Positions 1-64,000 of a stretch of DNA of 64,000 nt are shown here, piece after piece. Numbering within the stretch: position 1 is the first letter of the stretch; every line of letters begins with the position of its first letter. Where the stretch lies: assembly GCA_031414595.1 (NCBI GenBank), contig JANNVX010000014.1, positions 32,001 through 96,000 of the forward strand, written 5' to 3'. This DNA comes from Deinococcales bacterium. Its GTDB lineage: Bacteria > Deinococcota > Deinococci > Deinococcales > JAAFIG01. Under the pieces are notes generated by a model that searched no databases, was not told the DNA's origin, and saw only the letters and a program-made list of their open reading frames with translations. The position numbers and the translations under genes were made by a program.

Positions 1-1
1 T

Positions 2-3000
2 AATGAAACCAATCAACCTGTGCAAAAGACAGAATATGATTCGCTAAATCGTGTAGTTCGAGTCACAAAACCAGATGCTTCAAAAGTAGAAACGCAGTAC
101 GACATCCACGGACAAGCAAATAACGAGAAAATCTATAAAAAAGATGGTGCAGTTCGTCGAACAACCACAACAGAACGCGATTCATTAGGCTATACAACAT
201 CAATGTCTGTGACTGGCGACAGTAGCCCTTCATATACCCTTACCTATACCAATGATAGCCTTGGGCGAATTCGCAGCATCACCCACAGTGACATCAGCAT
301 TAACCCGAATGTCTCTGACCGTACTATCAGTATGCGGTATGACATTGAAGGAAATCAAATTTACCAAAATGGTATGACCATGCGTGGTGAAAGTTCATTC
401 ATGCAGGATCAACGCCGACCAGCCAGTGCTTACGAATTTGATGCTCTTAATCGCAAAACAAAAACTCATGTTCGGCTGTACCCAAGTTCTGATGTCGAAA
501 CAGTTACACCAGGAACAGATACTGCTACTACCACAGCCGTCTACGATGGTTTTGGCAATGCAATTCAAACCATAGACCCTAATGGCTACAGTACCGAAAA
601 TGCTTATGATGCAGCAGGCAAGGTTTTCCGTACTCAGCGTCAAATGTGGTTAGGTACAGAACCATCGGATGTACCAGGTAAGGGTACAAGTCTTGACCGA
701 AGCATCAGTGCAGCAGCCTATGACGCTTCAGCCCGTACCATCAAAACAGTAGATGCGGCTGGAAACACCCGTCAAATGAAATATGATCCACTTGGCAATG
801 TGTTGGTTGAGGTAGATGAACGAAACTTTGTGGTCAAAGGGTATACCTACACCGATGATGGATTACCACTAGGGTTTTGGGAGCCAAAATCTGATGCCAA
901 TAACCTCGCAAAACTACCGAGTTATAATTTCGGCAATCCAAATGTTAGGGTCGGTAACACAGCTAACCCACGTCCTGGTGGACATGACCTAGTGAAGTTT
1001 AACGTGTACTCCACCAGTAATAAACGTCCACTTCCGGAAAGAGTATTAACCGCTACCGGAACCACCACTACTCAACCAACCACCAGTGGTTCAGGTGGCG
1101 CAGAAACAAACTTTGAATACGACTTTGCTGGACGAGTCATGAAAACAACTTTGCCTGCCGATGAACAAGGTGTCCGTCACATCATCACTCAGGAATACAA
1201 CGAAGATGGTGAAGTCACCAGTATTACAGATGCCGATGGTTTTACCACCACCATGAAGTACGACCATAACAACAAAATACTTGAACAAAAACAATTAGCT
1301 CGAGCAGGTTCAACAGACAGCAATGCTGGATTGGGAAGTGGTTTAACCAGCACATTTGAATATGATGTTTTTGGCAATCTAATCGAGAAAAACGAACGTG
1401 GGCTTATTACTAAATATGCTTATAACAGTATCGGAAAAGCAGTTGCGGAAAGCCAACCAACCAAACCAAGTGCAACCAGTAGCATAAACTGGGCGCGACG
1501 TGGCTACCGCTTAGATGGTGAGTTATTGATCAAAACAACCACTGATTTCCAAAATTATTACAATCCAATACCAACCGCTCCAGACCAACCAATTGAAATG
1601 GACACATTAAGTGGTGTGGTCAATGGTGGGAATGTCACTGGCTACCAACTAGACACCAATGGTCGGATCATTGGTGAGGCTAGTTTTGGGCGTAAACGCA
1701 CTAATGGTGCAATCAACGATAATAACCAAGATTATGATACGTCATTCGCAGCCCAAGAGAAACAAGAACAGCTTTTCTACAACGGTTTGAATCTTCGTGT
1801 AAAACGAATCTTCAATGGTGACCGAGCAATTTATGCGCCTCAACGAGATGCCTCTGGACGTTTTATCCTTGGTAATGGCACTGCCAGTACAAACCCGACA
1901 GACCCAAATATCAGTACCGCTTACCAAACGTATAATCGTTACGACAACCGAGGCAAGTTGCTCGAGCAGTACGATCAAAATGCTGCCTTTACAGGAACCA
2001 GCCGCTTTAATTTATTCCGCTATGAATACTCAGATACAGGTAAAGAAATTCGTAACAACCGCAATGTGCGAGTAGAAGCTCCCGTATTACTCTGGTCAAA
2101 CAATGGGAACAGACCAGCCGATCCAATCCTCGGAAAAACCGTACTCATGGCAGCCAGTGTTGGTGTTGTGGTCAGCCAATACAATGAACGCGATACACTC
2201 GAGAAAACAGTGGTCAAAGACCGAGCGCCTAGTGGAATTCAAGATTTAGCCCCAGAAACCAACCGAGTGACAACTTATGGCTATTATCCAAATGGTTTGA
2301 AAAAACAAACTTCGGTTGCTCCAGATAATAATGCAACGCCATTGGGGACAGTAAAATACACCTACGACCAAAGAGGACGCGAAATTAAAGTTGAAGATGA
2401 CAACGGAGCAATAGATACACGACGAGACGATAAGGGAATACCACGTGGTCTCCAAAACAACATCAGTGGTACAGCAACCACTACCACCACCTACAAACCT
2501 GGCGAGCTTACCCGTATTGTTAAAGATGGCTCGAACAAGTGTTATCTCCAACAAACGACAATCAACACCCTAGCAAACCAGCCATATGAAATATCAGAAT
2601 GGATTTACGACCCACAAGATGTTTCTCCAGTAGCCTTTTCTTGTGGTGTCAGCCAACCAACCCGTAAAACCATCACAACCTACAATGAACAAACGCTGCC
2701 TGTAGAAACCAACATTGTTAATGCACAGACCCGTACAGTAGCTGATTCATATACAGATTTTACAACAGACTCAACTGCTAAACAAACATATCAATACAAC
2801 GATTACAGTTATGAAACGAAAGTCAACTTTGAGTCAACCTTAAAGTCCCAAGGCTTTCGTAAAGGATATTCCTGTCAGAAAGTTGCAATACGACCAAGCA
2901 TAGAAGTGCCACTCACCATGCCTGATCCAAATAACCCTGGTGGACCATACATTGCTGGTATTCCATATCCAGACGCATGGTTAGATTCTACCTGTACAGC

Positions 3001-6000
3001 CCAAACACAAATTTATCAACCTGGTTCAACGGTTCCAGCAAAAGACATGTACGACTATGTAGCCCAACGTGAAGGTTTTACCAGCGAATCGTCAAAGAAA
3101 GACGAATCCATCAGTGAATATACAATCACAGGTGCAAAAACACTCTTGAAAGAAACCAAGAATATTGGTCTAATTGTCCAAGCTGCAAACCCAGATACAG
3201 ACTTTAGGGGTGCAATATCTGCTCCACCACTGGGCGAAACCACGACGACACAAAAGTACATTCTTGATTCGAGTGGAAATAGACTTTATGTTGCAGGTGG
3301 CGACTATGACGGTTTTGTTAAACGTTACAATGCCATTGATAAACCAGCCATGTACTTCAAGTGGAGTGGCGGTGCAACTGATCCTTATGCTGCTTACAGT
3401 GATTTTGTATACGACCCAAGTAACACCCAAATTATCTCGAGTACCAGTGGAATTAGGCAAAAACGCATTGCTGGTAATTTAGGTTATGAAATTATTCGTG
3501 ATACCAGTAACTTGTTGTATTCGGATGATGACTTACAAATTAGCAATAAGCGCATTGGGCGACTCTGGCGACTCTGGGATCCAGGCGGACTTTTTGGTAT
3601 TGGAATGGGCTGGAAAACCGAACAAGTTACAGATGCTAATTCGTATACAAACCCCAATAATTTTGTGCAACGCAACGCAACCTATAGCATGGCAGATGGT
3701 ATTGTTGATAATACTTCATGGACAGGCATTGTACCATTTAGTGTTATTCCAGACATAGGAACGCAATTCCAACTTGAAGCGCCACAAACAGCACTCAGCA
3801 CTCAGGTAGGCATTTCCCCGTCAAGCATTACAGCACCTACAAGTGTAGTTACACCACCAAGTACAGGCACTCCAAGCAGCACTGTTACCACACCAATTGC
3901 TCCAGCCCCTGTACCAGTAGTTCCACCAGCAAATACTCCGCCAGCCTCGAGTCCAGCCCCCGCAAATCCAGCATCAGTTCCACAATCTGCAAATACCAAT
4001 AATGCACCAGCAAATACCACCAACGTTACAACCCCAACAATAGGTGTTACCGTCACCCAGCCAGTCCCCGCTCCAGCGACACAACCAGCCCAAGCCCCTG
4101 CTACGCAACCCAATGTTCCAGCAGCAACCAACCAACCAAGTAACCCAACTTCAAACACCACCCCGCTCGCCCCAAATAATGCCATTCTTAACCCACCAAC
4201 TTCTGTTGTACCTCAAACCTTGGGCAATACGAACTCGAGCAGCGTAACTTCCCCTCAAAGCAGTAGCGTCGTTCCGAATATTGGTTTGACCCCATCGAAC
4301 GTTCAAGCGCCTTCGACCAGTGTCACACCAAACATTGGTACTTCACCGAACTCGAGTAACAGCAACATTACAGCCCCGCAAAGCACTGCTAAACCCGTAA
4401 CTGGAGTACCAACTGCAAGTACAATTCGTCCTCCAACTTCGGTAACTGCGATACGTGCAGAATCACCTGATGGTGGCGAGTTCATTTCTTTACTCGAGAC
4501 CACATCGCAGCAGGCTTGGGATAATTATCAGACGTGGTTAAAGAGCTATTTTAGTTATTCTCGAACAGCCATTAAACAAATAATGGATAAAAACAACTCT
4601 GGGGACAAAGCCATCGGTGAATTTAAGGACTTACTGATTCAATGGCTAGGCTCGAGTTTAGTCCGATGGGCAGATAAAAACTTGAGTGAGTATTACTCAA
4701 GTAAAGTTGCATCAACTATTTATAACTTACGTCATGGTTTAAGTGACCAAAACGAAGTCATTGAAATGTTTGTGGTTTACGCTTCGATTGTTTTCTTAGC
4801 GGATGCAAGCGGCGCTCATGGTGAAGATGCCAGAACTAAACTTGTCAATATCTATGGCTTCTCTATTTTCCTAATGCAATCCAAAGGAAAAGTCGCGTCA
4901 GGCAAACCACTAGACTACGCTGGGTTTGTTACCAGAGACATTAAAACAAACGGTGCTTGGGATGCCAAAAAGATAAAAGCACATATTCTAGGTTGGATTG
5001 GCACAATTGATTATTGGGATCCTAATGCTAGAGATGCAAAAGCGCAATTGTTCGCTTTGGATATGTTTATTGGTGGGTTAAGAATCCTAATGGGTATTGG
5101 GGCAGCCGCTCTTGTGCCTACTGCCCCTGCTGTGGCTGGAGCATTGGCTTTCTGGGGTGCGGTGGATAGTTTATACACAGCACTTGCTGGTAAAGACGCG
5201 TTGACAGGACAATCAGTGGGCGATCTTGGGCGAATACTGGCAGCAGGTGGTGTCGCGCTGTTCGTTTTCCAGGCTGCCAATGGTATCCGTTCAGCAATGG
5301 CAATTGGTTGCAATAGTTTTTCTGCTGAAACGCCTGTCAGTACCATTGATGGACAAAAACGAATTGATTCTCTGCAAAAAACAGATAATGTCACGGGTTT
5401 CCATGAATACTCACGAAAGACTAATGAATATCAAGTTACTAATACAATTTCACACACCGACACAACCGTTGCCAAACTGGAACTGGAGACAGATAGTGGT
5501 CAAGCAGAAACGCTGACCACAACACCAGAACACCCATTTTATGCTTTAGTTGAGCCAAATCAAAACTCGAGTGGTGTGTGGGTCAACGCGGAGAAACTCA
5601 AAACTGGGAACTGGGTTAAGCGACTAAATGGGTACGGAGTTGTTAAACGTTCATGGAATGAAACAGCCAATCAGAAGATGTATAACTTAACTGTAGAGAA
5701 TGCTCATACATTCTTTGTGGGAAAAAACGATTGGCTGGTGCATAATACAAATCAAGGTTGTGCAAATTTATTCGCAGTGGCAAATCTTGATCCGGGTGAT
5801 TTTGGACGAAGTGATAAAGTTCACTTTAATAGAGCAAATGCCCAGCTGGAAGCTCAATTATTGGCTAACCCAGGGCTTGCGGCGCGTTTAGACGCGACAT
5901 CACGATTAATCGACCCGACAGCAGCAACTGCACTTTCTAGGGTTTCATCAACTGGAACTCGACAAACTCCTATAGGTTTTACGTGGCATCACAGCCTAAC

Positions 6001-6127
6001 CCCGGGGAGACTTGAGTTAATAACTCTTGGTGACCATTACTATTTGTGGACACTTAATCATCCAGGTAACATGGGTGGATATGCTATTTGGGCAGTTCCA
6101 GCTGGTGCGCCACTTCGTAGACCGTAA
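2..6127 (+). CDS. Rhs/YD-repeat polymorphic toxin, 5'-truncated by window edge: YD repeats, Pro/Thr/Ser linker, PT-TG-like segment, pretoxin HINT domain, C-terminal WHH (HNH/EndoVII) nuclease
   Basis: Frame open from base 2. Many YDxxGR/N repeats; GKDALTG motif; HINT motifs CNSF...TTPEHPFY...YNLTVENAHTFFVG...LVHN (5309-5746); toxin HFNRAN...FTWHH...H...GG..IW. Confidence 0.9.
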   Translation, partial: NETNQPVQKTEYDSLNRVVRVTKPDASKVETQYDIHGQANNEKIYKKDGAVRRTTTTERDSLGYTTSMSVTGDSSPSYTLTYTNDSLGRIRSITHSDISINPNVSDRTISMRYDIEGNQIYQNGMTMRGESSFMQDQRRPASAYEFDALNRKTKTHVRLYPSSDVETVTPGTDTATTTAVYDGFGNAIQTIDPNGYSTENAYDAAGKVFRTQRQMWLGTEPSDVPGKGTSLDRSISAAAYDASARTIKTVDAAGNTRQMKYDPLGNVLVEVDERNFVVKGYTYTDDGLPLGFWEPKSDANNLAKLPSYNFGNPNVRVGNTANPRPGGHDLVKFNVYSTSNKRPLPERVLTATGTTTTQPTTSGSGGAETNFEYDFAGRVMKTTLPADEQGVRHIITQEYNEDGEVTSITDADGFTTTMKYDHNNKILEQKQLARAGSTDSNAGLGSGLTSTFEYDVFGNLIEKNERGLITKYAYNSIGKAVAESQPTKPSATSSINWARRGYRLDGELLIKTTTDFQNYYNPIPTAPDQPIEMDTLSGVVNGGNVTGYQLDTNGRIIGEASFGRKRTNGAINDNNQDYDTSFAAQEKQEQLFYNGLNLRVKRIFNGDRAIYAPQRDASGRFILGNGTASTNPTDPNISTAYQTYNRYDNRGKLLEQYDQNAAFTGTSRFNLFRYEYSDTGKEIRNNRNVRVEAPVLLWSNNGNRPADPILGKTVLMAASVGVVVSQYNERDTLEKTVVKDRAPSGIQDLAPETNRVTTYGYYPNGLKKQTSVAPDNNATPLGTVKYTYDQRGREIKVEDDNGAIDTRRDDKGIPRGLQNNISGTATTTTTYKPGELTRIVKDGSNKCYLQQTTINTLANQPYEISEWIYDPQDVSPVAFSCGVSQPTRKTITTYNEQTLPVETNIVNAQTRTVADSYTDFTTDSTAKQTYQYNDYSYETKVNFESTLKSQGFRKGYSCQKVAIRPSIEVPLTMPDPNNPGGPYIAGIPYPDAWLDSTCTAQTQIYQPGSTVPAKDMYDYVAQREGFTSESSKKDESISEYTITGAKTLLKETKNIGLIVQAANPDTDFRGAISAPPLGETTTTQKYILDSSGNRLYVAGGDYDGFVKRYNAIDKPAMYFKWSGGATDPYAAYSDFVYDPSNTQIISSTSGIRQKRIAGNLGYEIIRDTSNLLYSDDDLQISNKRIGRLWRLWDPGGLFGIGMGWKTEQVTDANSYTNPNNFVQRNATYSMADGIVDNTSWTGIVPFSVIPDIGTQFQLEAPQTALSTQVGISPSSITAPTSVVTPPSTGTPSSTVTTPIAPAPVPVVPPANTPPASSPAPANPASVPQSANTNNAPANTTNVTTPTIGVTVTQPVPAPATQPAQAPATQPNVPAATNQPSNPTSNTTPLAPNNAILNPPTSVVPQTLGNTNSSSVTSPQSSSVVPNIGLTPSNVQAPSTSVTPNIGTSPNSSNSNITAPQSTAKPVTGVPTASTIRPPTSVTAIRAESPDGGEFISLLETTSQQAWDNYQTWLKSYFSYSRTAIKQIMDKNNSGDKAIGEFKDLLIQWLGSSLVRWADKNLSEYYSSKVASTIYNLRHGLSDQNEVIEMFVVYASIVFLADASGAHGEDARTKLVNIYGFSIFLMQSKGKVASGKPLDYAGFVTRDIKTNGAWDAKKIKAHILGWIGTIDYWDPNARDAKAQLFALDMFIGGLRILMGIGAAALVPTAPAVAGALAFWGAVDSLYTALAGKDALTGQSVGDLGRILAAGGVALFVFQAANGIRSAMAIGCNSFSAETPVSTIDGQKRIDSLQKTDNVTGFHEYSRKTNEYQVTNTISHTDTTVAKLELETDSGQAETLTTTPEHPFYALVEPNQNSSGVWVNAEKLKTGNWVKRLNGYGVVKRSWNETANQKMYNLTVENAHTFFVGKNDWLVHNTNQGCANLFAVANLDPGDFGRSDKVHFNRANAQLEAQLLANPGLAARLDATSRLIDPTAATALSRVSSTGTRQTPIGFTWHHSLTPGRLELITLGDHYYLWTLNHPGNMGGYAIWAVPAGAPLRRP

Positions 6128-6327
6128 ATTAGAAATACTGGAGATGTGAATGCACGTGAAAAAGTGTTCAAATATCAGAATTCTGTACAACCAAGAACAC
6201 ACATCATTACATTGAGAATTTGCAATCAATGTATCAGCTAGATGAGCCTTCGGTGTATTCAATGTGAATTAAAATCTACTTCATAGTATGTACACCGACA
6301 GAGTTTCACTTCAAGAAAGAGGAATTT

Positions 6328-6786
6328 ATGCGCGATTTTAGAAAACTCAACCTAATTAGTGGTAATTCAAAAAAGCCTCTAAATAAAACACTTATGCACG
6401 ATATATCTATGGAGTATGGTTTTGTATTCCCAGAAAGTTACATTCAGTTTTTAGAATTCGATAACTCTGCTCCACATCCTGAGAGAGATACGTTTTTTCT
6501 TAGCCCAGAAGATGGTTACGGCATTGACTACTTTTTTTCTTTTACTGATGAACTGTATCCAACGGGTTTTTTGATGTTTTTGGATGAATTGAAAACAGTC
6601 AATAATAAAGTTTTCCCGTTTGCGAAAGATGGAGGTGTTAGTTTGTTCTGCTTTAGATTTTTTCAAGATGGAACTTATGATGTAGGGTACTTATCAAGTC
6701 ACTATAGGTATGAAAGCTATCTCTATTTAGCAGCATCTTTTGAGAGTTTCATTGATCAACTTCAAATTGATCCAGATATGATATAA
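6328..6786 (+). CDS. SMI1/KNR4 (SUKH) family immunity protein
   Basis: FPESYIQFL, PFAKDGG...FCF and LAASFESFI motifs; directly downstream of the toxin; RBS GAGG. Confidence 0.85.
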   Translation: MRDFRKLNLISGNSKKPLNKTLMHDISMEYGFVFPESYIQFLEFDNSAPHPERDTFFLSPEDGYGIDYFFSFTDELYPTGFLMFLDELKTVNNKVFPFAKDGGVSLFCFRFFQDGTYDVGYLSSHYRYESYLYLAASFESFIDQLQIDPDMI

Positions 6787-6949
6787 AGCCGAAGCATAGT
6801 GAGTATCTCTGTATTGAAAAGCACCATAATGCAATTTTTAGAAAAAAATCGAAGGGTGAGTGAAGAACATATTTTAGTTCACTCATAAGTCTCCAATCAT
6901 AAAAAGATCGTTGTAGTGAACTACACTTGAACAATATTTAGGAGTTTTT

Positions 6950-7414
6950 ATGTTTACAGTTCGGTTTAATACTTTACTTCCAATCAGCTTTGTTTCGCTT
7001 TGTGGTTTAACAATGCTTGGCTTGTTGATTCGTGGTGTGGATTTCACTCGGTTGCTCGTACCAGTAATTCTTATTTTTGCAAGTTTCCGTGCGTTTTCCG
7101 CAATCTACTTTTCGGTGTACATGCAAACACTTACCTTTAGGATTTCTTTCACGGCAGTTAAGCCATTTGAATTTCACAGTGCAGAAGTTCGCTCAGGGCG
7201 GTTGCACTTTTTGGATGCAACAGGTAAAACCCTCCTGAGTGTGGCAACTTGGTTGTGTCGTACCGAGGATGTGAGTGCTTTGGTTAAGCAGTTTCCAGCA
7301 TCTGGTATCCAAGTTACTGGTGGGCATCATAGGCTTGCAGAAATTCTAAGGCGTGTTGAAAATGGCACTTTTGACCCAAACACAATCATAGTATTTACCA
7401 TTCAAGGGAAGTAG
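6950..7414 (+). CDS. Membrane protein (copy 1 of duplicated gene) with an unrelated C-terminal tail
   Basis: Two hydrophobic segments; RBS AGGAG; near-identical to 7891-8256 up to QFPAS. Confidence 0.6.
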   Translation: MFTVRFNTLLPISFVSLCGLTMLGLLIRGVDFTRLLVPVILIFASFRAFSAIYFSVYMQTLTFRISFTAVKPFEFHSAEVRSGRLHFLDATGKTLLSVATWLCRTEDVSALVKQFPASGIQVTGGHHRLAEILRRVENGTFDPNTIIVFTIQGK

Positions 7415-7419
7415 GAGCT

Positions 7420-7800
7420 ATGAATCGTGTAATGTACAAAATTCTATACCTTGAAGATCAAGAAGTAGGGCGGTTTTACGATTTTATTTTTAACGAAAAG
7501 TCTTGGCTTGTATTCATTTCTATTTCTGGAAATGAATACATAAACACTTTTCACCTTGAACATTTACCGTTCTCGGCTAATGTTAGAAAAATATGTGTAT
7601 GGTCATGTAAGGATGTTAGTTCAAAAAGTTCCATGAAAATCATTGAAGAATTGGAACTCAACTTGAAAAAATTCTCAAATAATCAGATGGGCTTTGGTGA
7701 TGTATTTGAAATTTACCAGCCAAATTGGGAAACTTGGGGTGCTGGAATTCCAGTGGAAATTTCTTCAAAAATTAGCGAACTTATGTCTGACTTGCCTTAA
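7420..7800 (+). CDS. Hypothetical protein, possible orphan immunity protein
   Basis: RBS AGGAG; AT-rich; sits in the toxin cassette region. Confidence 0.55.
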   Translation: MNRVMYKILYLEDQEVGRFYDFIFNEKSWLVFISISGNEYINTFHLEHLPFSANVRKICVWSCKDVSSKSSMKIIEELELNLKKFSNNQMGFGDVFEIYQPNWETWGAGIPVEISSKISELMSDLP

Positions 7801-7890
7801 AAGTTTAGAATAAAAATCTAAACCAGCTATACTAAAGATTAGTAAGTCATGAGAGGTAATTTTCAACAAGGTCTTGCGAATAGGAGTTTT

Positions 7891-8256
7891 ATGTTTACAG
7901 TTCGGTTTAATACTTTACTTCCAATCAGCTTTATCTCGCTTTGCGTTTTAACAATGCTTGGCTTGTTGGTGCGTGGTGTGGATTTCACTCGGTTGCTTGT
8001 GCCAGTGGTTCTTATTTTTGCAAGTTTCCGTGCTTTTTCCGCAGTTTACTTTTCGGTATATATGCAAACAGTTACCTTTAGGATTTCTTTCACGGCAGTT
8101 AAGCCGTTTGAGTTTCACAGTGCAGAAGTGCGTTCAGGGCGCTTGCATTTCTTGGATGCAACAGGTAAAACCCTCCTGAGTGTGGCAACTTGGCTATGTC
8201 GTACTGAGGATGTGAGTGCTTTGGTTAAGCAGTTTCCAGCATCCTCTAAGGAGTAG
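7891..8256 (+). CDS. Membrane protein (copy 2)
   Basis: ATG at 7891 after AGGAG; stop abuts the next gene. Confidence 0.7.
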   Translation: MFTVRFNTLLPISFISLCVLTMLGLLVRGVDFTRLLVPVVLIFASFRAFSAVYFSVYMQTVTFRISFTAVKPFEFHSAEVRSGRLHFLDATGKTLLSVATWLCRTEDVSALVKQFPASSKE

Positions 8257-8262
8257 GTCTTT

Positions 8263-9453
8263 ATGAATTTACGTTGGTGTGGTTTGACAGTGGTTATGGC
8301 GTTACTGACCGCTTGTCCAGACCCTAATGATCCAAATAAGCCAACTGTGGCTATCACAACCCCTGCTTCGGATGCCACTGTTAGCAATACCATTCCAATT
8401 CAATTGGATGCTGTGGATAATGTTGGTTTGGCTCGAGTCGAAGTTTTTGTGCGTGGTCGTGGTTCAACTCAAATTGGTTTGAATGTGGGTAGTGCCGTCA
8501 GTGCGCCTTTTGTGGTGCAGTGGGATACCACAGGTGTTCCCAACAATACCGAACTCGAATTGGTGGCTCGAGCTTATGATACGGCTGGAAATGAAGGGGT
8601 CAGCACCCCTATCCGCATCAAAACCCAAAATGCAAATCTGCCCAGCCTGACCTTGCTCTCTGGCTATTCGCTTCCCCCAAAACCCGTGCAGTTTGCCAGC
8701 AGCAAGCTCCAAACCCAAAACGTTGCACTTGACTCGGTTTTACCAGCCCATACAACCCGTGTACTCGAGGCTTTAGAAGCCCCCAAGAACCTCTCAGAAC
8801 TTCGCGCTCGAGTTGCCAGCACCTCGGCAGTTATTCGCCCATTGGCATTGACTCGAGACTTGGCGCTGGAATGGGAATGGAGTCCTTTTCAAAGCGTTGG
8901 CAGTATTGCAGGTGCGGATGGTTACGGGATTTTCTTGTCTAAACTGGACATTGCTGGGTCTTATCAGCGCCTGCTGAACCAACAAGCAACAGCTTCTGGC
9001 GCTCAGAAGTTCTCGAAAACATTTTCTGAAGCTCGCACAGGAGATGTCTATTTTGGTTGTGTAACTGCCATTGTGGATAATCGTTCTCGAGAAACACCTT
9101 GTAGTAACGCAGATGCAGCCAAATTCCCACCAGACCAAGATGTGGCAGCACCCGCCGATGGTGCGGTTGTCTCGGATGGTCGCCCAACCCTGACTTGGAC
9201 AGCCACCCCAAATGCAATTGGTTATTTGTATTTGCTCTATGACCGTAACCCTTGGGATGCCAATGCCAAAATTATTTGGCGCAACACCCCAGCTACCCAA
9301 ACCACCGATAAGTTATTGGCAGCTTATCCAAGTGCTTTAGCCCCACTTGCCAAGGGAACTTACTATTGGTGGGTTGCGGGGGTTAGTTTTGATTCGTTTG
9401 GTAAAGCGGATGGTTTTTCGTTTTCTGATCCGCGTACCATCGTTGTGCCTTGA
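8263..9453 (+). CDS. Lipoprotein with bacterial Ig-like domain(s)
   Basis: Lipobox LLTAC; Ig-like pattern PTVAITTP...DNVGLARVEVFV...WDTT...ARAYDTAGN. Confidence 0.8.
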   Translation: MNLRWCGLTVVMALLTACPDPNDPNKPTVAITTPASDATVSNTIPIQLDAVDNVGLARVEVFVRGRGSTQIGLNVGSAVSAPFVVQWDTTGVPNNTELELVARAYDTAGNEGVSTPIRIKTQNANLPSLTLLSGYSLPPKPVQFASSKLQTQNVALDSVLPAHTTRVLEALEAPKNLSELRARVASTSAVIRPLALTRDLALEWEWSPFQSVGSIAGADGYGIFLSKLDIAGSYQRLLNQQATASGAQKFSKTFSEARTGDVYFGCVTAIVDNRSRETPCSNADAAKFPPDQDVAAPADGAVVSDGRPTLTWTATPNAIGYLYLLYDRNPWDANAKIIWRNTPATQTTDKLLAAYPSALAPLAKGTYYWWVAGVSFDSFGKADGFSFSDPRTIVVP

Positions 9454-9466
9454 GTTGGAGTGAATT

Positions 9467-11557
9467 GTGTTGAAACCTTTAACAACTCGAGTCTGGTGCT
9501 TGGTAATGGCGCTTATGGCGGTTTTGGTTGCTTGCCCTGATCCAATTCCACGGGTGGAGTATAAATTGCTGAGCATTTTGCCTACACCAGTCACCCCGGG
9601 CGACACAGTGACCGCCTTTGGGGTATTTCCAAAAACCGCCCAAGTCTTTGTGGGTGGTGAACTGATCACAAGTAGCGCAGTCAAGGACGGCTTGCGCTTT
9701 ACTCTTCCAAGCACAGCCTCAGCACAGGATACCAATGTCCGAATTTCAGGTGTTGCCCCTTGGGGAGAAAACATCAGCTTGGCTGGGTCTTTGGCAGTAA
9801 ACCCAAGGATTGATGCGGTTGCGGTTCAAGGGCAGTATGTGCGAGTTCTTGGGGCTGGCTGGACGGCTTCCTCGAGTGTGGTGCTTAAAGTCAATGGTCG
9901 GGCTGTACCAGTTTCTCAAGATGGTGCTGCTTTGCTGGGTGAACTGCCGAGGTCAGCAACTTTTGGCTTGTTGACTGTTACTGTCGAAGTTGCTAAAAGA
10001 GTTTCTAACCCCAAAGGTGTCTTATTTGAAGCTGGAGCAGTTCAAGGTCGGGTGAACATCCCAGTTGCGGTGGCTGAAATTCAGGCTCGAGTTTCAACCG
10101 TAAAAGCCACTCAAGTAAAGGCATTCTTAGTCAAAGGCACACAAGCTGCACAACGCGCAGTTCGGCTTTTGCCATACGCAGCCACAAAAGCTATCCGAGC
10201 TTTAGACTTAACCCAATTTACCTTCTCGAGTGTCGCCCTAGCCCAACAAGCCTTTAGGATACTTCGAGATGCAGCTATTTTTGCCGCATGGGATCAGTGG
10301 GTTGGGGTTACAGATGCAGGACTCAGCACCATAAGTCAAGCCCCCAAAAGTATTCGGACAACCTTGGCAGGTTCAGTCCCAACACCGAGTTCTGAGCAGT
10401 GGTTTCTTGGTTTACAAAGTATTCCAATGGCATGGCAAGTTACTCAAGGCAAAAACGTAACTGTTGCGGTGATTGATACCGGAGTTGACCTCAAGCATCC
10501 AGACCTCAAAGCCAATGTTTTGCCTGGATATGACTTTGTGGATAACGACCCAATTGCCCAAGATATTTCCGGACACGGCACACATGTGGCTGGGCTGGTG
10601 GCTGCCAATGGAAAAGCTTATGGCGTTGCACCACAAGCAAATATTTTGCCAATTCGGGTACTACGAGACCTCTCTGGCGGCAGCACCAGTACAGTTGCCC
10701 AAGGGATTCTCTGGGCAGCCAACTTATTGCCAGATTTACCAAATCTAAACCCAGCCCAAATTATTAACTTGTCGCTTGGCTCAAATGACTATAGTCCAAT
10801 CCTTGATGCGGCTATTCAGCAAGTCCAAACTCGAGGTGTGATTGTTGTTGCCGCAGCAGGAAATAGTGGTGGTGCAGTAGCGTTTCCTGCGGCACTCAAA
10901 GATGTTATTGCGGTAACTGCTTTGGCTGGGGTCAGAGGTGGAGACTTGCTTTACCAACCGTCTTATGCGTCCCGAGGTCCCGGTGTTTGGGTCACGGCTT
11001 TTGGTGGCGATATGTCTCAAGACCAAAATAAGGATGGTTTCCCCGACGGTATTCTCAGTACCGATGTGACCGACACAGGTTATGGTTTACGAATGGGGAC
11101 TAGCATGGCTTCACCCCAAGTTGCTGGACTTGCAGCACTTGCACTGGCGAGTGGCTCAAAACCAGCAATGGTACGTGAACTCTTAGCTCAAACAGCAACA
11201 GACTTAGGTGTTCGAGGCATAGATTTACAATTTGGCTATGGTCTAATTTCGTCTCGAGCCATCACAGGCAGCCAACCTCGAATGTATGCCATTGCACTGG
11301 ACACCACAAGTAAAGTGGTCAGTTGGAGTCTTGTACAGCAAGATGGTACGTTTCTGGTTCAAAACCTGACCCCAAGTCAAAATTTGCAAATCATTATTGC
11401 TAGTGACGAAAACGCCAATGGTATCGTTGGAGAGATAATGGAATGGCGTTCAGATACCTTGGAAATTCAAGCGGTAGCCGCACAAATTAAAGACGTTGAA
11501 ACCCTATCTTTGCATCCATCGAATCAAAGTGGTGTGCAGTTGATTGTTAAACCATAA
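9467..11557 (+). CDS. Lipoprotein S8 (subtilisin-like) serine protease with N-terminal IPT/TIG-like region
   Basis: Lipobox LVAC; catalytic motifs VIDTG, GHGTHVAG, AAAGN and GTSMASP. Confidence 0.92.
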   Translation: MLKPLTTRVWCLVMALMAVLVACPDPIPRVEYKLLSILPTPVTPGDTVTAFGVFPKTAQVFVGGELITSSAVKDGLRFTLPSTASAQDTNVRISGVAPWGENISLAGSLAVNPRIDAVAVQGQYVRVLGAGWTASSSVVLKVNGRAVPVSQDGAALLGELPRSATFGLLTVTVEVAKRVSNPKGVLFEAGAVQGRVNIPVAVAEIQARVSTVKATQVKAFLVKGTQAAQRAVRLLPYAATKAIRALDLTQFTFSSVALAQQAFRILRDAAIFAAWDQWVGVTDAGLSTISQAPKSIRTTLAGSVPTPSSEQWFLGLQSIPMAWQVTQGKNVTVAVIDTGVDLKHPDLKANVLPGYDFVDNDPIAQDISGHGTHVAGLVAANGKAYGVAPQANILPIRVLRDLSGGSTSTVAQGILWAANLLPDLPNLNPAQIINLSLGSNDYSPILDAAIQQVQTRGVIVVAAAGNSGGAVAFPAALKDVIAVTALAGVRGGDLLYQPSYASRGPGVWVTAFGGDMSQDQNKDGFPDGILSTDVTDTGYGLRMGTSMASPQVAGLAALALASGSKPAMVRELLAQTATDLGVRGIDLQFGYGLISSRAITGSQPRMYAIALDTTSKVVSWSLVQQDGTFLVQNLTPSQNLQIIIASDENANGIVGEIMEWRSDTLEIQAVAAQIKDVETLSLHPSNQSGVQLIVKP

Positions 11558-11576
11558 GTGCAACCACGGAGGTTAT

Positions 11577-12821
11577 GTGAAGAAATTTTTTGGAATACTC
11601 TTAGTGATGGTCGCAGTTGCTGTAGGCATTGTCAGTCTTGCCGCAGCTTATCCAGCAAAACTCGAAAGTTTCCCTAGTGGATTTAGAATTCGAGCTGAAC
11701 AAAATATTCGTTTTTTTGTGGATTATCAGCAAAAGCAAATCATCGTTCCCGAAGCTCAATTGCCAGAGGGTACAAGTGTGCCATCAGATGCAAAGCTCGA
11801 GTTGCGAGCAGATGGTTTTATCCTAACCCTTTCCTATCCTTTTTCGGTAACGCTCAATCCATCAGGAAAATTGCTGACTATTCTCAAAGACGAACCAAAT
11901 GCTGTGCCTTCTGACGTTCGCATCCCCGTTTTTTACGAGATGCACAATGCCCAAGCATCCCAAGTCGCAGCTATTTTGACCCGTTTGTATCCTGGTTTGA
12001 AAGTTGAAGTTGATGAGCGTCAACGTTCAATCATAGTGCTACTCAGTCCTGCTGACCGTGAAGTAGTTGACCAAGTAATTAAACGCTTAGATGCACCACG
12101 ATTACAAGTCATGTTTGAAGCTGAAATTGTTGAAATAAACCGTAAAATATCACAGCAACTAGGCATAGATTACTCGAGACTTTTTAACCTTAACTTCAAA
12201 TTCAATGAAGGAACTCCACCCAATGGAGTGCTTGGCTTTGCGCCATTTCAACGCAGCCCTCTGTCACTTGAAGTGGGCATTAACCTGCTCAAATCAAACG
12301 GTGTGGCTAGAACACTCACTCGCCCTCGCATTGCCGTTTTGGATGGTCTCGAGGCGCGTATAAATGCTACTCAGACCCAGCCTATTCGCACAGTTGGCTC
12401 TGGTGGACAAGTTACTGTCTCCAATATCACCACAGGTATCAGTCTTCGTTTAGTTCCTAAAGTCGCTCCAGACAAGACCATTGAATCACAACTGAGTATT
12501 GCTGTTTCGTCACCTACAGGTATCTCGAGTGAAGGTTTACCAACCTACAGTACCCGTGAAGCGAGCACAACGGTACGAGTAAAAAATGCTGAGAGTATTG
12601 TTATCGGTGGATTGATCGAATCAAGGCGTAGTACCTCAAGTTCAGGAATTCCGGGGCTTATGGATATTCCAATTCTCGGAGAATTATTCAGAACAACCTT
12701 TACCGAGGAGTCTGACACCGATCTTTTGATTGTTGTTACCCCCTATGTAGTCAATAATGTCTTGCTCCCAGAAACTCCTCCTGCTCCAGAAACTCCTCAA
12801 GAACCACCAAGTCAACCATGA
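11577..12821 (+). CDS. Secretin (GspD/PilQ-type outer-membrane channel), short form
   Basis: N3-like domain, DAPRLQVMFEAEIVE, IVIGGLI, GIPGLMDIPILGELF and LLIVVTP; GTG start after GGAGG. Confidence 0.9.
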   Translation: MKKFFGILLVMVAVAVGIVSLAAAYPAKLESFPSGFRIRAEQNIRFFVDYQQKQIIVPEAQLPEGTSVPSDAKLELRADGFILTLSYPFSVTLNPSGKLLTILKDEPNAVPSDVRIPVFYEMHNAQASQVAAILTRLYPGLKVEVDERQRSIIVLLSPADREVVDQVIKRLDAPRLQVMFEAEIVEINRKISQQLGIDYSRLFNLNFKFNEGTPPNGVLGFAPFQRSPLSLEVGINLLKSNGVARTLTRPRIAVLDGLEARINATQTQPIRTVGSGGQVTVSNITTGISLRLVPKVAPDKTIESQLSIAVSSPTGISSEGLPTYSTREASTTVRVKNAESIVIGGLIESRRSTSSSGIPGLMDIPILGELFRTTFTEESDTDLLIVVTPYVVNNVLLPETPPAPETPQEPPSQP

Positions 12822-13249
12822 AAAGATTGAATTTGCTTTGGGTTTGTATTGTCTGTCTAATGGCGTGTGCGCCTGCGGTCAGTATTACATTTCAACCTCA
12901 AGTAAATAATCCTCTGACTCAAAAAATGATTGTGGCTTTTAAGGCTGTCTTTACTTATTATCAACTACAAGTTAAAGAACAGGCTTCATATCAATACGAC
13001 GGAACAGATGAACGAGCGTTTCTACTGGCAATTGATCAGTTTTACCTTGCAAATCCAGGTTTTTGTCCAATGAATGATGGATTCCATGTCAATGCAGATG
13101 GCACATTGCAAATGACCTTGGCAGCAAAAAAAGAACAGGTTATTGCTTTCATATATGACCTTCGGAATAAGCCCAAATTTGTTTATGTAATCGTCTCTGG
13201 AATTAGCCAAATTGAACCCCCTACTCGCCCTTGTCGTAACGGAAACTAA
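12818..13249 (+). CDS. Hypothetical lipoprotein
   Basis: Lipobox LMAC; ATGA overlap with the secretin stop. Confidence 0.7.
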   Translation: MKRLNLLWVCIVCLMACAPAVSITFQPQVNNPLTQKMIVAFKAVFTYYQLQVKEQASYQYDGTDERAFLLAIDQFYLANPGFCPMNDGFHVNADGTLQMTLAAKKEQVIAFIYDLRNKPKFVYVIVSGISQIEPPTRPCRNGN

Positions 13250-13257
13250 GGAATAAT

Positions 13258-13959
13258 ATGAAAAAATGGATTGTAATTACCGCTTTAATTGTAGGAACAG
13301 CTTTTGCCTTAGCTCAAAGTAATGGTTTAGCTTTATTCAACAAAGTTCGAGCTATACATGGGGATGCAGCTCTGACTGGACTCAAAACACTCCGAATTAC
13401 AAGTAATGTAGAAAATATTGACTCGGTAGGAAAGGTATCAATCCTTGCAACCCAAGTCGCAATTTACGATTTTGAAAATATGCGTTACAAATTGTTGGTC
13501 AGCACAGGAAATCAAGCTATAGACGGGTATCGAATAACTTCAAATGACTCAACTCAATGGACTCCGAAGGGCATCAAAGCAATCCCAGAAAGTCAAGCAA
13601 ACATCCTGCGGTATACATTTGTTCAAGGTATCCTACCTTTACGCCTCAATCCACAAACATGGACTTCAATCAATCAGACTTCTGGTACTATCGCAGGTTT
13701 GAACGGGGACATATTAACGTTGCAAAGTGCATCACAACGTACTTCATTACTTGTAAATAATGATGGTGAAATTCAGGCACAACGTTTTACCGTAGGCGAT
13801 CAATTTGAGACTGTCTTTGGGGAGTATCAAGTTATTTCAGGAATTCGCTTTGCAACTCGAGAACGATTACTGAGAAACGGGAATTTTGCCATTAGATTAT
13901 CGCATACCAAAATTAATGTTAATCCTTCACTCAATGCTACAGATTTTATTTTGCCGTAA
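13258..13959 (+). CDS. Hypothetical exported protein
   Basis: Signal peptide MKKWIVITALIVGTAFALA; RBS AAGGA. Confidence 0.7.
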   Translation: MKKWIVITALIVGTAFALAQSNGLALFNKVRAIHGDAALTGLKTLRITSNVENIDSVGKVSILATQVAIYDFENMRYKLLVSTGNQAIDGYRITSNDSTQWTPKGIKAIPESQANILRYTFVQGILPLRLNPQTWTSINQTSGTIAGLNGDILTLQSASQRTSLLVNNDGEIQAQRFTVGDQFETVFGEYQVISGIRFATRERLLRNGNFAIRLSHTKINVNPSLNATDFILP

Positions 13960-13988
13960 GAGTTTACTGCTCTAATTGACGGTCTGAC

Positions 13989-14110
13989 TCAGCTTTTCCG
14001 ACTGGTCATTCCAAACACAAAGGGTGGGGCTAGTTTACCCATTTCCTTAAGGTCTGCTTCGATTTCTTCGCGCTGATTGGTTTAGCGTTTAATGCCACTG
14101 GCTTGTAGCA
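13989..14110 (-). pseudogene. Remnant paralogous to the C-terminus of the 18299-18688 protein
   Basis: Translates LQASGIKR*TNQREEIEADLKEMGKLAPPFVFG versus LQPTGSTRQTNHRQQVKADFETMSKPVPAFVFG; internal TAA. Confidence 0.7.
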
Positions 14111-14590
14111 CCAATTTGGCATTTAAGTAAGACATAAATTCTCTTTAATCTAATCCCACCGCACAACTGCTTGACCCGTTCCAAATCACTTGTGAAATCA
14201 AGCAACCAATTGTCCATAATAGCTTTCTTCTTTGCCTAGCTTGAATTGGATGTGATGGATTTACGTTATTTATCATAGGTTAGTTGCGAGATTGAGTTCA
14301 CTACAGAGGAATTTATATTGCATTTATAGCCAAATTATATCTTTTTTATGATTTGGCTAATTTCAGTATATTCACTTGAAGCATAGTAAAGTTTACCGCA
14401 CAGTCACATTGAAATCAGCAATTTACTCATGTTCTTGAATCTAATTTCCTCCGCGCCGTTCCCTGTGTACTCACAAGGCAGCAGATTTGATTGGTTTTGG
14501 ACAAATTCTCAAAAGTGAGCGCACCGTAATATGACCCTCGAGATAATCATACATATCTCGAGTCCAAAAAACGCTTCCCGCCTTGCTTTA

Positions 14591-14911
14591 TCACTTCGTT
14601 GTACTCTTTTGACGTTTAGGTGGTAAATGATTTGAAGAAGGTTGTGCCAATAAATCAGATGGCTCAAGACCCATCTTTCGAGCTACTGTGAACAATCGAA
14701 GCAAAGTAGGATTAAACCGCCAGACCTGTTTACTCTCGAGTTGCTGATACCAATTCAGTCCAATGCCCAGTTGCTCGGCTGCCTTTTCTTGTGTCCAACC
14801 CAATTCCAATCTGCGTTGCCGAATGCGACTTTGAATCAATCGCAAGTATTCTGCATCTCGAGAATCTAATTCTCGTAGGAATTCTGTCAGTGCAGTTGAG
14901 CGTTGCGGCAC
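14591..14911 (-). CDS. XRE-family HTH transcriptional regulator
   Basis: IRQRRLELGWTQEKAAEQLG..YQQLE...NPTL. Confidence 0.85.
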   Translation of the reverse strand: MPQRSTALTEFLRELDSRDAEYLRLIQSRIRQRRLELGWTQEKAAEQLGIGLNWYQQLESKQVWRFNPTLLRLFTVARKMGLEPSDLLAQPSSNHLPPKRQKSTTK

Positions 14912-14945
14912 ATTGTTACAATTCGCTTTGCCATCCTCTTAGACA

Positions 14946-14963
14946 ACCCTGTTCAAACAGGGT
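14946..14963. promoter_or_regulatory. Inverted repeat ACCCTGTT-CA-AACAGGGT, candidate XRE operator
   Basis: Perfect 8-2-8 inverted repeat between divergent genes. Confidence 0.55.
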
Positions 14964-15045
14964 ATACTAACTTAACCATGACCAGCCAAAGCGTATGTAA
15001 CAGTAATTGGCTTGGGTCAATGAATCGCTAACAAGGTGAAGGGGT

Positions 15046-17043
15046 ATGTTCATGACAAAGCAGAAAAAATGGTTTCTGGCACTCGGTATTGGAATCTTGG
15101 CAATCGCAGTGGCGCAAAGTCCTTCATACACCTTTAGCATTGCTGGTCGTAATGTCAAGTTAAGCACCCTCGAACAAAAGAATCAAGTCTTTGTGAACAT
15201 CACCGAACTTGGCAAAGCAATGGGTTTTGGCGTGACCATTGACCAAAAGAAACGCACCGTTGTCCTCAGCAATACCTCGAGTGCCGTTGCCAGACTCACC
15301 CCACCTGTCAATCCCAATGCTCCAATCCAAGTCAATACCCTCACTGATACCCCAGATGCCAAACCAGGTGATGCCATTTGTGCCGATAGCCTAGGACAAT
15401 GCAGCTTAAGAGCCGCGATTCAAGAAGTGGTGGCACAAAAACGAACTCGAGATATTCGAGTACCCAATGGAACCTATACCCTCGAGCGAGGCGCGTTCAA
15501 TATCCCAGCCCAAAATGCTGCTTTCCAAGTCCGTATTCGCGGTGAGAACAAAGACAGCACCATCATCAATGCTGATGGACGAGACCGTGCTTTTGTGCTG
15601 AATGCAGGGCAGAAGTTGCTTCTCGAGAACTTGACCATTCGTAATGGGTCAACCACGGAGTCAGGTGGGGTGATCGCCATTCTTGGATATGGCAGTGGTA
15701 CAAACTCGGCTTTAACCCTCAAATCAACCAAATTCTTTGCCAACAAAGCCGGTGGGAGCGGCGCAGTGATCGCTGTTCTACAAGAGTATGGCAGTGTTTC
15801 AATTGACATCAGTCAATCTGAGTTTAGTGGTAACAGTGCCAGTAAAAATGGAGGGGCAATATCCGCAGTCATCGGTCAAGAGCCTACCAGCTTAACCATT
15901 GACAACTCAGTCTTTATTGAGAACTCGAGCCTTGGCAGTGGCGGAGCAATTCAAACCAATGGAAATCTGAAAATCACCAAATCGCAGTTTCTAAAAAATG
16001 AATCCAGTGGTGGTGACGGCGGGGCAATCTCGAGTCGCGGTTCAACCAACTTCAGTGATGTCACAATGGATGGCAATTCAGCTTCAAATGGTGGTGCGGT
16101 CTTTATTGGTAGAGATCAGAAAAACGTTTCATTTGAAAATACACGCTTTTTGAACAATACAGCCACCAGCAATGGTGGGGCGTTATTTATTGATATGCAA
16201 AGTGCCTTTAATATGACTAAATCAGCATTTACTGGCAATACCAGTAAAAACTCAGGTGGAGCAATCTTTGTTTCCAACAGCAATAACATCAGCATCGCTG
16301 AAACGAATATCTCCGCCAATCAAGCTCAGACCCAAAGTGGTGGTGGTATTTTTGTTGCCAGTACCAGTCAAATGGCTGTACGCAAGAGTCAGATTTTTGG
16401 CAATACTGCTACTGAAATGGGTGGTGGAATTTACATTCAACCTCAAGTATTCCAAGGATTATCACCGATTGTCACGATTGACAGCATAAGTCTGTACCAG
16501 AATCGAGCCAAGAACGGGGCGGGAATATACTCGGCTGGAAACCTAACCATTCAAAACAGTACCGTTTCACAAAACATAGCGTCCAATCAAGGTGGTGCAG
16601 TTTTCAGTGGAGAATCTCCTGAATCTCCACTAGCGCCAATTCTCGTTCTAACCAGTTCAACCTTTTACGATAACCAAGCAGGGGATACGAATGCTAACCA
16701 AGTTTACTCAAAGCAAAAATTCACAACTCGCTCGAGTCTGTTCTACAACAGCCAAGGCAAGAACTGCAATGCGCCAGAAGTGATTAGCCTTGGCTACAAC
16801 ATCGCTTCGGATGACAGTTGCAAATTGACTGGAAAAGCTGACCAGAACAATACTGACCCCAAACTCGGACTCCTAGCTGACAATGGTGGTGGTCTCTTGA
16901 CCCATCTGCCAGTGGTTGGTTCACCAGCCATTGATGTCGTGCCACTGAACACCTGTGAAGCTCGAGACAATCGTGGGGTGGTTCGGCCTCAAGGTGCAGC
17001 TTGTGATGTTGGGGCAGTTGAGCGCAGTCCAACGGATAAATAA
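15046..17043 (+). CDS. Secreted CSLREA-domain right-handed beta-helix (Pmp-like repeat) protein with choice-of-anchor Q-like C-terminus
   Basis: Signal peptide; CSLRAAIQE; many FxxNxA..GGAI repeats; DPKLGLLADNGG...GSPAID...RPQG..CDVGAVE. Confidence 0.85.
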   Translation: MFMTKQKKWFLALGIGILAIAVAQSPSYTFSIAGRNVKLSTLEQKNQVFVNITELGKAMGFGVTIDQKKRTVVLSNTSSAVARLTPPVNPNAPIQVNTLTDTPDAKPGDAICADSLGQCSLRAAIQEVVAQKRTRDIRVPNGTYTLERGAFNIPAQNAAFQVRIRGENKDSTIINADGRDRAFVLNAGQKLLLENLTIRNGSTTESGGVIAILGYGSGTNSALTLKSTKFFANKAGGSGAVIAVLQEYGSVSIDISQSEFSGNSASKNGGAISAVIGQEPTSLTIDNSVFIENSSLGSGGAIQTNGNLKITKSQFLKNESSGGDGGAISSRGSTNFSDVTMDGNSASNGGAVFIGRDQKNVSFENTRFLNNTATSNGGALFIDMQSAFNMTKSAFTGNTSKNSGGAIFVSNSNNISIAETNISANQAQTQSGGGIFVASTSQMAVRKSQIFGNTATEMGGGIYIQPQVFQGLSPIVTIDSISLYQNRAKNGAGIYSAGNLTIQNSTVSQNIASNQGGAVFSGESPESPLAPILVLTSSTFYDNQAGDTNANQVYSKQKFTTRSSLFYNSQGKNCNAPEVISLGYNIASDDSCKLTGKADQNNTDPKLGLLADNGGGLLTHLPVVGSPAIDVVPLNTCEARDNRGVVRPQGAACDVGAVERSPTDK

Positions 17044-17140
17044 CTTTACTTTTGCAGTTAAAAGGCGGAAAATGACTCGAGACTCCTCGAGATTTTGTCG
17101 CTACGGCAATGCGTTCTTAACACAACTGGATGGTTAAACC

Positions 17141-17584
17141 ATGCAAGCATTTATTCCCACAAGACCAGCACCCGCTCCACCAAGAGTATCACTGCTTGGA
17201 CTAAAAGCCACAACCATTTTAGAGGTTGGTGAAGCAGTCGAAAACGGTTTTGCCACAAGCCTTGTCAAGCGGTTTGCTTCGCATATCAATGCTTCGTTGC
17301 AAGATACACTCAAACTGCTGGATATAAGCAAACGCACTTTTCACCAATACCAACGCCATAAAAAGCCTCTGAGCCGAAGTGTAAGTATCAATGTGCTTCT
17401 CTTAGCCCAAATCACAGAGGCAGCCGAGCAGTATTTTGAAGATAAAACCAATGCCCATGCTTGGCTTGCCACACCTCGAACTACTTTTGGAGGCACGACA
17501 CCTCTTCAGTTCAGTCTGCTGCCCAATGGGGCTGAATACGTTAGAGCCGTGTTGAACAAACTCGAGCATGGGGTTGTTACGTGA
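17141..17584 (+). CDS. Xre/MbcA/ParS-type antitoxin (partner of RES toxins), apparently orphan
   Basis: ISKRTF HTH; A..WL.TP...FGG.TPL....GAEYV..VL.KLEHG. Confidence 0.8.
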   Translation: MQAFIPTRPAPAPPRVSLLGLKATTILEVGEAVENGFATSLVKRFASHINASLQDTLKLLDISKRTFHQYQRHKKPLSRSVSINVLLLAQITEAAEQYFEDKTNAHAWLATPRTTFGGTTPLQFSLLPNGAEYVRAVLNKLEHGVVT

Positions 17585-17724
17585 AATTTGTTTCTGCAAC
17601 GCGTTTTCAAATAGAAGTAAGCTCAACAATGGCAACTCGGGAAGCATGGATGTCCGAGCAACCCTTTTGGAGTGTCACAGTATAGCCCTAACGAAAAGTT
17701 GGGCTTTACCTGTTGAATCATTGC

Positions 17725-18117
17725 CTAAGCGTCTTCCTCATCTCTAAGCTCTCGAGTGAATATGTTGGATTCGCAATCAATTGGATGAAGACCTATGAAT
17801 TCTGCATAATCAATGTCGTTCTTTTCAAGGTTTTGGTGTTCGTTTTTATGGACTCCATTTAATCCTTCATCCAACATCCGAGCCAAATCCTCGACTTTCC
17901 CGCCCCGCTCCTTGAGAAGACGACAAAATTCTTGCCTGCCGATTGATTTTACCAAATCATCCCTATCAAAGAGCATCGCTGCGTATAATCTTGGTTCTGG
18001 CATAAAGGTTTTGTCGTGACTTGAGAATGCAATCAGGTCATAGTTAAGGTCACTTCTTTCACGAATCGCCACAAGACGCTTCCCGTACAGGTAAAAATGT
18101 GTGTTTTTCGGTAACAT
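17725..18117 (-). CDS. Hypothetical protein (start uncertain)
   Basis: Open frame; GAGG upstream of ATG 18117. Confidence 0.5.
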   Translation of the reverse strand: MLPKNTHFYLYGKRLVAIRERSDLNYDLIAFSSHDKTFMPEPRLYAAMLFDRDDLVKSIGRQEFCRLLKERGGKVEDLARMLDEGLNGVHKNEHQNLEKNDIDYAEFIGLHPIDCESNIFTRELRDEEDA

Positions 18118-18298
18118 TGTTGCCATCCTCATGCACTTGTAGAAAAGAACCTTGCAGCACCACCACAACCAAATCCCAACGACCACCAATGCTCAAAAAT
18201 CACGATTATGACTACTCAAGTAGGAAACGATACTATTGAGGTCATGCTGTGATGATTGATTTCAAACCAAAAGTAAATCATGAAACCACAAATAATCA

Positions 18299-18688
18299 CT
18301 ACCTACCACGGTATCCAAAAACAAAAGCTGGAACTGGCTTGCTCATCGTCTCAAAGTCGGCTTTGACCTGTTGCCTATGATTGGTCTGACGGGTGCTACC
18401 AGTGGGTTGCAATTGGTCTATCCAAAGTTCCAAAGCATCTTCTGGTGAGTCTTCGTAAACCTCGAGTATTTTAGGTTCGGTCGGTTTGATGCTATCCCAA
18501 TGGATGTACCGATGTAAGCGTTGTAAATGCTGTTCTGGACTTTGACTCGAGGCAATCAGTCCAAGCATGTGTGATTCCTCGAGCATGATTGAACCTGCTT
18601 CTTCGCTTCTTAGAAGTTGCAGTAATTTACTGGTGTAGTCACGCCAGACTGTGTTGACTTCACGTTTTTGACGGTTTCTTTGGCTCAT
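18299..18688 (-). CDS. Hypothetical protein
   Basis: ATG 18688 with GGAG RBS; paralogous remnant at 13989. Confidence 0.7.
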   Translation of the reverse strand: MSQRNRQKREVNTVWRDYTSKLLQLLRSEEAGSIMLEESHMLGLIASSQSPEQHLQRLHRYIHWDSIKPTEPKILEVYEDSPEDALELWIDQLQPTGSTRQTNHRQQVKADFETMSKPVPAFVFGYRGR

Positions 18689-18741
18689 ATGATTTACTCC
18701 TTTTACACATCTTTTGCTTGTAGTTGCTTTTATTTGAGAAA

Positions 18742-19086
18742 TTATCCAAACTTCCTTTGAACCAAACGCCAGCACAAAGTGACCATCAGACCAGCGAATA
18801 GAATCACTGCCCAACTTGGTAATTGCAGAATCACCGCCAAGCTGTATGAGTAAACCCCAGCACAAAAGGTTAAAGACCAGACCAATGGAATTTTGGCAAA
18901 TAATTGTAGAAACGCATCAAGATTATGCCCATAGTGCTTCTCGAGCAAGAATAGGATGATGGCAAAGACCATCAGGCTCGAGACAAGACAAAGCCCAATT
19001 GAGGCATTGACAGTCACGAGTAATCTTGTTGTCAAACCTCCAGCCAGAACTGCAAAAACAAGCAACTCGAGGTGAACCCTTTTCAT
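18742..19086 (-). CDS. Hypothetical membrane protein (about 4 TM segments)
   Basis: Hydrophobic segments; 4-nt overlap with upstream gene. Confidence 0.65.
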   Translation of the reverse strand: MKRVHLELLVFAVLAGGLTTRLLVTVNASIGLCLVSSLMVFAIILFLLEKHYGHNLDAFLQLFAKIPLVWSLTFCAGVYSYSLAVILQLPSWAVILFAGLMVTLCWRLVQRKFG

Positions 19087-19436
19087 GGTGTCTCCAAGTT
19101 CGCCTTGCCAAAAAACCGAGTATTCATTTGTTCTCGTAACCGATGATTCTCAAGGGTGAGTTTACCAAGTAAGCGCTCGAGTAGGATTTCTTGGGCTTTT
19201 GATCGCTCGAGTTGTTTTTGTAGATTCAAATTCTCGGTCTCGAGTAAACCAGATTGTTGTTCTGAACTAATAAAAGCATCATTACCAAAGCGTTCATATA
19301 AAGCTCGCCAAGAAAATAAGGTTGAAGCTAGGATTTTATGTTCTCGAGCCACAGCACTAGGTCGTTTGTGTTGTTCAATGACTTCCTTGACCATTCGCAA
19401 CTTAAATTCGGGGGTGTATAACTTTCGGTTTTTCAT
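19083..19436 (-). CDS. IS3-type OrfA-like HTH/leucine-zipper protein without OrfB
   Basis: RKLYTPEFKLRMVKE...VAREHKI..STLFSWR plus coiled coil ending LGKLTLEN. Confidence 0.75.
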   Translation of the reverse strand: MKNRKLYTPEFKLRMVKEVIEQHKRPSAVAREHKILASTLFSWRALYERFGNDAFISSEQQSGLLETENLNLQKQLERSKAQEILLERLLGKLTLENHRLREQMNTRFFGKANLETP

Positions 19437-19903
19437 GGTCTAGTCCTTACATTAAATGTAATCGTGTGAATCACGGTATCTTTTGTATCTCGAGGAAGTT
19501 CAGTAAGCTCTAATTGATGCTCGTTATTTAGGGTAAAAGCTATGGTGATTCGGCTTTTGGTTAAAGTCCATCCATCACTATTTACAGCACTTGATTCAAG
19601 AACTTGTAAAAAAGTGGTTAGAGCTTTCTCAAAGGTCGTCATAAATTGGGGGATTGGTGTTCCAAAATCATTAACAGTAAAACTTTGGCTATCCACTGAA
19701 AATTCAATGTGTACAAGTTCTTCCTTGGTGGTTACGCTGGTTGCAAGGTTTAGTTCGCTTGCTTTTCGGGTTTTGCTTGCTTTATCGAGATAGAACGCCC
19801 ATGTCACTTGGGTGATCTGAATTCTTGTGCCTAAAAGGTTATAGGTGTGCGCTATATTGAAGGTGCTTTGTACCGCACCAAGATAATCAATGGGCTGGTT
19901 CAT
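19433..19903 (-). CDS. Hypothetical protein
   Basis: Coupled by 4-nt overlaps on both sides. Confidence 0.65.
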   Translation of the reverse strand: MNQPIDYLGAVQSTFNIAHTYNLLGTRIQITQVTWAFYLDKASKTRKASELNLATSVTTKEELVHIEFSVDSQSFTVNDFGTPIPQFMTTFEKALTTFLQVLESSAVNSDGWTLTKSRITIAFTLNNEHQLELTELPRDTKDTVIHTITFNVRTRP

Positions 19904-20619
19904 TCTCGTGTCCCTAAGCCTAACTCGAGACCATCATCCAAAAGATGGTTTTCATGCTCGTTAGTTAAATTTTCCTCGAGAATAACTTTGCGTTTCATGG
20001 GTGGAATCCATTTCTTCCAATGCTCTGGGATTTCTAATCGCATTGGCTTGAGATTTTGAGCAATTAAGAAACCATGCTCGAGAACCCCAGTCATGTGTAG
20101 ATACCGAGCATCTTCGACCAAATTCAGTAAATCGAGGGTGGTTTTAGCACTGACCACAAATGGTTCTATTTTTTTGTTGTCTGGTGGGTAAACTCGCAGC
20201 AATACTAATTTCTCAGCTCGGTCTAAACGGAGGACTTTGCCAGCCGCACTCCAGAAGGTATCAGCACCATTCAAATCAACGGCATTCTCGAGGGGCATGA
20301 CTCGAGCCAAGGTGAGGTTGGCTAAGCGTTGGTCTTTGAAGGTCTTGCCGTACAACGTGGCTCTCCAAGTACCAGAGAGTTGGATTGAAGACTGTTCAGG
20401 GTGGGTGTTGCGCCACCTCGAGAAAACCCTTGGGTGAACTCGAGCGATGTAAGTACCATTTTTTGGATTGCCAAGTTGAATGGTGACTCGAGTGTTTTGC
20501 TGGTCATCTTGGATGGTGGCATTGGCTTGGATGAAGAAATGGTGGTTATAGTCGGTGTGAATACCTTTTGGCATTGGCTGTGGTGTGGTTACAAGAGTTT
20601 CAAAAACGTCATTTGACAT
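19900..20619 (-). CDS. Hypothetical protein, paralog of 20652-21248
   Basis: Shared WSA.G...D....LV..RVYP.....PF..SA motif; RBS GGAG. Confidence 0.75.
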   Translation of the reverse strand: MSNDVFETLVTTPQPMPKGIHTDYNHHFFIQANATIQDDQQNTRVTIQLGNPKNGTYIARVHPRVFSRWRNTHPEQSSIQLSGTWRATLYGKTFKDQRLANLTLARVMPLENAVDLNGADTFWSAAGKVLRLDRAEKLVLLRVYPPDNKKIEPFVVSAKTTLDLLNLVEDARYLHMTGVLEHGFLIAQNLKPMRLEIPEHWKKWIPPMKRKVILEENLTNEHENHLLDDGLELGLGTRE

Positions 20620-20651
20620 GCTATCTCCTATTCACGGGTTTCTTATCGTCT

Positions 20652-21248
20652 TTAGTTGGCTTTCCAGTTGCGCCAACGATCAGGAATTTCTAAATCTTGA
20701 TTGGTTAATACTTCTGCAACAAGCTTTTTGCCACTTAAGTTCCCTATCAAATGGACAAACTCATTTTTTCTTGGCAACTCTTGTTCTACTTTCAAACTGG
20801 CTGAAATCAAAAATGGCGTGGCTCGAGCTTGCTCAGGGTAAACCCGAATCGTGACCAATCGGTGTATTGGGTCACTTTTGGTGATTTGTCCAATAGCACT
20901 CCATCGCGGCTGGTGGGAATCTTCTCGTTCTAACTCGAGGGGTTCAATACGATGTAGGTGAAGTGGTTCAAACAGCACACTATCGTTCAAAGTGCGGAAA
21001 TGAAGCGTACATAACCACCAACGATGACTTGCTGGGTTGAGCCTTAACACATCTGCACTGGCTTTAACCCGAAGCATGGTGCTATCGGAGAGTTGGATGT
21101 CCATATTGTTACCGCTCCCTGAATCGTAAATACAAGCCGCCACTCGCATAAAAGCATGGCATCCATCAGGAATAGGAAAATCAAAAGTGAGTTTTCGTGG
21201 GGTAGTGGTCAATGGTCTGCCTCGAGCTTGGATTTTGTGACTGGTCAT
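20652..21248 (-). CDS. Hypothetical protein, paralog of 19900-20619
   Basis: Same motif; ATG 21248 after AGAGGTGG. Confidence 0.75.
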   Translation of the reverse strand: MTSHKIQARGRPLTTTPRKLTFDFPIPDGCHAFMRVAACIYDSGSGNNMDIQLSDSTMLRVKASADVLRLNPASHRWWLCTLHFRTLNDSVLFEPLHLHRIEPLELEREDSHQPRWSAIGQITKSDPIHRLVTIRVYPEQARATPFLISASLKVEQELPRKNEFVHLIGNLSGKKLVAEVLTNQDLEIPDRWRNWKAN

Positions 21249-21390
21249 AAGAAATGCCACCTCTGTACACATCGGATCGTGTTTGTTACAAAAGGTGGTG
21301 GTGTTAAACGAGATTGATTGTCTTGAACTGCCAACATGAGTTGTAAGCTCAAGTGCTGACCCTAATTGCTTGGGGCATTTACATTATAAC

Positions 21391-21406
21391 ACCGTATATA
21401 TACGGT
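21391..21406. promoter_or_regulatory. Perfect 16-bp palindrome ACCGTATATATACGGT, candidate XRE operator
   Basis: Lies between the divergent operon and the XRE gene. Confidence 0.6.
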
Positions 21407-21443
21407 TCTGCTAGTCAAAGTCAACCTGTAGCCTTCGCAAACG

Positions 21444-21671
21444 ATGCCTCGCTTTGCGGTAGACCCAGAGATAATACGTGTTCGCATTCGTCAATTACGA
21501 CTCGAACAGGGTTTAACCCAAGATGAAGTAGCAGCCCGAAGTGGAATCAACGAAAAGCACTATCAAGACCTCGAGACGGGAAGGAAAGCCTTTAATCCTA
21601 CTCTCGAGACCCTCAATGCTTTTGCTTTGACCTTTGAAGTGGAACTGGCTGTCCTTCTAAAATCGGAGTAA
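21444..21671 (+). CDS. XRE-family HTH regulator upstream of the tniQ-cas operon
   Basis: IRQLRLEQGLTQDEVA.RSGI...YQDLE.G...NPTL. Confidence 0.88.
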   Translation: MPRFAVDPEIIRVRIRQLRLEQGLTQDEVAARSGINEKHYQDLETGRKAFNPTLETLNAFALTFEVELAVLLKSE

Positions 21672-21838
21672 AACCGTAGATTCCTGACACGTTATTCGGA
21701 AATTTAACGTGAAATACACGGGAGTTTGAAAATCAGAGTTGGTCATTGTAGACCAAACAAAAACAGTATGCTAAGTTATCCGTCAGTGACAGACTATTAT
21801 AAATGTCAACGAAACCTGAATCTTGAGGTAATTAGGAT

Positions 21839-22798
21839 GTGTTTCATATGATTGAAACTGCCAAAAACCCACACTGGGCAATCCACCCTCAAATCCAAAA
21901 TGGTGAGTTGTTTGAATCTTGGATTGTGCGGTTGAGTGCCGAAAATGGCTTTCGCCTGCGCGAAGTGATACAGCAATTAGAACTCAAAAATGTCTTTTGT
22001 TCTAAAAACAATGTTGAGATCAAAGCCGTAAGAAAATTGTCGGATGCAACTGGGATACTTCAATATCGAATCCTCGAATCCCATCTTGGGTGGCTTCAAA
22101 ATCACTCTGATCTTGCCTATGCAAAAACATTTACCCTTTGGGGGCGTAGCCCATCGGACACGATACAGCATTTTAAGTTTTGCCCAGACTGTTTTGCTAA
22201 TCAAGACAAGCCACACATACTGCTTGACTGGGCATTTGAAATCACTCAGTTCTGCACGGTACATCAACGACCTTTACTCGAGCGTTGTCCAAAATGCCGC
22301 GAGCCACTTCAGTTTAGTTTGCTTTTCAACAAAACAATACAACCCGAAATCTGCTCTAATTGCAGCACAAAAATGAAAATCCATGCTCGGAAACACAGCA
22401 TTGATTTCAAATTTGGTCTCGAGCTACAAAGACAAATCTTGAGCCTCCGAAAACATGACCAAGTATCACCAAAACAATCACGAATTATCCCAGCAAAAAC
22501 GTTTTTATCAATTGTTGAGCGGATATTTTATCGCTTTACCAATTTACCCAACCAGCAAACCTTCTCTAAATTGACTGATCTCTCAGTTATGTTGCTGGAT
22601 GATCGTTTTTCGCAAGCGTACCGAAGAATAAACGCCCTGACCATTTGTGGCTGGCTTTTAGCCGACCCAATAGTACGAATTATTACTCTGCGCCAATTCA
22701 CGCAAAAGTATGTTGAATACTCGACGGCTATTCAAATTATTTCTGTTCTGAATTATGCACAAGCGACATTGCAACCACGTAATGGAACTTACCAATGA
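21839..22798 (+). CDS. tniQ: TniQ family target-selector protein
   Basis: N-terminal HP....GELFESWIVRLS..NG; zinc-binding FCPDC, FCTVH...LLERCPKC and CSNC; start at 21839 or 21848. Confidence 0.9.
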   Translation: MFHMIETAKNPHWAIHPQIQNGELFESWIVRLSAENGFRLREVIQQLELKNVFCSKNNVEIKAVRKLSDATGILQYRILESHLGWLQNHSDLAYAKTFTLWGRSPSDTIQHFKFCPDCFANQDKPHILLDWAFEITQFCTVHQRPLLERCPKCREPLQFSLLFNKTIQPEICSNCSTKMKIHARKHSIDFKFGLELQRQILSLRKHDQVSPKQSRIIPAKTFLSIVERIFYRFTNLPNQQTFSKLTDLSVMLLDDRFSQAYRRINALTICGWLLADPIVRIITLRQFTQKYVEYSTAIQIISVLNYAQATLQPRNGTYQ

Positions 22799-23529
22799 GC
22801 TTATTTGCACTCGAGGTTTGGGGCGATTACGCCTGTTTCACACGTCCTGAAACAAAAGTTGAAAGACTTAGTTACCCTGTGATGACTCCAAAAATTGCTC
22901 GAGCAATTTTTGGAGCGATCTACACCCAGTTTTCTGGGGGTGAAACACCTCACACAACTTTTTTCTGGCAAGTCAGGCGAATCGAAATCCTCAATCCAAT
23001 TGTGTTTATTTCGTTCTCACACAATGAAGTCAAAGGGAGAGCAAGCACTTACAACATTTTGCGCTCAGTTCATCAGCCCGACGCACTTCAACCGCTCATG
23101 GCAGATGGCAATGATGATTCCAGCAAAGAGACTGGGCGCACCCAACGCCAATCAATGATTTTGCGCGAGGTGCGTTATCGGATATTCGCTGAACCAGTGC
23201 TGTACAATCCAAACCAAAGCAATCTGAAGCAAATCACCCACGAATTTGCTCGACGTGCAGCCAAAGGCAAGTGTTTCCATCAGCCTTTTTTGGGATGCCG
23301 TGAATACATAGCATTTTTCCAGCCAGTTCCGCCCACATTTGGCGTTGGCGCACCGATTTTTGAAGATATTGGTTGGATGATCTACGATACGTTTGATCTA
23401 TCACAGCCAAGCTCAATCACCATTACACCAAGCATTAGTATCTTCAGGGCGACGATTCAAAACGGTGTTCTCGAGATACCGCCGTATGATAGCAACGAGG
23501 TACGCAAACTAGGACTGGGAGTGATTTGA
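22795..23529 (+). CDS. cas5c: Type I-C Cas5 (Cas5d)
   Basis: LEVWGDYACFTRPE.KVER.SYPVMTP; RRA.KG.CFHQPFLGCRE; F.A....GVL. Confidence 0.97.
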   Translation: MSLFALEVWGDYACFTRPETKVERLSYPVMTPKIARAIFGAIYTQFSGGETPHTTFFWQVRRIEILNPIVFISFSHNEVKGRASTYNILRSVHQPDALQPLMADGNDDSSKETGRTQRQSMILREVRYRIFAEPVLYNPNQSNLKQITHEFARRAAKGKCFHQPFLGCREYIAFFQPVPPTFGVGAPIFEDIGWMIYDTFDLSQPSSITITPSISIFRATIQNGVLEIPPYDSNEVRKLGLGVI

Positions 23530-25343
23530 TGCTCGAGGCTCTGATCGAATATGCTCACCGAAAACAATTGGTTCTCGAGCCTGGTTTTGCTGGCAGGCGT
23601 ATTCATTGGTTAATAAATCTTGACTCTAAAGGACAGGTTCAATCCGTTTCTTTTGCAGATGAATCCAAGCGACGAGCGAAGTTGTTTCCATGCTGTCCAG
23701 ACCTGCAACAGCCCCAACTGATCAGGCTGCCACATGTACTTAAACAGCTTGGAATACTATCAACACGAGCAGCCCACTTTTTAATGGATTCATGTTGTCG
23801 TGTGGTGCTTTATCCAGATAACGATCAGTTGGAACAACATAAGACTTTTCTAAACCTAATCCAACTAGCAAGCCAAGAAGTTAGGATATTACGACCAGTT
23901 GCAAAAATGCTTTCAAAGCAAAAGGAAATTGGTCGAGTACATCAAGCCCTCATTCAATTGAAAGCCACAAAAACCGACAAAGTATCGTTTTCGGTGGATG
24001 GAGTGGTCATACTTGAGGATACAACGTGGCATGATTGGTGGCGAAGATTTTATATAACCACAAGCTCAAAGCAAAATTCAGATCGTATGATCAGTCTGGT
24101 TTCAGGAGAAGTTATTTCGCCTGCCAGAACACATCCAGCGCTTAAATCCTTGGTCGAAAAAAAAGTAACTTTTGGAGCGGCAGTAGTGGCTGTGCATAAA
24201 ACTGCCTTTACCTCATATGGGCTAAAACAAGCCGAACACGCCGCCATGTCAGGAGCATCTGCCGCTGCCTATCATGCAGCTCTGGAAGATTTATTGAGAC
24301 AAACTAGGATGGTTCATGGTACGAAAGCGGTGTATTGGTACAACCAAGAAATTCCACTACAATCCGACCCACTGGCGCTGATGTTGCGCGATGAACGCAT
24401 AGATAACATCAACTACCGAAAACAGCTTGAGGATATTCTTTCACAAGCTCGAAAAGATGATTCTCGAGATGTTGCTTGCCATATTGCTGTGTTGCGTGAA
24501 AATGAAAATCGGGTCAGGATTTCATTGTACAAAACGCTGCGATTGAGTGAAGTGGCGGCTGGACTTATTAAATGGCTCGAGGATACTTCAATTGATGGTT
24601 TGGCAGGTACTGGTTTCGTAGTTGATCTACCCAGCGAATTTGCTGGTATGTTTCGTCAACGAGTTGGGGGAAAAAGCGATAAGGCACTTGACTTTCAACC
24701 ACTACTGATTGTGTTGTACCAGCAGATGCTCAACCCCACTCTACCCATTGCGATGGCTCTGGTTGATTATTCACTTAAATCGGTCATTACCAGCTTTGTA
24801 AAAGGCAAATTTCAGGCAGCATTTGCAACCAAGGCAGATTTACCATTGCGACAAAATTTGGTGATTTACATGGGTATTTTGAAAGCATTTTGCCGTCACT
24901 CAGGTGATCGAGACCTATTGCAACAACTGAATCCTAATCATCCTAATTCACACTATCAAACAGGTCGGCTCACTGCGATGCTCGAGCGTATTGATGGGTT
25001 GAATAATCCTCCACATGTTGAACTCAAAAACCAAAGGTTGTTTTTGCAAATTATGACGACACCGAACAATATCCTGCAAGAAAAAATGGCTTCCAGTCAA
25101 CGAAAGCTCAAGCGACTTGAAAGAACTCGACGATGGTTCAGCCTATACTTACAAAAAGAAATGAATACGATTTGGGAGAATCTTGATGCTAAGGTTCGGA
25201 GTAATAGCTCAGTAAAACGCCAATGCTTATTCCTATTGGGTTACTTTCAACAAACCATTTCTCAATTGATTGAACCTGTGCAAAACGATGATTTTTACAA
25301 TTTGGAGTCGAGAACCTTTAAGGAGCAACATGAAACCGATTGA
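23526..25343 (+). CDS. cas8c: Type I-C large subunit Cas8c/Csd1
   Basis: ML.AL..YA N-terminus; AFTSYG..Q...A; C-terminal Y..GRL.A.LE and Q..FLLGYFQQ; lies between cas5 and cas7. Confidence 0.9.
   Translation: MMLEALIEYAHRKQLVLEPGFAGRRIHWLINLDSKGQVQSVSFADESKRRAKLFPCCPDLQQPQLIRLPHVLKQLGILSTRAAHFLMDSCCRVVLYPDNDQLEQHKTFLNLIQLASQEVRILRPVAKMLSKQKEIGRVHQALIQLKATKTDKVSFSVDGVVILEDTTWHDWWRRFYITTSSKQNSDRMISLVSGEVISPARTHPALKSLVEKKVTFGAAVVAVHKTAFTSYGLKQAEHAAMSGASAAAYHAALEDLLRQTRMVHGTKAVYWYNQEIPLQSDPLALMLRDERIDNINYRKQLEDILSQARKDDSRDVACHIAVLRENENRVRISLYKTLRLSEVAAGLIKWLEDTSIDGLAGTGFVVDLPSEFAGMFRQRVGGKSDKALDFQPLLIVLYQQMLNPTLPIAMALVDYSLKSVITSFVKGKFQAAFATKADLPLRQNLVIYMGILKAFCRHSGDRDLLQQLNPNHPNSHYQTGRLTAMLERIDGLNNPPHVELKNQRLFLQIMTTPNNILQEKMASSQRKLKRLERTRRWFSLYLQKEMNTIWENLDAKVRSNSSVKRQCLFLLGYFQQTISQLIEPVQNDDFYNLESRTFKEQHETD
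24918..25343 (+). CDS. cas11: Putative internally translated Cas11 (141 aa, in frame within cas8c)
   Basis: AGGTGA at 24902-24907, then an in-frame TTG at 24918 just before the Y..GRL motif. Confidence 0.55.
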   Translation: MQQLNPNHPNSHYQTGRLTAMLERIDGLNNPPHVELKNQRLFLQIMTTPNNILQEKMASSQRKLKRLERTRRWFSLYLQKEMNTIWENLDAKVRSNSSVKRQCLFLLGYFQQTISQLIEPVQNDDFYNLESRTFKEQHETD

Positions 25344-26295
25344 AAATCGCTACGAATTTCTACTCATTTTTGATTGCGAAAATGGCAATCCCAATGGTGA
25401 TCCCGACGCAGAAAACCTTCCAAGAATAGACTCCCAAGACGGTCATGGATTGGTCTCTCCAGAATCAATCAAACGAAAGATTCGTGACCGTATTGCCCTG
25501 AATGGTATAGAAATCTTTATCCAACACCAAACCAATCTCAATCGTGCGATTTTTGCGGCGCGTGAACAGAGTAATACCTTAAAAGACAAATCCACCAAGA
25601 TAACATTACAAAACGCCGCTGCAATTATGTGTAAACGATTTTATGATGTTCGGACTTTCGGTGGGGTAATGACTACAGGTGTCAATTCAGGTCAATTGAC
25701 TGGACCTGTGCAGATTACATTAGCTCGCAGTGTTGACCCAGTTCATATCATGGATTGGGGAATTACTAGAGTGGCTGTTGCCGAAACTGTCCAAGGAGCA
25801 AAAACCCTGGCTGACTACGAACAATGGGAATCCGAACAAAATGCTTCAGATTTAAGAACTATGGGACGGAAAAGCCTGATTCCATATGGATTATTCGTAG
25901 CCAAAGGCTGCATCAGTGCGTTTGATGCGGAAAGAACAGGGTTTTCAGAAGCTGACCTCGAATTGCTCTGCGAAAGCATGTTAGACATGTTTGAACACAG
26001 TCGCAGTGCCAGTCGTGGTTTGATGACCACAAGGCGCTTGGTAATTTTTAAGCATATAGGATCATCCAAAGACCCCAAAGTGCGCCTCAAACAAGCTAAA
26101 CTAGGGCGTATTCCAGCACAAAATTTGCTCGAGTTAGGCAGAATTGTTCGCATTTCTCGCGTCAATAAAGATGCTTTTCCTCGAGCCTATCACGATTACG
26201 ACGTGGTTGTGGATACCAGTGCATTACCAGAAACCATTGAAGTGCTGGATTTAGATTTGTGGGATGAAGAAAAGTTTCGCTCGGCTTGGGTTTAA
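25330..26295 (+). CDS. cas7c: Type I-C Cas7 (Csd2)
   Basis: IENRYEF...FD..NGNPNGDPDA.N.PRID; FYDVRTFG.V; GPVQ; TMGRK..PYGL; ATG 25330 after AGGAG. Confidence 0.97.
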   Translation: MKPIENRYEFLLIFDCENGNPNGDPDAENLPRIDSQDGHGLVSPESIKRKIRDRIALNGIEIFIQHQTNLNRAIFAAREQSNTLKDKSTKITLQNAAAIMCKRFYDVRTFGGVMTTGVNSGQLTGPVQITLARSVDPVHIMDWGITRVAVAETVQGAKTLADYEQWESEQNASDLRTMGRKSLIPYGLFVAKGCISAFDAERTGFSEADLELLCESMLDMFEHSRSASRGLMTTRRLVIFKHIGSSKDPKVRLKQAKLGRIPAQNLLELGRIVRISRVNKDAFPRAYHDYDVVVDTSALPETIEVLDLDLWDEEKFRSAWV

Positions 26296-26467
26296 GCGAA
26301 CCCTTAGTGGCACTAAAATCACCTATAGTTCGCGGAAACCAAATTTCGTCTATGACGTGATTCTTCTGTGCGATATTGAGTAGTGATCAAAAAATTAATG
26401 TTGAATTATTGGGTTCGCAGAATGTATTCCTTTTTGACTTTGTACTATGAAAAGATATACATTTACA
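26296..26467 (+). promoter_or_regulatory. CRISPR leader with predicted promoter TTGACT(26434)-18 bp-TACATT(26458)
   Basis: GCGAACCC...GTTCGC...GGGTTCGC leader-type motifs; AT-rich; ends at the first repeat. Confidence 0.7.
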
Positions 26468-26645
26468 GTCTCAATGGCATCTAGCCGTCGAGACGCTTGA
26501 AACCAAACCCGACGAAAGGATGCACATTACGATAATCCGTCTCATGGGCATCTAGCCGTCGAGACACTTGAAACATTGCCATCTAAAGTCCAATCACATA
26601 CATTGGCATGTCTCTATAGCTTTTAGACATTGCGATGCTCGAGAT
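26468..26645 (+). CRISPR. Minimal CRISPR array: 36-nt repeats at 26468, 26539 and degenerate 26610; two 35-nt spacers
   Basis: Repeat GTCTCAATGGCATCTAGCCGTCGAGACGCTTGAAAC (hairpin, GAAAC end); third copy is 24/36 identical; period 71. Confidence 0.92.
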
Positions 26646-26717
26646 TTGGAACTTTACAAAAAAAGTCTTTGCAGTAGCGACAATAAACCGTTAGCACCAC
26701 TACATTCTCTTAAAACC

Positions 26718-26746
26718 TTGAATAAACATAGGACATGAGCTAGGAT
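26718..26746 (+). promoter_or_regulatory. Predicted promoter for the delocalised repeat-spacer: TTGAAT-17 bp-TAGGAT
   Basis: Canonical spacing; predicted start falls at the 5' end of repeat 26751. Confidence 0.6.
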
Positions 26747-26750
26747 TACA

Positions 26751-26808
26751 GCCTCAACGGTACTTAGCCATCGAGACGCTTGAAACTAACCAATTGACCT
26801 ATATGCCC
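26751..26808 (+). CRISPR. Delocalised atypical repeat (26751-26786) plus tRNA-targeting homing spacer (26787-26808)
   Basis: Repeat GCCTCAACGGTACTTAGCCATCGAGACGCTTGAAAC; spacer TAACCAATTGACCTATATGCCC matches the minus strand of 27086-27107 at 18/22. Confidence 0.88.
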
Positions 26809-26890
26809 GAATTTATTTTTTCCAAAGCCTCTTGTTCCAGATATGCGGAGGTCAAAGCCAAAAGGTTTGCTTGAAAGGAGTATTGGGATC

Positions 26891-27038
26891 ACTGACACGG
26901 TAAACGATAAGAAATGATATAGAATTTAACTCGAGTTCGTTAAACACAATGTTTATTTAGGAAAGTTCAATCAGTGCCACGGTAAACGATATTGACATTC
27001 ATAAAAATAATTACTGACAAAGTAAACGATAATTCACA
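26891..27038 (-). repeat. Tn7-like transposon end with three TnsB-type binding repeats
   Basis: ACTGACACGGTAAACGAT (26891), AGTGCCACGGTAAACGAT (26973), ACTGACAAAGTAAACGAT (27013), then 8 bp AATTCACA, i.e. a 5'-TGT terminus. Confidence 0.85.
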
Positions 27039-27043
27039 CCTAT

Positions 27044-27072
27044 TTGCCAAATGTGCATTTTACGGTTAATCT
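27044..27072 (+). promoter_or_regulatory. tRNA promoter TTGCCA-17 bp-TAATCT
   Basis: Canonical spacing, 13 bp upstream of the tRNA. Confidence 0.7.
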
Positions 27073-27085
27073 AGGGGTCGTGCGA

Positions 27086-27162
27086 GGGTCTATAGCTCAA
27101 TCGGTTAGAGCGGAGGTCTCATAAACCTTAGGTTCGGGGTTCAAGTCCCCGTGGACCCACCA
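27086..27162 (+). tRNA. tRNA with CAT anticodon, most likely tRNA-Ile2 (lysidine); elongator Met not excluded
   Basis: Full cloverleaf: GGGTCTA/TGGACCC acceptor, GCTC/GAGC D-stem, GAGGT-CTCATAA-ACCTT, CGGGG-TTCAAGT-CCCCG, ACCA end. Confidence 0.95.
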
Positions 27163-27185
27163 AATTATGAAGTTTGGATTTAATA

Positions 27186-27677
27186 ATGCCTTACACTCCA
27201 ATTCTTGCCACGCTGGGTTATTTAATCTCTGAAGATAATCAAAAGGTTTTACTGGTGCATCGGCATAAACGCAACGCCGATGCACATCTTGGCAAATACA
27301 ACGGACTGGGCGGGAAACTCGAGCCGTTCGAGGATGTGGTCTCCGGTTTGCGCCGTGAATTCTTAGAAGAAGCCGGAATTGCCCTAGATAATGTAAGACT
27401 GCGCGGCACAATCAACTGGTCTGGTTTTGGTAAGACGGGCGAGGATTGGTTTGGCTTTATTTTTGTAGCGCGTGGTTTTTCTGGGCAAATCACCTATGAA
27501 AATCTCGAGGGAACGCTTGAATGGGTCGAAATTTCTAAGTTACTGGCTGGGGATTATCCGCTTTGGGAGGGCGATAAGCATTTTTTACCACTGGTTTTTG
27601 ATGATAACACAAGCCCGTTTTCTGGGGTGATGCCGTATAAGAATGGCAAACTGGTCTCTTGGGCATTCTCGAGATAA
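27186..27677 (+). CDS. NUDIX hydrolase (8-oxo-dGTP diphosphatase-like)
   Basis: Nudix box GGKLEPFE......RREFLEEAG. Confidence 0.9.
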   Translation: MPYTPILATLGYLISEDNQKVLLVHRHKRNADAHLGKYNGLGGKLEPFEDVVSGLRREFLEEAGIALDNVRLRGTINWSGFGKTGEDWFGFIFVARGFSGQITYENLEGTLEWVEISKLLAGDYPLWEGDKHFLPLVFDDNTSPFSGVMPYKNGKLVSWAFSR

Positions 27678-27678
27678 T

Positions 27679-30600
27679 TTACATATCCCAATGCACACGG
27701 CTGGTATCTTGGGCTTTTTCAATCACTAAACGGATTGGTAAGCGGTCTGCGAGGGCTGGGACGTGAGTTATTACGCCAACCATGCGCCCTTGGGTTTGCA
27801 GGTTCTCTAAGGTGTTGGCGACCATTTCCAAGGCATCTGCGTCGAGTGTGCCAAAGCCCTCATCTAAAAAAAGTGCGCCTAGGGCTTGGCTTCCAGCTAG
27901 ATAATCGGACAGGGATAAAGCCAGTGCAAGCGAAGCAATAAAACTTTCGCCACCCGAAAGGGTTTTTACGCCTCGAGATTCTAAGCCGTTCCAAGCATCC
28001 CGAACATGAAACTCTGCATCTATCAGTTCGAGCGTATAGCGTTCTCGAGTGATACCCTGCAAGGTTTTGGTGGCACGTTGCAGCAGTTGTTGTTGGACTC
28101 CTGCCAGTAAATAGTCTTGGAATTCATTGCCTTTCATATCTAGGGCTAGGGCAGCGTAAGTGTCAAAGCGTTTTTCTAGCCCGTTTTGCTCACGGCGTAG
28201 GTCTTTAGCTTGTTTAATCTGTTGTTCTAACTGGGTTTTTTCGGCTTCGAGTTGCCCAAGTGTGCGGCGCAAGGTTTGGTTTTGTTGTTCTAAATTTTGC
28301 TGTTGCTGCTCGAGTTCTTCGGGTGGTGTCTCGGGTTTTCTGCCGCCCAATTCTTCAGCAATTTGGTTTTGGCGTTGTTGCACCAACAATTGATTTTGCA
28401 GGTGTTTTTGGATGCTTTCCTCGAGTGCCAAAATTTCGGCTTCGGGTAGGCTTTGGCTTAGCGCGGTTTGGCTGTCTAAAAAACCCAATTCTGCGAGTTT
28501 GGCTTGGGTGGTTTCTTGGGCTTGCATAGCTTCTTGCTGGGCGGTATTTAAGTTGTTGCGTGTGGCTTCTAAGGCACTTTTTAGGCTGGCGGTCTGGGTT
28601 TTAGCGTTTGTGTACGTTTCTCTGGCTTGGCGCTCATTCTGCTCGAGTTGCGAGCGCTTGGTTTTGAGGTTTTCAATCTCGGTTTTGAGGTTTTCATTTG
28701 CGCCAGCTTGCCGTAATTCATAAGCAAAAGCCCCAAGCAGTTTTTGTTTAGCGGCTTGTAAGGCAGCATTGGCGTTGCTGTGTACGCCCAGCCGAGCCTC
28801 GAGTTTAAGCACCAAGGTTTTGCGTTCGCTTTCGATTTCTAGGCGTTGCTGCTCGAGCCGAAGGCTTTCTTGCAAGGCATTTTTTTGTTCTGCCTGACGG
28901 CTTTCTAAAAGCGAAACGGCTGCCTCGAGACGGCTTTGTTGGCTGGCAAGTTGCGCTTTTGTTTTACTCAGTTGCTCAGATGCACTTTTTTCGGCTTGCT
29001 GCAATTGTGTTTTGTTTTGCTGCAACTGCCTAACACGGTTTTCAAAATCGGTGGCTTGGCTTAATTCATTGGCTAAACCAGAAAGTAATTCGGCTCGAGC
29101 CGTTTGTAAGGCACTTTTGGGGTCGGTGGAATCTGAAAGCACATCTTGCCAGCCTTGCAATAGTTGCTCGAGTTCTTCGCTTGTCTCACGCAAGGTTTTT
29201 TCAACTCGAGCCACTTCTTTAGCTGCACTCATTTTATTTTGTTCATGGTTTTTAGCAGCTTCTTTTAAGCGAGTGAATTCATCACGTAAACGGCTGACCT
29301 CGAGCAATCCAACTTGCAGGGCTTTTTCGGACGTTGGCACATTGGCATTAAAATCTGGCAGGGTTTTAAGTGGTTCGCCACACACAGGGCAAGGGTCGCC
29401 GATATTTAAGTCGCGTACCAATTCAGCCGCGATATTCTCACGTTTTGCGGCTTCGAGTTTTGCCTCGAGTTCTTTTTGAGTGGCTGCCGCGATTTTCCCA
29501 TCGCTCAGAACCGTGTTTTGCATGGTTTTTGTTTCTTCAAGTTGGGCTTCCCATTGTAGCAGTTCATCCCTTGCCGTCTCGAGTTCGGTTTTGGTGTTGC
29601 CAATTTGTTTGACAATTCGGACATGGGTTTTTAATTCGTTCTGGACAGTCATTATTCTCGTCCAAGCCTGTTCACTAAAACTTGGTGCGAGCGGACTGGC
29701 ATCTTCAAGCTGCCCACCAAGTTCGCTTAAACGTTTTAATTTGGGTTTTAACGCCTCGAGTCCACGCAGTTCTTCTTCTAAAACGGGGATTTGCAGGGCG
29801 GCTTCTCGAGCCGTTTCTAGTGCGTGCATGTCCTCGATTTGTCTTTGCTGCACATCTTCAAGAACTTTTTGTTGCTCGAGTAGCGCGGTCTGGGCTTCTT
29901 TAAGACGAAGACCAACCGTTCCAAGTTCGGCGCGGCGGCGTTCAAGTTCTTTGAGTTGTTTTTGACTTCGTTCCAAAAGTGGTAATTGGGCGCTTAGTCG
30001 CTCGAGTTCACTCCAAGCAGTTTCAGTGAACGGTTCGCCCTCGGCAGTATCGCTCAGGCTTCCACCCAAGGCTTCCAATCGTTCTAAACGCGGCACAAGC
30101 GCCGTTAAAGCCACCACCTTATCCTCGAGATGTTTCGTGCCAAGGGCGGCTTCTCGAGCCGTTTCTAAAGCCTCTAAATGCTGTTGCTCGAGCCTGTGCG
30201 CCGACTCAAAACGCTGCTGGGCGGTTTCAGCTTCCCGTTTAATTTGACCAAGCCGCGCTTCAAGTTTTATGTTTTGTTCAATCAATGGCAAAATACTCGC
30301 CACGCGCCGTGCAGCTTTAGCTTGGGTTTGTAGTGCTTCAATTTTTGCTTGGGCAGCCTCTAAACCCTGCCACTCGAGTTTTACATTTTGCAGCGCGGTT
30401 TCTAAACGCCAGATGTCCCTTGCCTCAATCAGTGCCGTCTTTAACCGCTCGAGTTGCTGACCTGTCTGCTCGAGTTCCCTTTGTTTTTGCAGTTGTGTGG
30501 TTTCTAGCGTCTCGAGCGCTTCTGGTGTGGCAGTGGAGAGCGATTCTAACTGAATTTGCAATGCCTCAGATTTAGTTTTGGCTTCTCGAGCCAGTTCACC

Positions 30601-31134
30601 ACTGCGTTTTTGGATGTTTTCGATTCGCTCTAAACCAATCAAATTCTTGAGTAAATCACGGCGTTGCTTGGGTTCACCGCGCAAAAAACGATCAAATTCA
30701 CCCTGCGGTAACAGTACCGCTCGAGTAAAACCTTCAAAATCCAAACCGACGGTGCGTTCAATCGCTTCAGCAACTTCTTTTTTCTTGATTTGCTCAACCG
30801 CCGTAACCCATTTATCATTTTCCAAGCGCTCAAACCGAACTTCCGAACTTTTACTCGAATAAGTGCGAGCCACACGATATTTGCGTCCATCAGAGGCTTC
30901 AAATTCAAGACTTAAACTCATGCCGCTACTGCCTTGGGCAATCAGTTCCTTGGCGGGTTTAGAACCTAAACGCGGGGTTTGTTCAAACAGTGCAAAGGTC
31001 AGGGCATCTAAAATACTCGATTTTCCCGCGCCAGTCTGCCCAACAATTGCAAATAACTCGAGATTCGAGAAGTCAATCACCGTCAAATCCCTAAAACACG
31101 TAAAACCCTGCAATTCTAAGCGAAGCGGACGCAT
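27679..31134 (-). CDS. sbcC: SbcC/Rad50-type SMC ATPase
   Basis: Walker A GQTGAGKS, LLPQGEF, zinc hook CPVCG, signature LSGGE, Walker B LFLDEGFG. Confidence 0.93.
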   Translation of the reverse strand: MRPLRLELQGFTCFRDLTVIDFSNLELFAIVGQTGAGKSSILDALTFALFEQTPRLGSKPAKELIAQGSSGMSLSLEFEASDGRKYRVARTYSSKSSEVRFERLENDKWVTAVEQIKKKEVAEAIERTVGLDFEGFTRAVLLPQGEFDRFLRGEPKQRRDLLKNLIGLERIENIQKRSGELAREAKTKSEALQIQLESLSTATPEALETLETTQLQKQRELEQTGQQLERLKTALIEARDIWRLETALQNVKLEWQGLEAAQAKIEALQTQAKAARRVASILPLIEQNIKLEARLGQIKREAETAQQRFESAHRLEQQHLEALETAREAALGTKHLEDKVVALTALVPRLERLEALGGSLSDTAEGEPFTETAWSELERLSAQLPLLERSQKQLKELERRRAELGTVGLRLKEAQTALLEQQKVLEDVQQRQIEDMHALETAREAALQIPVLEEELRGLEALKPKLKRLSELGGQLEDASPLAPSFSEQAWTRIMTVQNELKTHVRIVKQIGNTKTELETARDELLQWEAQLEETKTMQNTVLSDGKIAAATQKELEAKLEAAKRENIAAELVRDLNIGDPCPVCGEPLKTLPDFNANVPTSEKALQVGLLEVSRLRDEFTRLKEAAKNHEQNKMSAAKEVARVEKTLRETSEELEQLLQGWQDVLSDSTDPKSALQTARAELLSGLANELSQATDFENRVRQLQQNKTQLQQAEKSASEQLSKTKAQLASQQSRLEAAVSLLESRQAEQKNALQESLRLEQQRLEIESERKTLVLKLEARLGVHSNANAALQAAKQKLLGAFAYELRQAGANENLKTEIENLKTKRSQLEQNERQARETYTNAKTQTASLKSALEATRNNLNTAQQEAMQAQETTQAKLAELGFLDSQTALSQSLPEAEILALEESIQKHLQNQLLVQQRQNQIAEELGGRKPETPPEELEQQQQNLEQQNQTLRRTLGQLEAEKTQLEQQIKQAKDLRREQNGLEKRFDTYAALALDMKGNEFQDYLLAGVQQQLLQRATKTLQGITRERYTLELIDAEFHVRDAWNGLESRGVKTLSGGESFIASLALALSLSDYLAGSQALGALFLDEGFGTLDADALEMVANTLENLQTQGRMVGVITHVPALADRLPIRLVIEKAQDTSRVHWDM

Positions 31135-31826
31135 TAGCTAATCTGCTCGAGCGGAAGGTGGGTCAGGCGATTGGCATAAATGAGTTCGGTGCTTTGGTGG
31201 GTGCTTTCGTGGACATCAATCCGCGTGATACCGGTGTTATTGAGTTGAAACCAGTGCTTACCCGAACCTACCGCTACGCCAAGCGCTTGCCCCATAATAT
31301 GAGCGTAAAAATGCCCATGCGAAACAATCGCAACTCGGTCTTTTGTGCCACCATGACGCTTGAGTAATTCTGCCCACATCTGAACGGCTCGAGGGTTACA
31401 GTCTAGTTCTACGGCTCGAGACCACCAGCCTTGTGTGCCGTAAATCGAAAAATCTATGCTCGGAAAACGCGCCCCCAGTTCGGCTCGGTTCTTGCCAGAT
31501 TGCCCAAGGCGTTGCCCATCCTGCTCGAGCCAAATACCACCAGTTTCATGCCATTCTTCCCAGATTATAGGGGTTAAACCTGTGCCACGGCTAATCTCGA
31601 GCGCGGTGTGAATCGCCCTTGTCATGGTACTACAATACAAATGTGTAAAACGCTGACCACTTTCAAGCGGGTCGGTATTGCGAGTCAAAAAATCACCTAG
31701 GGTAGTCGCTTGTTTGACCCCAAGACTTGATAGTTCAGGGTCATCAGAACGCCCCAATTCTGCGCCAGTGGCATCAAAAAGAGCATTGTTAAGACTTTGG
31801 GCATGGCGAATAAAGTAAAACCGCAT
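31134..31826 (-). CDS. Histidine phosphatase (phosphoglycerate mutase family)
   Basis: YFIRHAQS, S...RA..TA, IVSHG. Confidence 0.9.
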   Translation of the reverse strand: MRFYFIRHAQSLNNALFDATGAELGRSDDPELSSLGVKQATTLGDFLTRNTDPLESGQRFTHLYCSTMTRAIHTALEISRGTGLTPIIWEEWHETGGIWLEQDGQRLGQSGKNRAELGARFPSIDFSIYGTQGWWSRAVELDCNPRAVQMWAELLKRHGGTKDRVAIVSHGHFYAHIMGQALGVAVGSGKHWFQLNNTGITRIDVHESTHQSTELIYANRLTHLPLEQIS

Positions 31827-31907
31827 GGGTTATTTATACCAGACAAGCGATGAGTTATCGGGGTTTTTCGGTGCATTACATTACTTTTAGGTGTGGTAAT
31901 ACGAGTT

Positions 31908-32342
31908 TCAGGAAGCCCATGTTTTACCAATGCCTGAACCTCTTTGGCTCTCGAGAAGTAGGTCTTGATGCAACGAAGTACCTTGTTCCCTAGCGGCTGT
32001 GATTGGAATGAATTCATCAGTGGTTTTTAAGCCTATGACCAACTCTGCATTTACTGCGTTACAGAGTCGCAACAATGTTTCAAGGGTATGGTTTTGATTT
32101 ACATTTTCCCAACGTGAAATAAGACTTTGTTTTACCCCCATTTTTTTAGCAAGTTGCGCTTGTGTATAGCCTACTGTCTTACGCGCTTTTGCTAAAGCAA
32201 CCACTAAACAATATTTTACAGCCTCTTCATTGGCAATGGCTTGCATTTCTGGAGTATCAGGAATCAAATCCTTCATCCACTTTGCCAAGTCCACAGGGGA
32301 AGTAACGGATGCTTGTACTTTGCTAATTTTTTTGTTTTTCAT
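31908..32342 (-). CDS. HigA-like XRE antitoxin
   Basis: HTH TQAQLAKKMGVKQSLISRWE; downstream of the toxin. Confidence 0.8.
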   Translation of the reverse strand: MKNKKISKVQASVTSPVDLAKWMKDLIPDTPEMQAIANEEAVKYCLVVALAKARKTVGYTQAQLAKKMGVKQSLISRWENVNQNHTLETLLRLCNAVNAELVIGLKTTDEFIPITAAREQGTSLHQDLLLESQRGSGIGKTWAS

Positions 32343-32346
32343 AATT

Positions 32347-32718
32347 TTATTCTTTCTGAGCTTCTTCGCGCTCGAGAATAATAGCGCGGCGTTGACGGGC
32401 GACTTGTAGTTCCAATGGTGGTATTTTATTGTTTGAACGTCCTACTTTTGCAAACCCATGAAGTAAAATAATTCTTGTGCCAATGGTCGTAAAAAGAATT
32501 CTCGGGTTGTTCGTAGAGTTTTCGGCGCGTAATTCAAAAATACCTAATTCTATCTGGGAAACGATGTGCGAAGAGACAAGATGTTTTTCATCTCGAGCAT
32601 ACTGAAGTCTCAATAGTAGCCTTTGTACTTCTGCATTTAACAACTGACCAAGGAAGTCCTGAACAGGGTTTTTTCCACGATGATCGGTAAATTGTTCTAT
32701 GCTCCATTGAACAGACAC
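32347..32718 (-). CDS. RelE/HigB (Gp49-like) toxin
   Basis: G.NPV.DFL, IFELR, RILF, IILLHGF.K...K.P..E...A..R. Confidence 0.85.
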   Translation of the reverse strand: MSVQWSIEQFTDHRGKNPVQDFLGQLLNAEVQRLLLRLQYARDEKHLVSSHIVSQIELGIFELRAENSTNNPRILFTTIGTRIILLHGFAKVGRSNNKIPPLELQVARQRRAIILEREEAQKE

Positions 32719-32785
32719 TATTCATAACCTCTTAGAGTATATAACTTATAACTTATATTTTGTGTGACAATCGTAACACAAAACC

Positions 32786-34318
32786 TTAATTAACCATTTG
32801 GCTTTTCATCAATTCTCGAGCCGTGCTTTGGTCTTGGCTGCTGGGCATTCCCCAATCGGGCTGATAGGCAAACAAAGTTTCTAAAGTCTGGCTGCCAAAT
32901 TGGTCATTGAGAATTTCAAAGTGTTTACTCGAGATAAATGCAGGGTGAGGCTGCCCGCAAGCATGACAAAGCCGCAAAATTTCTTTACGCAGCGTAATTA
33001 AATAATTGGCAAGCCGAGCGCTTTTATCGCTTGGGTCAAGTCCTCGAATCAGCCACTTATCTTGGGTTGCCACACCTGTTGGACAGTGGTTGGTGTGGCA
33101 TTTTTGAGCTTGGATACAACCAATGGCGAGCATCGCTTCGCGGGCAACGTTAATCATGTCGCAACCTAAGCCAAAAGCAAACAGCGCATCTTCAGGGAAA
33201 CCCAGTTTGCCACTGCCAATAAAGACAATCTGCTGCTGCATTCCGAGCTTGGCAAATTCGGCGTACACCCTCGAGAAACCCATCTTAAACGGTAAACTCA
33301 CATGGTCAGTAAAGGCGAGCGGCGCAGCCCCAGTACCGCCTTCGCCGCCGTCTATGGTAATAAAGTCAGGTCCCTGATTCCGCGCTTGCATTCGTTGTGC
33401 CAGCAACTGCCAAAACTCGAGGTCGCCAACTGCACTTTTAATCCCCACGGGTAAACCTGTTTGGCTGCTCAGCAGCTCAAGAAAATCAATTAAGCCATCC
33501 ACACTGTTAAAAGCACTGTGGTGGCTGGGCGAAATGCAGTCCTCGCCAATTGGCACACCCCTTGCCTCGGCAATTTCGGCACTGACTTTATGGGCGGGAA
33601 GTACCCCACCAAGCCCCGGTTTTGCGCCTTGGCTTAGTTTAATTTCGATGGCTTTGACGGGTGCGTTTTGGACTGACTCGAGGAATTTTTCTAAACTAAA
33701 CGTACCATCCAAGTTTCGGCAACCAAAGTACCCCGTACCAATTTGCCAAATTAAATCACCACCACTTTTGTGGTATCTCGAGATACCGCCCTCACCCGTG
33801 CTTTGCAGCGCCCCAGCAATTTTTACGCCACGGTTTAAGGCTTCAATCGCCGGAGCAGATAAACTGCCAAAACTCATGCCCGAAACACCCACCACACTGC
33901 TCGGGCGAAAGGCTTTTGGGCGATTGTGGTATGCACCCATGACCTTAGCGCATGGAAGACTGTAATTTGGGTCGTGCGACTCGGGAAGCGGAAAAACACT
34001 GTGCTTGATAATCAGGTAATTTGGGCTTAACTCAAGGTCGTTGTCTGTGCCAAAACCAAAGTAATTGTTTTGTTTTTTGGCACTGGCATAGACCCAAGAA
34101 CGTTGGTCTCGAGTAAACGGACGCTCGGCATTATTGGCACTGATGATGTACTGACGCAATTCAGGACCCACCATCTCGAGGGCATAACGCGCCCAGCCCA
34201 ACACAGGGAAATTTCGACGAATTGCATGTTTGGTCTGACGCAAATCAAGAATTGCTACAACAACTAGAATCACCACAATCAGTGCAAGCCAGAACATAAA
34301 TCCCAGTTTAACATCCAT
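32786..34318 (-). CDS. FMN-binding glutamate synthase family protein
   Basis: MSFGSLS, TGEGG, EIKLSQGAKPG.GG, DGGEGGTGAAP, CIQAQKCHTNHCPTGVATQ. Confidence 0.93.
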   Translation of the reverse strand: MDVKLGFMFWLALIVVILVVVAILDLRQTKHAIRRNFPVLGWARYALEMVGPELRQYIISANNAERPFTRDQRSWVYASAKKQNNYFGFGTDNDLELSPNYLIIKHSVFPLPESHDPNYSLPCAKVMGAYHNRPKAFRPSSVVGVSGMSFGSLSAPAIEALNRGVKIAGALQSTGEGGISRYHKSGGDLIWQIGTGYFGCRNLDGTFSLEKFLESVQNAPVKAIEIKLSQGAKPGLGGVLPAHKVSAEIAEARGVPIGEDCISPSHHSAFNSVDGLIDFLELLSSQTGLPVGIKSAVGDLEFWQLLAQRMQARNQGPDFITIDGGEGGTGAAPLAFTDHVSLPFKMGFSRVYAEFAKLGMQQQIVFIGSGKLGFPEDALFAFGLGCDMINVAREAMLAIGCIQAQKCHTNHCPTGVATQDKWLIRGLDPSDKSARLANYLITLRKEILRLCHACGQPHPAFISSKHFEILNDQFGSQTLETLFAYQPDWGMPSSQDQSTARELMKSQMVN

Positions 34319-34323
34319 TTAAT

Positions 34324-34369
34324 CCAGAACCGACTTTCTTGGGCTTCATGCACAATCACTTGAAGTTTC
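34324..34369 (-). pseudogene. hicB 5' fragment
   Basis: 46-bp near-copy of 35545-35590 lacking the start codon. Confidence 0.65.
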
Positions 34370-34440
34370 TACTCGAGAAACCAAAAAATACATCAAAATT
34401 TCGTGAACCATAAAAAATCGAGTTTGTACAATTTGCTCGA

Positions 34441-34473
34441 GAAAATAAAAGAGCAGCCTTTGCAGACTGCTCT
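34441..34473 (-). terminator. Intrinsic terminator (repeat copy 1)
   Basis: AGAGCAG...CTGCTCT stem with U-tract on the minus strand. Confidence 0.75.
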
Positions 34474-34490
34474 CGGCTCGAGACGCAAAT

Positions 34491-34889
34491 TTAGGGGAGC
34501 AACTCCAAGTAATCTAAATGAAGCGGTTTAACAACACGAAAATGTCTTCGGTCTAAAGTCAGCACTTTGCGAATACGGTAACGTTCGGCTAAGGCAACAA
34601 TACTTGCATCCACAAAACCAAGGGGTAAATCTTGGTAATACCGTCTAATCTGATTGACTCGCTCTAAATCCAATTGGTCAAATGTCAGTAACTCGTTATT
34701 TTTGACAACCCGTTCAAAAAAGGTTTTCGCCGTATTTTCACCAAGGTATTTACAAAGAAAATAGTCAACTTCGCACAACACAGAAGTTGGTACAAGTAAA
34801 CCTTGTGTTTCAAAAGGCTTAATGGCTAAATGATGCTTGTCGTTTGCATCAATCATGGCGATTAAAGCGCCAGTATCGCATAAAATCAT
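34491..34889 (-). CDS. vapC: PIN-domain VapC toxin
   Basis: ILCDTG, E, FVDASIVALAER, LTLDRRHF. Confidence 0.92.
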   Translation of the reverse strand: MILCDTGALIAMIDANDKHHLAIKPFETQGLLVPTSVLCEVDYFLCKYLGENTAKTFFERVVKNNELLTFDQLDLERVNQIRRYYQDLPLGFVDASIVALAERYRIRKVLTLDRRHFRVVKPLHLDYLELLP

Positions 34890-35113
34890 GTACGCCGCTC
34901 GAGCGGATGGTCAGCAAAAAGCAATTCATCTACCCGTTCAGATAAATCACCAATGCCAGAAGCTCCAATGCCAGCCCATGAAATTCTGGGTTGCCTTGGC
35001 TCGAGTAAAACCGGTTCTGGTTGACCCAAGGACAGTTGCAATTGCCTAAGTAATTCGGCACGTTCATGAAAAGAGAGTTGAGTCATTTCTTTTTGTAACT
35101 CGAGGAGGCTCAT
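34886..35113 (-). CDS. Putative VapB antitoxin
   Basis: Small ORF overlapping the vapC start; G.SG.GDLSERVDELL. Confidence 0.75.
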   Translation of the reverse strand: MSLLELQKEMTQLSFHERAELLRQLQLSLGQPEPVLLEPRQPRISWAGIGASGIGDLSERVDELLFADHPLERRT

Positions 35114-35152
35114 GGCTTTATTGTGGCATAAGAAACCCATTTTGAGAAGTCG

Positions 35153-35188
35153 AGAAAATAAAAGGAGCAGCCTTGGCGAAACTGCTCT
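35153..35188 (-). terminator. Intrinsic terminator (repeat copy 2)
   Basis: GAGCAG...CTGCTC stem plus U-tract. Confidence 0.7.
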
Positions 35189-35194
35189 TAAGTT

Positions 35195-35401
35195 CTAAAA
35201 ATCTGCTTCGGTCAAACCGGCTTGCTTGATCAAAAAAATCTGCAAACCAATTTTTAGGGATTTATGCCCATGAATCGGAATTGAAAGCCGTACCATTTCG
35301 CCAGTTTTGCCATAAATATGATGACTGCCATTGATTCTTAGTAGCACCCAGCCTTTAGTTTCTACGGCTCGAGCCAATTCAACACCAGACAGGCTTTTCA
35401 C
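35195..35401 (-). CDS. hicA: HicA toxin
   Basis: GW...RINGSHHIY...IPIHG...K.G. Confidence 0.92.
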
Positions 35402-35592
35402 ACAGCAATCTCGAGAATCCGACCACTGACTGGCGGTGGAATATCCACCAGTAAACAGCCTTCAACAGCCTCATAGATGTTACTCAGCAATTCCTCAAAA
35501 GTATCGCCTTGAGTAGCACAACCGGGCAGGGCGGGTACTTCTGCCCAGAACCCACCTTCTTTTGCTTCATGGACAATCACTTGAAGTTTCAT
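35398..35592 (-). CDS. hicB: Short HicB antitoxin
   Basis: [22 protein letters not shown]...NI.EA. Confidence 0.92.
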
Positions 35593-35608
35593 GAACAGAT
35601 TATACGGC

Positions 35609-35645
35609 AAAAAAATAATAAGAGCAGCCCTTGCAGACTGCTCTT
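35609..35645 (-). terminator. Intrinsic terminator (repeat copy 3) of the S41 operon
   Basis: AGAGCAG...CTGCTCT stem plus U-tract. Confidence 0.75.
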
Positions 35646-35660
35646 GGCTCGAGAAGGGGT

Positions 35661-37139
35661 TTAGTAAGAATTATTTTGAGCTAAGTGGCTCACTTGACTA
35701 GCAGTCCAAACGGTGGTTTGCGGAATGAAATTAAAGTTTTGTGCAATTGGCTGGCTCGAGACGGCTACAGCAGGTTTAACACCAAGGCTTTCTAAGGCTT
35801 TCTCGAGTGGTTCGTCTCGTCCTGTGTTGAAGAATTTATATTCAAAGTTTTCGGTCAGTACATCGGGTTTAACTTGAGCAGGTAGGTTCCCTCCTGTTGA
35901 CCACACGGCTTGAATTGTAGGCATTCCAGCCGCTCCACCGTTCGCCAATCCAAAACGGGCGGTGTTGGTGTTGCCAATACCGACAGTCGGTGAACCGAAC
36001 ACTTGGGCGCGTTTGGCTTTCTGGATATAAGAAGCAAAGTATTCACAACCAGAAGCACAACCGCCATCCACCAGGACGGCTAGGGGTCCTTTATAGACAA
36101 CAGGGTTAATAATACTAAGACTAATAAGTTCGACTTTTTGTAAGTTGCGTGCAAAAACTCTTCCAGCGTTGTAACCCCATTCAATCGTGTTTCGGGCTGG
36201 ATTATAACGAGGAGTCCACTGCATTAAGTCTGGTGTTTCGATAAAAGCACCAACCGAAGCAATCGTCTCGAGGACACTGCCACCGCCATTGCTGCGTTCG
36301 TTGTAAATGATGCCTTTTGCGCCTCTAGCAACAGCTTCACGCACAAGTTCATGAAGTTTTTGGGCAACCCCATTGATTTGAAAATCTTTCATGGTAATCA
36401 TCGCAATACCATCTGGGCGAATCTCGAGTCCAGGTTGTTCGGATGTGTTGATCAGTTCGCCTTTGATTGGAAGTTCAATCCGAGTGCGATTGAGACCGCG
36501 CAGTAAAATCATTTTAATCGTTTCGCCAGCCCGTACTTTGGTTGTGAAATCGGCATATGACTTGTTGATATTTTCGAGGTTGCCATCAAAACTAGCAAAC
36601 ACCACGTCGTTATAACCAATCCAACGGTCACCATATTTAATACCTGCCTTATCAGCAGGGGCATCTTTGACAACACTGGAAACAAACCGATCACCAATGA
36701 ATTTACTGGTTAGGTTTCCTTTGTCATCTGTGCTGCATTCACCGGTTGGCGTTTCACAAAAGTTGCGTAAACCAATACCAATTCGAGGTGTTGGACTGGT
36801 GGCTGCTCCGCCTCGGTTGGCATTTTCTTGGGCAACGTTAGCGGCGGTTAGATAGTAGGTATGGTCATCTTTGAAATCATCGAACAATTGCACCAGCAAA
36901 GGTTCAACTTTGTCATAGCCACATTTTTCTTTAAGCTCGCTACAGGCTTCGTCTACTTTAGCTTGGTACTTGGCAATGATTTCTTGGACATTGATGGTAC
37001 TCGGACCAAAATACTGGGTCTCGAGGAAAAAAGCCGCTTGGTCAAATAAATCTTGGGCGGGGCTTCCAATGTATTTCTGGGCGCTGGCAACCGAGCCAAG
37101 CGCGGCAGCAATGGCAATGATTCGTACAAGGTTTTTCAT
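35661..37139 (-). CDS. S41 family peptidase with PDZ domain
   Basis: Signal peptide; [14 protein letters not shown]. Confidence 0.88.
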
Positions 37140-37163
37140 GTGTCCTCTTTTGGAGAATGGGTT

Positions 37164-38666
37164 TTAGTTGCTGCTTTGTAGCTCAAACGCCTTCCTTGGG
37201 GTGTACGATTGTTCAAGTACAGCTGTAATAGCATCATAACCAAAGGTTGGAATCGGCGCAAAAGGCACTTTAATTTCGGTGCTGCTGCTTGGGGCTTGTA
37301 GGGTTTTTACCCCAACACTCTCGAGGGCTTTATTCAAACCAGCATCTACACCAGTTTTGAAAACATCAAAAGTAGTGACTTTGAAATCAGGGGTGATAGC
37401 CGAAGGGAGTGGTGTTCCATCTGCCCAAAATGCCCGAAGGGTTGGCATATTGGCTGCCCCACCATTGGCTAAGGAAAAGCCTTGGGTGTTGGTGTTACCA
37501 ATACCAACGGTTTCTTCGCCAATCACTAGACCGCGTTTGGCGCGTTGAAAACTGCTCGAGATGTATTCGCAAGCACTGGCGCAACCACTGTCCACCAGCA
37601 CCGCAAATGCGCCTTCAAAAAGTACGGGATTTGTTACGGCACGGGTGGCATTGATTTCTGGGCGTGAGACATAACGCTGGTAGAAACCACCATTTTCAAA
37701 ACCTTCTTCGACGGTATTCTTATCGGCATTGTAGCGGGGGGTACGGCGCATTGCGGCAGGGGATTTGACAAATGCGCCTGTGGTAAACCAACGCTCCAAG
37801 GCAGAACCACCACCGTTGCCACGTTGATTAAAGATAACCGCTTTTAAGCCTTTGCTGTTTGCATCGCGGATGAGGTCGTGAATGCGTTGTCCAATTCCAG
37901 CAATCAAGTAATCTGGCACACGCAAAATACCAACCCCATCAGAGCGCAACTCGAGTTGTGGCACTTCGGAGGTATTAATGATTTCGCCTTTGACTTGAAC
38001 ATCCAGTTTTTGCTTTTCGCCACCACGCAAAATTTGCATGGTCAGGACTTCGCCAGCCCGAACCTTGGTGGTAAATTCAGCTTGAAATTGATTCAGTCTT
38101 GCCACATCGCCATTAAAGCTCGAGTAGAGTATGCCGCCATACCCAATCCAGCGATCACCGTATTTAAGACCTGCTTTGTCGGCTGGGGCATTTTTGACCA
38201 CGCCAGTAATTAAACGGTCTCCGTTGAGTTTGCTGGTCAGGTTGCCGGCTGCATCAAAAGTGCAAGCACCTGTTGGCGTTTCGCAGTAGCTCAGGCTGGT
38301 AAAGCCAATCCGTGGGACTGGGCTGGTGGCTGTCCCAGCCCGATTAGCATTTTGTTGGGCAACTGCCGCCGCACTTAAATAATAGGCATGTGGGTCTTGA
38401 ATTTCATCGAACATCACATCTAAAAGCGGTTCAATAGTGGTTGAAGCACACAACACACCTGTAGCAGCACATGCTTCGTCTACTTTGGCTTGGTACTTGG
38501 CAATGTGGTCTGCCATAACAATCGTACTTGGACCAAAATACTGAGTTTCTAAAAAGAAACTGGCTTGGTCATATAAATCTTGGGCTGGACTGCCAATATA
38601 TTTTTGCGCTCCTGCGGCACTCGAGCAGACCAAAGCAGCAGTTAAGCTCAGTACAAACTTTTTCAT
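37164..38666 (-). CDS. S41 family peptidase with PDZ domain
   Basis: Signal peptide; DPHA, RGNGGG, CASACE. Confidence 0.88.
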   Translation of the reverse strand: MKKFVLSLTAALVCSSAAGAQKYIGSPAQDLYDQASFFLETQYFGPSTIVMADHIAKYQAKVDEACAATGVLCASTTIEPLLDVMFDEIQDPHAYYLSAAAVAQQNANRAGTATSPVPRIGFTSLSYCETPTGACTFDAAGNLTSKLNGDRLITGVVKNAPADKAGLKYGDRWIGYGGILYSSFNGDVARLNQFQAEFTTKVRAGEVLTMQILRGGEKQKLDVQVKGEIINTSEVPQLELRSDGVGILRVPDYLIAGIGQRIHDLIRDANSKGLKAVIFNQRGNGGGSALERWFTTGAFVKSPAAMRRTPRYNADKNTVEEGFENGGFYQRYVSRPEINATRAVTNPVLFEGAFAVLVDSGCASACEYISSSFQRAKRGLVIGEETVGIGNTNTQGFSLANGGAANMPTLRAFWADGTPLPSAITPDFKVTTFDVFKTGVDAGLNKALESVGVKTLQAPSSSTEIKVPFAPIPTFGYDAITAVLEQSYTPRKAFELQSSN

Positions 38667-40003
38667 ATTCCTCCTAAATCCCCGAAGGCTCGAGGCAGCT
38701 TGGGTTTGGAAACTAAAGTGCTAGGTTTAACATTTAAGGCTTCTAAGGCTTTCTCGAGCATGGCATCACGCCCGCCCGCTAAATTCTCGAGGTCCTCGTT
38801 AAATCGGGTGTCTGGTGTCACCCGTTCACTGGCGTATGTTCCATCTGGGCGGATTCCCTTGCCGATGGTTAAACCAATAAAACTTCCGTTGGCAAGGTCA
38901 AATAAGCGTGTGGCGGTGTTCAGTACGCCGTAGGTTTCTTCGCCAACCACCACGCCGCGTTTGGCATACTGCATTTGCGCCGCAAAAACCTCGGCGCATG
39001 AGGCACTGTCGCTATTGACCAGCACGGCAACCTTGCCTTTGAATTGGGCTGGATTGGCAATGTTATAGGCTTCGGTTTGGCTTTTACCGTTGCTGACACT
39101 GGTTAAACCGTTTTTATAGCTGTAAATGGTTCTCGAGTAGCGTGTCTCGAGGATGTTACTGAGTTCTGGTAGGAACGCACCGGGCGCACTGGTGCATTCG
39201 GTCGCCACACCACCGGGGTTATCGCGTAAGTCCACCACAATGCTGTTTGCCCCTTGGCTTTCGACGGTTTTGACCAGTTCATGGAACTTTGTGCCAACCT
39301 CTTTGAATGGGGTGAATTCATGAATCCGAATCACGGCGGTGGTGCTTGGTAAGCCGTTTGGTTTTTTGATTTCGGGTAGCCATGCCGTGCCGACCAAAAT
39401 TGGGGTAACACTAATCTCGAGATTAGTGTTACCGTCACGCAGGATACTAAGCTGCATGGCTTTTCCTTCAGCTTCTAGCCCTAAGAACAGCGCTTCGTTT
39501 TGACTGGGCGAACTTGGTAAACGCTGACCATTTAAGCGCACGATTCTATCGCCGCGTTTTAAGCCCGCTTTGCCAGCCGGTCCGTCTTCGCGCACATCGG
39601 TGACAACACGGTCTGAAACTCGAGGCAATTGAGTGGTGGCAATTTCAAGACTAGGGCTACCAATCCCGCCCCCGCCGATTTGCCCCGCGAACTGTGTGGC
39701 GATTTCTGATGGCACAAAGTAACTGTGTGGGTCGTTTAATTCCCGAATCATTAAAGCAATTGGGCGTTCGGCATTACTAAACGGGCAATCGGTGGCTCGA
39801 GAAGTGCAATTGCTGTCTACTTGGGCTTGGTACTTGGCAACTAAGGTGCTTAGATTAACTTTACTAAAGCCATTGTAATTAAATTCAACAAAGAAACTGG
39901 CTTGGTCAAATAAATCTTGGGCGGGTGTGCCAATGTAACGTTGGGCGCTGGCAGCACTCGGGAATGCCAAGGCAGCAGCAATCACAAGTGCAAGGTGTTT
40001 CAT
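38663..40003 (-). CDS. S41 family peptidase with PDZ domain
   Basis: DPHS, DLRDNPGG, SASCAE. Confidence 0.9.
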   Translation of the reverse strand: MKHLALVIAAALAFPSAASAQRYIGTPAQDLFDQASFFVEFNYNGFSKVNLSTLVAKYQAQVDSNCTSRATDCPFSNAERPIALMIRELNDPHSYFVPSEIATQFAGQIGGGGIGSPSLEIATTQLPRVSDRVVTDVREDGPAGKAGLKRGDRIVRLNGQRLPSSPSQNEALFLGLEAEGKAMQLSILRDGNTNLEISVTPILVGTAWLPEIKKPNGLPSTTAVIRIHEFTPFKEVGTKFHELVKTVESQGANSIVVDLRDNPGGVATECTSAPGAFLPELSNILETRYSRTIYSYKNGLTSVSNGKSQTEAYNIANPAQFKGKVAVLVNSDSASCAEVFAAQMQYAKRGVVVGEETYGVLNTATRLFDLANGSFIGLTIGKGIRPDGTYASERVTPDTRFNEDLENLAGGRDAMLEKALEALNVKPSTLVSKPKLPRAFGDLGGI

Positions 40004-41256
40004 TTTGCCCCGAGAAGCTCGAGGGCTTTCTCAAGTTGGGCATCGCGTCCAGCCGCCAGTGCTGCTAAGTCTTCTGGGACAACCACATTTGGGGTGACTG
40101 CCATTGGGAATGGGCTTTTATCCAAGTTCAGCATTCGGTACTGGGAAATTTGGATAATATCATCGTTAATCAGTTGGGCTAATCCACCGCCACTAACACC
40201 GTTTTGTCCACTGGTGGTGACACCGACCACTTGAGCGCGTCCGACCCGTTGCAAGAAATACGCCAGCATTTCCGAAGAATTTTCGGTGATTTGATTAACC
40301 AAGACCACAACTTTACCTGTGTACTGAACTGGGCTGGTGGCTTGGACAACATCTTGGGCTTGTCCGCCTTCGGGTTGACCACGAATCAATGCGCCGTTTT
40401 TCTCGAGGAAGTAAGTCAAGTCTTGACCGGCAAAACGTTGGTCATAAGTAAAGCCACCTTCTTTGATAAATGCTCCAGCCGCCAATAATGCTTCTGAATC
40501 AAAGCCACTGAATGAATCACGCAAATCTATAATCACGCCAGCCGCATTATCACGAATGGCTCGAGCCACATTGGAGTGTACCCGTGTGCCGATGCTGCCA
40601 TACAAGTGCGGAATCCGAATCATCAGGGCTTTACCAACCGCGCTGCGGTACGGGGCGCGTGGGTCTTCGACCAAAATAGGGGTTACACTAGCAGTTTTAT
40701 TTGTGCCAGCCACACTGTACTCGAGCGCAATGGCTTTAGCACTGGCTTCGGCAGTTTTCAGGGCTGCCAAGGTTGCGGGTGCGCCGTTGATGGTTTTAAT
40801 CAAGTTGCCTCGGCTGAGGTCAGCATTAAAAGCCGGTTCGCCGGGGAATGCCTCGAGAACCACAAGCCCTTGCCCAGCCAATTCACGGGCTTGAATGCCA
40901 ATCGTTGGGGTGCTGGGTCCTTTTCCATCCACATAACGGTCAGAGGTGTCTGAATCCTCAGGGCTGACCAAACGGGTAAATGGGTCATTGAGGTTTTTCA
41001 TGTATCCGACAATCACTTCTCTGCCTTTATCATAGCCACAAGTGGCTACCCCAGCACAGAGTTTTTGGACATCTGCCAGCATGTTTTTTTGCAGTTCACG
41101 CCAGTATGGAACTTTACTTGGACCATTGTAATAAAAACCAATGTAAAACGAGGCTTGTTTGACCAAATCCTCGGCAGGCGTGGTTTTGGCTTGGGCATTG
41201 GCAATGCCTAAACTACTAGCGGCAATAGCGAGGGCGATAAGTAATGGTTTTTTCAT
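40000..41256 (-). CDS. S41 family peptidase homolog, probably catalytically inactive
   Basis: Same architecture but DPFT, DLRDSFSG and TENSSE. Confidence 0.8.
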   Translation of the reverse strand: MKKPLLIALAIAASSLGIANAQAKTTPAEDLVKQASFYIGFYYNGPSKVPYWRELQKNMLADVQKLCAGVATCGYDKGREVIVGYMKNLNDPFTRLVSPEDSDTSDRYVDGKGPSTPTIGIQARELAGQGLVVLEAFPGEPAFNADLSRGNLIKTINGAPATLAALKTAEASAKAIALEYSVAGTNKTASVTPILVEDPRAPYRSAVGKALMIRIPHLYGSIGTRVHSNVARAIRDNAAGVIIDLRDSFSGFDSEALLAAGAFIKEGGFTYDQRFAGQDLTYFLEKNGALIRGQPEGGQAQDVVQATSPVQYTGKVVVLVNQITENSSEMLAYFLQRVGRAQVVGVTTSGQNGVSGGGLAQLINDDIIQISQYRMLNLDKSPFPMAVTPNVVVPEDLAALAAGRDAQLEKALELLGAK

Positions 41257-41404
41257 GGGCGCTCCTTTTTGGGGTGGGTGTAAACATCTTAGAATACTGC
41301 TTTTGATGTGTTCTCGAGTAGTTCGTAGCTTTCAGTTTTTCTTTAGGTTATTGCCACAAAATTGCCATATTGACTCTTGGTATAAAAATAATTATACTTG
41401 AACT

Positions 41405-41641
41405 ATGAAAACAGCCATCTCCCTACCTGATGAGTTATTCTTACGCGCCGAAGCCTTTGCTAGTCAAAAAACCATGAATCGCAGCGAACTCTATGCCAAA
41501 GCCCTGACCGATTATCTCGAGCAGCACGACCATAGCAGCATCACGGCACAACTAAACGATGTTTACAATGACATAGATAGTTCATTATCACCAAAAATTG
41601 CCGAACTTGGCTTTGAAACATTACGCCGAGTCAACAAGTGA
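41405..41641 (+). CDS. RHH antitoxin (MazE/ChpI-like)
   Basis: MKTAISLPDELF..AE......NRSELY..AL..YL. Confidence 0.85.
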   Translation: MKTAISLPDELFLRAEAFASQKTMNRSELYAKALTDYLEQHDHSSITAQLNDVYNDIDSSLSPKIAELGFETLRRVNK

Positions 41642-41988
41642 ATCGTGGCGAAATTTGGGAAATCGAATTCCCACTGGTTGCTCGAGAAAACTCAGAACCA
41701 TACGGTCATGGTCTAGCCGTGATTGTCTCGAGCGATGCTTTTAATCAAAGTGCTATTCGTACCGTCATGGTCTCGGTACTGACCTCGAATATCAAACTCG
41801 CTCGAGCGCCCGGCAATGTCCTGCTGCTAAAAGAAGATATTCCAGAATTACTTATGGATTCAGTCATCAATATCTCGCAGGTTTTGGTTGTGGATAAAAG
41901 TCGTTTACGCAAGTTTCGGGCTGTCTTGGATTTTTTTAGTCTCGAGCTACTTAATTTGGGATTAAAACGTGTCTTTGATTTAAGTTGA
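41638..41988 (+). CDS. PemK/MazF family toxin
   Basis: RGEIW, VIVSSDAFN, TSN.....PGNV, SVINISQ...VDK.RL. Confidence 0.9.
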   Translation: MNRGEIWEIEFPLVARENSEPYGHGLAVIVSSDAFNQSAIRTVMVSVLTSNIKLARAPGNVLLLKEDIPELLMDSVINISQVLVVDKSRLRKFRAVLDFFSLELLNLGLKRVFDLS

Positions 41989-42144
41989 GGATTTGTCCGT
42001 AAATAAAATCCGTGAATTGCAAGGCGATGACAAGCATCGCCCCTACGAAAAAAAATTGTCCTGTAGGGGCGAACCTTGTGTTCGCCCTGTAAGAAAATAC
42101 GTTTTTTCGTTCTGAAATCGGGAAGTTATTTCTGGACAAATCCT
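41988..42144. mobile_element. MITE-like element (157 bp) containing a divergent pair of GTAG-type REP hairpins
   Basis: TIRs AGGATTTGTCCGTAAATAA / AGGATTTGTCCAGAAATAA (17/19); GTAGGGGCG hairpins at 42046-42021 (-) and 42063-42088 (+). Confidence 0.75.
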
Positions 42145-42184
42145 TAAGGCAATTGTTCTGACCAAATTCAAGTAATCTCGAGTC

Positions 42185-42997
42185 ATGAAACTTGGTTACT
42201 CATTCTGCCCAAATGACACTTTTATTTTCTATGCACTAACCCACAATAAAATTAGTCTCGAGCAACCCATAGAAGAAATGCTCGAGGATGTCGAAACCCT
42301 GAACCTTTGGGCGCAAACAGCACGACTCGAGCTAACCAAAATTTCCTACCATGCCTACGCCCATGTGATGGACAATTATGTGGCATTGCGCTCAGGTGGG
42401 GCGCTGGGGCGTGGGGTGGGACCGCTTTTGGTCGCAAAAACTAAGTTGGAGGATTTACGCGGCAAGACTGTGGCAAGTCCGGGCAAATTTACCACTGCAC
42501 AATTATTACTACAAATTGCCCATCCAGAAGTCAAAACCGTTTTTATGCGTTACGACCAGATTATGCCAGCCGTGGAGCGCGGCAAGGTAGATGCGGGGCT
42601 AATTATTCATGAATCAAGATTTACTTACGCTCAACACGGACTGGTGAAATTGCTAGACCTTGGGCAGTGGTGGGAAGCCGACACAGGTTTACCACTGCCA
42701 CTTGGAGCGATTCTGGCACGGCGCGATTTACCCGCTCAGACTTTGCAAAAACTAAACACTGCTGTGCGCTCGAGTCTCGAGTACGCCTATGCCAATCCGA
42801 CTGAGCCAAAAGCCTATATTCGTCAACATGCGCTCGAGATGGAAGACAGCGTGATGCAAGCCCATATAGATTTATACGTCAATGAATTTAGCTTAGATGT
42901 CGGTGAGACTGGACAGAAAGCCGTGGAAACGCTGTTTGCTCGAGCCGCCGCGTTGGGCTTTATTAAAAAGCCTCAGTTGCCGCTTTTTGTGGATTAA
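42185..42997 (+). CDS. mqnD: 1,4-dihydroxy-6-naphthoate synthase (futalosine menaquinone pathway)
   Basis: S.CPNDTFIFYAL, GGALGRGVGPL, GLIIHESRFTY, HIDLYVNEFS. Confidence 0.93.
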   Translation: MKLGYSFCPNDTFIFYALTHNKISLEQPIEEMLEDVETLNLWAQTARLELTKISYHAYAHVMDNYVALRSGGALGRGVGPLLVAKTKLEDLRGKTVASPGKFTTAQLLLQIAHPEVKTVFMRYDQIMPAVERGKVDAGLIIHESRFTYAQHGLVKLLDLGQWWEADTGLPLPLGAILARRDLPAQTLQKLNTAVRSSLEYAYANPTEPKAYIRQHALEMEDSVMQAHIDLYVNEFSLDVGETGQKAVETLFARAAALGFIKKPQLPLFVD

Positions 42998-42998
42998 A

Positions 42999-43026
42999 AA
43001 AGCGCAACCCAAAAGGGCTGCGCTTT
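42999..43026. terminator. Bidirectional terminator
   Basis: AAAGCGCAACCC-AAAA-GGGCTGCGCTTT between convergent genes. Confidence 0.75.
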
Positions 43027-43039
43027 CTCGAGAGTGGCT

Positions 43040-44791
43040 TTACTTATTAAAAATAATCTGATTGGTCACATACGAAGGAATCGGACCCAAATTATAGACA
43101 AAGTTACCAATTTTGTTGCTGACCGCCGCGATATTGGCTGGTTTAGCAATCATGATTACGGGGAGGTACTTGGCGTTTAGAAGTTGCCATTCGTCGTAGA
43201 GTGCGCCGCGTCTGCCTTGGTCAGTGATTTTGCTGGCTTCTTCAAAAATGTCAAATAAGCGCTTTTCCCAGCTTTTCATGTTGGCTTTACTGATTGGTTG
43301 TCCAGGCTTTGGACGTAGGCTCGAGTGCCAGTAGTACAAATCGCCGCCGGGTTGCCAAATAGCTTTGCGGAGTTGTGGGTCTGGTTGGTTGCCAAAGCCA
43401 TAGACAGCCGCTTCAAAATCTCCAGCGTTAGCTTTAGAAAAAGTGGCAGAAGTGGTCAGGATTTGCAAATTGGCTTTAATGCCTATTAACTTTAAGTCGG
43501 CTTGAATGACTGGAGCAATTAAGTGTCCGGGGAAAAATGGATTGTCGTTTGGGGCAATTAAACTAAACTCCATTTCTTTGCCACCCGCAAAGTTGCGAAT
43601 TCCATCACCATTGGTGTCTTTTAGACCAAGCGCATCGAGGGCTGCATTGGCGGCGCGAAGGTCGTAATTTCCAAGGTAACTGCGGGTATCAAAATACCAA
43701 CTCGAGACTGGAGCAACAGGTGTACCAGGCAATTCGGCAAGTCCATTAAAAATATCATCAATGATGCGTTTGCGGTTGACGGCTGGCTGGACTGCCTGAC
43801 GGAATTTATCGTTGCTGAATAAGCGAGCCAAGTCTGAGTCTTTGGCATCAAAATTAAAAGCCAAGTGCGGCGGGCTTCCAAAAAGGGCAGATGCGCGAAT
43901 CACTTTGAAATTTGCCCCAGCGACTTCGGCGGCTTTGAGTTCTGGGAACAATGCACCTGTGATGTTTAGGGCATCTATGCCACCCGATTTCATTTGGGCA
44001 ATTTGGGCATTGCTGTCTTTGATAATCAGGTACTCGAGACGGTCAATATAGGGTAACTTGTTGCCAAAAGCATCCGATTTCCAGTAATTGCTGTTCTTGC
44101 CAAGCACCAATTTTTGATCGGCAGTATAACTGGTGAACTTAAATGGTCCTGTACCAACAATATCGGCTAGGTTGGTGTTTGTTCCCCAAGCAGTGTTGAT
44201 GTCGGCGGGAGCAGCCCCACCTTCGATACTGAATTTTAGTAATTTGTGCTTTGGCATGATAAAAGTACGCAGTTGTTGCAAAATCGCGCCAGATGGTGAA
44301 GGCATGGTCATTCGCATCGTGAATTCGTCTACTTTTTCAAATTTTGTACCTGCCGGGAAACCTGCTGCGCTATTACCTCGAGCTTGTGGGTTCAAAATCA
44401 TGTTGTTAAACGTAAAGACCACATCGTCGGCATTAAAATCCTGACCATCGTGCCATTTGACCCCACGGCGTAACCTAAAGGTGTAAACTTTGCCGTCCTC
44501 GGAGGTTGACCAAGATTGTGCCAAGCTCGGTTCCATTTTATAGGTATCGAGGTTGTACTCGACCAAGCCCTCAAAGACATTGCCAAGAGCGGTGTAGGCA
44601 TTATTATCGGTAATTCCGTAATAATTAAAGCTGCCCGGGGCAGCAGGGAGCATCAGGGTGTAACTGCCTCCGTATTTGCCTTCGACCACACCAAGTTTAG
44701 GCATGGCGGTCATTTGAGGAGCGCCTTTGGGGTCTGCTGCAAATGCCGTTGTGGACAACAACACCGACAGCGCGATTAAACGTCGTTTCAT
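43040..44791 (-). CDS. ABC transporter substrate-binding protein, family 5
   Basis: PSLAQSW..SEDG..YTF.LR.GVKWHDG..F.ADDV.FT; GTGPF; ATG after GGAGG. Confidence 0.92.
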   Translation of the reverse strand: MKRRLIALSVLLSTTAFAADPKGAPQMTAMPKLGVVEGKYGGSYTLMLPAAPGSFNYYGITDNNAYTALGNVFEGLVEYNLDTYKMEPSLAQSWSTSEDGKVYTFRLRRGVKWHDGQDFNADDVVFTFNNMILNPQARGNSAAGFPAGTKFEKVDEFTMRMTMPSPSGAILQQLRTFIMPKHKLLKFSIEGGAAPADINTAWGTNTNLADIVGTGPFKFTSYTADQKLVLGKNSNYWKSDAFGNKLPYIDRLEYLIIKDSNAQIAQMKSGGIDALNITGALFPELKAAEVAGANFKVIRASALFGSPPHLAFNFDAKDSDLARLFSNDKFRQAVQPAVNRKRIIDDIFNGLAELPGTPVAPVSSWYFDTRSYLGNYDLRAANAALDALGLKDTNGDGIRNFAGGKEMEFSLIAPNDNPFFPGHLIAPVIQADLKLIGIKANLQILTTSATFSKANAGDFEAAVYGFGNQPDPQLRKAIWQPGGDLYYWHSSLRPKPGQPISKANMKSWEKRLFDIFEEASKITDQGRRGALYDEWQLLNAKYLPVIMIAKPANIAAVSNKIGNFVYNLGPIPSYVTNQIIFNK

Positions 44792-44898
44792 AAGTCCTCC
44801 TTGAATTGTCAAGCGAAGGTCAGTTTACCATGAAAACGTTTACGGAGTTCAAGCAAAAAAAATCTCGAGCCAAAAGACTCGAGTTTCTTTCAGAAAAC

Positions 44899-45267
44899 TT
44901 ATTTTTTCAGCAAGTCACGAATTTCGGTCAGTAAGGCTTGGTCGGCTGTCGGACCAGCCGCCACTTCTGGTTTTTTCATTCTGTTCATTGGCACAACGAT
45001 AAAGAAGTAGACTGCTGCTGCCACCATCATAAAGTTGATGATTGAATTGATGAACTTGCCAATTAAAATACCGCCCTTGCCATCTGCCCCAGCACCAATC
45101 ACAATACTCGAGAAATCTGGAGCGCCAAAAAGCATTCCCAAAAGCGGTGTAAAGACATCTGCCACCAAAGAAGCCGTGACTGCCCCAAATGCCCCTGCGA
45201 TAATCACACCAACCGCTAAGTCAACCACGTTACCGCGCATCAAAAAATTCTTAAAACCTTCTAACAT
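44899..45267 (-). CDS. mscL: Large-conductance mechanosensitive channel
   Basis: FKNFLMRGNVVDLAVGVII; LLTEIRDLLK. Confidence 0.97.
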   Translation of the reverse strand: MLEGFKNFLMRGNVVDLAVGVIIAGAFGAVTASLVADVFTPLLGMLFGAPDFSSIVIGAGADGKGGILIGKFINSIINFMMVAAAVYFFIVVPMNRMKKPEVAAGPTADQALLTEIRDLLKK

Positions 45268-45352
45268 ACTGTACTCCCCTTTCGAGCCTAAACTCGAATT
45301 CAAATTGTAGGAGATAAACCCCTAAAAAAACAACTGAACTAAAAGTTAGGTT

Positions 45353-46726
45353 TTAAGCCCTGCGTTCTTTAACCGCGTGGGCGCTATAGCCAAATTGCGG
45401 CAAACTGCTCTGGGCATTCTCGAGAATCACCCTTGCCAGTTCGCCTAGATTCTTGCCACCAGAGCGCACATCCATTTTTAGGTCTTGGCGTAAGTTGGTT
45501 AAACTTATATCGTCGAGCATTAACTCTGTGCCGTAACGAAGGGTGCTTGGGCTGACAACCAGCAGGTCAGCTTCGGATGCCTCGATATTCTCGAGAAAAC
45601 ACCGCCCAGTCAGCAATCCCGCCACGGTAGTGACTGTCCCAAAGGTCTTATTCTCTAATGCCCGAACCTCTAAGTGTAAGCCGCGCACTGCCCGAAGCGG
45701 CTCGAGGGCTAAGTCCAGAATCGGCGCAAAGAGCTTGCCTGTACCCAAAATCACTTTTGTTCCCGGTACGGCTTTGGGTAAGGGTGGTAACTCGCCACTT
45801 AAAAAATCCCTGACCATGCCGACACCGTTCTCGAGCATCGGGTAGCCTTCATACGCCTCTTCGGGTGGCAAAGGTTCGCCAGCCAGAATATAAAATTCAT
45901 CGGATGGGAAAATAAAGCGTGTACCGCGTTCTGTAAACATTTTCTTTTGCCACTTGTGGGCGATTCGCAGCACATCGGCAGCTTCTTCGCGGTTAAATGG
46001 GCGCAAGGAGGGCAAATTCTTACGGTGGTCGGTTAATCCAAGCGGCACACAGGCAACCGACAGCACATTGGGTAAGCTCGAGAGATACTCAAGGCTTTCC
46101 TCGAGATGCACCCCATCGTTGCGGTTTGGCAGCAGCACCAATTGGGTGTAGAGGTCTATGGATTCTAAACGTTTTAGGGTGTCTTGAATTTTGGTACTTT
46201 CGGGGTCTTTGACTTTTAAGCGCCACCATTTCATCATGTCGGCACGAAGCGCTTGGTCGGTGCTGTGAACCGAAACATAAAGCGGCGAGAGGTTCTCGGA
46301 TAAAATTCGGTCAAAATCATGTTCTGATAAATTGGTCAGGGTCACGAACGAACCGTATAAAAACGACAAACGGTAATCGTCATCCATCACATACAGGCTC
46401 TTGCGAAAGCCTTTAGGCATCTGATGCACATAGCAAAATTCGCATTTGTTGGCACAGATTTTAATGCCGTCAAATAGAACATCAGAAAACTCGAGACCGG
46501 GGTCTTCCCAAGAGACCGCAAAATGCAGACTCGAGCCGTCGGTGCGCTGTACCTCGAGGGTTACATCGCCAATCTCGAGTTCACGGCGATACGCCAGAAT
46601 ATCGGTAATGGCTTTATTGTTGACCCGAATCAGTGAATCACCTGCTTGGACACCCGCTTTTTGGGCAGCCGAATCGGGTTCGACCCTCGAGACCAGCGCT
46701 GGATAGAGTGTTTCTAGGGACATCAT
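45353..46726 (-). CDS. PDZ / radical SAM-like DUF512 family protein
   Basis: CANKCEFC, DDDYRLSFLYG, LENGVG. Confidence 0.88.
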   Translation of the reverse strand: MMSLETLYPALVSRVEPDSAAQKAGVQAGDSLIRVNNKAITDILAYRRELEIGDVTLEVQRTDGSSLHFAVSWEDPGLEFSDVLFDGIKICANKCEFCYVHQMPKGFRKSLYVMDDDYRLSFLYGSFVTLTNLSEHDFDRILSENLSPLYVSVHSTDQALRADMMKWWRLKVKDPESTKIQDTLKRLESIDLYTQLVLLPNRNDGVHLEESLEYLSSLPNVLSVACVPLGLTDHRKNLPSLRPFNREEAADVLRIAHKWQKKMFTERGTRFIFPSDEFYILAGEPLPPEEAYEGYPMLENGVGMVRDFLSGELPPLPKAVPGTKVILGTGKLFAPILDLALEPLRAVRGLHLEVRALENKTFGTVTTVAGLLTGRCFLENIEASEADLLVVSPSTLRYGTELMLDDISLTNLRQDLKMDVRSGGKNLGELARVILENAQSSLPQFGYSAHAVKERRA

Positions 46727-46797
46727 TTGTACACTGTACTTCAATGCTCTAGGGCAGTGTGACGTATGCTCCAAGGCAGTGTAACGTATGCTAGGGC

Positions 46798-47904
46798 ATG
46801 AAATTATCTGGTCAGATTCTCACCCCCAGAGGTTGGCACAGTGGCGAACTTGAATTCGATACTCGGATTCTTGGGATTCGCTCCAAATTAAATGCCCCCA
46901 ACCGATTTATTGTCCCCGGATTTATAGATGTCCATGTGCATGGCGGTGGTGGCGGCGACACCATGGACGGACTAGAGGGCATTAAGAAACTGGCAGCATA
47001 TCATGCCCAGCACGGCACAACTGCACTTTTAGCGACCACCATCACCAATCCTTGGAAAAATGTTTTAAGCGCCTTAAAAAATATCCATAAAGCCATGCAA
47101 GCCCCCCATTGGACTGGCTCGAGAATTCTTGGGGCGCATTTAGAAGGTCCTTTTATTTCTCCACATAAACTTGGGGCGCAACCGCCATTTGCAATCCACC
47201 CAACTCCTGAACGGGTAAGCGCGGTACTCGAGCGACAAGTGGTTAAAGTCGTGACCCTTGCGCCTGAACTGCCCCATGCGCTTGAGGCAACTCAAATGTT
47301 TCTCGAGGCTGGGGTGCGGGTCAGTTTAGGACACACGATTGGCACAAGCGAAGATGCAAGTCATATTTTTGAACTTGCCAGCCAATTAAAACGCGCTACA
47401 CAAATCAGTGGCACACATTTATACAACGCCATGGGCGGACTCGAGGGACGCAAGCCCGGGGTGCTGGGTGCGCTGCTTGGTAATCCCAATGCCTACGGCG
47501 AAGTGATTCTGGATTTTCTGCACGTTCACCCCTCGAGTTTCCGAGCGGCTTTTTTTGCCAAACCAGAAAAACTGATGCTGATTACCGATGCAATGCGGGC
47601 ATCGGGAATGCCAGACGGACAGTACGACCTTGGTGGACAAATGGCGAGGCTCGAGAATGGCGCAGTCAAACTGCCAGACGGCACACTGGCAGGCAGTGTT
47701 CTGACCATGCTTGGTGCAGTCCAGAACGCGGTCAGGGCTGGTCTGGCGCTCGAGGTGGCAGTTAAACTGGCTTCCAGCCATCCTGCCCAGTATTTAGGGC
47801 TAACCGACTGCGGCAAAATTGCTAAGAATGCTCGAGCCGATTTGGTGGTGCTGAACGAAGATTTAAGCCTCGAAGCGGTTTATATTGATGGGCAAAAAGT
47901 ATAA
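46798..47904 (+). CDS. nagA: N-acetylglucosamine-6-phosphate deacetylase
   Basis: PGFIDVHVHG, HLEGPF, THLYNAM, LITDAM, LAGS. Confidence 0.95.
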   Translation: MKLSGQILTPRGWHSGELEFDTRILGIRSKLNAPNRFIVPGFIDVHVHGGGGGDTMDGLEGIKKLAAYHAQHGTTALLATTITNPWKNVLSALKNIHKAMQAPHWTGSRILGAHLEGPFISPHKLGAQPPFAIHPTPERVSAVLERQVVKVVTLAPELPHALEATQMFLEAGVRVSLGHTIGTSEDASHIFELASQLKRATQISGTHLYNAMGGLEGRKPGVLGALLGNPNAYGEVILDFLHVHPSSFRAAFFAKPEKLMLITDAMRASGMPDGQYDLGGQMARLENGAVKLPDGTLAGSVLTMLGAVQNAVRAGLALEVAVKLASSHPAQYLGLTDCGKIAKNARADLVVLNEDLSLEAVYIDGQKV

Positions 47905-47932
47905 AAAAGCCGAAGGTATTGCCTTCGGCTTT
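47903..47932. terminator. Bidirectional terminator
   Basis: AAAGCCGAAGG-TATTG-CCTTCGGCTTT. Confidence 0.8.
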
Positions 47933-47939
47933 GATTGTT

Positions 47940-50633
47940 TTAGAACGGAAAACCAAGTCTAAAGTAGAACTTACCGCCCGGATTCCAAGCACTCCAACCA
48001 TAATCTAAGCGAATCGCAGGGAGTTGAATACCCCCAAAGCCGAGGTTGATTTGCACCCCGAGACCATAACCAAATTGCACCCCAAAAGGAATTTTTGTTC
48101 CAGCCCGGTCAGCCCTGAATTGACTATCGCCGCCCCAAGCGTTACCAAAATCTACCCAAACAATGCCGAGTAAACCATACGTAAAAGCGGTTTGTAATCC
48201 AAAATCAAAACGTAACTCGAGTGAACCGGTGTAGTAAATATCGCCGCGTAAATCACCAAAGTCAAAACCACGTAAGTTAATCGCTTCAGAAGCAGTTGCG
48301 CCACCGATGCTAAAGATTCGGCTGCTTGGGGCTGACCCAAAGAGCGCCCCGGCGTTGAACCTAAAAGCCAGCGCAAAGTTACGGTCATCGCCACCAACGC
48401 CAAATTTGCCTTGTGAATCCCAACCTAGCCCAAGGTAGGTGCGAAAACCAAATGTGCCTTGGGTCCAAGATAAGGGGCGCGGCAATGCACCGGGCAGGGT
48501 TGAATCTATGCGGTCAGTGCCAAAACCATACCCAAGGCTACCTTGAACCAGCCAGCCTTGGGTCGGGAAATCCTCACGGTTTTTGGTGTTGAATTCACCC
48601 GATAAACTGACATAAGCGGTTAAATTATTCAGTGGCACACCTTGAGCAGTACCTGCTCGAGCATCCACGGCGGCTTGGTTATTGGTGTTGTTGAATGGCT
48701 TTGTACCGACATCTCCGGGGGTCTCGAGGAAATTTTGTTCGTACTGGAAATCAAAGGCAATCCGAATTGTGAAGTTACTAAAAAGTTGTCTGCCCAAGCT
48801 GATTCCAGCCCCAGTGTTGCGGGTACTAAAATAACGAGGACCTTCGTTGATGTTAGCCGTGGTTGGTAAATCTAAAAAAGTACGGGTGAATTCGACGACC
48901 CGCTTAGAAGCCACATTGGAGGAAAAATAAACCGATATTTCGGTGCGGTTGGTGGCAAAGTCTAAAAAGTTAAAATCAAGCCAAGGAATTGAGTACGAAA
49001 AACCACCACTGACGACTTGCCCAGCCTCATTGGGTTGGGCTTGAAAAGTCACATTCATGCGGTGTCCTACACCCCAAGCATTGCGCTCGCTGTAGGTCAA
49101 GTTGCCTGCAAAACCGTCTAAGGTCGAAAAAGTTAGACCGGGTAAAACCTCACCTGTGCTGCCTTCCTCGAGTTCAAGCACCAAAATCACTTCTTCGGGT
49201 TTGCCACTTGGGGCGGGTTTAATATCCGGACGAATATCTTTGAGTACCCCTAGGGCTTGGATATTCCGAAAAGAATTGCGAATTTTGTTAAAATCGAGCA
49301 AGCCACCAGCTTTGGGTAATTCACGCAGAATAATTCGGTCTTGGCTGCGGTGCGCGTTACGCCATTTTAATTCGTAACCCACCAGTTTGACCTCGAGAAC
49401 CCGCAATGTATACACACCATCGGCATAACTGACATCGGGTGTACTGACAATCGTGTAGCCAGCCTCGGTGTAGGCTTGGGAAATAGCTGTAAAATCAATC
49501 TCTCTGGCAATTTGGGCATTGTAGGTGTCGCCCAATTTTTGCGTCACCAAACGCCGTATACGGTCTGTCGGGATAACCGTATTGCCCAAAATCCGAATGG
49601 TTTGAATTGGACCTGCGGGGGCATCCTCGATGGTAAAAGTCACGATGACCGAGTTATCACCGCTTGGCTCGAGAACAATCCCGACTTGTTTATCACGTCC
49701 ACGCGCCAAATTACGGGTTTCTTTAATCAGGGTTTGGTAATTAAAAAAGTCGCCCGGTTTTTGCGATAAGGTACTGGGGTCAATGCCAAGGGCGGTGGCA
49801 TCTATGGCGGCAATTTTTAATTCGTTAATGATAATTGTCAGTACACCATTCTCGAGGCTCGATAGTTCGATATTTGGTCCTGAACCAATGTAGCCACGCG
49901 GCGTATTTGCGCCGTACCCTTTTTTGCTGTACAAGTCGTTGACCGCCCGCAGTCCTTGAAAATAAGTGCGAATATCAAATTTACCCGAACTGACCAGCGT
50001 ACTAAACTGAGCAATAACTTCTGCGCTCGGCACAAGGGTCGCGCCAACCGTTTTGACTTCACGCACGGTGGCATTTTCGTTAATTGTGTAAGTGACAATC
50101 ACTTTATTGTCTTTGGGTTTGGACAACTCGAGTTTAATCTCTAAGGTAAACGGAAAACCAATGCTTTGACGGTACACCGCCCCCAACCCAATTCGCGCCT
50201 CCTCGAGCCGAAGATTGCTGACCATCACACCCGCCGTGACATTATAGCGCTGCTCGAGTAAACTTAAAATTTGTTCGCTGGTGACAATCGAATTGCCCTT
50301 GATTTCGACTTTTTCGATTGTAGGATTTGGCGTTACGGTAATTCTTAAAATATTGCGCCCGTTCTCGAGTACCACAGCTACTTTGGTGGTATTGGCTTGA
50401 AAAAAACCTGTGCTTTCGACTTGCCCTTGAATATCGGTGGCAACCACACTTTCTAGAGCATCACCTACCGAAACACCAATCGTGACTTTGATTAAACCGA
50501 CCAAAGAATCGTCCAATATGCCAATACTGCTGACCACCACAATGTCATCAATTTGACCTTTTGGCGTTTGTGCCAAAGCAGAAGTCGAAAAAAAACATAA
50601 ACATAAGAATAAGAACCTTGTTACCAATCGCAT
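47940..50633 (-). CDS. bamA: Omp85/BamA family outer-membrane assembly protein
   Basis: Signal peptide, POTRA-like repeats, LRGF motif, C-terminal barrel ending FRLGFPF. Confidence 0.85.
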   Translation of the reverse strand: MRLVTRFLFLCLCFFSTSALAQTPKGQIDDIVVVSSIGILDDSLVGLIKVTIGVSVGDALESVVATDIQGQVESTGFFQANTTKVAVVLENGRNILRITVTPNPTIEKVEIKGNSIVTSEQILSLLEQRYNVTAGVMVSNLRLEEARIGLGAVYRQSIGFPFTLEIKLELSKPKDNKVIVTYTINENATVREVKTVGATLVPSAEVIAQFSTLVSSGKFDIRTYFQGLRAVNDLYSKKGYGANTPRGYIGSGPNIELSSLENGVLTIIINELKIAAIDATALGIDPSTLSQKPGDFFNYQTLIKETRNLARGRDKQVGIVLEPSGDNSVIVTFTIEDAPAGPIQTIRILGNTVIPTDRIRRLVTQKLGDTYNAQIAREIDFTAISQAYTEAGYTIVSTPDVSYADGVYTLRVLEVKLVGYELKWRNAHRSQDRIILRELPKAGGLLDFNKIRNSFRNIQALGVLKDIRPDIKPAPSGKPEEVILVLELEEGSTGEVLPGLTFSTLDGFAGNLTYSERNAWGVGHRMNVTFQAQPNEAGQVVSGGFSYSIPWLDFNFLDFATNRTEISVYFSSNVASKRVVEFTRTFLDLPTTANINEGPRYFSTRNTGAGISLGRQLFSNFTIRIAFDFQYEQNFLETPGDVGTKPFNNTNNQAAVDARAGTAQGVPLNNLTAYVSLSGEFNTKNREDFPTQGWLVQGSLGYGFGTDRIDSTLPGALPRPLSWTQGTFGFRTYLGLGWDSQGKFGVGGDDRNFALAFRFNAGALFGSAPSSRIFSIGGATASEAINLRGFDFGDLRGDIYYTGSLELRFDFGLQTAFTYGLLGIVWVDFGNAWGGDSQFRADRAGTKIPFGVQFGYGLGVQINLGFGGIQLPAIRLDYGWSAWNPGGKFYFRLGFPF

Positions 50634-50829
50634 GAAGCCTCCAAATAACACTCGAGATGTTGAACGCGTTCGAGTCTCGCGTGTTTTGCTCTTCCTTGCG
50701 TGAAGTGCGTGTGAGAAGCACTAATAAACTTTTCTTAGCGTGCAGCACATGCAACAGCCCAAGAGTTTACCTGAGTCAAAGCACAAAAAGGTGAGCGCCA
50801 ACTCAGACAAACAGGCTAAGATGAAGACC

Positions 50830-51666
50830 ATGAGCCAAAACTATTCTATAGATGAACGAATTAAAAGCATTGTGAGTGCCTACAAAGCCTATTCTACTGA
50901 TGTTCCAGAGATTGCGATTATCCTCGGCAGTGGTTTAGGTCCTCTGGCAGAACAACTCGAGAACCCTGTGATTGTTTCTTACAAAGACTTACCCGGTTTT
51001 CCGATTTCGACCGCCCCCGGTCATGCGGGTAGAGCGGTATTTGGCAATCTCGAGGGCAAACGGGTCTTGGCTTTTCAAGGACGGGTGCATTTATACGAGG
51101 GCTACACCGCCCACGAAGCTGGTATTCCTGTGCGTTTTGCCTACGCGCTCGGCGCAAGAAAAATTATTTTGACCAATGCCTGTGGCGGACTTAACCCCGC
51201 TTGGCAGGCTGGCGAAATAATGCTGCAAACCGATTACATCAATTTTACGGGTACAAACCCTTTGATTGGACACAATGACCCGAATGTTGGCGAACGTTTC
51301 TTACCGATGATGAATGCTTACGACCTCGAGTACCAAAAAATTGCCAAAGCTGCGGCTCGAGCCGAAAATCTAGAACTGCGTGAAGGCACGTATTTAGCCG
51401 TTTCTGGACCGATGTATGCCCCAAAAGCCGAGCTGCGGATGTTCAGGCTTTGGGGAGCAGATGCAATTGGCATGAGTACGGTGCAAGAACTAATTGTGGC
51501 ACACTACCTAAAAATGCGGGTTCTAGGGCTAAGCAGCGTCACCGATATGGCAGTGGCAGACCAAGGCGACCATTCTGGAACAACCGAAGAAAACGTGATT
51601 GCCACTGCCAAAGCCACTGCACCGCGTTTTGAGAAGTTGCTCAGGGCAATTTTACGAACGATGTAA
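50830..51666 (+). CDS. punA: Purine nucleoside phosphorylase (trimeric family)
   Basis: ILGSGLG, GHAG, QGRVHLYEG, TNACGGLN, GMSTV.E; start 50830 inferred. Confidence 0.92.
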   Translation: MSQNYSIDERIKSIVSAYKAYSTDVPEIAIILGSGLGPLAEQLENPVIVSYKDLPGFPISTAPGHAGRAVFGNLEGKRVLAFQGRVHLYEGYTAHEAGIPVRFAYALGARKIILTNACGGLNPAWQAGEIMLQTDYINFTGTNPLIGHNDPNVGERFLPMMNAYDLEYQKIAKAAARAENLELREGTYLAVSGPMYAPKAELRMFRLWGADAIGMSTVQELIVAHYLKMRVLGLSSVTDMAVADQGDHSGTTEENVIATAKATAPRFEKLLRAILRTM

Positions 51667-51839
51667 AATTATTTAGCGGCTTTTTAGTTTTTCATGTCGG
51701 TGACGCGTTTATAGTTAAAAAGAGTGTGAAACACTTAATTCTCGAGAATTCAGAACTCAGAAGTGTGGCTATTTGCCAAAAGCAACACGACGTGAAGAAT
51801 ATCCAATAGAAATTGCACTTGGAGTCTGGCAGACAATAC

Positions 51840-52724
51840 TTATGCTTCGTAGCCCAGAATCTCGAGAATACGGTTTAAGTCTTCTAAGTTATGGTAGTAC
51901 AGTTCTAACTTGCCTTTGTCTTGTCCAACTATTTTGACTTTTGTTCCAGCAATTCGGCTCAGTTCTAATTCCAATTGCCGATGTACCCGTGGTTTCTCGA
52001 GGGCTGCTTGTTTGGCTAGGATTTCTGGTGGTGGTTCGCGTTTTAAGAGTTCGGCTTGACGCACGGTTAAATCCCTAACCACAATTTGTTCCAATGCCCA
52101 GTCACGGTCTACGGCGGGTTGTGCCAATATCGCTCGGGCATGACCAGCGCTGATGCTGCCATCCTCGAGTGCCAGTTGTGCGTCCTTGGTCAGTTGCAGT
52201 AAACGCAGGGCATTGGTGATGGTGCTACGGGCTTTACCAACTGCTTTGGCCACTTCGTCTTGGGTTGTGCCGAGTTCTAAAAGCTGGTTGTATGCCCGGG
52301 CTTCCTCGAGTGCGCCAAGGTCTTCACGTTGCAGGTTTTCGATTAAGGCAATCTCTAAGGTTTCACGGTCGGTTAGTTCACGCACCACAACGGGTACTTC
52401 CTCGAGTCCAGCCCGCATCGCAGCTCGCCAACGGCGTTCACCTGCCACAATTTCAAAACGTTTACCGCGTGGTCGAACCAAAAGCGGCTGCAAGACACCT
52501 TTTTCGCGGATACTGGCGGTCAGTTCTTCAAGGGCAGCTTCGTCAAAATTACTTCGTGGTTGTTTTGGGTTTGGCTCGAGCTGTTTAATCGGCAGTGAAT
52601 TGATGATCTCTTTTTTTTCTTCACCGCTTATTTTGGGAATCAGGGCATCTAACCCTCTGCCTAAGCCACCAGTTTTTGCGGCTTTTACGATTGGTGCTTG
52701 GGGTTGTTCAGAGCTTTTGGACAC
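51840..52724 (-). CDS. parB: Chromosome partitioning protein ParB
   Basis: [28 protein letters not shown]. Confidence 0.97.
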
Positions 52725-53463
52725 GTTGCATCACCTCTTGAGCTAAGCGTTTGTACGCCCCTGCACCACTCGAGATTGGCGCATATTTGTTGATTGTCTG
52801 CCCATAACTCGGAGCTTCGGATAGTTTGACATTGCGTGGAATAACACTCCAAAATACCGAATCGCCAAAATGCTGGCGTACATTTTGTTCGACTTGTTGC
52901 GCCAAATTGGTTCGAGTATCAAACATGGTCACCACGATTCCTAGGGTTTTTAGTTGCGGATTAAGACTTACTTTGATTCGTTCTACCGTGTCAAGCATCC
53001 CAGCAATTCCCTCGAGGGCGTAGTATTCGGCTTGCAATGGAATAATAATCGCATTTGATGCTGTTAATGCGTTAATCGTTAGTGCGCCAAGCGAAGGTGG
53101 TGCGTCTATCAGCACAATATCAAAGTTCTTGAGTTGAGTCAGGACATTTTTTAATTTATTGGGATGGTCGGTCAATTCTACTGTTGCCCCAGCTAAGTCT
53201 GGTGTAGCAGGTAAAACTGATAAGTTTTCTTGCTCGGTTTTTTGAATGGCATTCTCCAAGCTCACATCACCCATCAACACATCGTAAATACCGACTTCGG
53301 CTTTTTGGATACCAAGCCCACTGCTGGCGTTGGCTTGTGGGTCTAGGTCAATTAGCAAGATGCGTTGCCCATGACTGGCAAGATACGCTGCTAAGTTGAC
53401 GGCGGTTGTGGTTTTACCAACCCCACCTTTTTGATTGACCAAACTAATAATTTTAGCTGCCAT
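52708..53463 (-). CDS. parA: Chromosome partitioning ATPase ParA/Soj
   Basis: [30 protein letters not shown]. Confidence 0.97.
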
Positions 53464-54047
53464 TATTGTCCTCCGCCGCTTAAGATGACAAAATACGCGC
53501 CATCCTCGAGTTTTGTGGTTGTGATTTGGATTGCTGAATTGAGTTTTTGTAAAGCCTCGGATTCTTGTTTAACACTGTCACCCTTGCGCGTCATGATTAT
53601 CCATTTTCGAGCTAAGTTTGGTTCGACCAGTTTGTAGATTTGTTCTAAACTTCCCAACCAAAGCGCCGTAATCACATCATACTTCTGCTCGAGTTTTCGG
53701 ACATCCCCTTGATAAACACGGCTGTTTGTTAATTTCAGACTCGAGACGACCCGCTCTAAAAAAGCGGCTCGTTTATTGCGAATTTCACATAGGGTGATTT
53801 GAATATCTGGGCGCATAATTGCTATTGGAATGGCTGGAAGCCCAGCACCACTTCCGACATCTAAAACTGTGGCGTTTGGCTCGAGGGCTTCGATAAACGG
53901 CTGGCTGCGTTCAATCCCAATTTCAAATTCGTTTAGCATTTTTGGCGAGCTTAAATCTAGCACTTTGGAGTAATCTTTGACCAAGGCACGGTAATGCTCG
54001 AGTTGTTGTGTACCTCGAGACTGCTCGGGTTGTTCGGTTTTGTTCAT
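53463..54047 (-). CDS. rsmG: 16S rRNA m7G527 methyltransferase
   Basis: [15 protein letters not shown]; position upstream of parA. Confidence 0.88.
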
Positions 54048-54409
54048 TGTTCTCCTCGAGTTTCTTGGGTTTGCAGTTCATTTGGTAATTTCGGTAGTTT
54101 ATGGGCGTATTTTTGCCACCACTCGAGAAACTGTCTACGTTTTCGGCTATTGGGCAAATGCTGATAAAAAAGTTCAGTGGCTTTCCAAAGGGCTGCACCG
54201 CGTAGCATCCAAACATAATAGCGCCGTTCGGAATGATTATATGGTCCGTAAATACTACCACCTAATAAGCGATTGAGGCGTTTGAGTGGCTCGGGGTCAT
54301 CTTCTTTTAGACGAAGTTGCAGGGCTGGTTGTTCTTTATCGCCAGTAAACGAGCCTTCGCCAATCATTAGACCCATAATGTACCCCAAATCAAAGTCAGT
54401 TAGTGCCAT
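54044..54409 (-). CDS. Small single-motif LAGLIDADG-family protein
   Basis: LGYIMGLMIGEGSF motif, then L...GG.I...Y.W; overlaps the rsmG start. Confidence 0.75.
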   Translation of the reverse strand: MALTDFDLGYIMGLMIGEGSFTGDKEQPALQLRLKEDDPEPLKRLNRLLGGSIYGPYNHSERRYYVWMLRGAALWKATELFYQHLPNSRKRRQFLEWWQKYAHKLPKLPNELQTQETRGEQ

Positions 54410-54433
54410 AGCTTTAATGTTTACCAGAAAAAC

Positions 54434-54506
54434 AGTTTCTTGTGAAACGTTTTTGTCCTTTTTTATCTGAATACTGTTTTACAGGGAAACAGTTTCTCGT
54501 GAAACA
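54434..54506. promoter_or_regulatory. Two parS-like sites
   Basis: AGTTTCTTGTGAAACG (54434) and AGTTTCTCGTGAAACA (54491) versus consensus TGTTTCACGTGAAACA. Confidence 0.75.
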
Positions 54507-54557
54507 TATTTTAAAAATAGCCAGCATCAAATTATCACTAGGGGCTAAATTCTCGAG

Positions 54558-54747
54558 TTATCCACAGATTTTTAGAGTTATCCACAATTGAACTCGAGTC
54601 TAGCCGCTATTTTTGGTGTAGTTAATCCACAGAACAAGTGGTTTAATTTTAATTTGATTCGTTAAATAAACAATACTTTATAAAATCAATCAAAATTAAA
54701 TCTAAACTTACACTCTCACTAAGACCACTATCACTGGCTGTGGATAA
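54558..54747. promoter_or_regulatory. DnaA boxes in the dnaA promoter region
   Basis: TTATCCACA at 54558 and 54578, TAATCCACA at 54623, TGTGGATAA at 54739. Confidence 0.85.
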
Positions 54748-54766
54748 CGTAATAGAATATGGAATT

Positions 54767-56107
54767 GTGAGTGAACTTGACATTTGGGAGCAAGTAAAGG
54801 ATTACGTCAAACGAAACGTGTCTGACGTGGAATACCACACTTGGTTTACCCGCATTAAACCACAAGGACTCGAGAATGGCACTTATATTCTCGGTGTACC
54901 AAACTCTTTTGCGGCTGATTGGCTTAAACAACACTACTTAAATCTGCTCGAGGAAGCACTGCGCCACATCGGGGCAACCAACCCGAAAATTGCTTTTAAG
55001 GTGCTGCCCAGCACCCCTGAAGCAATGCTGATGCCAGAGCCAAAAGCCAAAGGCAGCAGTCCTACCGCCATTCATGACGACGGACGCTTAAAACTAAATG
55101 TCAAGTACACCTTTGAAAAATTTGTGATTGGACCAAATAACAATTTTGCCCATGCAGCCGCCCTAGCCGTCGCCGAACAGCCCGGAAAAGCCTATAACCC
55201 ACTTTTTATTTATGGTGGGGTCGGTTTAGGCAAAACCCATTTAATGCACGCCGTTGGGCATAGTGTGGCAGAACGCTTTCCTGATAAACGCATCGAATAT
55301 ATCAGCACCGAAACCTTCACCAACGAGCTAATTAACTCGATTCGTGAAGATAAAATGACCAATTTTAAGGACAGATACCGCAGTGTGGACTTGTTAATGG
55401 TAGACGATATTCAGTTTATTGCCGGTAAAGAGCGTACCCAAGAAGAATTTTTTCACACCTTTAATGCCCTATATGAAGCAGGAAAACAAATTATTTTATC
55501 CTCTGACCGCCCTCCCAAAGATATTTTGACGCTCGAGGCAAGACTCCGAAGCCGTTTTGAATGGGGCTTAATTACTGATATTCAAAGCCCAGAATTTGAA
55601 ACCAGAGTGGCGATTTTACGCATGAATAGCGAATACCGACGGGTTTATATTCCCGACGAGGTACTGGAATTTATTGCCAAACAAGTCACCAGTAACATCC
55701 GTGAACTTGAGGGGGCATTGATGCGGGTGATTGCCTTTGCCAGTTTAAACGGGCTTGAAGGCAGTCAGGTCTCGAGGGCAATTGCCGCCAAAGCCCTCAG
55801 TAACGTCTTTACCGAAACCGAAGTCAGTCTCGAGATGCAGGATATTCTCGATACCGTAGCGCTTCATTACAGCATCCCGACCGAGAATCTAAAGTCGGCT
55901 GGTCGTGCCAAAGAAGTGGTCATGCCACGTCAAGTGGCGATGTTTATGATTCGTGAACTGACCAATCACAGTTTGCCCGAAATAGGGGCGTTTTTTGCAA
56001 GAGACCACAGCACCATCCTTTATGGAATTCAAAAGATTACTGAACAAGCCGAACAAGATAACGACCTTCAAGCCAATATCAGGGAGATTCGTGCCAAATT
56101 ATCCTAA
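54767..56107 (+). CDS. dnaA: Chromosomal replication initiator DnaA
   Basis: [38 protein letters not shown]; start 54767 (or 54740). Confidence 0.98.
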
Positions 56108-56452
56108 GAAAATCCACCCACAGGCTGTGGATAACCCTGTTCATAACCCTGTGGATAAGCTGTGGATAAGCTGTGGATAAGCTGTGGATAAGTGGAGACT
56201 CGGGAACACCTGTGGATAAGTGCCAAGTTGTTAGACAGTTATCCACAGGACACCCTTAAGTTATCCACAGAATTATCAACAAGCAGAATATCGTGCTAGA
56301 CAATTCAAAAGCCACTTATCCACACTATCCACAGCCCCTATTACTACTACTACTATTTATATAATTTAATCTGTTAGTATTAAACCAGCGCTCCAAAAGT
56401 CTTTGAATTTCAATAAATCAAAGACCAAGCATTCAAAATCGGAGGAATCCAT
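56108..56452. other. Replication origin oriC
   Basis: Nine perfect DnaA boxes plus variants, then GCCCC and (CTA)n trios with an AT-rich DUE at about 56338-56372. Confidence 0.95.
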
Positions 56453-57538
56453 ATGCAAGTACAAATCCCGAAAAAACAACTCAGCGAAGCCCTCGGAATT
56501 TTAGAACGAATTGTACCCGCTCGCAGCAGCAATGCCGCCCTAACTCAATTAAAAGTTGCCATCACCCCCCAAGGCTTAGCGCTTTCTGGCACAAACTTAG
56601 AGATTGACATTGAGTATTTTCTCGAGGCACAAATTGTGGATGGACAGGATTTTGTCGTTCCCGCTCAGCTTTTTGCCCAAATCACCAAAGCTTTATCGGG
56701 AGAATTGGTCGAATTACACCTCAAGGGTTCTGAACTCACGGTTGCCAGTGGCGGCAGCACCTTCAAAGTTCAAACTGGCGACCTAAGCGCTTACCCAGAA
56801 CTTCTTTTTCCCTCAGAAACGCATCTGACACTGGATGCTAAAGAATTTACCAAAAGCCTGACCAGTGTGCGTTACGCGGCGGCTGCCGAAGAATTCCGCG
56901 CTATTTTTCGTGGTGTTCAACTTGAACTCAACACCACTGGCTCGAGGGTTGTAGCAACTGATGGTTTTAGACTGGCTTACCGAAACTTTGGCGCATCAAG
57001 CACCACTGAAGCCCGTAAACTGGTGATTCCAGCCCGTAATGCCGATGAACTGATTCGGGTTCTTAAAGATGGCGAGGTGCGTCTGACTATTTCTCAAGGC
57101 ACACTCTCAGTGGCATCTGACAAGGTACGAATCAATGCCAAACTGATGGACGGCGAACTCCCAGATTATGCTCGCGTCATTCCAAGCACCTCAAGTGTGA
57201 CCGTGGCGGTCTCGGCGGGGGCGCTGCGTGAAGCGGTGGCTCGAGTGGCAGTGGTGGCAGACAAAAGCAGCAACAACAAAGTTGAATTTATTGTGGCGGG
57301 TGGCAAATTGCAATTGGTGGCAGAATCCGACTTTGGACGCGCTCAGGATGTGCTTGATGTGGTACAACACGGCTCTGAACCAGCCATCACAGTTGGTTTT
57401 CGCGCCAAACAATTGACCGAAGCCTTATCGCCGATTGAAGGTGAAGTGTTAATTGGCTTGGGATTGAATGCACCAGCCAAATTCACGGCTGAATCTGACC
57501 CCGGGTACTTGGCAATTGTCAATCCGCTTCGGGTCTAA
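56453..57538 (+). CDS. dnaN: DNA polymerase III beta clamp
   Basis: VATDGFRLA, PDYARVIP; follows dnaA. Confidence 0.97.
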   Translation: MQVQIPKKQLSEALGILERIVPARSSNAALTQLKVAITPQGLALSGTNLEIDIEYFLEAQIVDGQDFVVPAQLFAQITKALSGELVELHLKGSELTVASGGSTFKVQTGDLSAYPELLFPSETHLTLDAKEFTKSLTSVRYAAAAEEFRAIFRGVQLELNTTGSRVVATDGFRLAYRNFGASSTTEARKLVIPARNADELIRVLKDGEVRLTISQGTLSVASDKVRINAKLMDGELPDYARVIPSTSSVTVAVSAGALREAVARVAVVADKSSNNKVEFIVAGGKLQLVAESDFGRAQDVLDVVQHGSEPAITVGFRAKQLTEALSPIEGEVLIGLGLNAPAKFTAESDPGYLAIVNPLRV

Positions 57539-57542
57539 AAAG

Positions 57543-57646
57543 TTATCCACAGCTTTGGGATAACTCTGTGGATATTGTGGATAACTTTTTTAAGGCTGTG
57601 TTTGACGGCTTGAATTATCCACATAATCACAGCCCCTTGTGGACAA
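57543..57646. promoter_or_regulatory. Third DnaA-box cluster downstream of dnaN
   Basis: TTATCCACA at 57543 and 57615, TGTGGATAA at 57576, plus variants. Confidence 0.85.
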
Positions 57647-57719
57647 GTGCTAAAAAGCGAATTAAAAATTGACGATTTTTTGCCATCAATCCCACCTCAA
57701 AAGCCGTTAGATTAAACCC

Positions 57720-59420
57720 ATGACTTTTGCCGTGCCGTGGTTTTTATTGGGTTTGACCCTGATTCCGATAGTGCTGTGGCTGCATTTTATTCGTCAAGCC
57801 AAACGTCAACGAAAAGTCAGTGCTTTGTGGTTGTGGGGTGCAGAAGAAGCCCCTGAACGCCGGGCTAAGTTTAACCCAAACATCTTGCTGCTGCTGCAAA
57901 TACTAACGGTCTTGTTTGCCAGTATAGGAGCTTCTGCGCCGCGTTTTACAACCGACACTCGAGAACGGGTGCTGATTTTTGACGCGGGGGCTGCCATGAC
58001 TGCTAAAGATATTATTGGCGCAAATCAGACAGTCTCGAGACTTGAATCTGCCAAAGCACTGGCTAAACCTCTGCTGAATGGTCGTGTGACGGTCATCAGG
58101 GCGGGTCTGAGCGCCACAGTCACCACCAACAGCCAAACCAACAGCCAAGCTACCCTCGAGACCCGTCAAAAGGCACTACAAGCCTTAGCTGCTGGAGATT
58201 CGAGCAGCCAACTCGAGCCAGCCATTGCCTTAGCTTTGAGCATTTCGCCACAAGCCGAAATCGTGGTCTTTACCAGCCAAGCCGCTCCAAGCAATTTCAA
58301 AGGCACTTGGCACAGAATTCTGGGCAACGGCACAAATGTGGGGATTACGGCTTTTGCAATTCGTGGCACACAAGTGTTTGCAGCTTTTGAGAGTAACCAA
58401 AATAAACCAGTCACGGCTAAAATACGTTTGACTCGAGAAGAAAAGACAATTGCCCAAAGCGAATTAAAAATCCCAGTTCGCGGTACAGTGACTTGGACTC
58501 CTAAAGTGAGCTTGCAACCCGGAACATACAAACTCGAGTTGACCAACCCCGATGCAATGGCGCTTGACAACCAAGCCTACGCTTACCAAATTTCGAGTCG
58601 GGTGTTGGTCACGCCACCCCAAGACGATGTGCTAAAAGCGATTGTCAGTGTCCCCGGAATTCGTACTGCTGCCAGTGACACCCCACCCAGCACGGCTCGA
58701 GGCTATGATGCAATTGTGTTGGTCGGGGCAGTACCCAGAGCTTTACCCGATGGAAATTATATTATTTTTGCGCCATTACCTGCCAAAAACGAGAACCCTA
58801 AACTGGAACGAATCACCCGCAGCAACAGCACCGACCCAATTTTAAGATTTGTCAATCTTGAGGGTGTTCGGGTTCGGCGTTCCCCCCTAAGTCCCCCAGA
58901 ACTGACAGGCGGAACTTGGACACCGATTGTGTATGTCGGCGATAAACCCCTGATTTGGCGAGGCACAGCCGCCAATGTTCGGGCTGTTTATGTGGCTACG
59001 CATCCGCTCGAGACCGAACTGAGGAAATTTCCAGCTTTTCCGGTGCTGCTTTTTAACATCATTCAAGAATACGCCAACGCCAAAAATGTGCCACTTGGAA
59101 CACGGCTCGGCACGAATATCACTTTTCAAGACAACATCGCCAGTGGTTTTACCCAAGCCTTGCTGCCCGGAGTGTACACCTCCGACGGCGAACGTCTGGT
59201 GGCAAACCTCGGCTCGAGCCAAGCCACACAACTCGAGACAGGGCAGTCGGTTGAGGAAAAATTAGGGACAACCCAAAAAAGTACAAATCCGAACGCTGGC
59301 ACAGATAATTTTAGCCCGTGGCGTTTGCCGTTGCTACTGCTCGCATTGGTTGCCTTACTGCTCGAGGCGGCATTGCGCGGACAAGTTTATTTCTTGCCAA
59401 AATTAAGGCGGGCAGCATGA
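57720..59420 (+). CDS. BatA-type N-terminal / vWA-like membrane protein
   Basis: PIVLWLHF...VSALWLW...LLLLQIL; degenerate MIDAS; C-terminal TM. Confidence 0.8.
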   Translation: MTFAVPWFLLGLTLIPIVLWLHFIRQAKRQRKVSALWLWGAEEAPERRAKFNPNILLLLQILTVLFASIGASAPRFTTDTRERVLIFDAGAAMTAKDIIGANQTVSRLESAKALAKPLLNGRVTVIRAGLSATVTTNSQTNSQATLETRQKALQALAAGDSSSQLEPAIALALSISPQAEIVVFTSQAAPSNFKGTWHRILGNGTNVGITAFAIRGTQVFAAFESNQNKPVTAKIRLTREEKTIAQSELKIPVRGTVTWTPKVSLQPGTYKLELTNPDAMALDNQAYAYQISSRVLVTPPQDDVLKAIVSVPGIRTAASDTPPSTARGYDAIVLVGAVPRALPDGNYIIFAPLPAKNENPKLERITRSNSTDPILRFVNLEGVRVRRSPLSPPELTGGTWTPIVYVGDKPLIWRGTAANVRAVYVATHPLETELRKFPAFPVLLFNIIQEYANAKNVPLGTRLGTNITFQDNIASGFTQALLPGVYTSDGERLVANLGSSQATQLETGQSVEEKLGTTQKSTNPNAGTDNFSPWRLPLLLLALVALLLEAALRGQVYFLPKLRRAA

Positions 59421-61777
59421 ATTTGGTTTTTGAATACCCGATTTTTTTGATTTTAACAATGATTGGTTTGGTGCTTGCTCTGTGGTTTTCTAAGTTGCAA
59501 ATTTTGCGTCAACCGATTCTGCTGCTTCGTACTTTGGCGATTCTCACACTGGGTCTAGCCGTGGCAAATCCACTGCTAGAGCAACGCCGTGCTGGGTTGG
59601 TGATTTTAGAAGATGTATCTGACAGTGCTGCCCGAACTAACTTGCCAAGCATCAATGCTAAAGCCAAACTTTCCTTTGCAGGTCTAGCGGGAAATGCCAG
59701 CCGCGAGAACCTCGAGCCGAACCAAACCGATATTGCCACTGCCTTGCAAACTGCCACAGCCTTACAGCCAAGTCGGATTTTGCTGATTTCTGATGGCAAC
59801 GAAACCAAAGGTGATGCGATTCAAGCCTTACCAAACATTCCTGTGGATGTACTGAAGGTTAGTAGCCGCCAAAACGCGGCTGTGGTGGATTTAATCGCTC
59901 CAGATAGCCTTGCGCCCGGGGCGACAGTGCAGACCAACGCGATTCTCGAGACCAGTCAAAAAACTTCGGTGCGAATTAAAGCCATGTTAAACGGGGTGCA
60001 ACTGACCACAAAAACCATTGTGCTACCTGTTGGAAAAAGCAGCTTACCACTCGAGTTTCGTGTTCCAGACAGGGGCGGAATTTCACTCGAGGTTAGTATC
60101 GTCCCAGATTTTGCCCAACCAACCAGTGATGACCGCCGCAGCTTGGCGTTAAGTGTCAAAGCGCCGCGTGAGGTGCTGGTGATTAACGACCCAGCCATAG
60201 CCAAACTGCTTCGCGCTCAGGGGTTTAAGACCAAAGAAGGCAGCCCAAGCCTAGTGCGTGAACCACTGGCGTACAGCGCCGTGTTTGTTCGGGCAGCCGC
60301 CACCCTAACCGAAGACCAAGGTACTGCCCTGACCCGTTCACAACAAGAATTACTGCGCCGCTACATCGAAGATGGTGGTGGGGTGATGCTGACGGGCGGC
60401 GACCAGAGTTTTGGTTTGGGCGGTTGGAATCGCAGCCCGCTCGAAGCCTCGCTGCCTGTCTCGAGTGACTTACGCACCCGCGTGGATGTGCCACTGGTTT
60501 CGATGGTGATGGTCGTAGACCGAAGTTTAAGCATGGTTGGCACGGGTGGCAGCAGCAACTCACAAAAACTGGGTTTAGCGCTCGAGGGGGTTGCCAATGT
60601 GGTTGAACTTGCCAACGAACGCGATTTTCTAGGCTTAATTGTTTTTTCTGATACGCCACAGTGGATTTTTAAGCCGACTCGAGCCAACGAAAGCAACAAA
60701 ATCCAAATGCTTCGTGCCATTGAAACCATCGAAGCGGTTGGCGGAACAATCGTTGCCCCAGCGTATTTAGAAGCGATAGCTGCCTTGGATAATTCTCGAG
60801 CGGCGGTTAAACATATTATTATTCTGACCGACGGACAATTTGCCGATGGTGAAGGTTCAAATCCACCTAATTTTGCTGCCATTGCCAGAGCTGCTAAGCA
60901 AAAAGGCATTACCACCTCGAGTATTGGTGTGGGCGGCGATGCCGACAGCAAAAATCTTAAAATTATTTCCAATGCTGGTGGCGGACGTTATTATCAAGCC
61001 CAAGACCCCGACACCTTACCAAGAATTTTTACCACCGAAGCTCTGACTTCAAAACGCGCCTTGATACGCACCAATCAACCCGTGACGCTACAAACCAATC
61101 CGCTTGCAAACAGTGTCTCGAGTCAACCGCCCAGAGCCGCCAAGTACATTGCCACGACCCTCAAATCCGAAGCTGAACCAATCCTTATGGGTGCGGACCG
61201 AGAACCCGTTTTGGCAGTCTTACGCAAAGGCTTAGGACGCACTGCCGCCCTGACGATAGACTTAAACCGCCCCGATGCCCTGACCAACTGGAAAGACCTG
61301 CCCGGTTTACTTGGGACAGTTGCACGCTGGCTCGAGATTCCTGAAACACCTTATACCCTCTCGATTAGCCCAGATGCCAGTACGGTCAGTGTAGATGCAG
61401 TCGAACGCAATCAGTACCGCAATAATTTACCACTTGAGGTTCGGGTTGGCTCAAATACCATTGCTCTAAAACAAACAGCACCTGGCAAATACGAAGCCAG
61501 TTTACCCAAAAATACCGAAGGTAGCCTCGCCCTGATTTCACGCGGCATACTGCTCGAACGGCGCAGCTTAAACACCCAAAACCGCGAACTCGAGACGACT
61601 GGCGGCGAGGCAAAACTGCGCCAAATTGCCAAGAGTAGTGGTGGAAATTACTTAGAAAATTTGGACGGGTATGTGCCAGCCCAACAAATCTCGAGCCTAT
61701 CCTTAGCGGCTTGGTTAGCCGTTTTAGGACTGCTGATTTTTATAGCTGAACTGGCATGGAGACGCTTTCGCAGTTAA
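59417..61777 (+). CDS. vWA-domain membrane protein
   Basis: DVSDS and DRSLSM MIDAS motifs, LISDG, ILTDG, C-terminal E..WRR; ATG overlaps the previous stop. Confidence 0.85.
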   Translation: MNLVFEYPIFLILTMIGLVLALWFSKLQILRQPILLLRTLAILTLGLAVANPLLEQRRAGLVILEDVSDSAARTNLPSINAKAKLSFAGLAGNASRENLEPNQTDIATALQTATALQPSRILLISDGNETKGDAIQALPNIPVDVLKVSSRQNAAVVDLIAPDSLAPGATVQTNAILETSQKTSVRIKAMLNGVQLTTKTIVLPVGKSSLPLEFRVPDRGGISLEVSIVPDFAQPTSDDRRSLALSVKAPREVLVINDPAIAKLLRAQGFKTKEGSPSLVREPLAYSAVFVRAAATLTEDQGTALTRSQQELLRRYIEDGGGVMLTGGDQSFGLGGWNRSPLEASLPVSSDLRTRVDVPLVSMVMVVDRSLSMVGTGGSSNSQKLGLALEGVANVVELANERDFLGLIVFSDTPQWIFKPTRANESNKIQMLRAIETIEAVGGTIVAPAYLEAIAALDNSRAAVKHIIILTDGQFADGEGSNPPNFAAIARAAKQKGITTSSIGVGGDADSKNLKIISNAGGGRYYQAQDPDTLPRIFTTEALTSKRALIRTNQPVTLQTNPLANSVSSQPPRAAKYIATTLKSEAEPILMGADREPVLAVLRKGLGRTAALTIDLNRPDALTNWKDLPGLLGTVARWLEIPETPYTLSISPDASTVSVDAVERNQYRNNLPLEVRVGSNTIALKQTAPGKYEASLPKNTEGSLALISRGILLERRSLNTQNRELETTGGEAKLRQIAKSSGGNYLENLDGYVPAQQISSLSLAAWLAVLGLLIFIAELAWRRFRS

Positions 61778-62877
61778 AAACTGCTGATTCGAGCGGTCAG
61801 TTTGGCAATCAAGTCGTGTTTTAAGTTCACGCCAATGCCAATGCCGCTAAGTGGTTTGGTAATACCGTTTTCCATGATAATTTCTGGTTCGATGATGTCC
61901 TCATGCCAGTAGCGGTTACTTGGGGCGGTGTCGGATGCCATTGTAAAAGCTGACAGGGTTTGTAGTGCCACATTATGGGCGCGTCCTACACCACTCTCGA
62001 GCATTCCACCACACCATAAGTCCAGATTATTGGCTTGGCAGTAAGCGGCAATTTTGTGTGATTCCAAATGTCCGCCAACCCGCCCAATTTTAAGGTTGAT
62101 GACTTTGGCAGCCCCCATTTGCACAGCGCGGCGAACATCTCCAGCACTGTGAATCGGTTCATCCAAACAAAGTGGGGTTTGCAAACTTTTTGCCAGTGTG
62201 CCGTGGTCTATGATGTCGTCGTTCTCGAGTGGCTGCTCGATGTATTGCAGTTTGTATTGGTCGAGTTCTTGGAGCATATTGGTATCCTCAAGCGTATAAT
62301 CCGAATTGGCATCTACCGTTAAATTCATGTTTGTACCCAAGGCGGCTCGAGCGGCTGCGACATAGGTTAAATCGCGCCCACGTCCAATTTTAAGTTTGAT
62401 GCGCCTGTAGCCCAAGGCTTGTTGCTCGAGAACAAATTCGGCAAGGGCTTCGGGGCTTTTTTTGATTCCCACACTTAAACCGACGGGTAATTCGGTTTTC
62501 GTTCCGCCAATGTATTTCCAAAGCGGTGCATTGGCGGCTTTGGCAAACCAATCCCAAAGGGCGATTTCTAAACCAGCTTTGGCAAAAGGATGTCCGCGAA
62601 AAGGTTTGACCAAGGCTTGATAGTCGGCTGGGTTCTCGAGAACCTTGCCGATTACACTGGGCGCAATATAATCGTTTAGGATATGCCAAGCGGTTTCAAC
62701 GGTTTCATACGAATACCCAGGGGTTTCGTTGCAACTGACCTCGCCGTAGCCCGTAATCCCACCACTCGAGACGCTGACCAAAATAATACGGCGCTCCTGA
62801 GTGACCCCAAAACTGGTTTCAAAAGCGTGTTTCATGTCCATGCGAATTTCGCGCAGTTCAACTGATTCTATTTTCAT
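61774..62877 (-). CDS. menC: o-succinylbenzoate synthase / N-acylamino acid racemase (enolase superfamily)
   Basis: FETSFG, KLK, VDAN, EQPL, LDE, WCGGMLE. Confidence 0.85.
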   Translation of the reverse strand: MKIESVELREIRMDMKHAFETSFGVTQERRIILVSVSSGGITGYGEVSCNETPGYSYETVETAWHILNDYIAPSVIGKVLENPADYQALVKPFRGHPFAKAGLEIALWDWFAKAANAPLWKYIGGTKTELPVGLSVGIKKSPEALAEFVLEQQALGYRRIKLKIGRGRDLTYVAAARAALGTNMNLTVDANSDYTLEDTNMLQELDQYKLQYIEQPLENDDIIDHGTLAKSLQTPLCLDEPIHSAGDVRRAVQMGAAKVINLKIGRVGGHLESHKIAAYCQANNLDLWCGGMLESGVGRAHNVALQTLSAFTMASDTAPSNRYWHEDIIEPEIIMENGITKPLSGIGIGVNLKHDLIAKLTARISSF

Positions 62878-62938
62878 ATACCCTTAGTTTACCCTACAAA
62901 CTTGCAAACGTCCTCAAGTCACGGTAGCCTAGGCACAG

Positions 62939-63544
62939 ATGCGTGTTGTCCTCGCCACCAGTAACCAAGGCAAGCTAAGAGAATTCCAAGAAGCCCTATT
63001 GCCGCTTGGTTGGGAATTACTGCCGATGCCAATCGGTTTAACCATGCCAATCGAAGACGGCAGCAGCTACGAAGAAAATGCTCTAATAAAAGCGGCGGGT
63101 ATTTGTCATGCCTTAAAAACCCCGACCCTAGCCGATGATTCTGGACTCGAGGTAGAAGCCTTAAATGGCGCTCCGGGTGTCTACAGCGCTCGTTTTGGTG
63201 GATTGGTCAGCGATATGGATAGGAATTTGTATTTACTTGAAGCCATCAAAAACGTTCCCAACCCTCGAGTTGCCAAATTTGTTTGCGTCCTGACCCTTGC
63301 TTATCCAGATGGCTATGTTGAATCGTGGCGGGCAGAATCGCACGGAGAAATCCTTGAGGGTCCACGCGGACGAGAAGGACACGGCTACGATCCACTTTTT
63401 TATGTGCCGAGCTTAGACAAAACCTATGCCCAACTGACCACAGCCGAAAAACGCAGCATTTCGCACCGAGGACAAGCCATAGATAAAATGCTGGCAGCCT
63501 ACAAAGATGGCGCTCCTAAACGAGAAATCACGCGGCTTGAGTAG
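62939..63544 (+). CDS. rdgB: Non-canonical purine NTP pyrophosphatase
   Basis: ATSNQGKLRE, ADDSGL, PGVYSAR, GYDPLF, SHRG. Confidence 0.95.
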   Translation: MRVVLATSNQGKLREFQEALLPLGWELLPMPIGLTMPIEDGSSYEENALIKAAGICHALKTPTLADDSGLEVEALNGAPGVYSARFGGLVSDMDRNLYLLEAIKNVPNPRVAKFVCVLTLAYPDGYVESWRAESHGEILEGPRGREGHGYDPLFYVPSLDKTYAQLTTAEKRSISHRGQAIDKMLAAYKDGAPKREITRLE

Positions 63545-63548
63545 TGTT

Positions 63549-63998
63549 CTAAAACAAATACCGCTTGGCTGTGACCTCGAGAATGGTGGCAATGCTGACC
63601 CCTTCTAAAGCCACATCAGGGCAATCCAGCAACTCGAGATTTAAGTCCTGCAAAGCCCGTAAGACGGCTGGCAATCGCTCGAGTAGCGTATTGGCGGCAT
63701 CTATTTGTAAACCAGCAAAACTTGTGTCGTTCATAAAAACATAGACTTGAGCGGCATCAAGTACCTCGTTGTCTAGCACTTCACGCATCGTGCGCCCACC
63801 GACTTCGAGGTACAATCTGCCTTTACCGCCCATGCCCTCGGCTCGGTAATCCACATTGACCACACCAAGCAAATTCGTACTCTCGGGTTGCACCTCGAGT
63901 TGTTGCAACGCCAATACCAAACGCTCAAATTCGCTTGGCGTAAGACCGATGCGCTCCTTCTCGAGTTGGTTTTGCAATGCCTGAACTGCAAATGCACT
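63549..63998 (-). CDS. Hypothetical protein, probably 5'-truncated by the window edge
   Basis: Frame remains open to the window end. Confidence 0.6.
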   Translation of the reverse strand, partial: SAFAVQALQNQLEKERIGLTPSEFERLVLALQQLEVQPESTNLLGVVNVDYRAEGMGGKGRLYLEVGGRTMREVLDNEVLDAAQVYVFMNDTSFAGLQIDAANTLLERLPAVLRALQDLNLELLDCPDVALEGVSIATILEVTAKRYLF

Positions 63999-64000
63999 CG

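Follow-up and report, generated by a model that had tools for sequence, protein, structure and literature searches.

Type I-C CRISPR-associated transposons (CASTs) have been described as computational predictions. Putative examples were reported from metagenomes by Rybarski et al. (2021; bioRxiv 10.1101/2021.08.16.456562), and I-C CASTs are still handled as putative or computational in one paper from 2024 and one review from 2025, so that the statement to this effect in the first-pass annotation of the present DNA holds within the literature searched. According to the available text of the preprint, these elements combine a Tn7-type TniQ with Cas5, Cas7 and Cas8c and lack cas3, cas1 and cas2; their TniQ adjoins TnsABC, not the cas genes, which lie downstream, and neither a CRISPR array or atypical spacer nor a tRNA or attachment site was found in them. 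Type V-K and I-F3 CASTs, as far as the sections available describe them, carry delocalised or atypical homing crRNAs that are separate from the short array (PMC11656645, PMC8649781), and in the part of the former source available, type I-B homing proceeds via TnsD and not via a guide RNA (PMC11656645).

The window analysed here, meaning the whole stretch of 64 kb, contains a locus that shares with the predicted I-C CASTs, as the preprint describes them, the Tn7-type TniQ, Cas5, Cas7 and Cas8c and the lack of cas3, cas1 and cas2. Different from those elements, its tniQ is coupled to cas5c, an array, a guide and a tRNA target are visible, and no TnsABC is seen; with tniQ overlapping cas5c and an array and homing guide present, the locus does not fit the published I-C architecture. 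Similar to type V-K and I-F3 CASTs as described in those accounts, it combines a short array with an atypical repeat-spacer, a target near a conserved homing site (often a tRNA), a fixed distance from target to insertion and an Xre-type regulator close by, but its effector is a three-protein I-C Cascade rather than Cas12k or the I-F Cas8/5-Cas7-Cas6 set, crRNA processing would be the task of Cas5c, and complementarity covers only 20-22 nt of a spacer of about 35 nt. Positions 21444-27038 are probably the guide-carrying end of a Tn7-like CAST with a nuclease-less type I-C Cascade. The features of this region and its neighbourhood are as follows.

17141-17584, left of the operon: orphan Xre/ParS antitoxin gene, without a recognisable toxin
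19083-19436, left of the operon: IS3-type OrfA fragment (OrfA only)
21444..21671, plus strand: small Xre-type HTH gene, 75 aa (Pfam HTH_3, E 3.1e-11), directly upstream of tniQ
21848..22798, plus strand: tniQ, 316 aa from ATG (PF06527)
22795..23529, plus strand: cas5c, 244 aa (NCBIfam TIGR01876, 7.4e-33; PADLOC Cas5c, 9e-42)
23529..25343, plus strand: cas8c/csd1, large subunit (PF09709, 1.8e-57; PADLOC Cas8c, 4.9e-56)
25331..26295, plus strand: cas7c/csd2, 321 aa (NCBIfam TIGR02589, 1.6e-82)
26468..26647, plus strand: mini CRISPR array of repeat family D1, with R1 26468-26503, spacer 1 26504-26538, R2 26539-26574, spacer 2 26575-26609 and a degenerate terminal repeat, R3, from 26610
26751..26852, plus strand: putative delocalised homing guide, with atypical repeat 26751-26786, spacer 26787 to ~26821 and degenerate hairpin 26827-26852
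26888..27038, plus strand: candidate transposon end of repeat family D4, with three direct 22-bp sites of the TnsB-binding type (26888-26909, 26970-26991 and 27010-27031) ending ...CACA and a presumed tip ...TTCACA at 27038
27073..27110, minus strand: putative target of the homing guide, with PAM CTC at 27110-27108 and protospacer from 27107 down to 27073
27086..27162, plus strand: tRNA gene with anticodon CAT (ARAGORN; Rfam tRNA, 72.3 bits), the presumed attachment site

The four genes are arranged as an operon in the order tniQ-cas5c-cas8c-cas7c. Their identities agree across Pfam, NCBIfam and PADLOC (4/4 genes), and all four proteins score above the curated family cut-offs, in line with the TniQ (PF06527) and Cas5d/Csd1/Csd2 assignments that the first-pass annotation had put forward for checking by HMM. 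The stop of tniQ overlaps the start of cas5c by ATGA, which had been claimed and was read directly in the sequence; the cas5c/cas8c junction is a TGATG overlap, and cas8c and cas7c share 13 nt. The start of tniQ had been placed at 21839, an upstream GTG that is an alternative start, and the ATG of the stored protein (P0001) lies at 21848. The signature set of a type I-C Cascade, Cas5c with Cas8c/Csd1 and Cas7c/Csd2, is present without Cas6, and the PDB relatives of Cas5c are I-C Cas5 pre-crRNA endonucleases (e.g., 8g9t, 7kha and 8dex). The small Xre-type gene upstream is a possible regulator of the operon; a promoter and terminator scan gave signals at chance level.

TniQ matches Pfam PF06527 with an E value of 4.5e-16 and 60.2 bits (cut-off 27), and the Cys/His columns of its zinc finger do not vary across the clade alignment. 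Its AlphaFold model (pLDDT 89, pTM 0.87) has the type I-B CAST TniQ 8fcu_P as top PDB fold match (E 7e-7), and TniQ or TnsD chains occupy ranks 1-17, 19, 22 and 23 among the PDB fold matches listed. Most of the nearest solved folds come from complexes with TnsC or a CRISPR effector. The I-B protein is 327 aa long against 316 aa here and, as the best fold match, is only 14% identical; Cas7 also scores on PADLOC models shared by types I-B and I-C, but type I-B uses Cas6, unlike the I-C effector of the window. The predicted complex of TniQ with Cas7c scored 0.00, which is no verdict and weighs neither way on binding.

Downstream of the operon, the first-pass annotation had claimed a two-spacer array followed by a lone repeat-spacer, and both were located in the sequence. 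R1 and R2 each form a hairpin and then a 9-nt tail with GAAAC at its end (z-scores -3.8 and -3.0); several positions of the atypical repeat deviate from R1. An Rfam search returned no CRISPR-repeat family, spacers 1 and 2 gave no match to plasmids, and the stretch from spacer 1 through the repeat to spacer 2 gave none to phages.

Within the whole window, the lone spacer matches best at the 5' edge of the tRNA(CAT) gene, where 18 of its first 22 nt are paired; none of 60 shuffled spacers reached this score. The gene is called Met, a call that does not tell elongator Met, initiator and Ile2 identities apart. Mismatches fall at guide positions 6, 12, 18 and 19, and the match is 18/19 without positions 6, 12 and 18; placement of three of the four mismatches at these positions has a chance probability of 0.0026. 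The match ends exactly at the tRNA boundary, and the PAM adjoins the target and not the spacer. Polarity and Cascade-type mismatches at every sixth position support, at the sequence level, the lone spacer as a putative self-targeting guide against the adjacent tRNA gene. The PAM of the D. vulgaris I-C Cascade is given as 5'-TTC in the portion of the source available; against this, the window target has CTC.

The Tn7-type end and the tRNA beyond it, likewise expected from the first reading, were located as three direct repeats and the tRNA(CAT) gene; all features named in that reading fall inside the coordinates it gave. The end repeats, of the form ACTGACA..GTAAA, are spaced 82 and 40 from start to start. 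No inverted second set was found on the left side of the tip (27 kb) or elsewhere in the window. A 14-mer search allowing ≤3 mismatches gave eight matches against four expected, of which only the three known sites are convincing. A weight-matrix scan, with a matrix blurred because window and relative sites had been entered one base out of register, revealed no minus-strand cluster; the best minus-strand site scored 12.0 against 18.5-22.6 for the known sites, and outside these, one isolated plus-strand site at 18297 scored best (17.4).

A search with an 11-row TniQ alignment, from which P0005 and P0013 (no N-terminus) and P0015 were left out, gave one relative among 19 pattern matches; the genome of the window itself is absent from these matches. 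This distant relative, L001, lies in a Deinococcales MAG and has the same layout at a different tRNA (Leu), with identities to the window of 31% for TniQ, 53% for Cas5c and 36% over 600 aa for Cas8c. Its order is tniQ and cas5c (with ATGA overlap), cas8c, cas7c, a four-repeat array whose repeats are homologous to those of the window, a lone atypical repeat on the opposite strand, three end repeats and tRNA-Leu; an HTH_3 ORF (5391-5672, minus strand) lies beside the array. A TniQ-family protein tied to cas genes is shown in the window by PF06527 and fold, and its ATGA coupling to cas5c is found in both loci. A tblastn search with TniQ against 72,556 plasmids gave 40 records, all below 60% identity and none a relative; the 20 plasmid matches listed have identities of 21.6-27.2%, most of them with a generic TniQ annotation.

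The lone spacer of L001 matches the 3' edge of tRNA-Leu at 17 of 20 positions, with mismatches at 6, 9 and 18 and an adjoining TTC PAM, and none of 200 shuffled spacers reached this match. Its end has three homologous sites with spacings of 83 and 40 and the tip ...CCACA, in register with the window end and sharing its ...CACA, so that the one CAST-type end seen is conserved between the loci. The distance from the PAM-proximal base to the tip is 69 bp in the window and 66 bp in L001, and from tRNA boundary to tip 47 and 46 bp, respectively. Each locus thereby combines a short array with an atypical repeat followed by a spacer that matches the attachment site (18/22 and 17/20) at a fixed distance from the end. 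The shuffle tests and the conserved layout indicate that the window locus is more than chance. The proposal of the first-pass annotation, an RNA-guided transposon using a three-gene I-C Cascade, gains support from the self-targeting guide together with the layout of L001, the PAM-to-tip distance and the homologous end repeats.

The 61 ORFs scanned in the 64 kb (20 + 34 + 7 small ones) gave no match to cas3, cas1, cas2 or cas4, in agreement with the earlier claim that none of them flanks the operon, and none occurs in the 9.5 kb of L001; the effector is accordingly without nuclease and adaptation genes in both. The same 61 ORFs gave no match to tnsA, tnsB (rve), tnsC or an integrase. Upstream of tniQ are the xre gene and divergent ORFs of no assigned family; the ORFs at 17725-21272 and two cargo ORFs of L001 have no match in Pfam, NCBIfam, PADLOC or PHROGs except the IS3-type HTH, and their Atlas scores are all <0.9. 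The contig of L001 stops 218 bp upstream of tniQ, in the start of an unrelated divergent ORF that is not tnsC. Left of the tip, GC content is lower than on the right and CTCGAG occurs at 3.0 per kb against 5.4 per kb, which fits acquired DNA on the left.

The IS3-type OrfA fragment and the toxin-less antitoxin gene on this side hint at decay or rearrangement, and an unlikely but serious alternative is that an I-C CAST homed in and later lost tnsABC and its other end, leaving a remnant that is immobile or depends on functions supplied in trans. The transposase genes and second end not found in the 27 kb on the left, the non-canonical PAM and the partial guide-target match also agree with such a relic. 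Against it, the four genes are intact and have kept their overlapping junctions, and the persistence of the same intact layout in a relative with just 31-53% identity points to functional selection. The lack of tnsABC within 27 kb is weak evidence, because type I-F CASTs, as portrayed in the available text of the preprint, as a rule carry a large stretch of cargo between tnsABC and tniQ-cas (10.1101/2021.08.16.456562).

A role outside transposition, in which a TniQ-linked I-C Cascade represses the tRNA locus or serves in defence with a distant cas3 and the direct repeats are unrelated, is very improbable. Nuclease-less Cascades can in principle act as repressors, and no transposase is seen in the window; yet two divergent loci share three 22-bp direct repeats with equal spacing and tip at a fixed distance from the guide target, the nearest folds of TniQ are CAST TniQ and Tn7 TnsD chains, and the guide is flipped inside the element between the two loci with no change in the PAM-target-tip order. 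Tenable hardly at all is a leftover integrase island with an attachment-site duplication as the tRNA-like "spacer" and a repeat-like neighbour by chance. Islands that integrate at tRNA genes do carry partial tRNA copies, and the match does end at the tRNA boundary, but the copy in the window is inverted relative to the tRNA and not direct, a CRISPR repeat directly adjoins it in both loci, positions 6, 12 and 18 are mismatched, the PAM lies beside the target and is lacking at the spacer, and no integrase occurs among the 61 ORFs scanned.

If the region is a CAST end with an I-C Cascade, the operon would yield TniQ, Cas5c, Cas8c and Cas7c, and Cas5c would cleave transcripts of the mini-array and the atypical repeat into crRNAs with no requirement for Cas6. 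The atypical crRNA would guide Cascade to the PAM-flanked site at the 5' edge of the tRNA(CAT) gene, where TniQ may contact and link the bound complex to a transposase, presumably made up of TnsC and TnsB and perhaps TnsA. The tnsABC genes and second end would lie farther left, beyond the window. After insertion, this end of the element would lie about 66-69 bp from the PAM on its downstream side, with the tRNA gene left intact. Both spacers of the array would be used to move into other DNA, for instance that of plasmids or phages. Such an element may be active at present.

The first reading had suggested a probable Deinococcota host, which agrees with the best named DnaA matches, from a Deinococcales MAG and Deinococcus (~66% identity), and with the position of Cas7 inside the Deinococcota I-C group. 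In the Cas7 tree that had been proposed as a further check, the window and L001 proteins fall in one 12-row clade (SH-aLRT 99) with long branches, nested inside a Deinococcota-rich I-C group. The cas5c-cas8c-cas7c order is the canonical one of type I-C. The window Cas7 nests with, and is ~55% identical to, that of canonical type I-C systems of Deinococcus, Meiothermus and Truepera, with which the locus shares this order, a hairpin repeat and, in L001, the TTC PAM; the locus differs from them in lacking cas3, cas4, cas1 and cas2, in the joining of tniQ into the operon and in having only 2-3 spacers. A tentative reading, which we regard as possible rather than probable, is that a Deinococcota Tn7-like lineage independently captured a local I-C Cascade and wired tniQ into the cas operon, with a partial R-loop licensing transposition. 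Against the CAST reading stand, besides the CTC PAM and the transposase genes and second end not found in the window, the PAM-distal 13-15 nt of both homing guides, which have no complementarity to the target; PAM-distal mismatches block integration in characterised type I-F3 systems. If a match of ~20-22 nt is enough for homing, a partial R-loop would license transposition, unlike in type I-F3. Under independent capture, no known type I CAST effector would be more compact than this one (three cas genes, ~3.5 kb, no Cas6), and homing guides would need only a ~20-22 nt PAM-proximal match, confined to the conserved tRNA gene.

Together with L001, the window locus supplies pieces that were missing for I-C CASTs, namely the repeat, a delocalised homing guide, tRNA targets with their PAMs (CTC and TTC), the distance of insertion and one transposon end, and target choice by I-C CASTs is now directly testable. 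Guides that match only over the seed region raise the mechanistic question of how much R-loop a CAST needs, and a three-gene Cascade without Cas6 would also provide a small type I effector with which DNA insertion could be programmed.

We identified tniQ, cas5c, cas8c and cas7c as a tightly packed set of genes in the window (GC content 45.9%), with the same names assigned by Pfam, NCBIfam and PADLOC.

Features of the candidate transposon end and its surroundings
21444–21671, gene for an Xre-type HTH protein of 75 aa, just upstream of tniQ
21848–22798, plus strand, tniQ (ATG of the stored protein; GTG at 21839 is a possible alternative start)
22795–23529, plus strand, cas5c
23529–25343, plus strand, cas8c
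25331–26295, plus strand, cas7c
26468 to about 26647, mini-array downstream of cas7c (two 36-nt repeats, two 35-nt spacers and a degenerate third repeat)
26751–26786, lone diverged repeat about 100 nt past the array, followed by a spacer
26827–26852, weak hairpin after the lone spacer
Starts at 26888, 26970 and 27010, three direct 22-bp repeats of the form ACTGACA..GTAAA (spacing 82 and 40)
Ending at 27038, ...TTCACA, inferred transposon tip
27086–27162, tRNA(CAT) gene beyond the tip, part of a tRNA(CAT)-NUDIX locus

TniQ, Cas5c and Cas7c exceeded curated cut-offs, and Cas8c scored above the Pfam cut-off and below the NCBIfam equivalog cut-off. The tniQ/cas5c junction is ATGA, the cas5c/cas8c junction is TGATG, and cas8c and cas7c overlap by 13 nt; profile matches and junction sequence thereby confirm the ATGA-coupled operon described in the first-pass annotation. 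The AlphaFold model of TniQ is confident (pLDDT 89), and its nearest solved folds are TniQ chains of CRISPR-associated Tn7-like transposons (CASTs) and TnsD chains, the first being a type I-B CAST TniQ.

Folding of the array repeats gives a hairpin (z −3.8 and −3.0) and a 9-nt tail with GAAAC at its end, and the array spacers had no match in the plasmid or phage collections searched. Over nucleotides 1–22, the lone spacer pairs up with a minus-strand stretch (27107 down to 27086) that coincides exactly with nucleotides 1–22 of the tRNA gene; 18 of 22 positions are identical, and the mismatches fall at positions 6, 12, 18 and 19. Type I Cascades leave guide positions 6, 12 and 18 unpaired; when these are set aside the match is 18/19, and the chance of three of the four mismatches landing on them is 0.0026. 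This tRNA edge is the best match of the lone spacer on either strand of the whole window, a score reached by none of 60 shuffled spacers. The target has CTC on its PAM side, and its PAM-distal end faces the transposon tip. We interpret the lone spacer, from its sequence, as a homing guide to the adjacent tRNA gene.

Relatives of this TniQ are rare: a word-indexed search returned three clusters (the protein itself, recorded on a contig of 112,077 bp, and two at 85% and 47% identity), and a full HMMER search returned 14 representatives at E ≤ 1e-10 and 500 at E ≤ 1e-3, about a dozen of the matches being full-length TniQ relatives at roughly 30% identity. A profile search of genome contigs, built on an 11-row TniQ alignment, yielded one locus, L001, on a 9,485-bp contig of a Deinococcales MAG. 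Its TniQ, Cas5c and Cas8c share 31%, 53% and 36% identity with those of the window; tniQ and cas5c again overlap by ATGA, followed by cas8c and cas7c, a four-repeat array, an HTH gene, two cargo ORFs and a lone atypical repeat. The CRISPR repeats of the two loci are homologous. The end of L001 has three repeats, spaced by 83 and 40, with ...CCACA as its tip and tRNA-Leu(GAG) beyond, and it aligns in register with that of the window over all three repeats and the tip. In L001, 17 of 20 lone-spacer positions agree with the 3′ edge of tRNA-Leu (mismatches at 6, 9 and 18), the matched stretch following immediately on a TTC PAM in the T-loop, and none of 200 shuffled spacers matched as well. The PAM-proximal base lies 69 bp from the tip in the window and 66 bp in L001, and the tRNA boundary 47 and 46 bp, respectively. 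In both loci guide complementarity is absent past the tRNA boundary, leaving the PAM-distal 13–15 nt unpaired.

Unlike in the window, the lone atypical repeat of L001 lies on the opposite strand. Guide orientation within the element differs between the two loci, yet both retain the order PAM, target, tip. RNA-guided insertion predicts such an order despite a flipped guide; a duplicated attachment site, which might otherwise account for a spacer resembling the adjacent tRNA gene, would not produce it. L001 is an independent replicate of the window layout. Just past its target tRNA-Leu lies a gene for ribosomal protein S15 (8975–9244 of L001). The accessible part of a 2024 review (PMC11656645) counts S15 among the subunits of the V-K CAST transpososome, and its presence here is probably a coincidence.

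The best named relatives of DnaA belong to a Deinococcales MAG and to Deinococcus or Deinobacterium species (~66% identity), with metagenome proteins at up to 98% identity. Its gene belongs to the chromosomal replication origin region (51840–57538), marked by minus-strand parB, parA and gidB and then plus-strand dnaA and dnaN; some 27 kb separate this region from the transposon end. A Cas7 tree was built by quick search, with SH-aLRT support only, from 50 of 120 listed matches (the top 32 and 18 picked for name or distance) together with L001 Cas7. The window and L001 sequences fall in one 12-row clade (SH-aLRT 99), nested in a 44-row group (99) with I-C systems of Deinococcus, Meiothermus and Truepera; branches are long, making exact placement unsure. 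The simplest reading is that a Deinococcota I-C system was captured locally.

Elsewhere on the chromosomal side, a minus-strand tandem set of four paralogous genes (35661–41256) encodes S41 (tail-specific) peptidases, some of which contain PDZ domains, and scattered toxin-antitoxin-type genes (31908–32718, 34491–34889 and 41638–41988) include a Gp49/HigB-like gene with an HTH partner, a PIN-domain gene and a MazF/PemK-like gene. The palindrome CTCGAG is the commonest hexamer of the window, with 281 copies in 64 kb versus about 13 predicted by base composition; L001 carries 35 copies in 9.5 kb, and such abundance seems to be characteristic of this Deinococcales lineage.

Among 61 ORFs scanned over the 64 kb, no cas3, cas1, cas2, cas4, integrase, tnsA, rve-type transposase or tnsC was identified, nor was a second, inverted transposon end found in the window. 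The L001 contig stops 218 bp upstream of tniQ; all that is visible there is the beginning of an unrelated ORF running divergently (1–144 of L001), whose N-terminal sequence gave no assignment. The 27 kb left of the tip (towards the window start) encode an Rhs-type protein with immunity-like genes, a subtilase, a secretin, a PMP-repeat protein, an orphan antitoxin, an IS3 OrfA fragment and several unknown ORFs. GC and CTCGAG density are lower here than in the chromosome to the right (CTCGAG, 3.0 versus 5.4 per kb), which is compatible with cargo or island DNA and proves neither. The Rhs-repeat protein, which is large and has a PT-HINT pretoxin domain (2–6127), runs off the window start and is followed by a SUKH/SMI1-type immunity-like gene (6328–6786), small unknown ORFs and a Big_7 Ig-domain protein; the whole stretch (2–9453) looks like a polymorphic-toxin cassette and is possibly cargo of the element. 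The subtilase and secretin genes form an unusual pair at 9467–12821, the former (Peptidase_S8, 696 aa) overlapping the start of the latter (Secretin, Secretin_N). Three co-directional minus-strand ORFs (156, 239 and 206 aa; 19433–21272), divergent from xre-tniQ, matched nothing in Pfam, NCBIfam, PADLOC or PHROGs, and all Atlas scores of the 239-aa ORF were below 0.9.

The locus may be read in two ways. It may be the relic of a CAST: left of tniQ, the orphan Xre/ParS-type antitoxin gene (17141–17584) has no recognisable RES toxin downstream and the IS3-family OrfA-like HTH gene (19083–19436) is without transposase OrfB, which are signs of decay or rearrangement. Alternatively, the element may be whole, with its transposase genes farther off; large cargo between tnsABC and tniQ-cas is the usual layout of type I-F CASTs, according to the accessible text of Rybarski et al. 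(2021; bioRxiv 10.1101/2021.08.16.456562).

The most likely mechanism is an RNA-guided I-C scheme in which Cas5c would do the processing, the delocalised crRNA would be loaded onto type I-C Cascade, and the loaded Cascade would bind the edge of the tRNA gene. TniQ would bridge Cascade to TnsC and TnsB, and insertion of the element would follow at about 66–69 bp from the PAM. Other targets would be the task of the two array spacers. The guide–tRNA match, the L001 replicate and the shared geometry support the RNA-guided I-C transposon proposed at first pass, with transposase genes not seen in the window, and we consider it quite probable that the locus is, or recently was, the end of such a transposon.

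In the literature searched, queries on I-C CASTs themselves gave only the works of Rybarski et al. and Hu et al., and wider queries yielded nothing further on their guides. In the accessible text of Rybarski et al. (2021), who report nine I-C CASTs, TniQ adjoins TnsABC, and no array, atypical spacer or tRNA/attachment site was found; that of Hu et al. (2024) treats them as still putative and arrayless. As far as their accessible parts go, the 2024 review counts I-C among mined CASTs and a 2025 review regards it as known through computational prediction. I-C is not mentioned in the main texts of Faure et al. (2023) and Benler et al. (2021; PMC8649781), the latter reporting Tn7-like elements in Deinococcus-Thermus. 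The present locus has the layout of a type I-C CAST whose tniQ is part of the cas operon and, within the searched literature, it is the first case where a guide, PAM, tRNA target and end can be named.

Follow-up and report, generated by a model that had tools for sequence, protein, structure and literature searches.

A candidate Tn7-like transposon with a type I-C Cascade and a delocalised homing guide in Deinococcota

Tn7-like transposons associated with type I-C CRISPR (CRISPR-associated transposons, CASTs) are in print only as computational predictions (Rybarski et al., bioRxiv 10.1101/2021.08.16.456562), as the first-pass annotation of the present locus had stated, and they appear as a variant in the available text of PMC12669027. 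The available sections of a 2024 review give five CAST types, none of them I-C, and name I-F3 as the sole group outside cyanobacteria. The predicted I-C elements carry Cas5c, Cas7c and Cas8c without cas3 or cas1/2, plus TnsABC and TniQ, as does the element described here. In them TniQ adjoins TnsABC, and neither an array nor a self-targeting spacer nor an attachment site had turned up; their core was called close to Tn7. The predictions thus come without guide or target, whereas the present family gives guide, target and insertion scar together.

The window, the 64,000-nt stretch of contig C14 that was analysed, contains a tniQ-cas5c-cas8c-cas7c operon (Table 1). Its genes are tightly packed: tniQ and cas5c overlap by ATGA at 22795-22798, as the first-pass annotation had noted, and the cas5c/cas8c and cas8c/cas7c junctions overlap too. 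The gene identities proposed from the letters alone largely held in HMM searches, with matches to PF06527, Cas5d, Csd1, Cas7, TIGR01876 and TIGR02589; the exception was the Cas8c model TIGR01863, whose score lies below its NCBIfam equivalog cut-off. Cas5c shows full-length similarity to solved Cas5c chains. The most likely start of cas7c is the ATG at its listed position, which has an AGGAG upstream. The single PF06527 match on the contig makes tniQ the only TniQ-family gene of the element, which has no TnsD. The Xre-type HTH gene before the operon is presumably regulatory.

No cas3, cas1, cas2 or cas4 gene flanks the operon, as had been claimed: tblastn with the host's own copies and a host cas6-like ORF as queries matched C18, C82 and C101 only, none on C14. 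The gene set is thus that of type I-C (cas5c-cas8c-cas7c without cas6), and the element holds effector genes but none for interference or adaptation, as in CASTs. The conserved internal ATG from which relatives' cas8c would start Cas11c is CTA in this cas8c. This ATG is absent at the conserved site in 4/4 CAST loci, three of which have weak TTG or GTG alternatives near the eroded start; it is present at the conserved site or two codons on in all 26 comparison loci. A predicted complex of TniQ with Cas8c scored 0.00, which is uninformative either way.

Table 1. Features of the element and its target. Positions are in the window unless prefixed C14 (contig coordinates).
Feature	Position	Strand	Remarks
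tnsAB-side end	C14:10220		TGT, directly 3' of CCTAT; left of window
tnsA-tnsB fusion	C14:10351/10399-12864		Left of window; far end of element from cas operon
tnsC	C14:12854-13681		275 aa, TniB-type; left of window
Element portion within window	1..27038	.	Remainder extends left of window
Xre-type HTH regulator	21444..21671	+	PF01381 E 3e-11; just upstream of tniQ
tniQ	21839..22798	+	319 aa, short; PF06527 60 bits, cut-off 27
cas5c	22795..23529	+	TIGR01876 114 bits, cut-off 85; Cas5d 75 bits
cas8c	23526..25343	+	Csd1 196 bits; TIGR01863 152, under cut-off 218.65
cas7c	25330..26295	+	TIGR02589 277 bits, cut-off 182; Cas7 270 bits
Mini-array	26468..26645	+	Repeats 26468-26503, 26539-26574; degenerate third repeat 26610-26645
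Array spacers	26504-26538 and 26575-26609	+	35 nt each
Lone atypical repeat	26751..26786	+	6 mismatches vs repeat 1; weaker hairpin; 3' handle retained
Homing spacer	26787..26808	+	18/22 nt match to tRNA; no repeat after it
cas-side transposon end	26891..27038	-	TGT terminus; ACA finish at 27038 on + strand
TnsB-type sites, cas-side end	27013-27030, 26973-26990, 26891-26908		18 nt each, n=3
TSD CCTAT (5 bp)	27039..27043	+	Twin at C14:10215-10219
Protospacer and CTC PAM	27107 down to 27086; PAM 27110-27108	-	
Host tRNA, CAT anticodon	27086-27162	+	ARAGORN: Met (elongator Met or Ile2); intact, outside element

Extending the contig leftwards, the check proposed in the first-pass annotation, brought to light tnsAB, tnsC, the matching second end and the second duplication copy; this end and the transposase are on contig C14 too, 22 kb beyond the left edge of the window. 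The element has the TnsB, TnsC, TnsA and TniQ components of a Tn7-like transposon. TnsC scored 109 bits on TniB, has Walker A and Walker B motifs, and falls within a Deinococcota family of TniB type; the host's own 531-aa Tn7-type TnsC gave no blastp match to it. In TnsAB, the TnsA_N, rve and Mu_C matches each fall below cut-off, but a profile did match solved TnsB/TnsAB chains. TnsA D71/E85/K87 and TnsB D434/D532/E567-568, which we take from known motifs to be the catalytic residues, are invariant in the 3/3 aligned TnsAB proteins. The best PDB matches of both TnsC and TnsAB were I-F3 proteins, at the weak level of E 1e-7.

The whole element spans 48,819 bp (G000:C14:10220-59038) of a 4.49-Mb host genome, with a GC content of 0.433 against 0.470 and 0.474 in its flanks. 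Its TGT...ACA ends carry repeated TnsB-type sites, and the motif of these sites occurs four times genome-wide, every copy in the two ends of this element. The Tn7-type end before the tRNA, noticed at the outset, has three TnsB-type sites. Both termini are bordered by the CCTAT target site duplication (TSD), whose copies match across 49 kb. The nearest relative (G004) has the empty site, with a single CCTAT and flanks 91-96% identical; among 15 NUDIX loci searched for empty sites, synteny was kept at this one, and the other 14 were uninformative.

Downstream of the operon the two-spacer array and then the lone repeat-spacer were found as first described. The array repeat hairpin has a folding energy of -14.9 kcal/mol. 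The array spacers had no exact matches in viral contigs and none in plasmids, and spacer 2 had no match in 364 genomes of the phylum; the one match to spacer 1 in these genomes (G028) was set aside as chance, since the PAM there reads GCG and the 3' part does not match. Scanning for promoters near the array gave 3 where 2.5 were expected, no more than chance. The homing spacer matches the tRNA next to the element, with mismatches at positions 6, 12, 18 and 19, and the PAM lies 64 nt from the duplication. When its nucleotides 1-17 were searched against the host genome, ignoring positions 6 and 12, the one other match was the tRNA. This match of the lone spacer to the adjacent tRNA was absent from the first-pass annotation.

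The same geometry recurs at four further sites, in three related Deinococcota elements and one mini-element, inserted beside two tRNAs and two genes, one permease-like and one clpP-like, with TSDs intact. Each of the five elements has a 5-bp TSD, and PAM-to-TSD distances were 64, 61, 60, 62 and 65 nt, always in one orientation. A self-targeting guide thus matches the attachment site at a near-constant distance with a PAM, as in CASTs. Of 3000 shuffles per element, 0, 2, 0, 0 and 3 reached the homing-spacer score. In three elements (G001, G005, G013) the ends are on separate contigs and are paired only via matching TSDs and ends. The homing unit sits outside the array, and in some elements is inverted or upstream of tniQ. 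For G005, the best spacer match taken initially proved to be an internal tRNA copy and no spacer; the true unit is farther out.

PAMs of the four full elements were CTC, TTC, CTC and TTC, two of the four natural targets thus having the I-C PAM TTC, which the available text of 10.1101/2022.06.15.496202 gives for D. vulgaris; the aligned PAM of the mini-element is TGT. Spacer mismatches fall at position 6 in 5/5 elements, 18 in 4/5 and 12 in 3/5, the positions whose bases, according to the available text of PMC9881144, flip out in type I R-loops. Three of the targets are tRNAs, so the periodicity cannot be put down to codon wobble. Further mismatches lie at positions 1-4 in the mini-element spacer and at 3-6 in that of G001.

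On this sequence evidence (both ends, TSD, empty site, gene content, and homing spacer with PAM in 5/5 elements) the first-pass proposal of an RNA-guided transposon with a three-gene I-C Cascade is well supported: the element is very probably a CAST in which a nuclease-less type I-C Cascade would be the sole target selector. crRNAs would be made by Cas5c cutting the repeat hairpins, so that no Cas6 would be needed. Cas5c, Cas7c and Cas8c with the lone repeat-spacer would bind the YTC-PAM target in a short R-loop of ~22 nt, and TniQ would bridge this complex to the AAA+ ATPase TnsC. TnsC would bring in the fused TnsAB, which would excise the element, and insertion would follow 60-65 nt past the PAM, with the cas-side end facing the target, 5 bp duplicated and the target gene intact. 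Array spacers, which host Cas1/2/4 would renew in trans, may open a second route, into mobile DNA. A change of homing site would mean that the guide was swapped and the protein unchanged.

Compatible with this mechanism, the lineage could be RNA-guided while this particular copy is now immobile or lacks a plasmid-targeting route. The degenerate third repeat and the two array spacers, neither with a target found in the viral contigs, plasmids and phylum genomes, lean that way, as does decay in related copies: G005 has tnsC split over two frames and an IS in its leader, so some copies appear to be decaying. We consider it rather unlikely nonetheless, since all six core ORFs (tnsAB, tnsC, tniQ, cas5c, cas8c, cas7c) are open and the ends and TSD perfect, the nearest relative does not carry the element, and close variants with new spacers occur in other hosts.

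A protein-guided Tn7-like element with Cascade as passenger, TniQ alone selecting the site and the self-matching spacer serving gene repression or being a by-product, is very improbable. Sister elements of another Deinococcota family do combine this TnsAB-TnsC with long TniQ proteins, no cas gene having been seen in them, cas3-less Cascades with lone repeats can be repressors according to the available text of 10.1101/2023.03.03.530964, and the targets at the 5' end of a tRNA and at the clpP-like start are close to promoters. However, one TniQ family (29-33% identity) is found at five sites that are unrelated to each other, the spacer of each element matching its site at a 60-65 nt offset in one orientation, and two targets are at gene 3' ends (tRNA-Leu and the permease-like gene). 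Moreover, TniQ is short, and its gene lies 41 kb away from tnsC and is coupled in translation to cas5c. An assembly chimera or chance adjacency in this 120-contig assembly is ruled out for practical purposes by the operon-array-end order recurring in three other genomes and on independent-study contigs, by the empty site, and by TSDs matching over 49 kb.

The reading as an RNA-guided transposon also draws on the relatives. It had been suggested that homologous operons consistently linked to cas3 would count against it; the nearest three are linked to tniQ and have no cas3. These three relatives are Deinococcota, in keeping with the host phylum first proposed. Close relatives are on contigs of two other studies, with different leader-end spacers; on one such contig the same end lies 45 nt away from the tRNA, in a different flank. 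Scans of viral contigs (TniQ, Cas7) and JGI metagenome contigs (TniQ and TnsAB alignments) gave no relatives, a genome scan found nothing beyond the three known, and no holder of the element was listed among 12 RNA runs.

In the Cascade tree (the Cas8 tree being a quick version) the CAST Cascades form a clade beside Deinococcota relatives without the transposon half, and in the transposase tree the CAST transposases form a clade beside Deinococcota relatives without the Cascade half. Likely relatives of both parents are still present in this phylum, which allows the course of co-option to be read: tniQ in place of cas3, faster evolution, erosion of the Cas11c start, and relocation of the guide. 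CRISPR was probably recruited independently by a Deinococcota TnsAB-fusion transposon. More tentatively, and with rather less than even confidence, we suggest that such recruitment was combined with loss of Cas11c production and a new docking mode of TniQ, giving a six-gene class 1 CAST whose shortened R-loop would place the insertion 60-65 nt from the PAM. Because five natural insertions give the ends, the PAM, the way the guide is laid out, the spacing and the orientation, RNA-guided transposition by an I-C Cascade can be put to a direct test. Its six genes, natural TnsAB fusion and lack of Cas6 make the system a compact candidate for inserting DNA in a programmable way.

Judged by sequence, then, the element would represent a new CAST lineage of type I-C, with V-K-like delocalised crRNA homing, without Cas6 and possibly without Cas11c. 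Going by their published description, the I-C CASTs of Rybarski et al. are different: here the cas operon begins with tniQ, 41 kb away from a TniB-type tnsC of 275 aa and a fused tnsAB, and array, homing spacer, TSD and five attachment sites are present. Like type V-K CASTs (the ShCAST group), it has a single small TniQ and a short TnsC (a weak match to ShTnsC), and it shares with them features described in the available text of 10.1101/2021.02.06.429022: a separate truncated repeat-spacer aimed at varied tRNAs, and a protospacer that lies downstream of the cas gene and is oppositely oriented. It differs from V-K in having a class 1 Cascade rather than Cas12k, a TnsA domain, a non-cyanobacterial host, a lone repeat with full hairpin, and a match of ~22 nt with every-sixth mismatches.

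With I-F3 CASTs (Tn6677/VchCAST, PseCAST), as described in the available text of PMC11406308, it shares a long distance between the tniQ-cas operon and tnsABC, a single TniQ, an atypical repeat for homing and a nearby Xre regulator. Unlike them it has I-C Cas proteins and no Cas6, the contact of TniQ in I-F3, and its homing unit lies outside the array and, within the family, is in some cases inverted or placed upstream of tniQ. Like I-B2 and I-D CASTs (PmcCAST, McCAST/CyCAST), it has a natural TnsA-TnsB fusion and a tRNA attachment site, whereas their homing uses a second protein, TnsD. In the text available for McCAST, its insertions fall 75 +/- 6 bp away from the PAM, versus 60-65 nt here. 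The I-B2 TniQ contacts Cas11, Cas7 and Cas6; because the present element has no Cas6 and, if the start erosion means what it appears to, no longer makes Cas11c, its TniQ-Cascade interface would be unlike those of I-F3 (Cas6) and I-B2 (Cas11). The nearest Cascade relatives, which include a protein named Meiothermus ruber Cas8c (P0004), are Meiothermus-type I-C CRISPR-Cas systems (Cas7 52-56% and Cas8c ~30% identical) with equal gene order; these have cas3 where the element has tniQ, their branches are short, and the RBS-ATG for Cas11c is conserved in them.

The element is real and complete, and very probably functions as a CRISPR-associated Tn7-like transposon (CAST). Sequence comparison establishes its boundaries, scar, empty site and guide-target geometry. 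The first-pass annotation called for leftward extension in search of tnsA, tnsB, tnsC and a second end; all were located on the same contig, C14, outside the window, which spans C14:32001-96000. The TnsAB ORF has TnsA-like N-terminal, integrase and Mu-C matches, every one below cut-off, and is followed by a 275-aa TniB-family ATPase (HMM, 109 bits); a profile built from three TnsAB proteins matched solved chains of I-F3 and other TnsB weakly. The element starts TGTGAATT and closes AATTCACA, with CCTAT outside each end, and spans 48,819 bp. Its 18-nt end motif has four copies genome-wide, every one within the two ends. Judged from the NUDIX gene in the flank, the nearest relative is G004; at its empty site, the 1 of 15 loci examined that kept synteny, a single CCTAT joins both flanks. 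One TniQ-family gene lies in the element and two more in the genome, on contigs C26 and C101.

Locations of features in the element, its host genome G000 and related genomes
Feature	Location	Remarks
TnsAB ORF	C14:10351-12864	837 aa
Cargo	C14:13863-38127; window 6328-21272	RNase H; double-GTPase system with GAP1, GASH and EAD1-SIR2 genes; MalT-like TPR ATPase; very large Rhs-Hint-WHH nuclease with SMI1 immunity gene; subtilase; secretin; Xre/MbcA antitoxin
Direct repeat	window 6946-8256	300 nt, 92% identity; duplicated small membrane-protein gene, following Rhs immunity gene
Two paralogous cargo ORFs	window 19900-21272	no family assignment
CRISPR repeats	window 26468, 26539, 26610, 26751	third degenerate, fourth lone
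tRNA	window 27086-27162	
TTATCCACA-type boxes	window 56138-56281	tandem and inverted; probably the replication origin
Mini-element	C17:43424-44542	1,119 bp
Classical tnsA-tnsB-tnsC-tnsD operon	C26:2133-8566 (L008)	TnsD 637 aa; IS630-like pair adjoining
tRNA array	C56:144-4674	27 genes, single array
Long CRISPR array	C101:1-5153 (L007)	>20 repeats, similar GTCTC...TTGAAAC frame; cas6-like gene followed by tnsC (330 aa) and by tniQ (410 aa); tnsB absent nearby
cas5c and cas8c in one open frame	G001:C161 (L025:836-3688)	~950 aa
Second cas-side end copy	G013:C421 (L077 ~2490-2600)	immediately outside tnsAB end
Copy of target tRNA-Arg	G005:C136 (L024:349-448)	88% identical; between array and end

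The ORFs of tniQ, cas5c, cas8c and cas7c mutually overlap. Their assignment from sequence was upheld by Pfam and NCBIfam; Cas8c was recognized by Pfam and fell short of the NCBIfam equivalog cut-off. The reported absence of flanking cas3, cas4, cas1 and cas2 was borne out, host copies and the cas6-like gene lying on contigs other than C14, as was a two-spacer array followed by a lone repeat. The spacer after that lone repeat is identical to the 5' part of the tRNA, minus strand, at 18 of 22 nt (mismatches at 6, 12, 18 and 19), with a CTC PAM and a PAM-to-TSD gap of 64 nt. With every sixth base ignored, its first 17 nt occur at just two places in 4.49 Mb, the spacer itself and the tRNA site; the same search of this genome with the two array spacers found no partner site. 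The host also has a cas3-bearing I-C system, on contig C18; the short match and the absence of a second repeat may prevent it from cleaving the chromosome.

Among 19 family and 364 phylum genomes, the best three Cas8c matches (35–39%) came from G013, G005 and G001. Linkage to cas3 had been raised as evidence against a CAST; each of these operons has tniQ where cas3 would be, with a short array and a Tn7-type end, and each genome has a TnsAB homologue (46–62%) and tnsC. A fifth element, the mini-element of G000, is a deletion derivative with TGG-type ends that retains a truncated tnsA, a single repeat-spacer-repeat and a lone repeat; its CAGTT TSD precedes a clpP-like gene. The spacer of its array, translated in frame, gives a PP-loop motif, SGGKDS, of the kind in PAPS-reductase-like genes of mobile elements.

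All five elements have a 5-bp TSD (CCTAT, TTGGT, ACAAA, CGATG, CAGTT) and a lone-repeat spacer that matches the cas-side flank, oriented towards the end. PAM-to-TSD gaps are 64, 60, 61, 62 and 65 nt; in the same order, the homing spacers match at 18, 17, 16, 16 and 15 of 20 counted positions, scores attained by 0, 0, 2, 0 and 3 of 3000 shuffles each. Three of the targets are tRNAs (a CAT tRNA, tRNA-Arg and tRNA-Leu); the other two, named by motif, are a permease-like gene, matched at its 3' end, and a clpP-like gene, matched at its start. In G000, G001 and the mini-element the array comes first and the lone unit after it. The unit is inverted in the other two elements: in G013 it adjoins the end, and in G005, where the expected target was inferred from spacing and the unit then located by repeat search, it lies upstream of tniQ. 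Counting against the guide reading are mismatches at positions 3–6 in G001 and, in the mini-element, at positions 1–4 with an aligned PAM lacking YTC.

Individual elements have further peculiarities. The G001 frame is a possible Cas5-Cas8c fusion; PMC10910872 mentions a Cas8-Cas5 fusion for a cas3-less I-C system. The G013 TSD shares the last three bases of the second cas-side end copy, and this double end marks two insertions in tandem, 3 bp apart, at a single att site. The G005 element is inserted at the CCA end of the host tRNA, with an IS within its leader and tnsC split over two frames.

Of four sequencing runs examined, X1 may be the source run. Close variants of the G000 element in X5 and X6, both from one study, and in X9, from a second, differ in the leader-end spacer; in the X6 variant the same end is found 45 nt away from the tRNA, with a different flank. 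These observations are consistent with spacer acquisition in trans and with a site chosen by the tRNA rather than the flank.

A TniQ profile search gave 12 clusters at E < 1e-47, with a gap beyond, and two further proteins (P0002, P0003) join the CAST Cas8c clade. A Cas7 tree of 33 rows unites the four CAST proteins in one long-branched clade (100/100) within the Meiothermus-type I-C group; in a quick Cas8 tree of 43 rows they and the two additions are sister to that group, long-branch joins being flagged by the tree tool as a risk. In 29 of 30 non-CAST loci examined cas3 adjoins cas5, the remaining locus ending before that point, and none of the 30 has tniQ. TnsC homologues (E < 1e-15) occur in 14 of 364 phylum genomes. 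Seven elements of another family (G026, G058, G115, G033, G028, G038, G133; L123-L133) carry tnsAB-tnsC then one to three long TniQ (435–506 aa in six scanned). Across 11 such loci with 10–60-kb flanks, tblastn found no I-C genes, and Pfam no Cas families among 65 of 100 listed ORFs. Cargo of these cas-less elements includes a Z1/AIPR restriction-like cluster, and one has a pPIWI-RE gene near. A ten-row TnsAB tree, rooted for drawing only, unites the three CAST proteins in a clade (99/98) that lies among the other-family proteins. From these trees, the cas3-cas5 adjacency and the cas-less sister elements, we infer that a TnsAB transposon of Deinococcota acquired a local I-C Cascade, with a short TniQ replacing cas3.

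Cascade composition may also have changed. Once two distant loci had been excluded, each of the 26 cas8c genes used for comparison has an AAAGG-type RBS and an ATG ~130–145 codons before the end, either in the aligned column or two codons further on. The four CAST genes have CTA, ATC, ATT and ATC there, with weak TTG/GTG alternatives nearby in three. Our hypothesis is that CAST loci lost Cas11c, which in D. vulgaris I-C supports the R-loop according to PMC7684278.

In the proposed mechanism Cas5c would process crRNA, as PMC9881144 states for I-C, TniQ would act as bridge, TnsAB would cut and paste the element, and array spacers would direct plasmid targeting. Every sequence-testable CAST feature was found except array-spacer targets, which were sought without success.

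The belief that the I-C/Tn7 link is at most computational held up: the literature searched, mostly open-access, contained no experiment on an I-C CAST. Nor did it contain any CAST from Deinococcota, or a homing spacer in an I-C CAST. It comprised, in part, 10.1101/2021.08.16.456562 (including full section 8), PMC11300857, PMC11656645, PMC9881144, PMC10293859, PMC12669027 (with three supplement files), PMC11406308, PMC7684278, 10.1101/2021.02.06.429022, PMC8649781 and PMC10910872; the portions available have no occurrence of I-C or Deinococ in PMC10293859, or of I-C in PMC11406308. The element renders I-C-guided transposition testable, and its layout sets it apart from the published I-C CAST group.

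Follow-up and report, generated by a model that had tools for sequence, protein, structure and literature searches.

Genes of the tniQ-cas operon

In the window, the whole stretch of 64,000 nt that was analysed, tniQ and three cas genes are arranged on the plus strand in the order tniQ-cas5c-cas8c-cas7c, with a gene for an HTH protein in front of them:

21444..21671, plus strand: gene for an Xre-type HTH protein of 75 aa, adjoining tniQ upstream (Pfam HTH_3, E = 3.1e-11)
21848..22798, plus strand: tniQ, 316 aa from ATG (Pfam TniQ, E = 4.5e-16)
22795..23529, plus strand: cas5c, 244 aa, type I-C pre-crRNA endonuclease and 5'-handle binder (Pfam Cas_Cas5d, E = 1.2e-20)
23526..25343, plus strand: cas8c, 605 aa, large subunit and PAM reader (Pfam Cas_Csd1, E = 1.8e-57)
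25270..26295, plus strand: cas7c, backbone subunit, ORF of 341 aa (Pfam Cas_Cas7, E = 3e-80)

The HTH gene is a possible regulator of the tniQ-cas operon. Counted from a GTG at 21839, the tniQ reading frame specifies 319 aa. The protein is small and without a C-terminal DNA-binding extension. Among 5.8 billion clustered proteins, only three close relatives were detected, and the subfamily comprises about 11 clusters that are similar over the full length. In a plasmid collection, nine records matched TniQ at 22-27% identity. The stop codon of tniQ and the start codon of cas5c share an ATGA overlap, and the true start of cas7c is probably located slightly downstream of the ORF start.

The cas genes constitute the signature set of a type I-C effector, cas5c, cas8c, and cas7c. 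Cas5c scored 114 bits with NCBIfam TIGR01876 (cut-off 85) and matched the Cas5c chains 3kg4, 8g9t, 7kha, and 8dex of the PDB. Residues Y46, K116, and H117 (B. halodurans numbering) are described for pre-crRNA cleavage by Cas5c, and the alignment to B. halodurans chain 4f3m spans residues 6-44 only. Cas7c reached 277 bits with TIGR02589 (cut-off 182). Cas8c passed the Pfam cut-off with 195.7 bits and is regarded as divergent, because its score of 152 bits with TIGR01863 is under the NCBIfam cut-off of 218.65. Its nearest canonical relatives, from Meiothermus and Allomeiothermus, are about 30% identical, and its sole match in the plasmid collection is a canonical I-C locus with cas3 on an Allomeiothermus plasmid.

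None of the 52 window ORFs compared with Pfam (24 + 28) corresponded to cas3, cas1, cas2, or cas4, and no Cas6-family match was obtained among the ORFs scanned. No genes for tnsA, tnsB, or tnsC were found among the window ORFs scanned; the element extends past the left window edge. A prediction of a Cas7c-TniQ complex, run without controls, gave a score of 0.00 and weighs neither way. PADLOC returned no matches for 12 unnamed cargo ORFs. With the same program, an SMC-like host ORF (27679-31134) matched LmuB-type models.

CRISPR array and detached repeat

The operon is followed by a short CRISPR array and, further downstream, by a single repeat with its own upstream sequence:

26434..26463, plus strand: array leader with promoter-like TTGACT-18-TACATT (9/12 in the promoter scan), 4 nt short of repeat 1
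26468..26644, plus strand: CRISPR array with two spacers (repeat family D2)
26468-26503, plus strand: array repeat R1
26504-26538, plus strand: spacer 1, 35 nt
26539-26574, plus strand: array repeat R2
26575-26609, plus strand: spacer 2, 35 nt
26610-26644, plus strand: degenerate terminal (third) repeat
26718..26746, plus strand: weak promoter-like element TTGAAT-17-TAGGAT (8/12 by manual count), 4 nt short of the detached repeat
26751..26786, plus strand: detached atypical repeat, 36 nt, putative source of the 5' handle of a homing guide

The array repeats end at their 3' side with GCTTGAAAC and can form hairpins of -14.9 and -12.3 kcal/mol. The terminal repeat, although degenerate, scored 31.5 versus 16.9 +/- 3.0 for shuffled sequences, a value reached by one of 500 shuffles. 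Rfam yielded no CRISPR-DR family, the tRNA described below being the sole Rfam match. When spacers 1 and 2 were compared with the window and with the related locus L001 introduced below, the best match was no better than 13 mismatches.

The detached repeat starts about 105 nt past the degenerate terminal repeat. The original prediction had described it as a lone repeat. It is indeed detached, but not the only one at the locus, since a short array consisting of R1, R2, and the degenerate third repeat lies upstream. It differs from R1 at 6/36 positions, all of them within the first 20 nt. The 3' 16 nt, which contain the handle ...GCTTGAAAC, are unchanged. In type I-C, the crRNA handle comprises 11 nt. 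The hairpin of the detached repeat (-4.9 kcal/mol, z = -0.28) is no better than those of shuffled sequences, and processing by Cas5c could therefore be impaired. The element at 26718..26746, which the promoter scan did not list, resembles the array leader and may be a diverged copy of it. A four-way alignment of both leaders and both detached units from the window and L001 brings the promoter-like hexamers into register, each pair 4 nt upstream of its repeat.

A further repeat copy, 30500-30515 on the minus strand, matched the final 16 nt of the repeat with one mismatch. It was rejected, having no repeat-like stem upstream and lying within a coiled-coil ORF in a genome rich in CTCGAG.

A spacer matching the adjoining tRNA gene

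The sequence directly behind the detached repeat is related to the start of a tRNA gene located about 300 bp away:

26787..26808, plus strand: putative homing spacer, 22 nt, complementary to the plus strand of the tRNA 5' edge
27086..27107, minus strand: protospacer (non-target strand, guide sense), the first 22 bases of the tRNA gene
27108..27110, minus strand: PAM 5'-CTC-3' on the protospacer strand, 5' flank of the protospacer
27086..27162, plus strand: tRNA gene with anticodon CAT, the attachment-site gene (ARAGORN; Rfam RF00005, 72.3 bits)

The spacer aligns without gaps to the reverse complement of 27086-27107 and matches at 18/22 positions, with mismatches at positions 6, 12, 18, and 19 only. 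As ARAGORN places the tRNA start at 27086, the last matched base of the alignment coincides with tRNA base 1; beyond it, only two of 18 further aligned positions agree. The tRNA is either elongator Met or Ile2. Thus, the alignment to the minus strand of 27107-27086 behind a repeat, the positions of the mismatches, the end of the match at the first tRNA base, and the CTC flank at 27110-27108, all reported in the original prediction, were reproduced by alignment, ARAGORN, and Rfam. In three I-C systems that have been studied, CTC is described as working as a secondary PAM; being below the optimum, it counts against the homing reading.

A better full-length match to a phage or plasmid had been named beforehand as a result that would speak against a homing guide. 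With the 40 nt from 26787, 22 phage records were retrieved, the best with E = 2, and one plasmid record over 18 nt with E = 6, none of them significant. Within the window, no other site was found within six mismatches of the spacer.

The match could also be a chance resemblance beside a decayed CRISPR repeat, especially as conserved tRNA arms attract more short matches than statistics on random sequences imply. For a 22-mer with up to four mismatches, 0.0046 occurrences are expected in the window (128,000 positions) and 1.4e-5 per 200-bp flank, counting both strands, and the match begins at the first base past the repeat. Together with the second locus, these values make coincidence a practically negligible explanation.

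An independent replicate

A genome search with a TniQ alignment (9/13 sequences) yielded two loci. One of them, L001, is a distant relative from a Deinococcales MAG, whose contig begins 218 bp before tniQ. The other, L002 from Cellulosimicrobium, showed 24% identity over residues 18-150 and was set aside as too distant. A genome search with an alignment of the three closest Cas8c proteins gave 26 pattern matches, none of which was confirmed.

The gene order of L001, tniQ, cas5c, cas8c, cas7c, is that of the window, and the proteins are 31% (TniQ), 36% (Cas8c), 53% (Cas5c), and 51% (Cas7c) identical. In both loci, tniQ is encoded together with the genes of a nuclease-less effector, the arrangement by which CRISPR-associated Tn7-like transposons (CASTs) are recognised. 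The L001 array has four repeats and spacers of 33-36 nt, and its leader aligns with that of the window. The detached repeat of L001 is 3.1 kb away from the array and inverted relative to it, behind a promoter-like element that scored 9/12 in the scan. It carries 6/37 substitutions, the first base T counted, which its hairpin survives (-9.4 kcal/mol, z = -3.0). A hairpin repeat ending in ...TTGAAAC and a 5'-TTC PAM are the hallmark of type I-C. Hairpin repeats are present in both loci, with TTC as PAM in L001 and CTC in the window.

The tRNA target differs from that of the window. The L001 spacer matches 17 of the last 20 bases of a tRNA-Leu(GAG) gene, ending exactly at the 3' end of the gene, with mismatches at positions 6, 9, and 18 and a canonical TTC PAM. 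The match is unique in the L001 sequence, and 1.2e-5 are expected by chance per flank. The recurrence of the arrangement with another tRNA effectively refutes a fortuitous origin. As in the window, no repeat-like sequence follows the spacer.

Transposon end and insertion geometry

Between the detached unit and the tRNA gene, one end of the element can be recognised:

26888-26909, 26970-26991, and 27010-27031, plus strand: three 22-bp repeats of one transposon end (repeat family D5; spacing 82 and 40)
27032..27038, plus strand: putative transposon terminus ...TTCACA, element to the left, boundary within about 3 bp
27039..27085, no strand assigned: 47 bp of host DNA separating the tRNA gene from the element end, with a weak TTGCCA-17-TAATCT

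The core motif of the 22-bp repeats occurs five times at up to two mismatches versus 0.96 expected. By analogy to Tn7-like ends, the repeats are predicted to be TnsB-binding sites. The same three sites are present in L001, spaced by 83 and 40. When the two ends were aligned, ...CACA was found equidistant past the third site, and similarity ceases there. A terminal TGT/ACA rule is described for the ends of Tn7-like transposons (bioRxiv 10.1101/2021.08.16.456562). Only one end is visible in the window, where neither a convincing inverted copy of the end motif nor a target-site duplication was seen, and the element there may be incomplete. The TTGCCA-17-TAATCT sequence in the host DNA could be the tRNA promoter; it is absent from the promoter-scan list.

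In both loci, the transposon end is located on the PAM-distal side of the protospacer, 47 bp past the match in the window and 46 bp in L001. Counted from the PAM-proximal base, the element is 69 bp away in the window and 66 bp away in L001. An insertion at a fixed PAM-distal distance, next to a match with a guide borne by the element, is thus seen twice.

This geometry bears on the question whether the guide serves integration at all. It could instead direct Cascade to the tRNA gene in order to regulate it or to block further insertions. Guide and target stay 300 bp apart after insertion, so that binding could persist, at an occupancy perhaps adjusted by the weak PAM and the mismatches of the window. 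No precedent for such a role was found in the literature, however, and the fixed PAM-distal geometry of 46-47 bp, which integration predicts, is unneeded for regulation. Moreover, the target in L001 is the 3' end of the tRNA gene, a poor site for repression. A function outside integration is accordingly considered very improbable.

Alternatively, a protein could direct insertion, namely a second TniQ of the TnsD type like that of I-B2 and I-D CASTs, and the spacer resembling the tRNA would be a relic or have no role in homing. In these CASTs, TnsD is reported to recognise the tRNA sites and to place the insertion 29 +/- 1 bp behind tRNA-Leu (PMC9881144), and most of the element is outside the window and may hold tnsD. 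Against this, each locus showed a single gene of the TniQ family among the ORFs scanned in the 27 kb of the element visible in the window and in the 9.5 kb of L001, and the product is small (316 aa in the window). In addition, two very divergent elements, one at the 5' and one at the 3' side of a tRNA gene, each carry a spacer for their own tRNA edge, with PAM, strand, and distance right.

Mismatches in a six-nucleotide phase

Three of the four mismatches in the window fall on the set {6, 12, 18} (p = 0.0026), and two of the three in L001 are at positions 6 and 18 (p = 0.046). With both loci pooled, mismatches occur at 5/6 flipped-out positions versus 2/36 pairing positions (p = 1.4e-4), and no other phase is enriched. 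About 75% mismatches are expected at unconstrained guide positions under free drift. One mismatch per locus, position 19 in the window and position 9 in L001, affects a pairing position and counts against the pattern. The data support the view, proposed originally from the window sequence and now backed by L001 as an independent replicate, that selection kept the pairing positions while the flipped-out positions would have drifted. Conserved pairing with drifted flipped positions would not be expected of a relic either, and homing by a TnsD-like protein is judged quite improbable.

That homing guides have mismatches at sixth positions is in principle already known from I-F3 (Petassi, Hsieh & Peters, bioRxiv 10.1101/2020.07.02.184150, as described there). 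For an I-D CAST, it is reported that mismatches at every sixth position did not reduce transposition, while mismatch blocks at the first five Cas7 sites abolished it (PMC9881144).

A probable type I-C homing guide

From these analyses it appears quite likely that the detached unit serves a type I-C CAST as its guide for chromosomal homing. In both loci, the unit lies apart from the array, has a diverged repeat, and carries a spacer matching the adjoining chromosomal site. The delocalised, truncated homing guide envisaged in the original prediction gains support from the I-C cas operon with tniQ, the I-C-compatible PAM, the position of the transposon end on the PAM-distal side, and L001, all at the level of sequence.

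The unit may be understood as a diverged copy of leader promoter and first repeat, followed by a spacer, and would be transcribed on its own. Judged from the protein families, Cas5c would bind and probably cut the repeat to yield the ...GCUUGAAAC handle, and Cas7c and Cas8c would assemble on the guide. The YTC PAM in the tRNA gene would be read by Cas8c. Pairing would involve the first 20-22 guide bases and the outer edge of the tRNA gene, each sixth base being flipped out and free of a partner, as the mismatch statistics show. TniQ would mark the PAM-distal end for the transposase, and the element would insert 46-47 bp beyond the last matched base and immediately outside the tRNA gene, in line with the geometry of the two loci.

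The size of the complex is less clear-cut. A crRNA of normal length (about 35-40 nt) might be bound by a full-size Cascade, only the first 20-22 nt would pair, and the partial R-loop would trigger insertion; the distal part of the guide would then be a leftover of the flank in a former host. Array spacers of 35 nt (window) and 33-36 nt (L001) fit such a complex, as do hairpin-capable sequences 40 nt (window) and 36 nt (L001, z = -2.3) past the spacer start. Furthermore, the 69 and 66 bp between the PAM-proximal base and the element are within the range of 75 +/- 6 bp from the PAM start given for an I-D CAST (PMC9881144). On the other hand, the post-spacer sequence is no more repeat-like than shuffled sequences (16.0 versus 16.1 for the null in the window), and its fold in the window is no better than that of shuffles (z = +0.75). 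The I-D CAST is described as requiring PAM-distal pairing (PMC9881144), and, from the effect of the mismatch blocks, a 22-bp R-loop in a full-size Cascade might not license insertion. The gap behind the match (47 versus 46 bp) is also steadier than the PAM distance (69 versus 66 bp), a weak argument with n = 2 and ends uncertain by about 3 bp. Taken together, a full-size complex is possible but rather unlikely.

Since no second repeat follows and pairing stops at 20-22 nt, the evidence somewhat favours a shortened Cascade bound to a short guide over a full-length complex that forms a partial R-loop. It is tentatively suggested that I-C CASTs home with a minimal guide, made up of a leader-like promoter, one repeat, and a spacer of about 20-22 nt without a second repeat, and that this guide might be bound by a Cas6-free, shortened Cascade containing three to four Cas7 subunits and carrying TniQ at one end.

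Relation to known CASTs

Homing with detached, atypical, or truncated guides as such is already established for V-K and I-F3 CASTs, according to the descriptions of these systems. In V-K CASTs (Hsieh & Peters, bioRxiv 10.1101/2021.02.06.429022), the guide is also apart from the array, the match is shortened (17 bp versus 20-22 bp here), diverse tRNA genes are targeted, one TniQ was found, and the element lies just outside the tRNA gene. Unlike in the loci described here, however, the effector is Cas12k with a tracrRNA instead of Cascade, the repeat is trimmed to the part pairing with the tracrRNA instead of a full 36-nt repeat with a leader-like promoter, and matches are mostly perfect, whereas drift in a 6-nt phase is observed here.

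I-F3 CASTs (bioRxiv 10.1101/2020.07.02.184150) share Cascade-TniQ, diverged repeats, and a protospacer at the extreme end of a conserved gene. Their homing spacer is the last in the array or lies 80-85 nt past it, comparable to the detached position found here, and it often deviates from the attachment site, in part at flipped sixth positions. They differ by the presence of Cas6 and of repeats flanking a full 32-nt spacer, while here Cas6 and a downstream repeat are missing and the match is 20-22 nt. The I-F3 attachment sites described are guaC, yciA, ffs, and rsmJ rather than tRNA genes. In I-F3c and I-B4 CASTs (Rybarski et al., bioRxiv 10.1101/2021.08.16.456562), a spacer of about 20 bp matches DNA tens of bp outside the transposon end, and a 'mini-Cascade' was proposed. 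In that case, the short spacer is followed by an atypical repeat, the effectors are I-F and I-B, and the function was only proposed. The I-B2 and I-D CASTs (Hsieh & Peters, PMC9881144) are likewise type I Cascade-TniQ transposons at tRNA genes. They are reported to home by TnsD and to use guides only for the other pathway, whereas here the guide matches the tRNA and TnsD is absent from the visible part.

Nine non-redundant putative I-C CASTs are described in the same survey as the I-F3c and I-B4 elements (Rybarski et al., bioRxiv 10.1101/2021.08.16.456562). They have a Tn7-like context and combine TniQ with Cas5c, Cas8c, and Cas7c without interference or adaptation genes, as in the window and L001. 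In these elements the survey found no array, atypical spacer, or tRNA or other attachment site, and it placed tniQ beside tnsABC instead of the cas genes. In the window and L001, tniQ and cas5c overlap, the upstream gene lies on the opposite strand, and an array, a homing unit, and a tRNA site are present. This survey, the one found on homing of I-C CASTs, reports no array, homing spacer, or attachment site and leaves the mechanism open. The gap was repeated in 2024, a 2025 review gives no homing route for I-C CASTs, and in a 2024 review from the Tn7 field I-C is mentioned zero times.

The window and L001 supply the missing parts of I-C CASTs: a short array, a detached homing unit with a leader-like promoter, tRNA sites, a YTC PAM, and a gap of about 46-47 bp. 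Because the I-C effector gets by on three cas genes without Cas6, a functional I-C CAST would stand out as a Cascade-type integration system of unusual compactness, and a natural guide of 20-22 nt bears on the R-loop length that Cascade-TniQ needs to license transposition. If homing by a minimal guide and a shortened Cascade is true, three cas genes and tniQ would be the smallest natural targeting module for type I RNA-guided transposition, and the drift in two lineages, with its 6-nt phase, would preserve an evolutionary trace of mini-complexes that have long been at work in cells.

Organization of the transposon

The window carries a type I-C CRISPR-associated transposon (CAST). Gene calls with Pfam and NCBIfam placed four genes, tniQ, cas5c, cas8c and cas7c, directly upstream of the array and homing region; the stop codon of tniQ overlaps the cas5c start in ATGA. 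A scan of 52 ORFs from all parts of the window found no cas3, cas1, cas2, cas4 or cas6. The array contains two repeats, R1 and R2, and a degenerate third one, the alignment score of which (31.5) was reached by one of 500 shuffled sequences (16.9 +/- 3.0). About 105 nt separate the array from a detached repeat copy.

Features of the homing region and adjacent genes in the window
21444-21671, +, Xre-type HTH gene, 75 aa, directly ahead of tniQ
21848-22798, +, tniQ (Pfam, NCBIfam)
22795-23529, +, cas5c (Pfam, NCBIfam)
23526-25343, +, cas8c (Pfam, NCBIfam)
25270-26295, +, cas7c (Pfam, NCBIfam)
26468-26503, array repeat R1, 3' of cas7c
between R1 and R2, array spacer 1, 35 nt
26539-26574, array repeat R2
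between R2 and the third repeat, array spacer 2, 35 nt
26610-26644, degenerate third array repeat
26751-26786, detached CRISPR repeat copy, 36 nt
26787-26808, homing spacer, 22 nt, gapless alignment to the reverse complement of 27086-27107
26888, 26970 and 27010, starts of a 22-bp motif repeated after the homing spacer
27086-27162, +, tRNA gene, anticodon CAT (ARAGORN)

The three 22-bp motifs, spaced by 82 and 40, are followed by a closing ...TTCACA at 27038, and we read this arrangement as one putative end of the Tn7-like element. Since neither tnsA, tnsB or tnsC nor a second transposon end was found within the window, the element apparently extends past its left edge.

The homing spacer and its tRNA target

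Counted from the first base after the detached repeat, mismatches between the homing spacer and its target occur only at positions 6, 12, 18 and 19 of 22, and the trinucleotide flanking the protospacer 5' on its own strand is CTC. Because the tRNA, on which Rfam agrees (72.3 bits), starts at 27086, tRNA base 1 is exactly where the match ends; past this point, just 2 of 18 positions agree. In every one of these details, from the repeat copy and the 22-nt match to the CTC flank, the observation behind the original prediction was confirmed. By chance, 0.0046 22-mers with at most four mismatches are expected in the window, and no other window site is within six mismatches of the spacer. The 40 nt after the detached repeat could instead be aimed at a phage or plasmid, an outcome named beforehand as contradicting the prediction, but no better target of this kind was found for them.

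A second, divergent locus

The TniQ and Cas8c proteins of the element are very rare. Only three TniQ relatives were detected at E <= 0.001 among 381 candidates, including the protein of the window itself, and an exhaustive profile-free search revealed about 11 clusters that are similar over their full length and make up a TniQ subfamily. For Cas8c, relatives with 50% and 41% identity are followed by canonical Cas8c proteins at <=30%. While a genome scan using Cas8c found no relative, scanning with nine of the 13 aligned TniQs recovered L001, a 9.5-kb contig of a Deinococcales MAG. Its gene order, confirmed by Pfam, is that of the window, with identities of 31% (TniQ), 53% (Cas5c), 36% (Cas8c) and 51% (Cas7c).

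Features of the homing region in L001
5032-5284, array, four repeats
8413-8377, detached repeat, on the strand opposite to the array and about 3.1 kb beyond it
8732-8713, -, match of the 20 nt directly after the detached repeat to the last 20 bases of tRNA-Leu(GAG)

In this case, the 3' boundary of the tRNA gene is exactly where the match stops, and mismatches are at positions 6, 9 and 18. The 5' flank of the protospacer is TTC, the canonical I-C PAM. Between spacer and tRNA, three motifs related to the window end repeats are present (spacing 83 and 40), followed by ...CCACA at 8666. Chance resemblance as the source of the window match is excluded by this replicate locus.

An Xre-type HTH gene is common to both loci, located before tniQ in the window and directly after the array in L001 (5391-5672, -); Rybarski et al. 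(bioRxiv 10.1101/2021.08.16.456562) mention Xre-type regulators adjoining CAST arrays. Upstream of tniQ in L001, a gene on the opposite strand (1-141, -) extends off the contig.

Phase of the mismatches

Every sixth guide base is reported to be flipped out in type I Cascades (PMC9881144; bioRxiv 10.1101/2020.07.02.184150). Three of the four mismatches in the window (p = 0.0026) and two of the three in L001 (p = 0.046), a locus selected independently of this feature, fall on positions 6, 12 and 18. Pooling both loci, with six flipped among 42 positions, places five of seven mismatches on flipped positions (p = 1.4e-4), and no other phase is enriched. Flipped positions are mismatched in 5/6 cases, about 4.5 being predicted under free drift, versus 2/36 for pairing positions. 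As judged from the sequences, this is the pattern that would be expected under long-term selection for guide pairing through Cascade, and it does not fit a spacer decaying as a relic. For the window guide to match at position 12, tRNA position 11 would have to be a G, and a D-stem pair would be lost; therefore, this mismatch probably reflects drift of the spacer and not another tRNA target. Since CASTs are without adaptation genes, the homing spacer is presumably old.

The detached unit

Both homing units appear to be copies of 'leader + first repeat'. In an alignment of four units, leader plus R1 and detached unit of each locus, -35-like and -10-like hexamers are in register, and the distance from the -10 hexamer to the repeat is 4 nt in all four. 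Three of them passed the promoter scan.

Promoter scan of the four units
Window array leader, 9/12
L001 array leader, 10/12
L001 detached unit, 9/12
Window detached unit, hexamers 8/12 by our own count, absent from the scan list

The detached unit of L001 must have its own promoter, because its orientation is opposite to that of the cas operon. In the window, the detached repeat differs at 6 of 36 positions, all within the first 20 nt, so that the handle and the rest of the last 16 nt are identical; its hairpin drops in stability from -14.9 to -4.9 kcal/mol. The L001 copy has 6/37 changes counting the first base, and its hairpin is kept (-9.4 kcal/mol, z = -3.0). No repeat-like sequence follows the homing spacer in either locus. 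Loosely similar stretches, TGCTTGAAAGGAGTATTGG (window 26864-26885) and TGCTTCAAAAAATAATGG (L001 8296-8279, -), are located about 80-100 nt after the spacer start, the former opening with GCTTGAAAG, which resembles the repeat 3' end; they may have arisen by chance in A/T-rich DNA.

Insertion geometry and a possible mechanism

In both loci, the element is located PAM-distal to the protospacer. From the match end to the inferred terminus, 47 bp were counted in the window and 46 bp in L001; from the PAM-proximal base to the first flanking base, the values are 69 and 66 bp. Reported distances are some 43-45 bp counted from the target's 3' terminus for an I-F CAST (a 2024 paper) and 75 +/- 6 bp from where the PAM starts for an I-D CAST (Hsieh & Peters, PMC9881144). 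The signals of the tRNAs themselves are spared: a terminator hairpin of tRNA-Leu (8708-8675) lies between gene and element in L001, and the 47-bp gap of the window contains a weak TTGCCA-17-TAATCT motif, noted on our own reading and absent from the promoter scan list.

In the mechanism we propose, the detached unit would be transcribed, and Cas5c would process the transcript to the conserved handle. Cascade would assemble on the guide with Cas8c reading the PAM, TniQ at the PAM-distal end would recruit TnsC and the transposase, and insertion would occur 46-47 bp further on. We lean towards a Cascade physically shortened on a short guide, because no second repeat is present, pairing does not go past 20-22 nt, the gap counted from the match end varies less than the distance from the PAM-proximal base, and blocks of mismatches towards the PAM-distal side were reported to abolish I-D CAST transposition (PMC9881144). 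Short spacers and 'mini-Cascades' have been proposed for I-F3c and I-B4 (Rybarski et al., bioRxiv 10.1101/2021.08.16.456562).

A TnsD-type protein could direct the element to the tRNA, as in I-B2 and I-D CASTs, and might be encoded beyond the window, but the visible sequence has just one small TniQ, and this route does not explain two tRNAs each with its own spacer, right PAM, strand and distance; we consider it very unlikely. Cascade binding may possibly have a regulatory role, although none of the observations needs it. Two divergent loci support the predicted interpretation by their complementarity, PAM, strand, distance, mismatch phase and gene set. The finding is real, and the spacer is most likely the homing guide of a type I-C CAST, matched to the edge of its own tRNA.

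Cargo and chromosomal flanks

Cargo is located left of tniQ and comprises an Rhs/YD-repeat protein with SUKH immunity genes, a subtilase, a secretin and an antitoxin. The Rhs/YD-repeat protein (window 2-8256, >2041 aa) extends off the window, has a C-terminal intein/Hint motif and is followed by the SUKH-type genes; this region is a polymorphic-toxin cassette, in which 300 nt are duplicated (6946-7245 and 7887-8186, 92% identity). A Big_7-domain protein, the S8 subtilase, the secretin and a 665-aa protein with Chlamydia-PMP-type repeats (8263-17043) may form a cargo module for secretion or adhesion. No recognised toxin adjoins the Xre/MbcA/ParS-type antitoxin gene (17141-17584). Five minus-strand ORFs in 17141-21272 could not be assigned to any Pfam, NCBIfam or PADLOC family, and an IS3/IS66-type HTH transposase fragment is present at 19083-19436 (-).

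Ordinary chromosomal genes are found right of the tRNA, among them four tandem paralogous S41 (tail-specific) peptidase genes (35661-41256, -). The genes parB, parA, gidB, dnaA and dnaN are located in 51840-57538, which puts the element some 27 kb away from the likely replication origin. The DnaA protein shares about 66% identity with those of Deinococcus and Deinobacterium, and the host is accordingly an uncultured Deinococcales-like bacterium.

The most frequent hexamer of the window is CTCGAG, with 281 copies in 64 kb versus about 16 expected from length alone. It ranges from 5 to 33 per 4 kb, being lowest in the first 8 kb, the Rhs region (5 and 5). Enrichment extends to L001 (35 in 9.5 kb) and to an Allomeiothermus plasmid stretch with a canonical I-C locus (40 in 19.8 kb); the hexamer looks like a lineage-wide iterated palindrome. 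A 16-mer at 30500-30515 (-), one base off the 3' part of the CRISPR repeat, was rejected as a further repeat, as no repeat-like stem precedes it. It falls inside a 1151-aa SMC/SbcC-like ORF and is probably a by-product of the abundant CTCGAG.

Comparison with known CASTs

Type I-C CASTs have been reported once, as nine metagenomic systems (bioRxiv 10.1101/2021.08.16.456562). That survey reported finding neither a CRISPR array nor an atypical spacer, and neither a tRNA nor any of the usual attachment sites; tniQ adjoined tnsABC, whereas in the window and in L001 tnsABC is not directly upstream of tniQ. Putative I-C CASTs are again described in a 2024 paper as lacking recognisable arrays; a 2025 review gives homing routes for I-B, I-D, I-F and V-K only, and in a 2024 review 'I-C' occurs nowhere. 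In the literature searched, which included few subscription journals and no supplements, so that an earlier description is possible, no I-C homing guide is described. Within this literature, the array, attachment site and homing guide are the first described for a type I-C CAST lineage.

Similar units are known from V-K CASTs, in which detached, truncated 17-bp repeat-spacer units are reported to target tRNA genes (bioRxiv 10.1101/2021.02.06.429022), and from I-F3 CASTs, where guides with atypical repeats are directed against gene ends, with mismatches partly at sixth positions (bioRxiv 10.1101/2020.07.02.184150). Homing by a guide of this kind is no new principle, being known in three forms; the evolutionary signature of Cascade-type pairing is unusually clear in this I-C lineage.

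Follow-up and report, generated by a model that had tools for sequence, protein, structure and literature searches.

Nine type I-C CASTs were reported by Rybarski et al. in 2021, in which, as far as the accessible part of that report goes, TniQ adjoins TnsABC and no array, self-targeting spacer, tRNA or other known attachment site is found (10.1101/2021.08.16.456562). The available part of PMC11300857 restates that I-C CASTs come without arrays, and those of PMC12669027 and PMC11656645 count I-C among the CAST varieties. The term 'I-C' occurs nowhere in a 2024 CAST review (PMC11406308), the main text of PMC10293859 contains none of 'I-C', 'Deinococc' and 'delocalized', and no I-C CAST is mentioned in the accessible part of PMC10910872. 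Our search of largely open-access papers returned no description of an I-C CAST that has a homing guide or comes from Deinococcota. Truncated delocalised guides (type V-K) and sixth-position mismatches (type I-F3) are already known.

We analysed a 64,000-nucleotide stretch of contig C14 in the genome of a Deinococcales bacterium (G000), hereafter the window, in which a single diverged repeat and a short spacer lie off a CRISPR array, beside a tRNA gene. A sequence-only reading had proposed that this spacer is a delocalised homing guide. The proposal is backed by the anatomy of the transposon and by three related elements, whose different guides match the sites flanking their own ends. The lone unit would hence be the RNA-guided homing (attachment-site) guide, of short length, of a type I-C CAST, a reading that we hold at about 85%. 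The targeting of I-C CASTs was left open in the 2021 report, and the elements described here would supply the missing targeting logic.

Compared by description, not by sequence, the element resembles the I-C CASTs in the accessible part of Rybarski et al. in its Tn7-like transposase, its TniQ and its Cas5-Cas8c-Cas7 set without Cas3 or Cas1. Unlike in those, tniQ (from C14:53839) is the first gene of the cas operon and is separated by about 40 kb from tnsAB-tnsC (C14:10399-13681, immediately inward of the far end), TnsA is fused to TnsB, and the element has an array, a putative homing guide and attachment sites; the gene order of the published set, with TniQ by TnsABC and the cas genes downstream, is not found here. 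Type V-K units, in the available part of their description (10.1101/2021.02.06.429022), likewise have a short guide after a single repeat off the array, varied tRNA targets, a PAM and the left end toward the target; they differ in their Cas12k, their 17-nt, mostly perfect spacer and their 13-nt partial repeat, whereas here we find a class 1 Cascade, a full-length, diverged 36-nt repeat, a 20-24-nt match with six-base periodicity and a putative TnsA domain. I-F3 CASTs, again from the accessible part of the source (10.1101/2020.07.02.184150), resemble the element in having one tniQ gene within the cas operon, an Xre regulator and diverged repeats, as well as sixth-position mismatches on codon wobble and, in one sub-branch, a spacer 10-12 bp shorter. 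They have Cas8/5-Cas7-Cas6 and target mainly yciA, guaC, ffs and rsmJ, in contrast to the absence of Cas6, the YTC PAM, the inclusion of tRNAs among the targets and the absence of a 3' repeat on the guide here. Finally, the I-B2 and I-D CASTs have a fused TnsAB, a short TniQ, the left end by the target and tRNA sites; in the part of PMC9881144 available, their tRNA homing runs via the TnsD protein, unlike here, where no TnsD was found. Judged by sequence, the unit resembles the homing units of V-K and I-F3 and the element has the features expected of a type I-C CAST; delocalised short homing guides have probably had a further, separate origin here.

Anatomy of the element and its genes

The Tn7-like element measures 48.8 kb (G000:C14:10220-59038). 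Its termini are TGT and ACA, flanked on both sides by an identical 5-bp duplication, and it thus combines TG...CA ends, several TnsB sites and a 5-bp duplication, as Tn7-like elements do; the layout of the left end is the same in three relatives (Table 1). The site is empty in G005, a genome of the same genus with one CCTAT and flanks 92-96% identical, and the insertion is therefore recent. Contigs of runs X5 and X6 carry the same element end by the same tRNA, with differing flanks of about 44-45 nt.

The fused TnsAB has 821 aa from its ATG. As a profile it matches solved TnsB/TnsAB (E 8e-14); as a single sequence it gives weak Pfam matches below the cut-off and no match in a PDB search. Its N-terminus matches Tn7_TnsA-like_N at E 8e-4 and 2e-4, both below the cut-off, and E..E, T-x-D and C-K-P residues are invariant in nine homologues. 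TnsC belongs to the TniB family (PF05621, E 2.5e-31) and also matches solved TnsC, while the best fold match of TniQ is a type I-B CAST TniQ (8fcu_P, E 5.5e-6).

The cas5, cas8 and cas7 genes abut, with no other ORF of at least 80 aa up to the array and no Cas6, and form a type I-C effector set (Cas5c, Cas8c and Cas7c). The cas7c ORF is listed from 25270; we chose the ATG at 25330, consistent with the relatives. No clear internal start for Cas11 could be picked. Cas3 and Cas1 profiles matched on other contigs only and nowhere on C14; the host has a separate I-C system that includes Cas3, Cas4 and Cas1, and whose Cas7 is 39% identical to that of the element. With three cas genes, no Cas6 and a fused TnsAB, the system consists of six genes, fewer than in I-F3 or I-B CASTs, and this small gene number is relevant to programmable DNA insertion.

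In B. halodurans Cas5d, RNA cleavage requires a Lys-His pair, according to the accessible part of PMC3973291. Aligned via other Cas5c structures, the pair corresponds to Gln-Ile here, and its Lys is retained in one of four elements; since the pair is lost, self-processing of the repeat is unsure. The CAST Cas5c proteins also show an insertion after the A-I-Y/F motif and are without the Lys-aromatic pair of canonical Cas5c. At G000:C101:2925-5153 and C17 near 43620, the same genome holds a second Tn7-like element (TnsC, a 410-aa TniQ and an adjoining CRISPR array) and a separate TnsA-like fragment.

Table 1. Features of the element and its target site (window positions unless given with a contig)
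Feature	Positions	Strand	Details
Element portion inside window	1..27038	+	far end, tnsAB and tnsC lie beyond the window (C14:10220-13681)
Xre-type HTH gene	21444..21671	+	HTH_3 E 3e-11; directly 5' of tniQ; candidate regulator
tniQ	21839..22798	+	319 aa, short form; PF06527 E 4.5e-16
cas5c (Cas5d)	22795..23529	+	TIGR01876 114 bits, cut-off 85
cas8c (Csd1), diverged	23526..25343	+	PF09709 E 1.8e-57, above Pfam cut-off; TIGR01863 152 bits, below cut-off 219
cas7c (Csd2)	25330..26295	+	TIGR02589 277 bits, cut-off 182
Mini-array	26468..26645	+	repeats 26468-26503 and 26539-26574; 35-nt spacers 26504-26538 and 26575-26609; degenerate third repeat from 26610
Delocalised repeat	26751..26786	+	diverged from array repeat; hairpin and 3' end retained
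Putative homing guide, short	26787..26808	+	22 nt of match; no repeat 3' of guide
Target-proximal (tnsAB-distal, 'left') end	26890..27038	-	three spaced TnsB-type sites, cores 26900, 26982 and 27022; terminal TGT
Target-site duplication CCTAT	27039..27043	+	second copy C14:10215-10219; single in G005
tRNA, anticodon CAT	27086..27162	+	ARAGORN call Met; could be elongator Met or Ile2
Candidate protospacer	27086..27107	-	acceptor stem 5' strand and D-arm of tRNA; position 1 is 69 bp from element end
Candidate PAM CTC	27108..27110	-	present in 14/14 orthologous tRNAs

The lone repeat and the guide-tRNA match

The lone repeat stands 176 nt past the second repeat of the array. Genome-wide, the repeat occurs at up to four mismatches in three copies only, the two of the array and the lone one, and the inner stem of the repeats carries compensatory changes at three of its eight pairs. 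The array spacers find no target in their own genome, and they differ in contigs of runs X5, X6 and X9.

The guide matches the minus strand of the tRNA gene at 18 of 22 positions, with mismatches solely at positions 6, 12, 18 and 19, and its position 22 pairs with tRNA base 1; the alignment proposed by the sequence-only reading, with its CTC flank and its end at tRNA base 1, is reproduced exactly. None of 5,000 shuffled guides scored 18/22 in the 1 kb downstream on either strand, the top shuffle score being 17 (5/5000), and the probability that four mismatches in 22 cover all three sixth positions is 0.0026. A match by chance would find some support in the one further 18/22 site that the unmasked guide has in the 4.49-Mb genome (C62; mismatches at 3, 8, 14 and 21). 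When positions 6, 12 and 18 are masked, however, the tRNA becomes the best non-self site genome-wide (18/19, the runner-up reaching 16/19), and the other five mask registers do not single it out. The guide-tRNA match is not due to chance; we give coincidence next to no weight, and the recurrence of the design in three of three relatives rules it out. A better full-length match to a phage or plasmid, which had been raised against the homing proposal, was not found either: the guide has no exact match in IMG/VR, searched for exact matches only, and the 421-nt array region gave nothing better than fragments at E 2-5 against phages (four records) and plasmids (one record).

The insertion lies upstream of the tRNA gene, whose promoter may have been spared. 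By eye, a -35-like hexamer is seen just past the duplication, followed after 17 nt by a weak -10-like hexamer (27044-27072). A promoter scan returned three sites against 2.6 expected, the pair at 27044-27072 not among them, and no terminator was found.

Related elements, guide length and a homing model

Among 364 genomes of the phylum, this TniQ is found at full length in four only (G000, G004, G014 and G010), all members of the query alignment, and the next best match has E 1e-25. The three relatives come from the same Deinococcales family, and each combines the gene order tniQ-cas5-cas8-cas7 with a short array and an end laid out in the same way. A delocalised repeat is followed immediately by a guide in all four elements, with no repeat downstream of it in any. 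A comparison of spacers among related elements, suggested together with the proposal, bears it out: the guides differ, and each matches the site beside its own end. Firstly, in G010, the unit follows the array and its guide matches the 3' end of a gene for an ABC permease (PAM TTC, 67 bp to the element end). Secondly, in G014, it lies on the opposite strand at a distance of 3 kb from the array and matches a tRNA-Leu(GAG) (PAM TTC, 66 bp). Thirdly, in G004, it lies upstream of tniQ, also on the opposite strand, and matches a tRNA-Arg(CCT) (PAM CTC, 65 bp); this protospacer had been guessed from the end distance ahead of locating the guide, the guess being recorded afterwards. With the guide register set by the 3' end of each repeat, the end of each of the four elements lies 65-69 bp from position 1, which is 68-72 bp from the start of the PAM. 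The arrangement known from CASTs, a short array plus a guide whose target keeps a constant distance from, and orientation to, the element end, is present in 4/4. The PAM is TTC in two elements and CTC in two; the CTC here is unlike the TTC of the I-C systems of B. halodurans and D. vulgaris (PMC7049708 and 10.1101/2022.06.15.496202, in their accessible parts).

The pattern of a mismatch at every sixth base, noticed in the sequence-only reading for a single guide, recurs in the guides of the three relatives. Over positions 1-18 of the four guides, mismatches occupy 10 of the 12 sixth positions versus 7 of the remaining 60 (Fisher p 2e-6, for kin elements whose guides have four different targets). 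This proportion is close to the 9/12 expected from free drift, and selection for mismatches is therefore unnecessary. In G010, the sixth positions of the guide fall on third codon positions of the permease gene, as described for I-F3. Class 1 Cascades flip every sixth guide base (accessible parts of PMC11127173 and PMC9881144), and the natural mismatch pattern provides comparative support for six-base flipping in the I-C Cascade. Both ends of three elements, four natural guide-target pairs, the PAMs and the spacing constitute a parts list that makes guide-directed I-C transposition directly testable.

The claim that the guide is truncated fared less uniformly. The end of the match at tRNA base 1 shows no truncation, because the flank upstream of the tRNA varies between hosts; the G004 match, on the other hand, stops at 24 nt inside the tRNA, which favours a short guide. 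Alternatively, a crRNA of normal length (about 35 nt) could direct homing; the distal third of its guide would then have drifted where it extends beyond the conserved target, and 'truncated' would describe the match and not the RNA. The match does end at or near the tRNA end both here and in G014; flanks vary between hosts; type I-D tolerates distal mismatches (PMC9881144, accessible part); and no signal at the guide 3' end is common to the four elements, the hairpin here being nonsignificant (z 0.7). A crRNA of normal length is nevertheless disfavoured by the stop inside the tRNA in G004, by the G010 match, which fades at 23 nt inside the gene, by the absence of a downstream repeat in all four elements and by downstream hairpins that start at guide position about 24-29 in three relatives, significantly so in two. 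We regard it as unlikely, though it deserves to be kept in view. The spacing does not settle the matter. The element end lies 41-45 bp past a 24-nt R-loop, and insertion in a type I-F assay occurs 43-45 bp past the target (PMC11300857, accessible part); in type I-D, insertion with normal guides occurs 75 +/- 6 bp from the PAM start (PMC9881144, accessible part), and since 68-72 bp overlaps this range, spacing alone proves no short R-loop.

The homing reading with a short guide can be cast as the following model. The transcript of the lone repeat and guide would be cleaved at the repeat, with Cas5c the probable nuclease. Once loaded with this RNA, Cas5c-Cas8c-Cas7 would recognise a YTC PAM in a conserved chromosomal gene and open an R-loop there of about 20-24 nt, every sixth guide base presumably staying unpaired as in class 1 Cascade structures. 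The short TniQ would bridge Cascade to TnsC, and the fused TnsAB would insert the element, with the observed geometry of a tnsAB-distal end 65-69 bp from position 1 and a 5-bp duplication. The mini-array, for which no target was found in its own genome, might serve transfer into mobile DNA. More speculatively, the diverged repeat and the short, mismatched guide may keep the self-targeting RNA off the host's Cas3-bearing I-C system. Several points count against the model: the CTC PAM, the mismatch at position 19, the seed mismatches of the G010 guide (at 3, 4 and 5), the mismatches of the G004 guide at 14, 16 and 17, the loss of the Cas5c Lys-His pair and the lack of a shared signal at the guide 3' end.

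Target-site duplications were matched across contigs in G004 and G014; the far end of the G010 element was not found. In G014 (L047:2549-2552), two copies stand in tandem at one site, with the right end of the newer, tnsAB-bearing one directly against the left end of the older; from this we infer two insertions 3 bp apart, and the tandem suggests weak target immunity. Within the element end of G004, a second tRNA-Arg(CCT) gene (L013:367-443) has two extra seed mismatches to the guide (at 3 and 4), which may reflect avoidance of self-insertion. A transposase-like ORF, presumably IS5-like from its motifs, lies between cas7 and the array of the same element (L013:848-1636). Scans of metagenomes for further elements confirmed 0/52 and 0/55 stretches and a genome scan returned the three known contigs only. 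The TniQ family has 12 more clusters at E <=3e-44 in a 1.8-billion library.

Earlier hosts, origin and cargo

The sequence-only reading took position 19 as a hint of an earlier host. We compared the guide with orthologous tRNAs at 18 loci; without L064, L066 and L067 (partial or not tRNA) and without the copy of G000 itself, 14 remained. The CTC PAM is present in all 14 full-length tRNAs, and each of them differs from the guide at 6, 12 and 18, so that these differences were not inherited from any of the 14. Position 19 pairs in 4/14, and the tRNAs of G007 and G012 (2/14) mismatch at 6, 12 and 18 only, as the hint would have it. For the G010 guide, two of nine orthologous permease genes fit better than that of the present host, without two of the three seed mismatches. 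An earlier host is the simple reading and fits these comparisons; a change of the target after insertion is the alternative.

A related possibility is that the unit once directed insertion and is now a relic, nonworking in the present host with its weak PAM. The mismatch at position 19 and the better fit of the G007 and G012 tRNAs would agree with this, as would the diverged Cas5c motif and the long Cas7 branches. All six transposition and cas frames are open, however, the insertion is recent, and in contigs from two further runs this element end occurs by the same tRNA with different flanks; a relic is improbable.

In a Cas7 tree with 26 other close Deinococcota I-C Cas7 proteins, rooted on the host's own Cas7, the four element Cas7 proteins form one clade (100/99), on long branches for which attraction is possible. 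TnsAB relatives occur in 14/364 genomes. In three sister elements from another family, which have the same TnsAB, tnsC is accompanied by long TniQ/TnsD genes, and no match to cas genes lies within the 17.5-20 kb examined; this count of 3/3 refers to regions with TnsAB-TnsC-TniQ and excludes L098 and L099, which have no full set. These relationships point to a single capture of an I-C Cascade by the TnsAB lineage. In a fuller version, to which we give even odds, a Deinococcus-lineage TnsAB transposon that dropped TnsD would have captured an I-C Cascade independently, yielding a class 1 CAST of cut-and-paste type with six genes, a homing guide of about 22-24 nt behind a single repeat and a shortened Cas7 backbone, the shortness of the guide keeping it private from the host Cas3.

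The sister elements also lend some weight to homing by protein only, through TniQ or a TnsD acting in trans, with the repeat-guide unit a by-product or an RNA that represses or pairs with the tRNA. The 410-aa TniQ of the host's other Tn7-like element and the antisense orientation of the present guide relative to the tRNA would be in keeping with it. Yet the guides of the two other tRNA-targeting elements are sense, and one TniQ family serves four unrelated targets, each matched by a guide at fixed distance. Moreover, pure TnsD-type homing, against which the proposal was to be checked, finds no TnsD frame in the element: with 151 TniQ/TnsD-like queries, the only match there is the short tniQ frame. 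Protein-only homing is very improbable, and RNA-guided homing by the lone unit remains the reading that we prefer.

Among the cargo genes (window 20-6786; L001:9651-15937) are one for an RHS-repeat protein that bears a Pretoxin-HINT domain, with a SUKH/SMI1 immunity gene next in line, a double-GTPase (GAP1/GASH) system and a SIR2-like gene. An Xre/MbcA/ParS-type antitoxin gene also lies in the cargo (17141-17584). Two genes without a Pfam family are found 5' of the cas operon (window 19900-21272); one of them, of 206 aa, resembles by eye a gene near the G014 array (L014:6012-6590). At 56138-56281, the window contains a cluster of repeated 11-mers resembling DnaA boxes, probably the replication origin. 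Elsewhere in the genome, atypical tRNA genes are densely clustered (G000:C56 near 2769-3691), probably on a mobile element.
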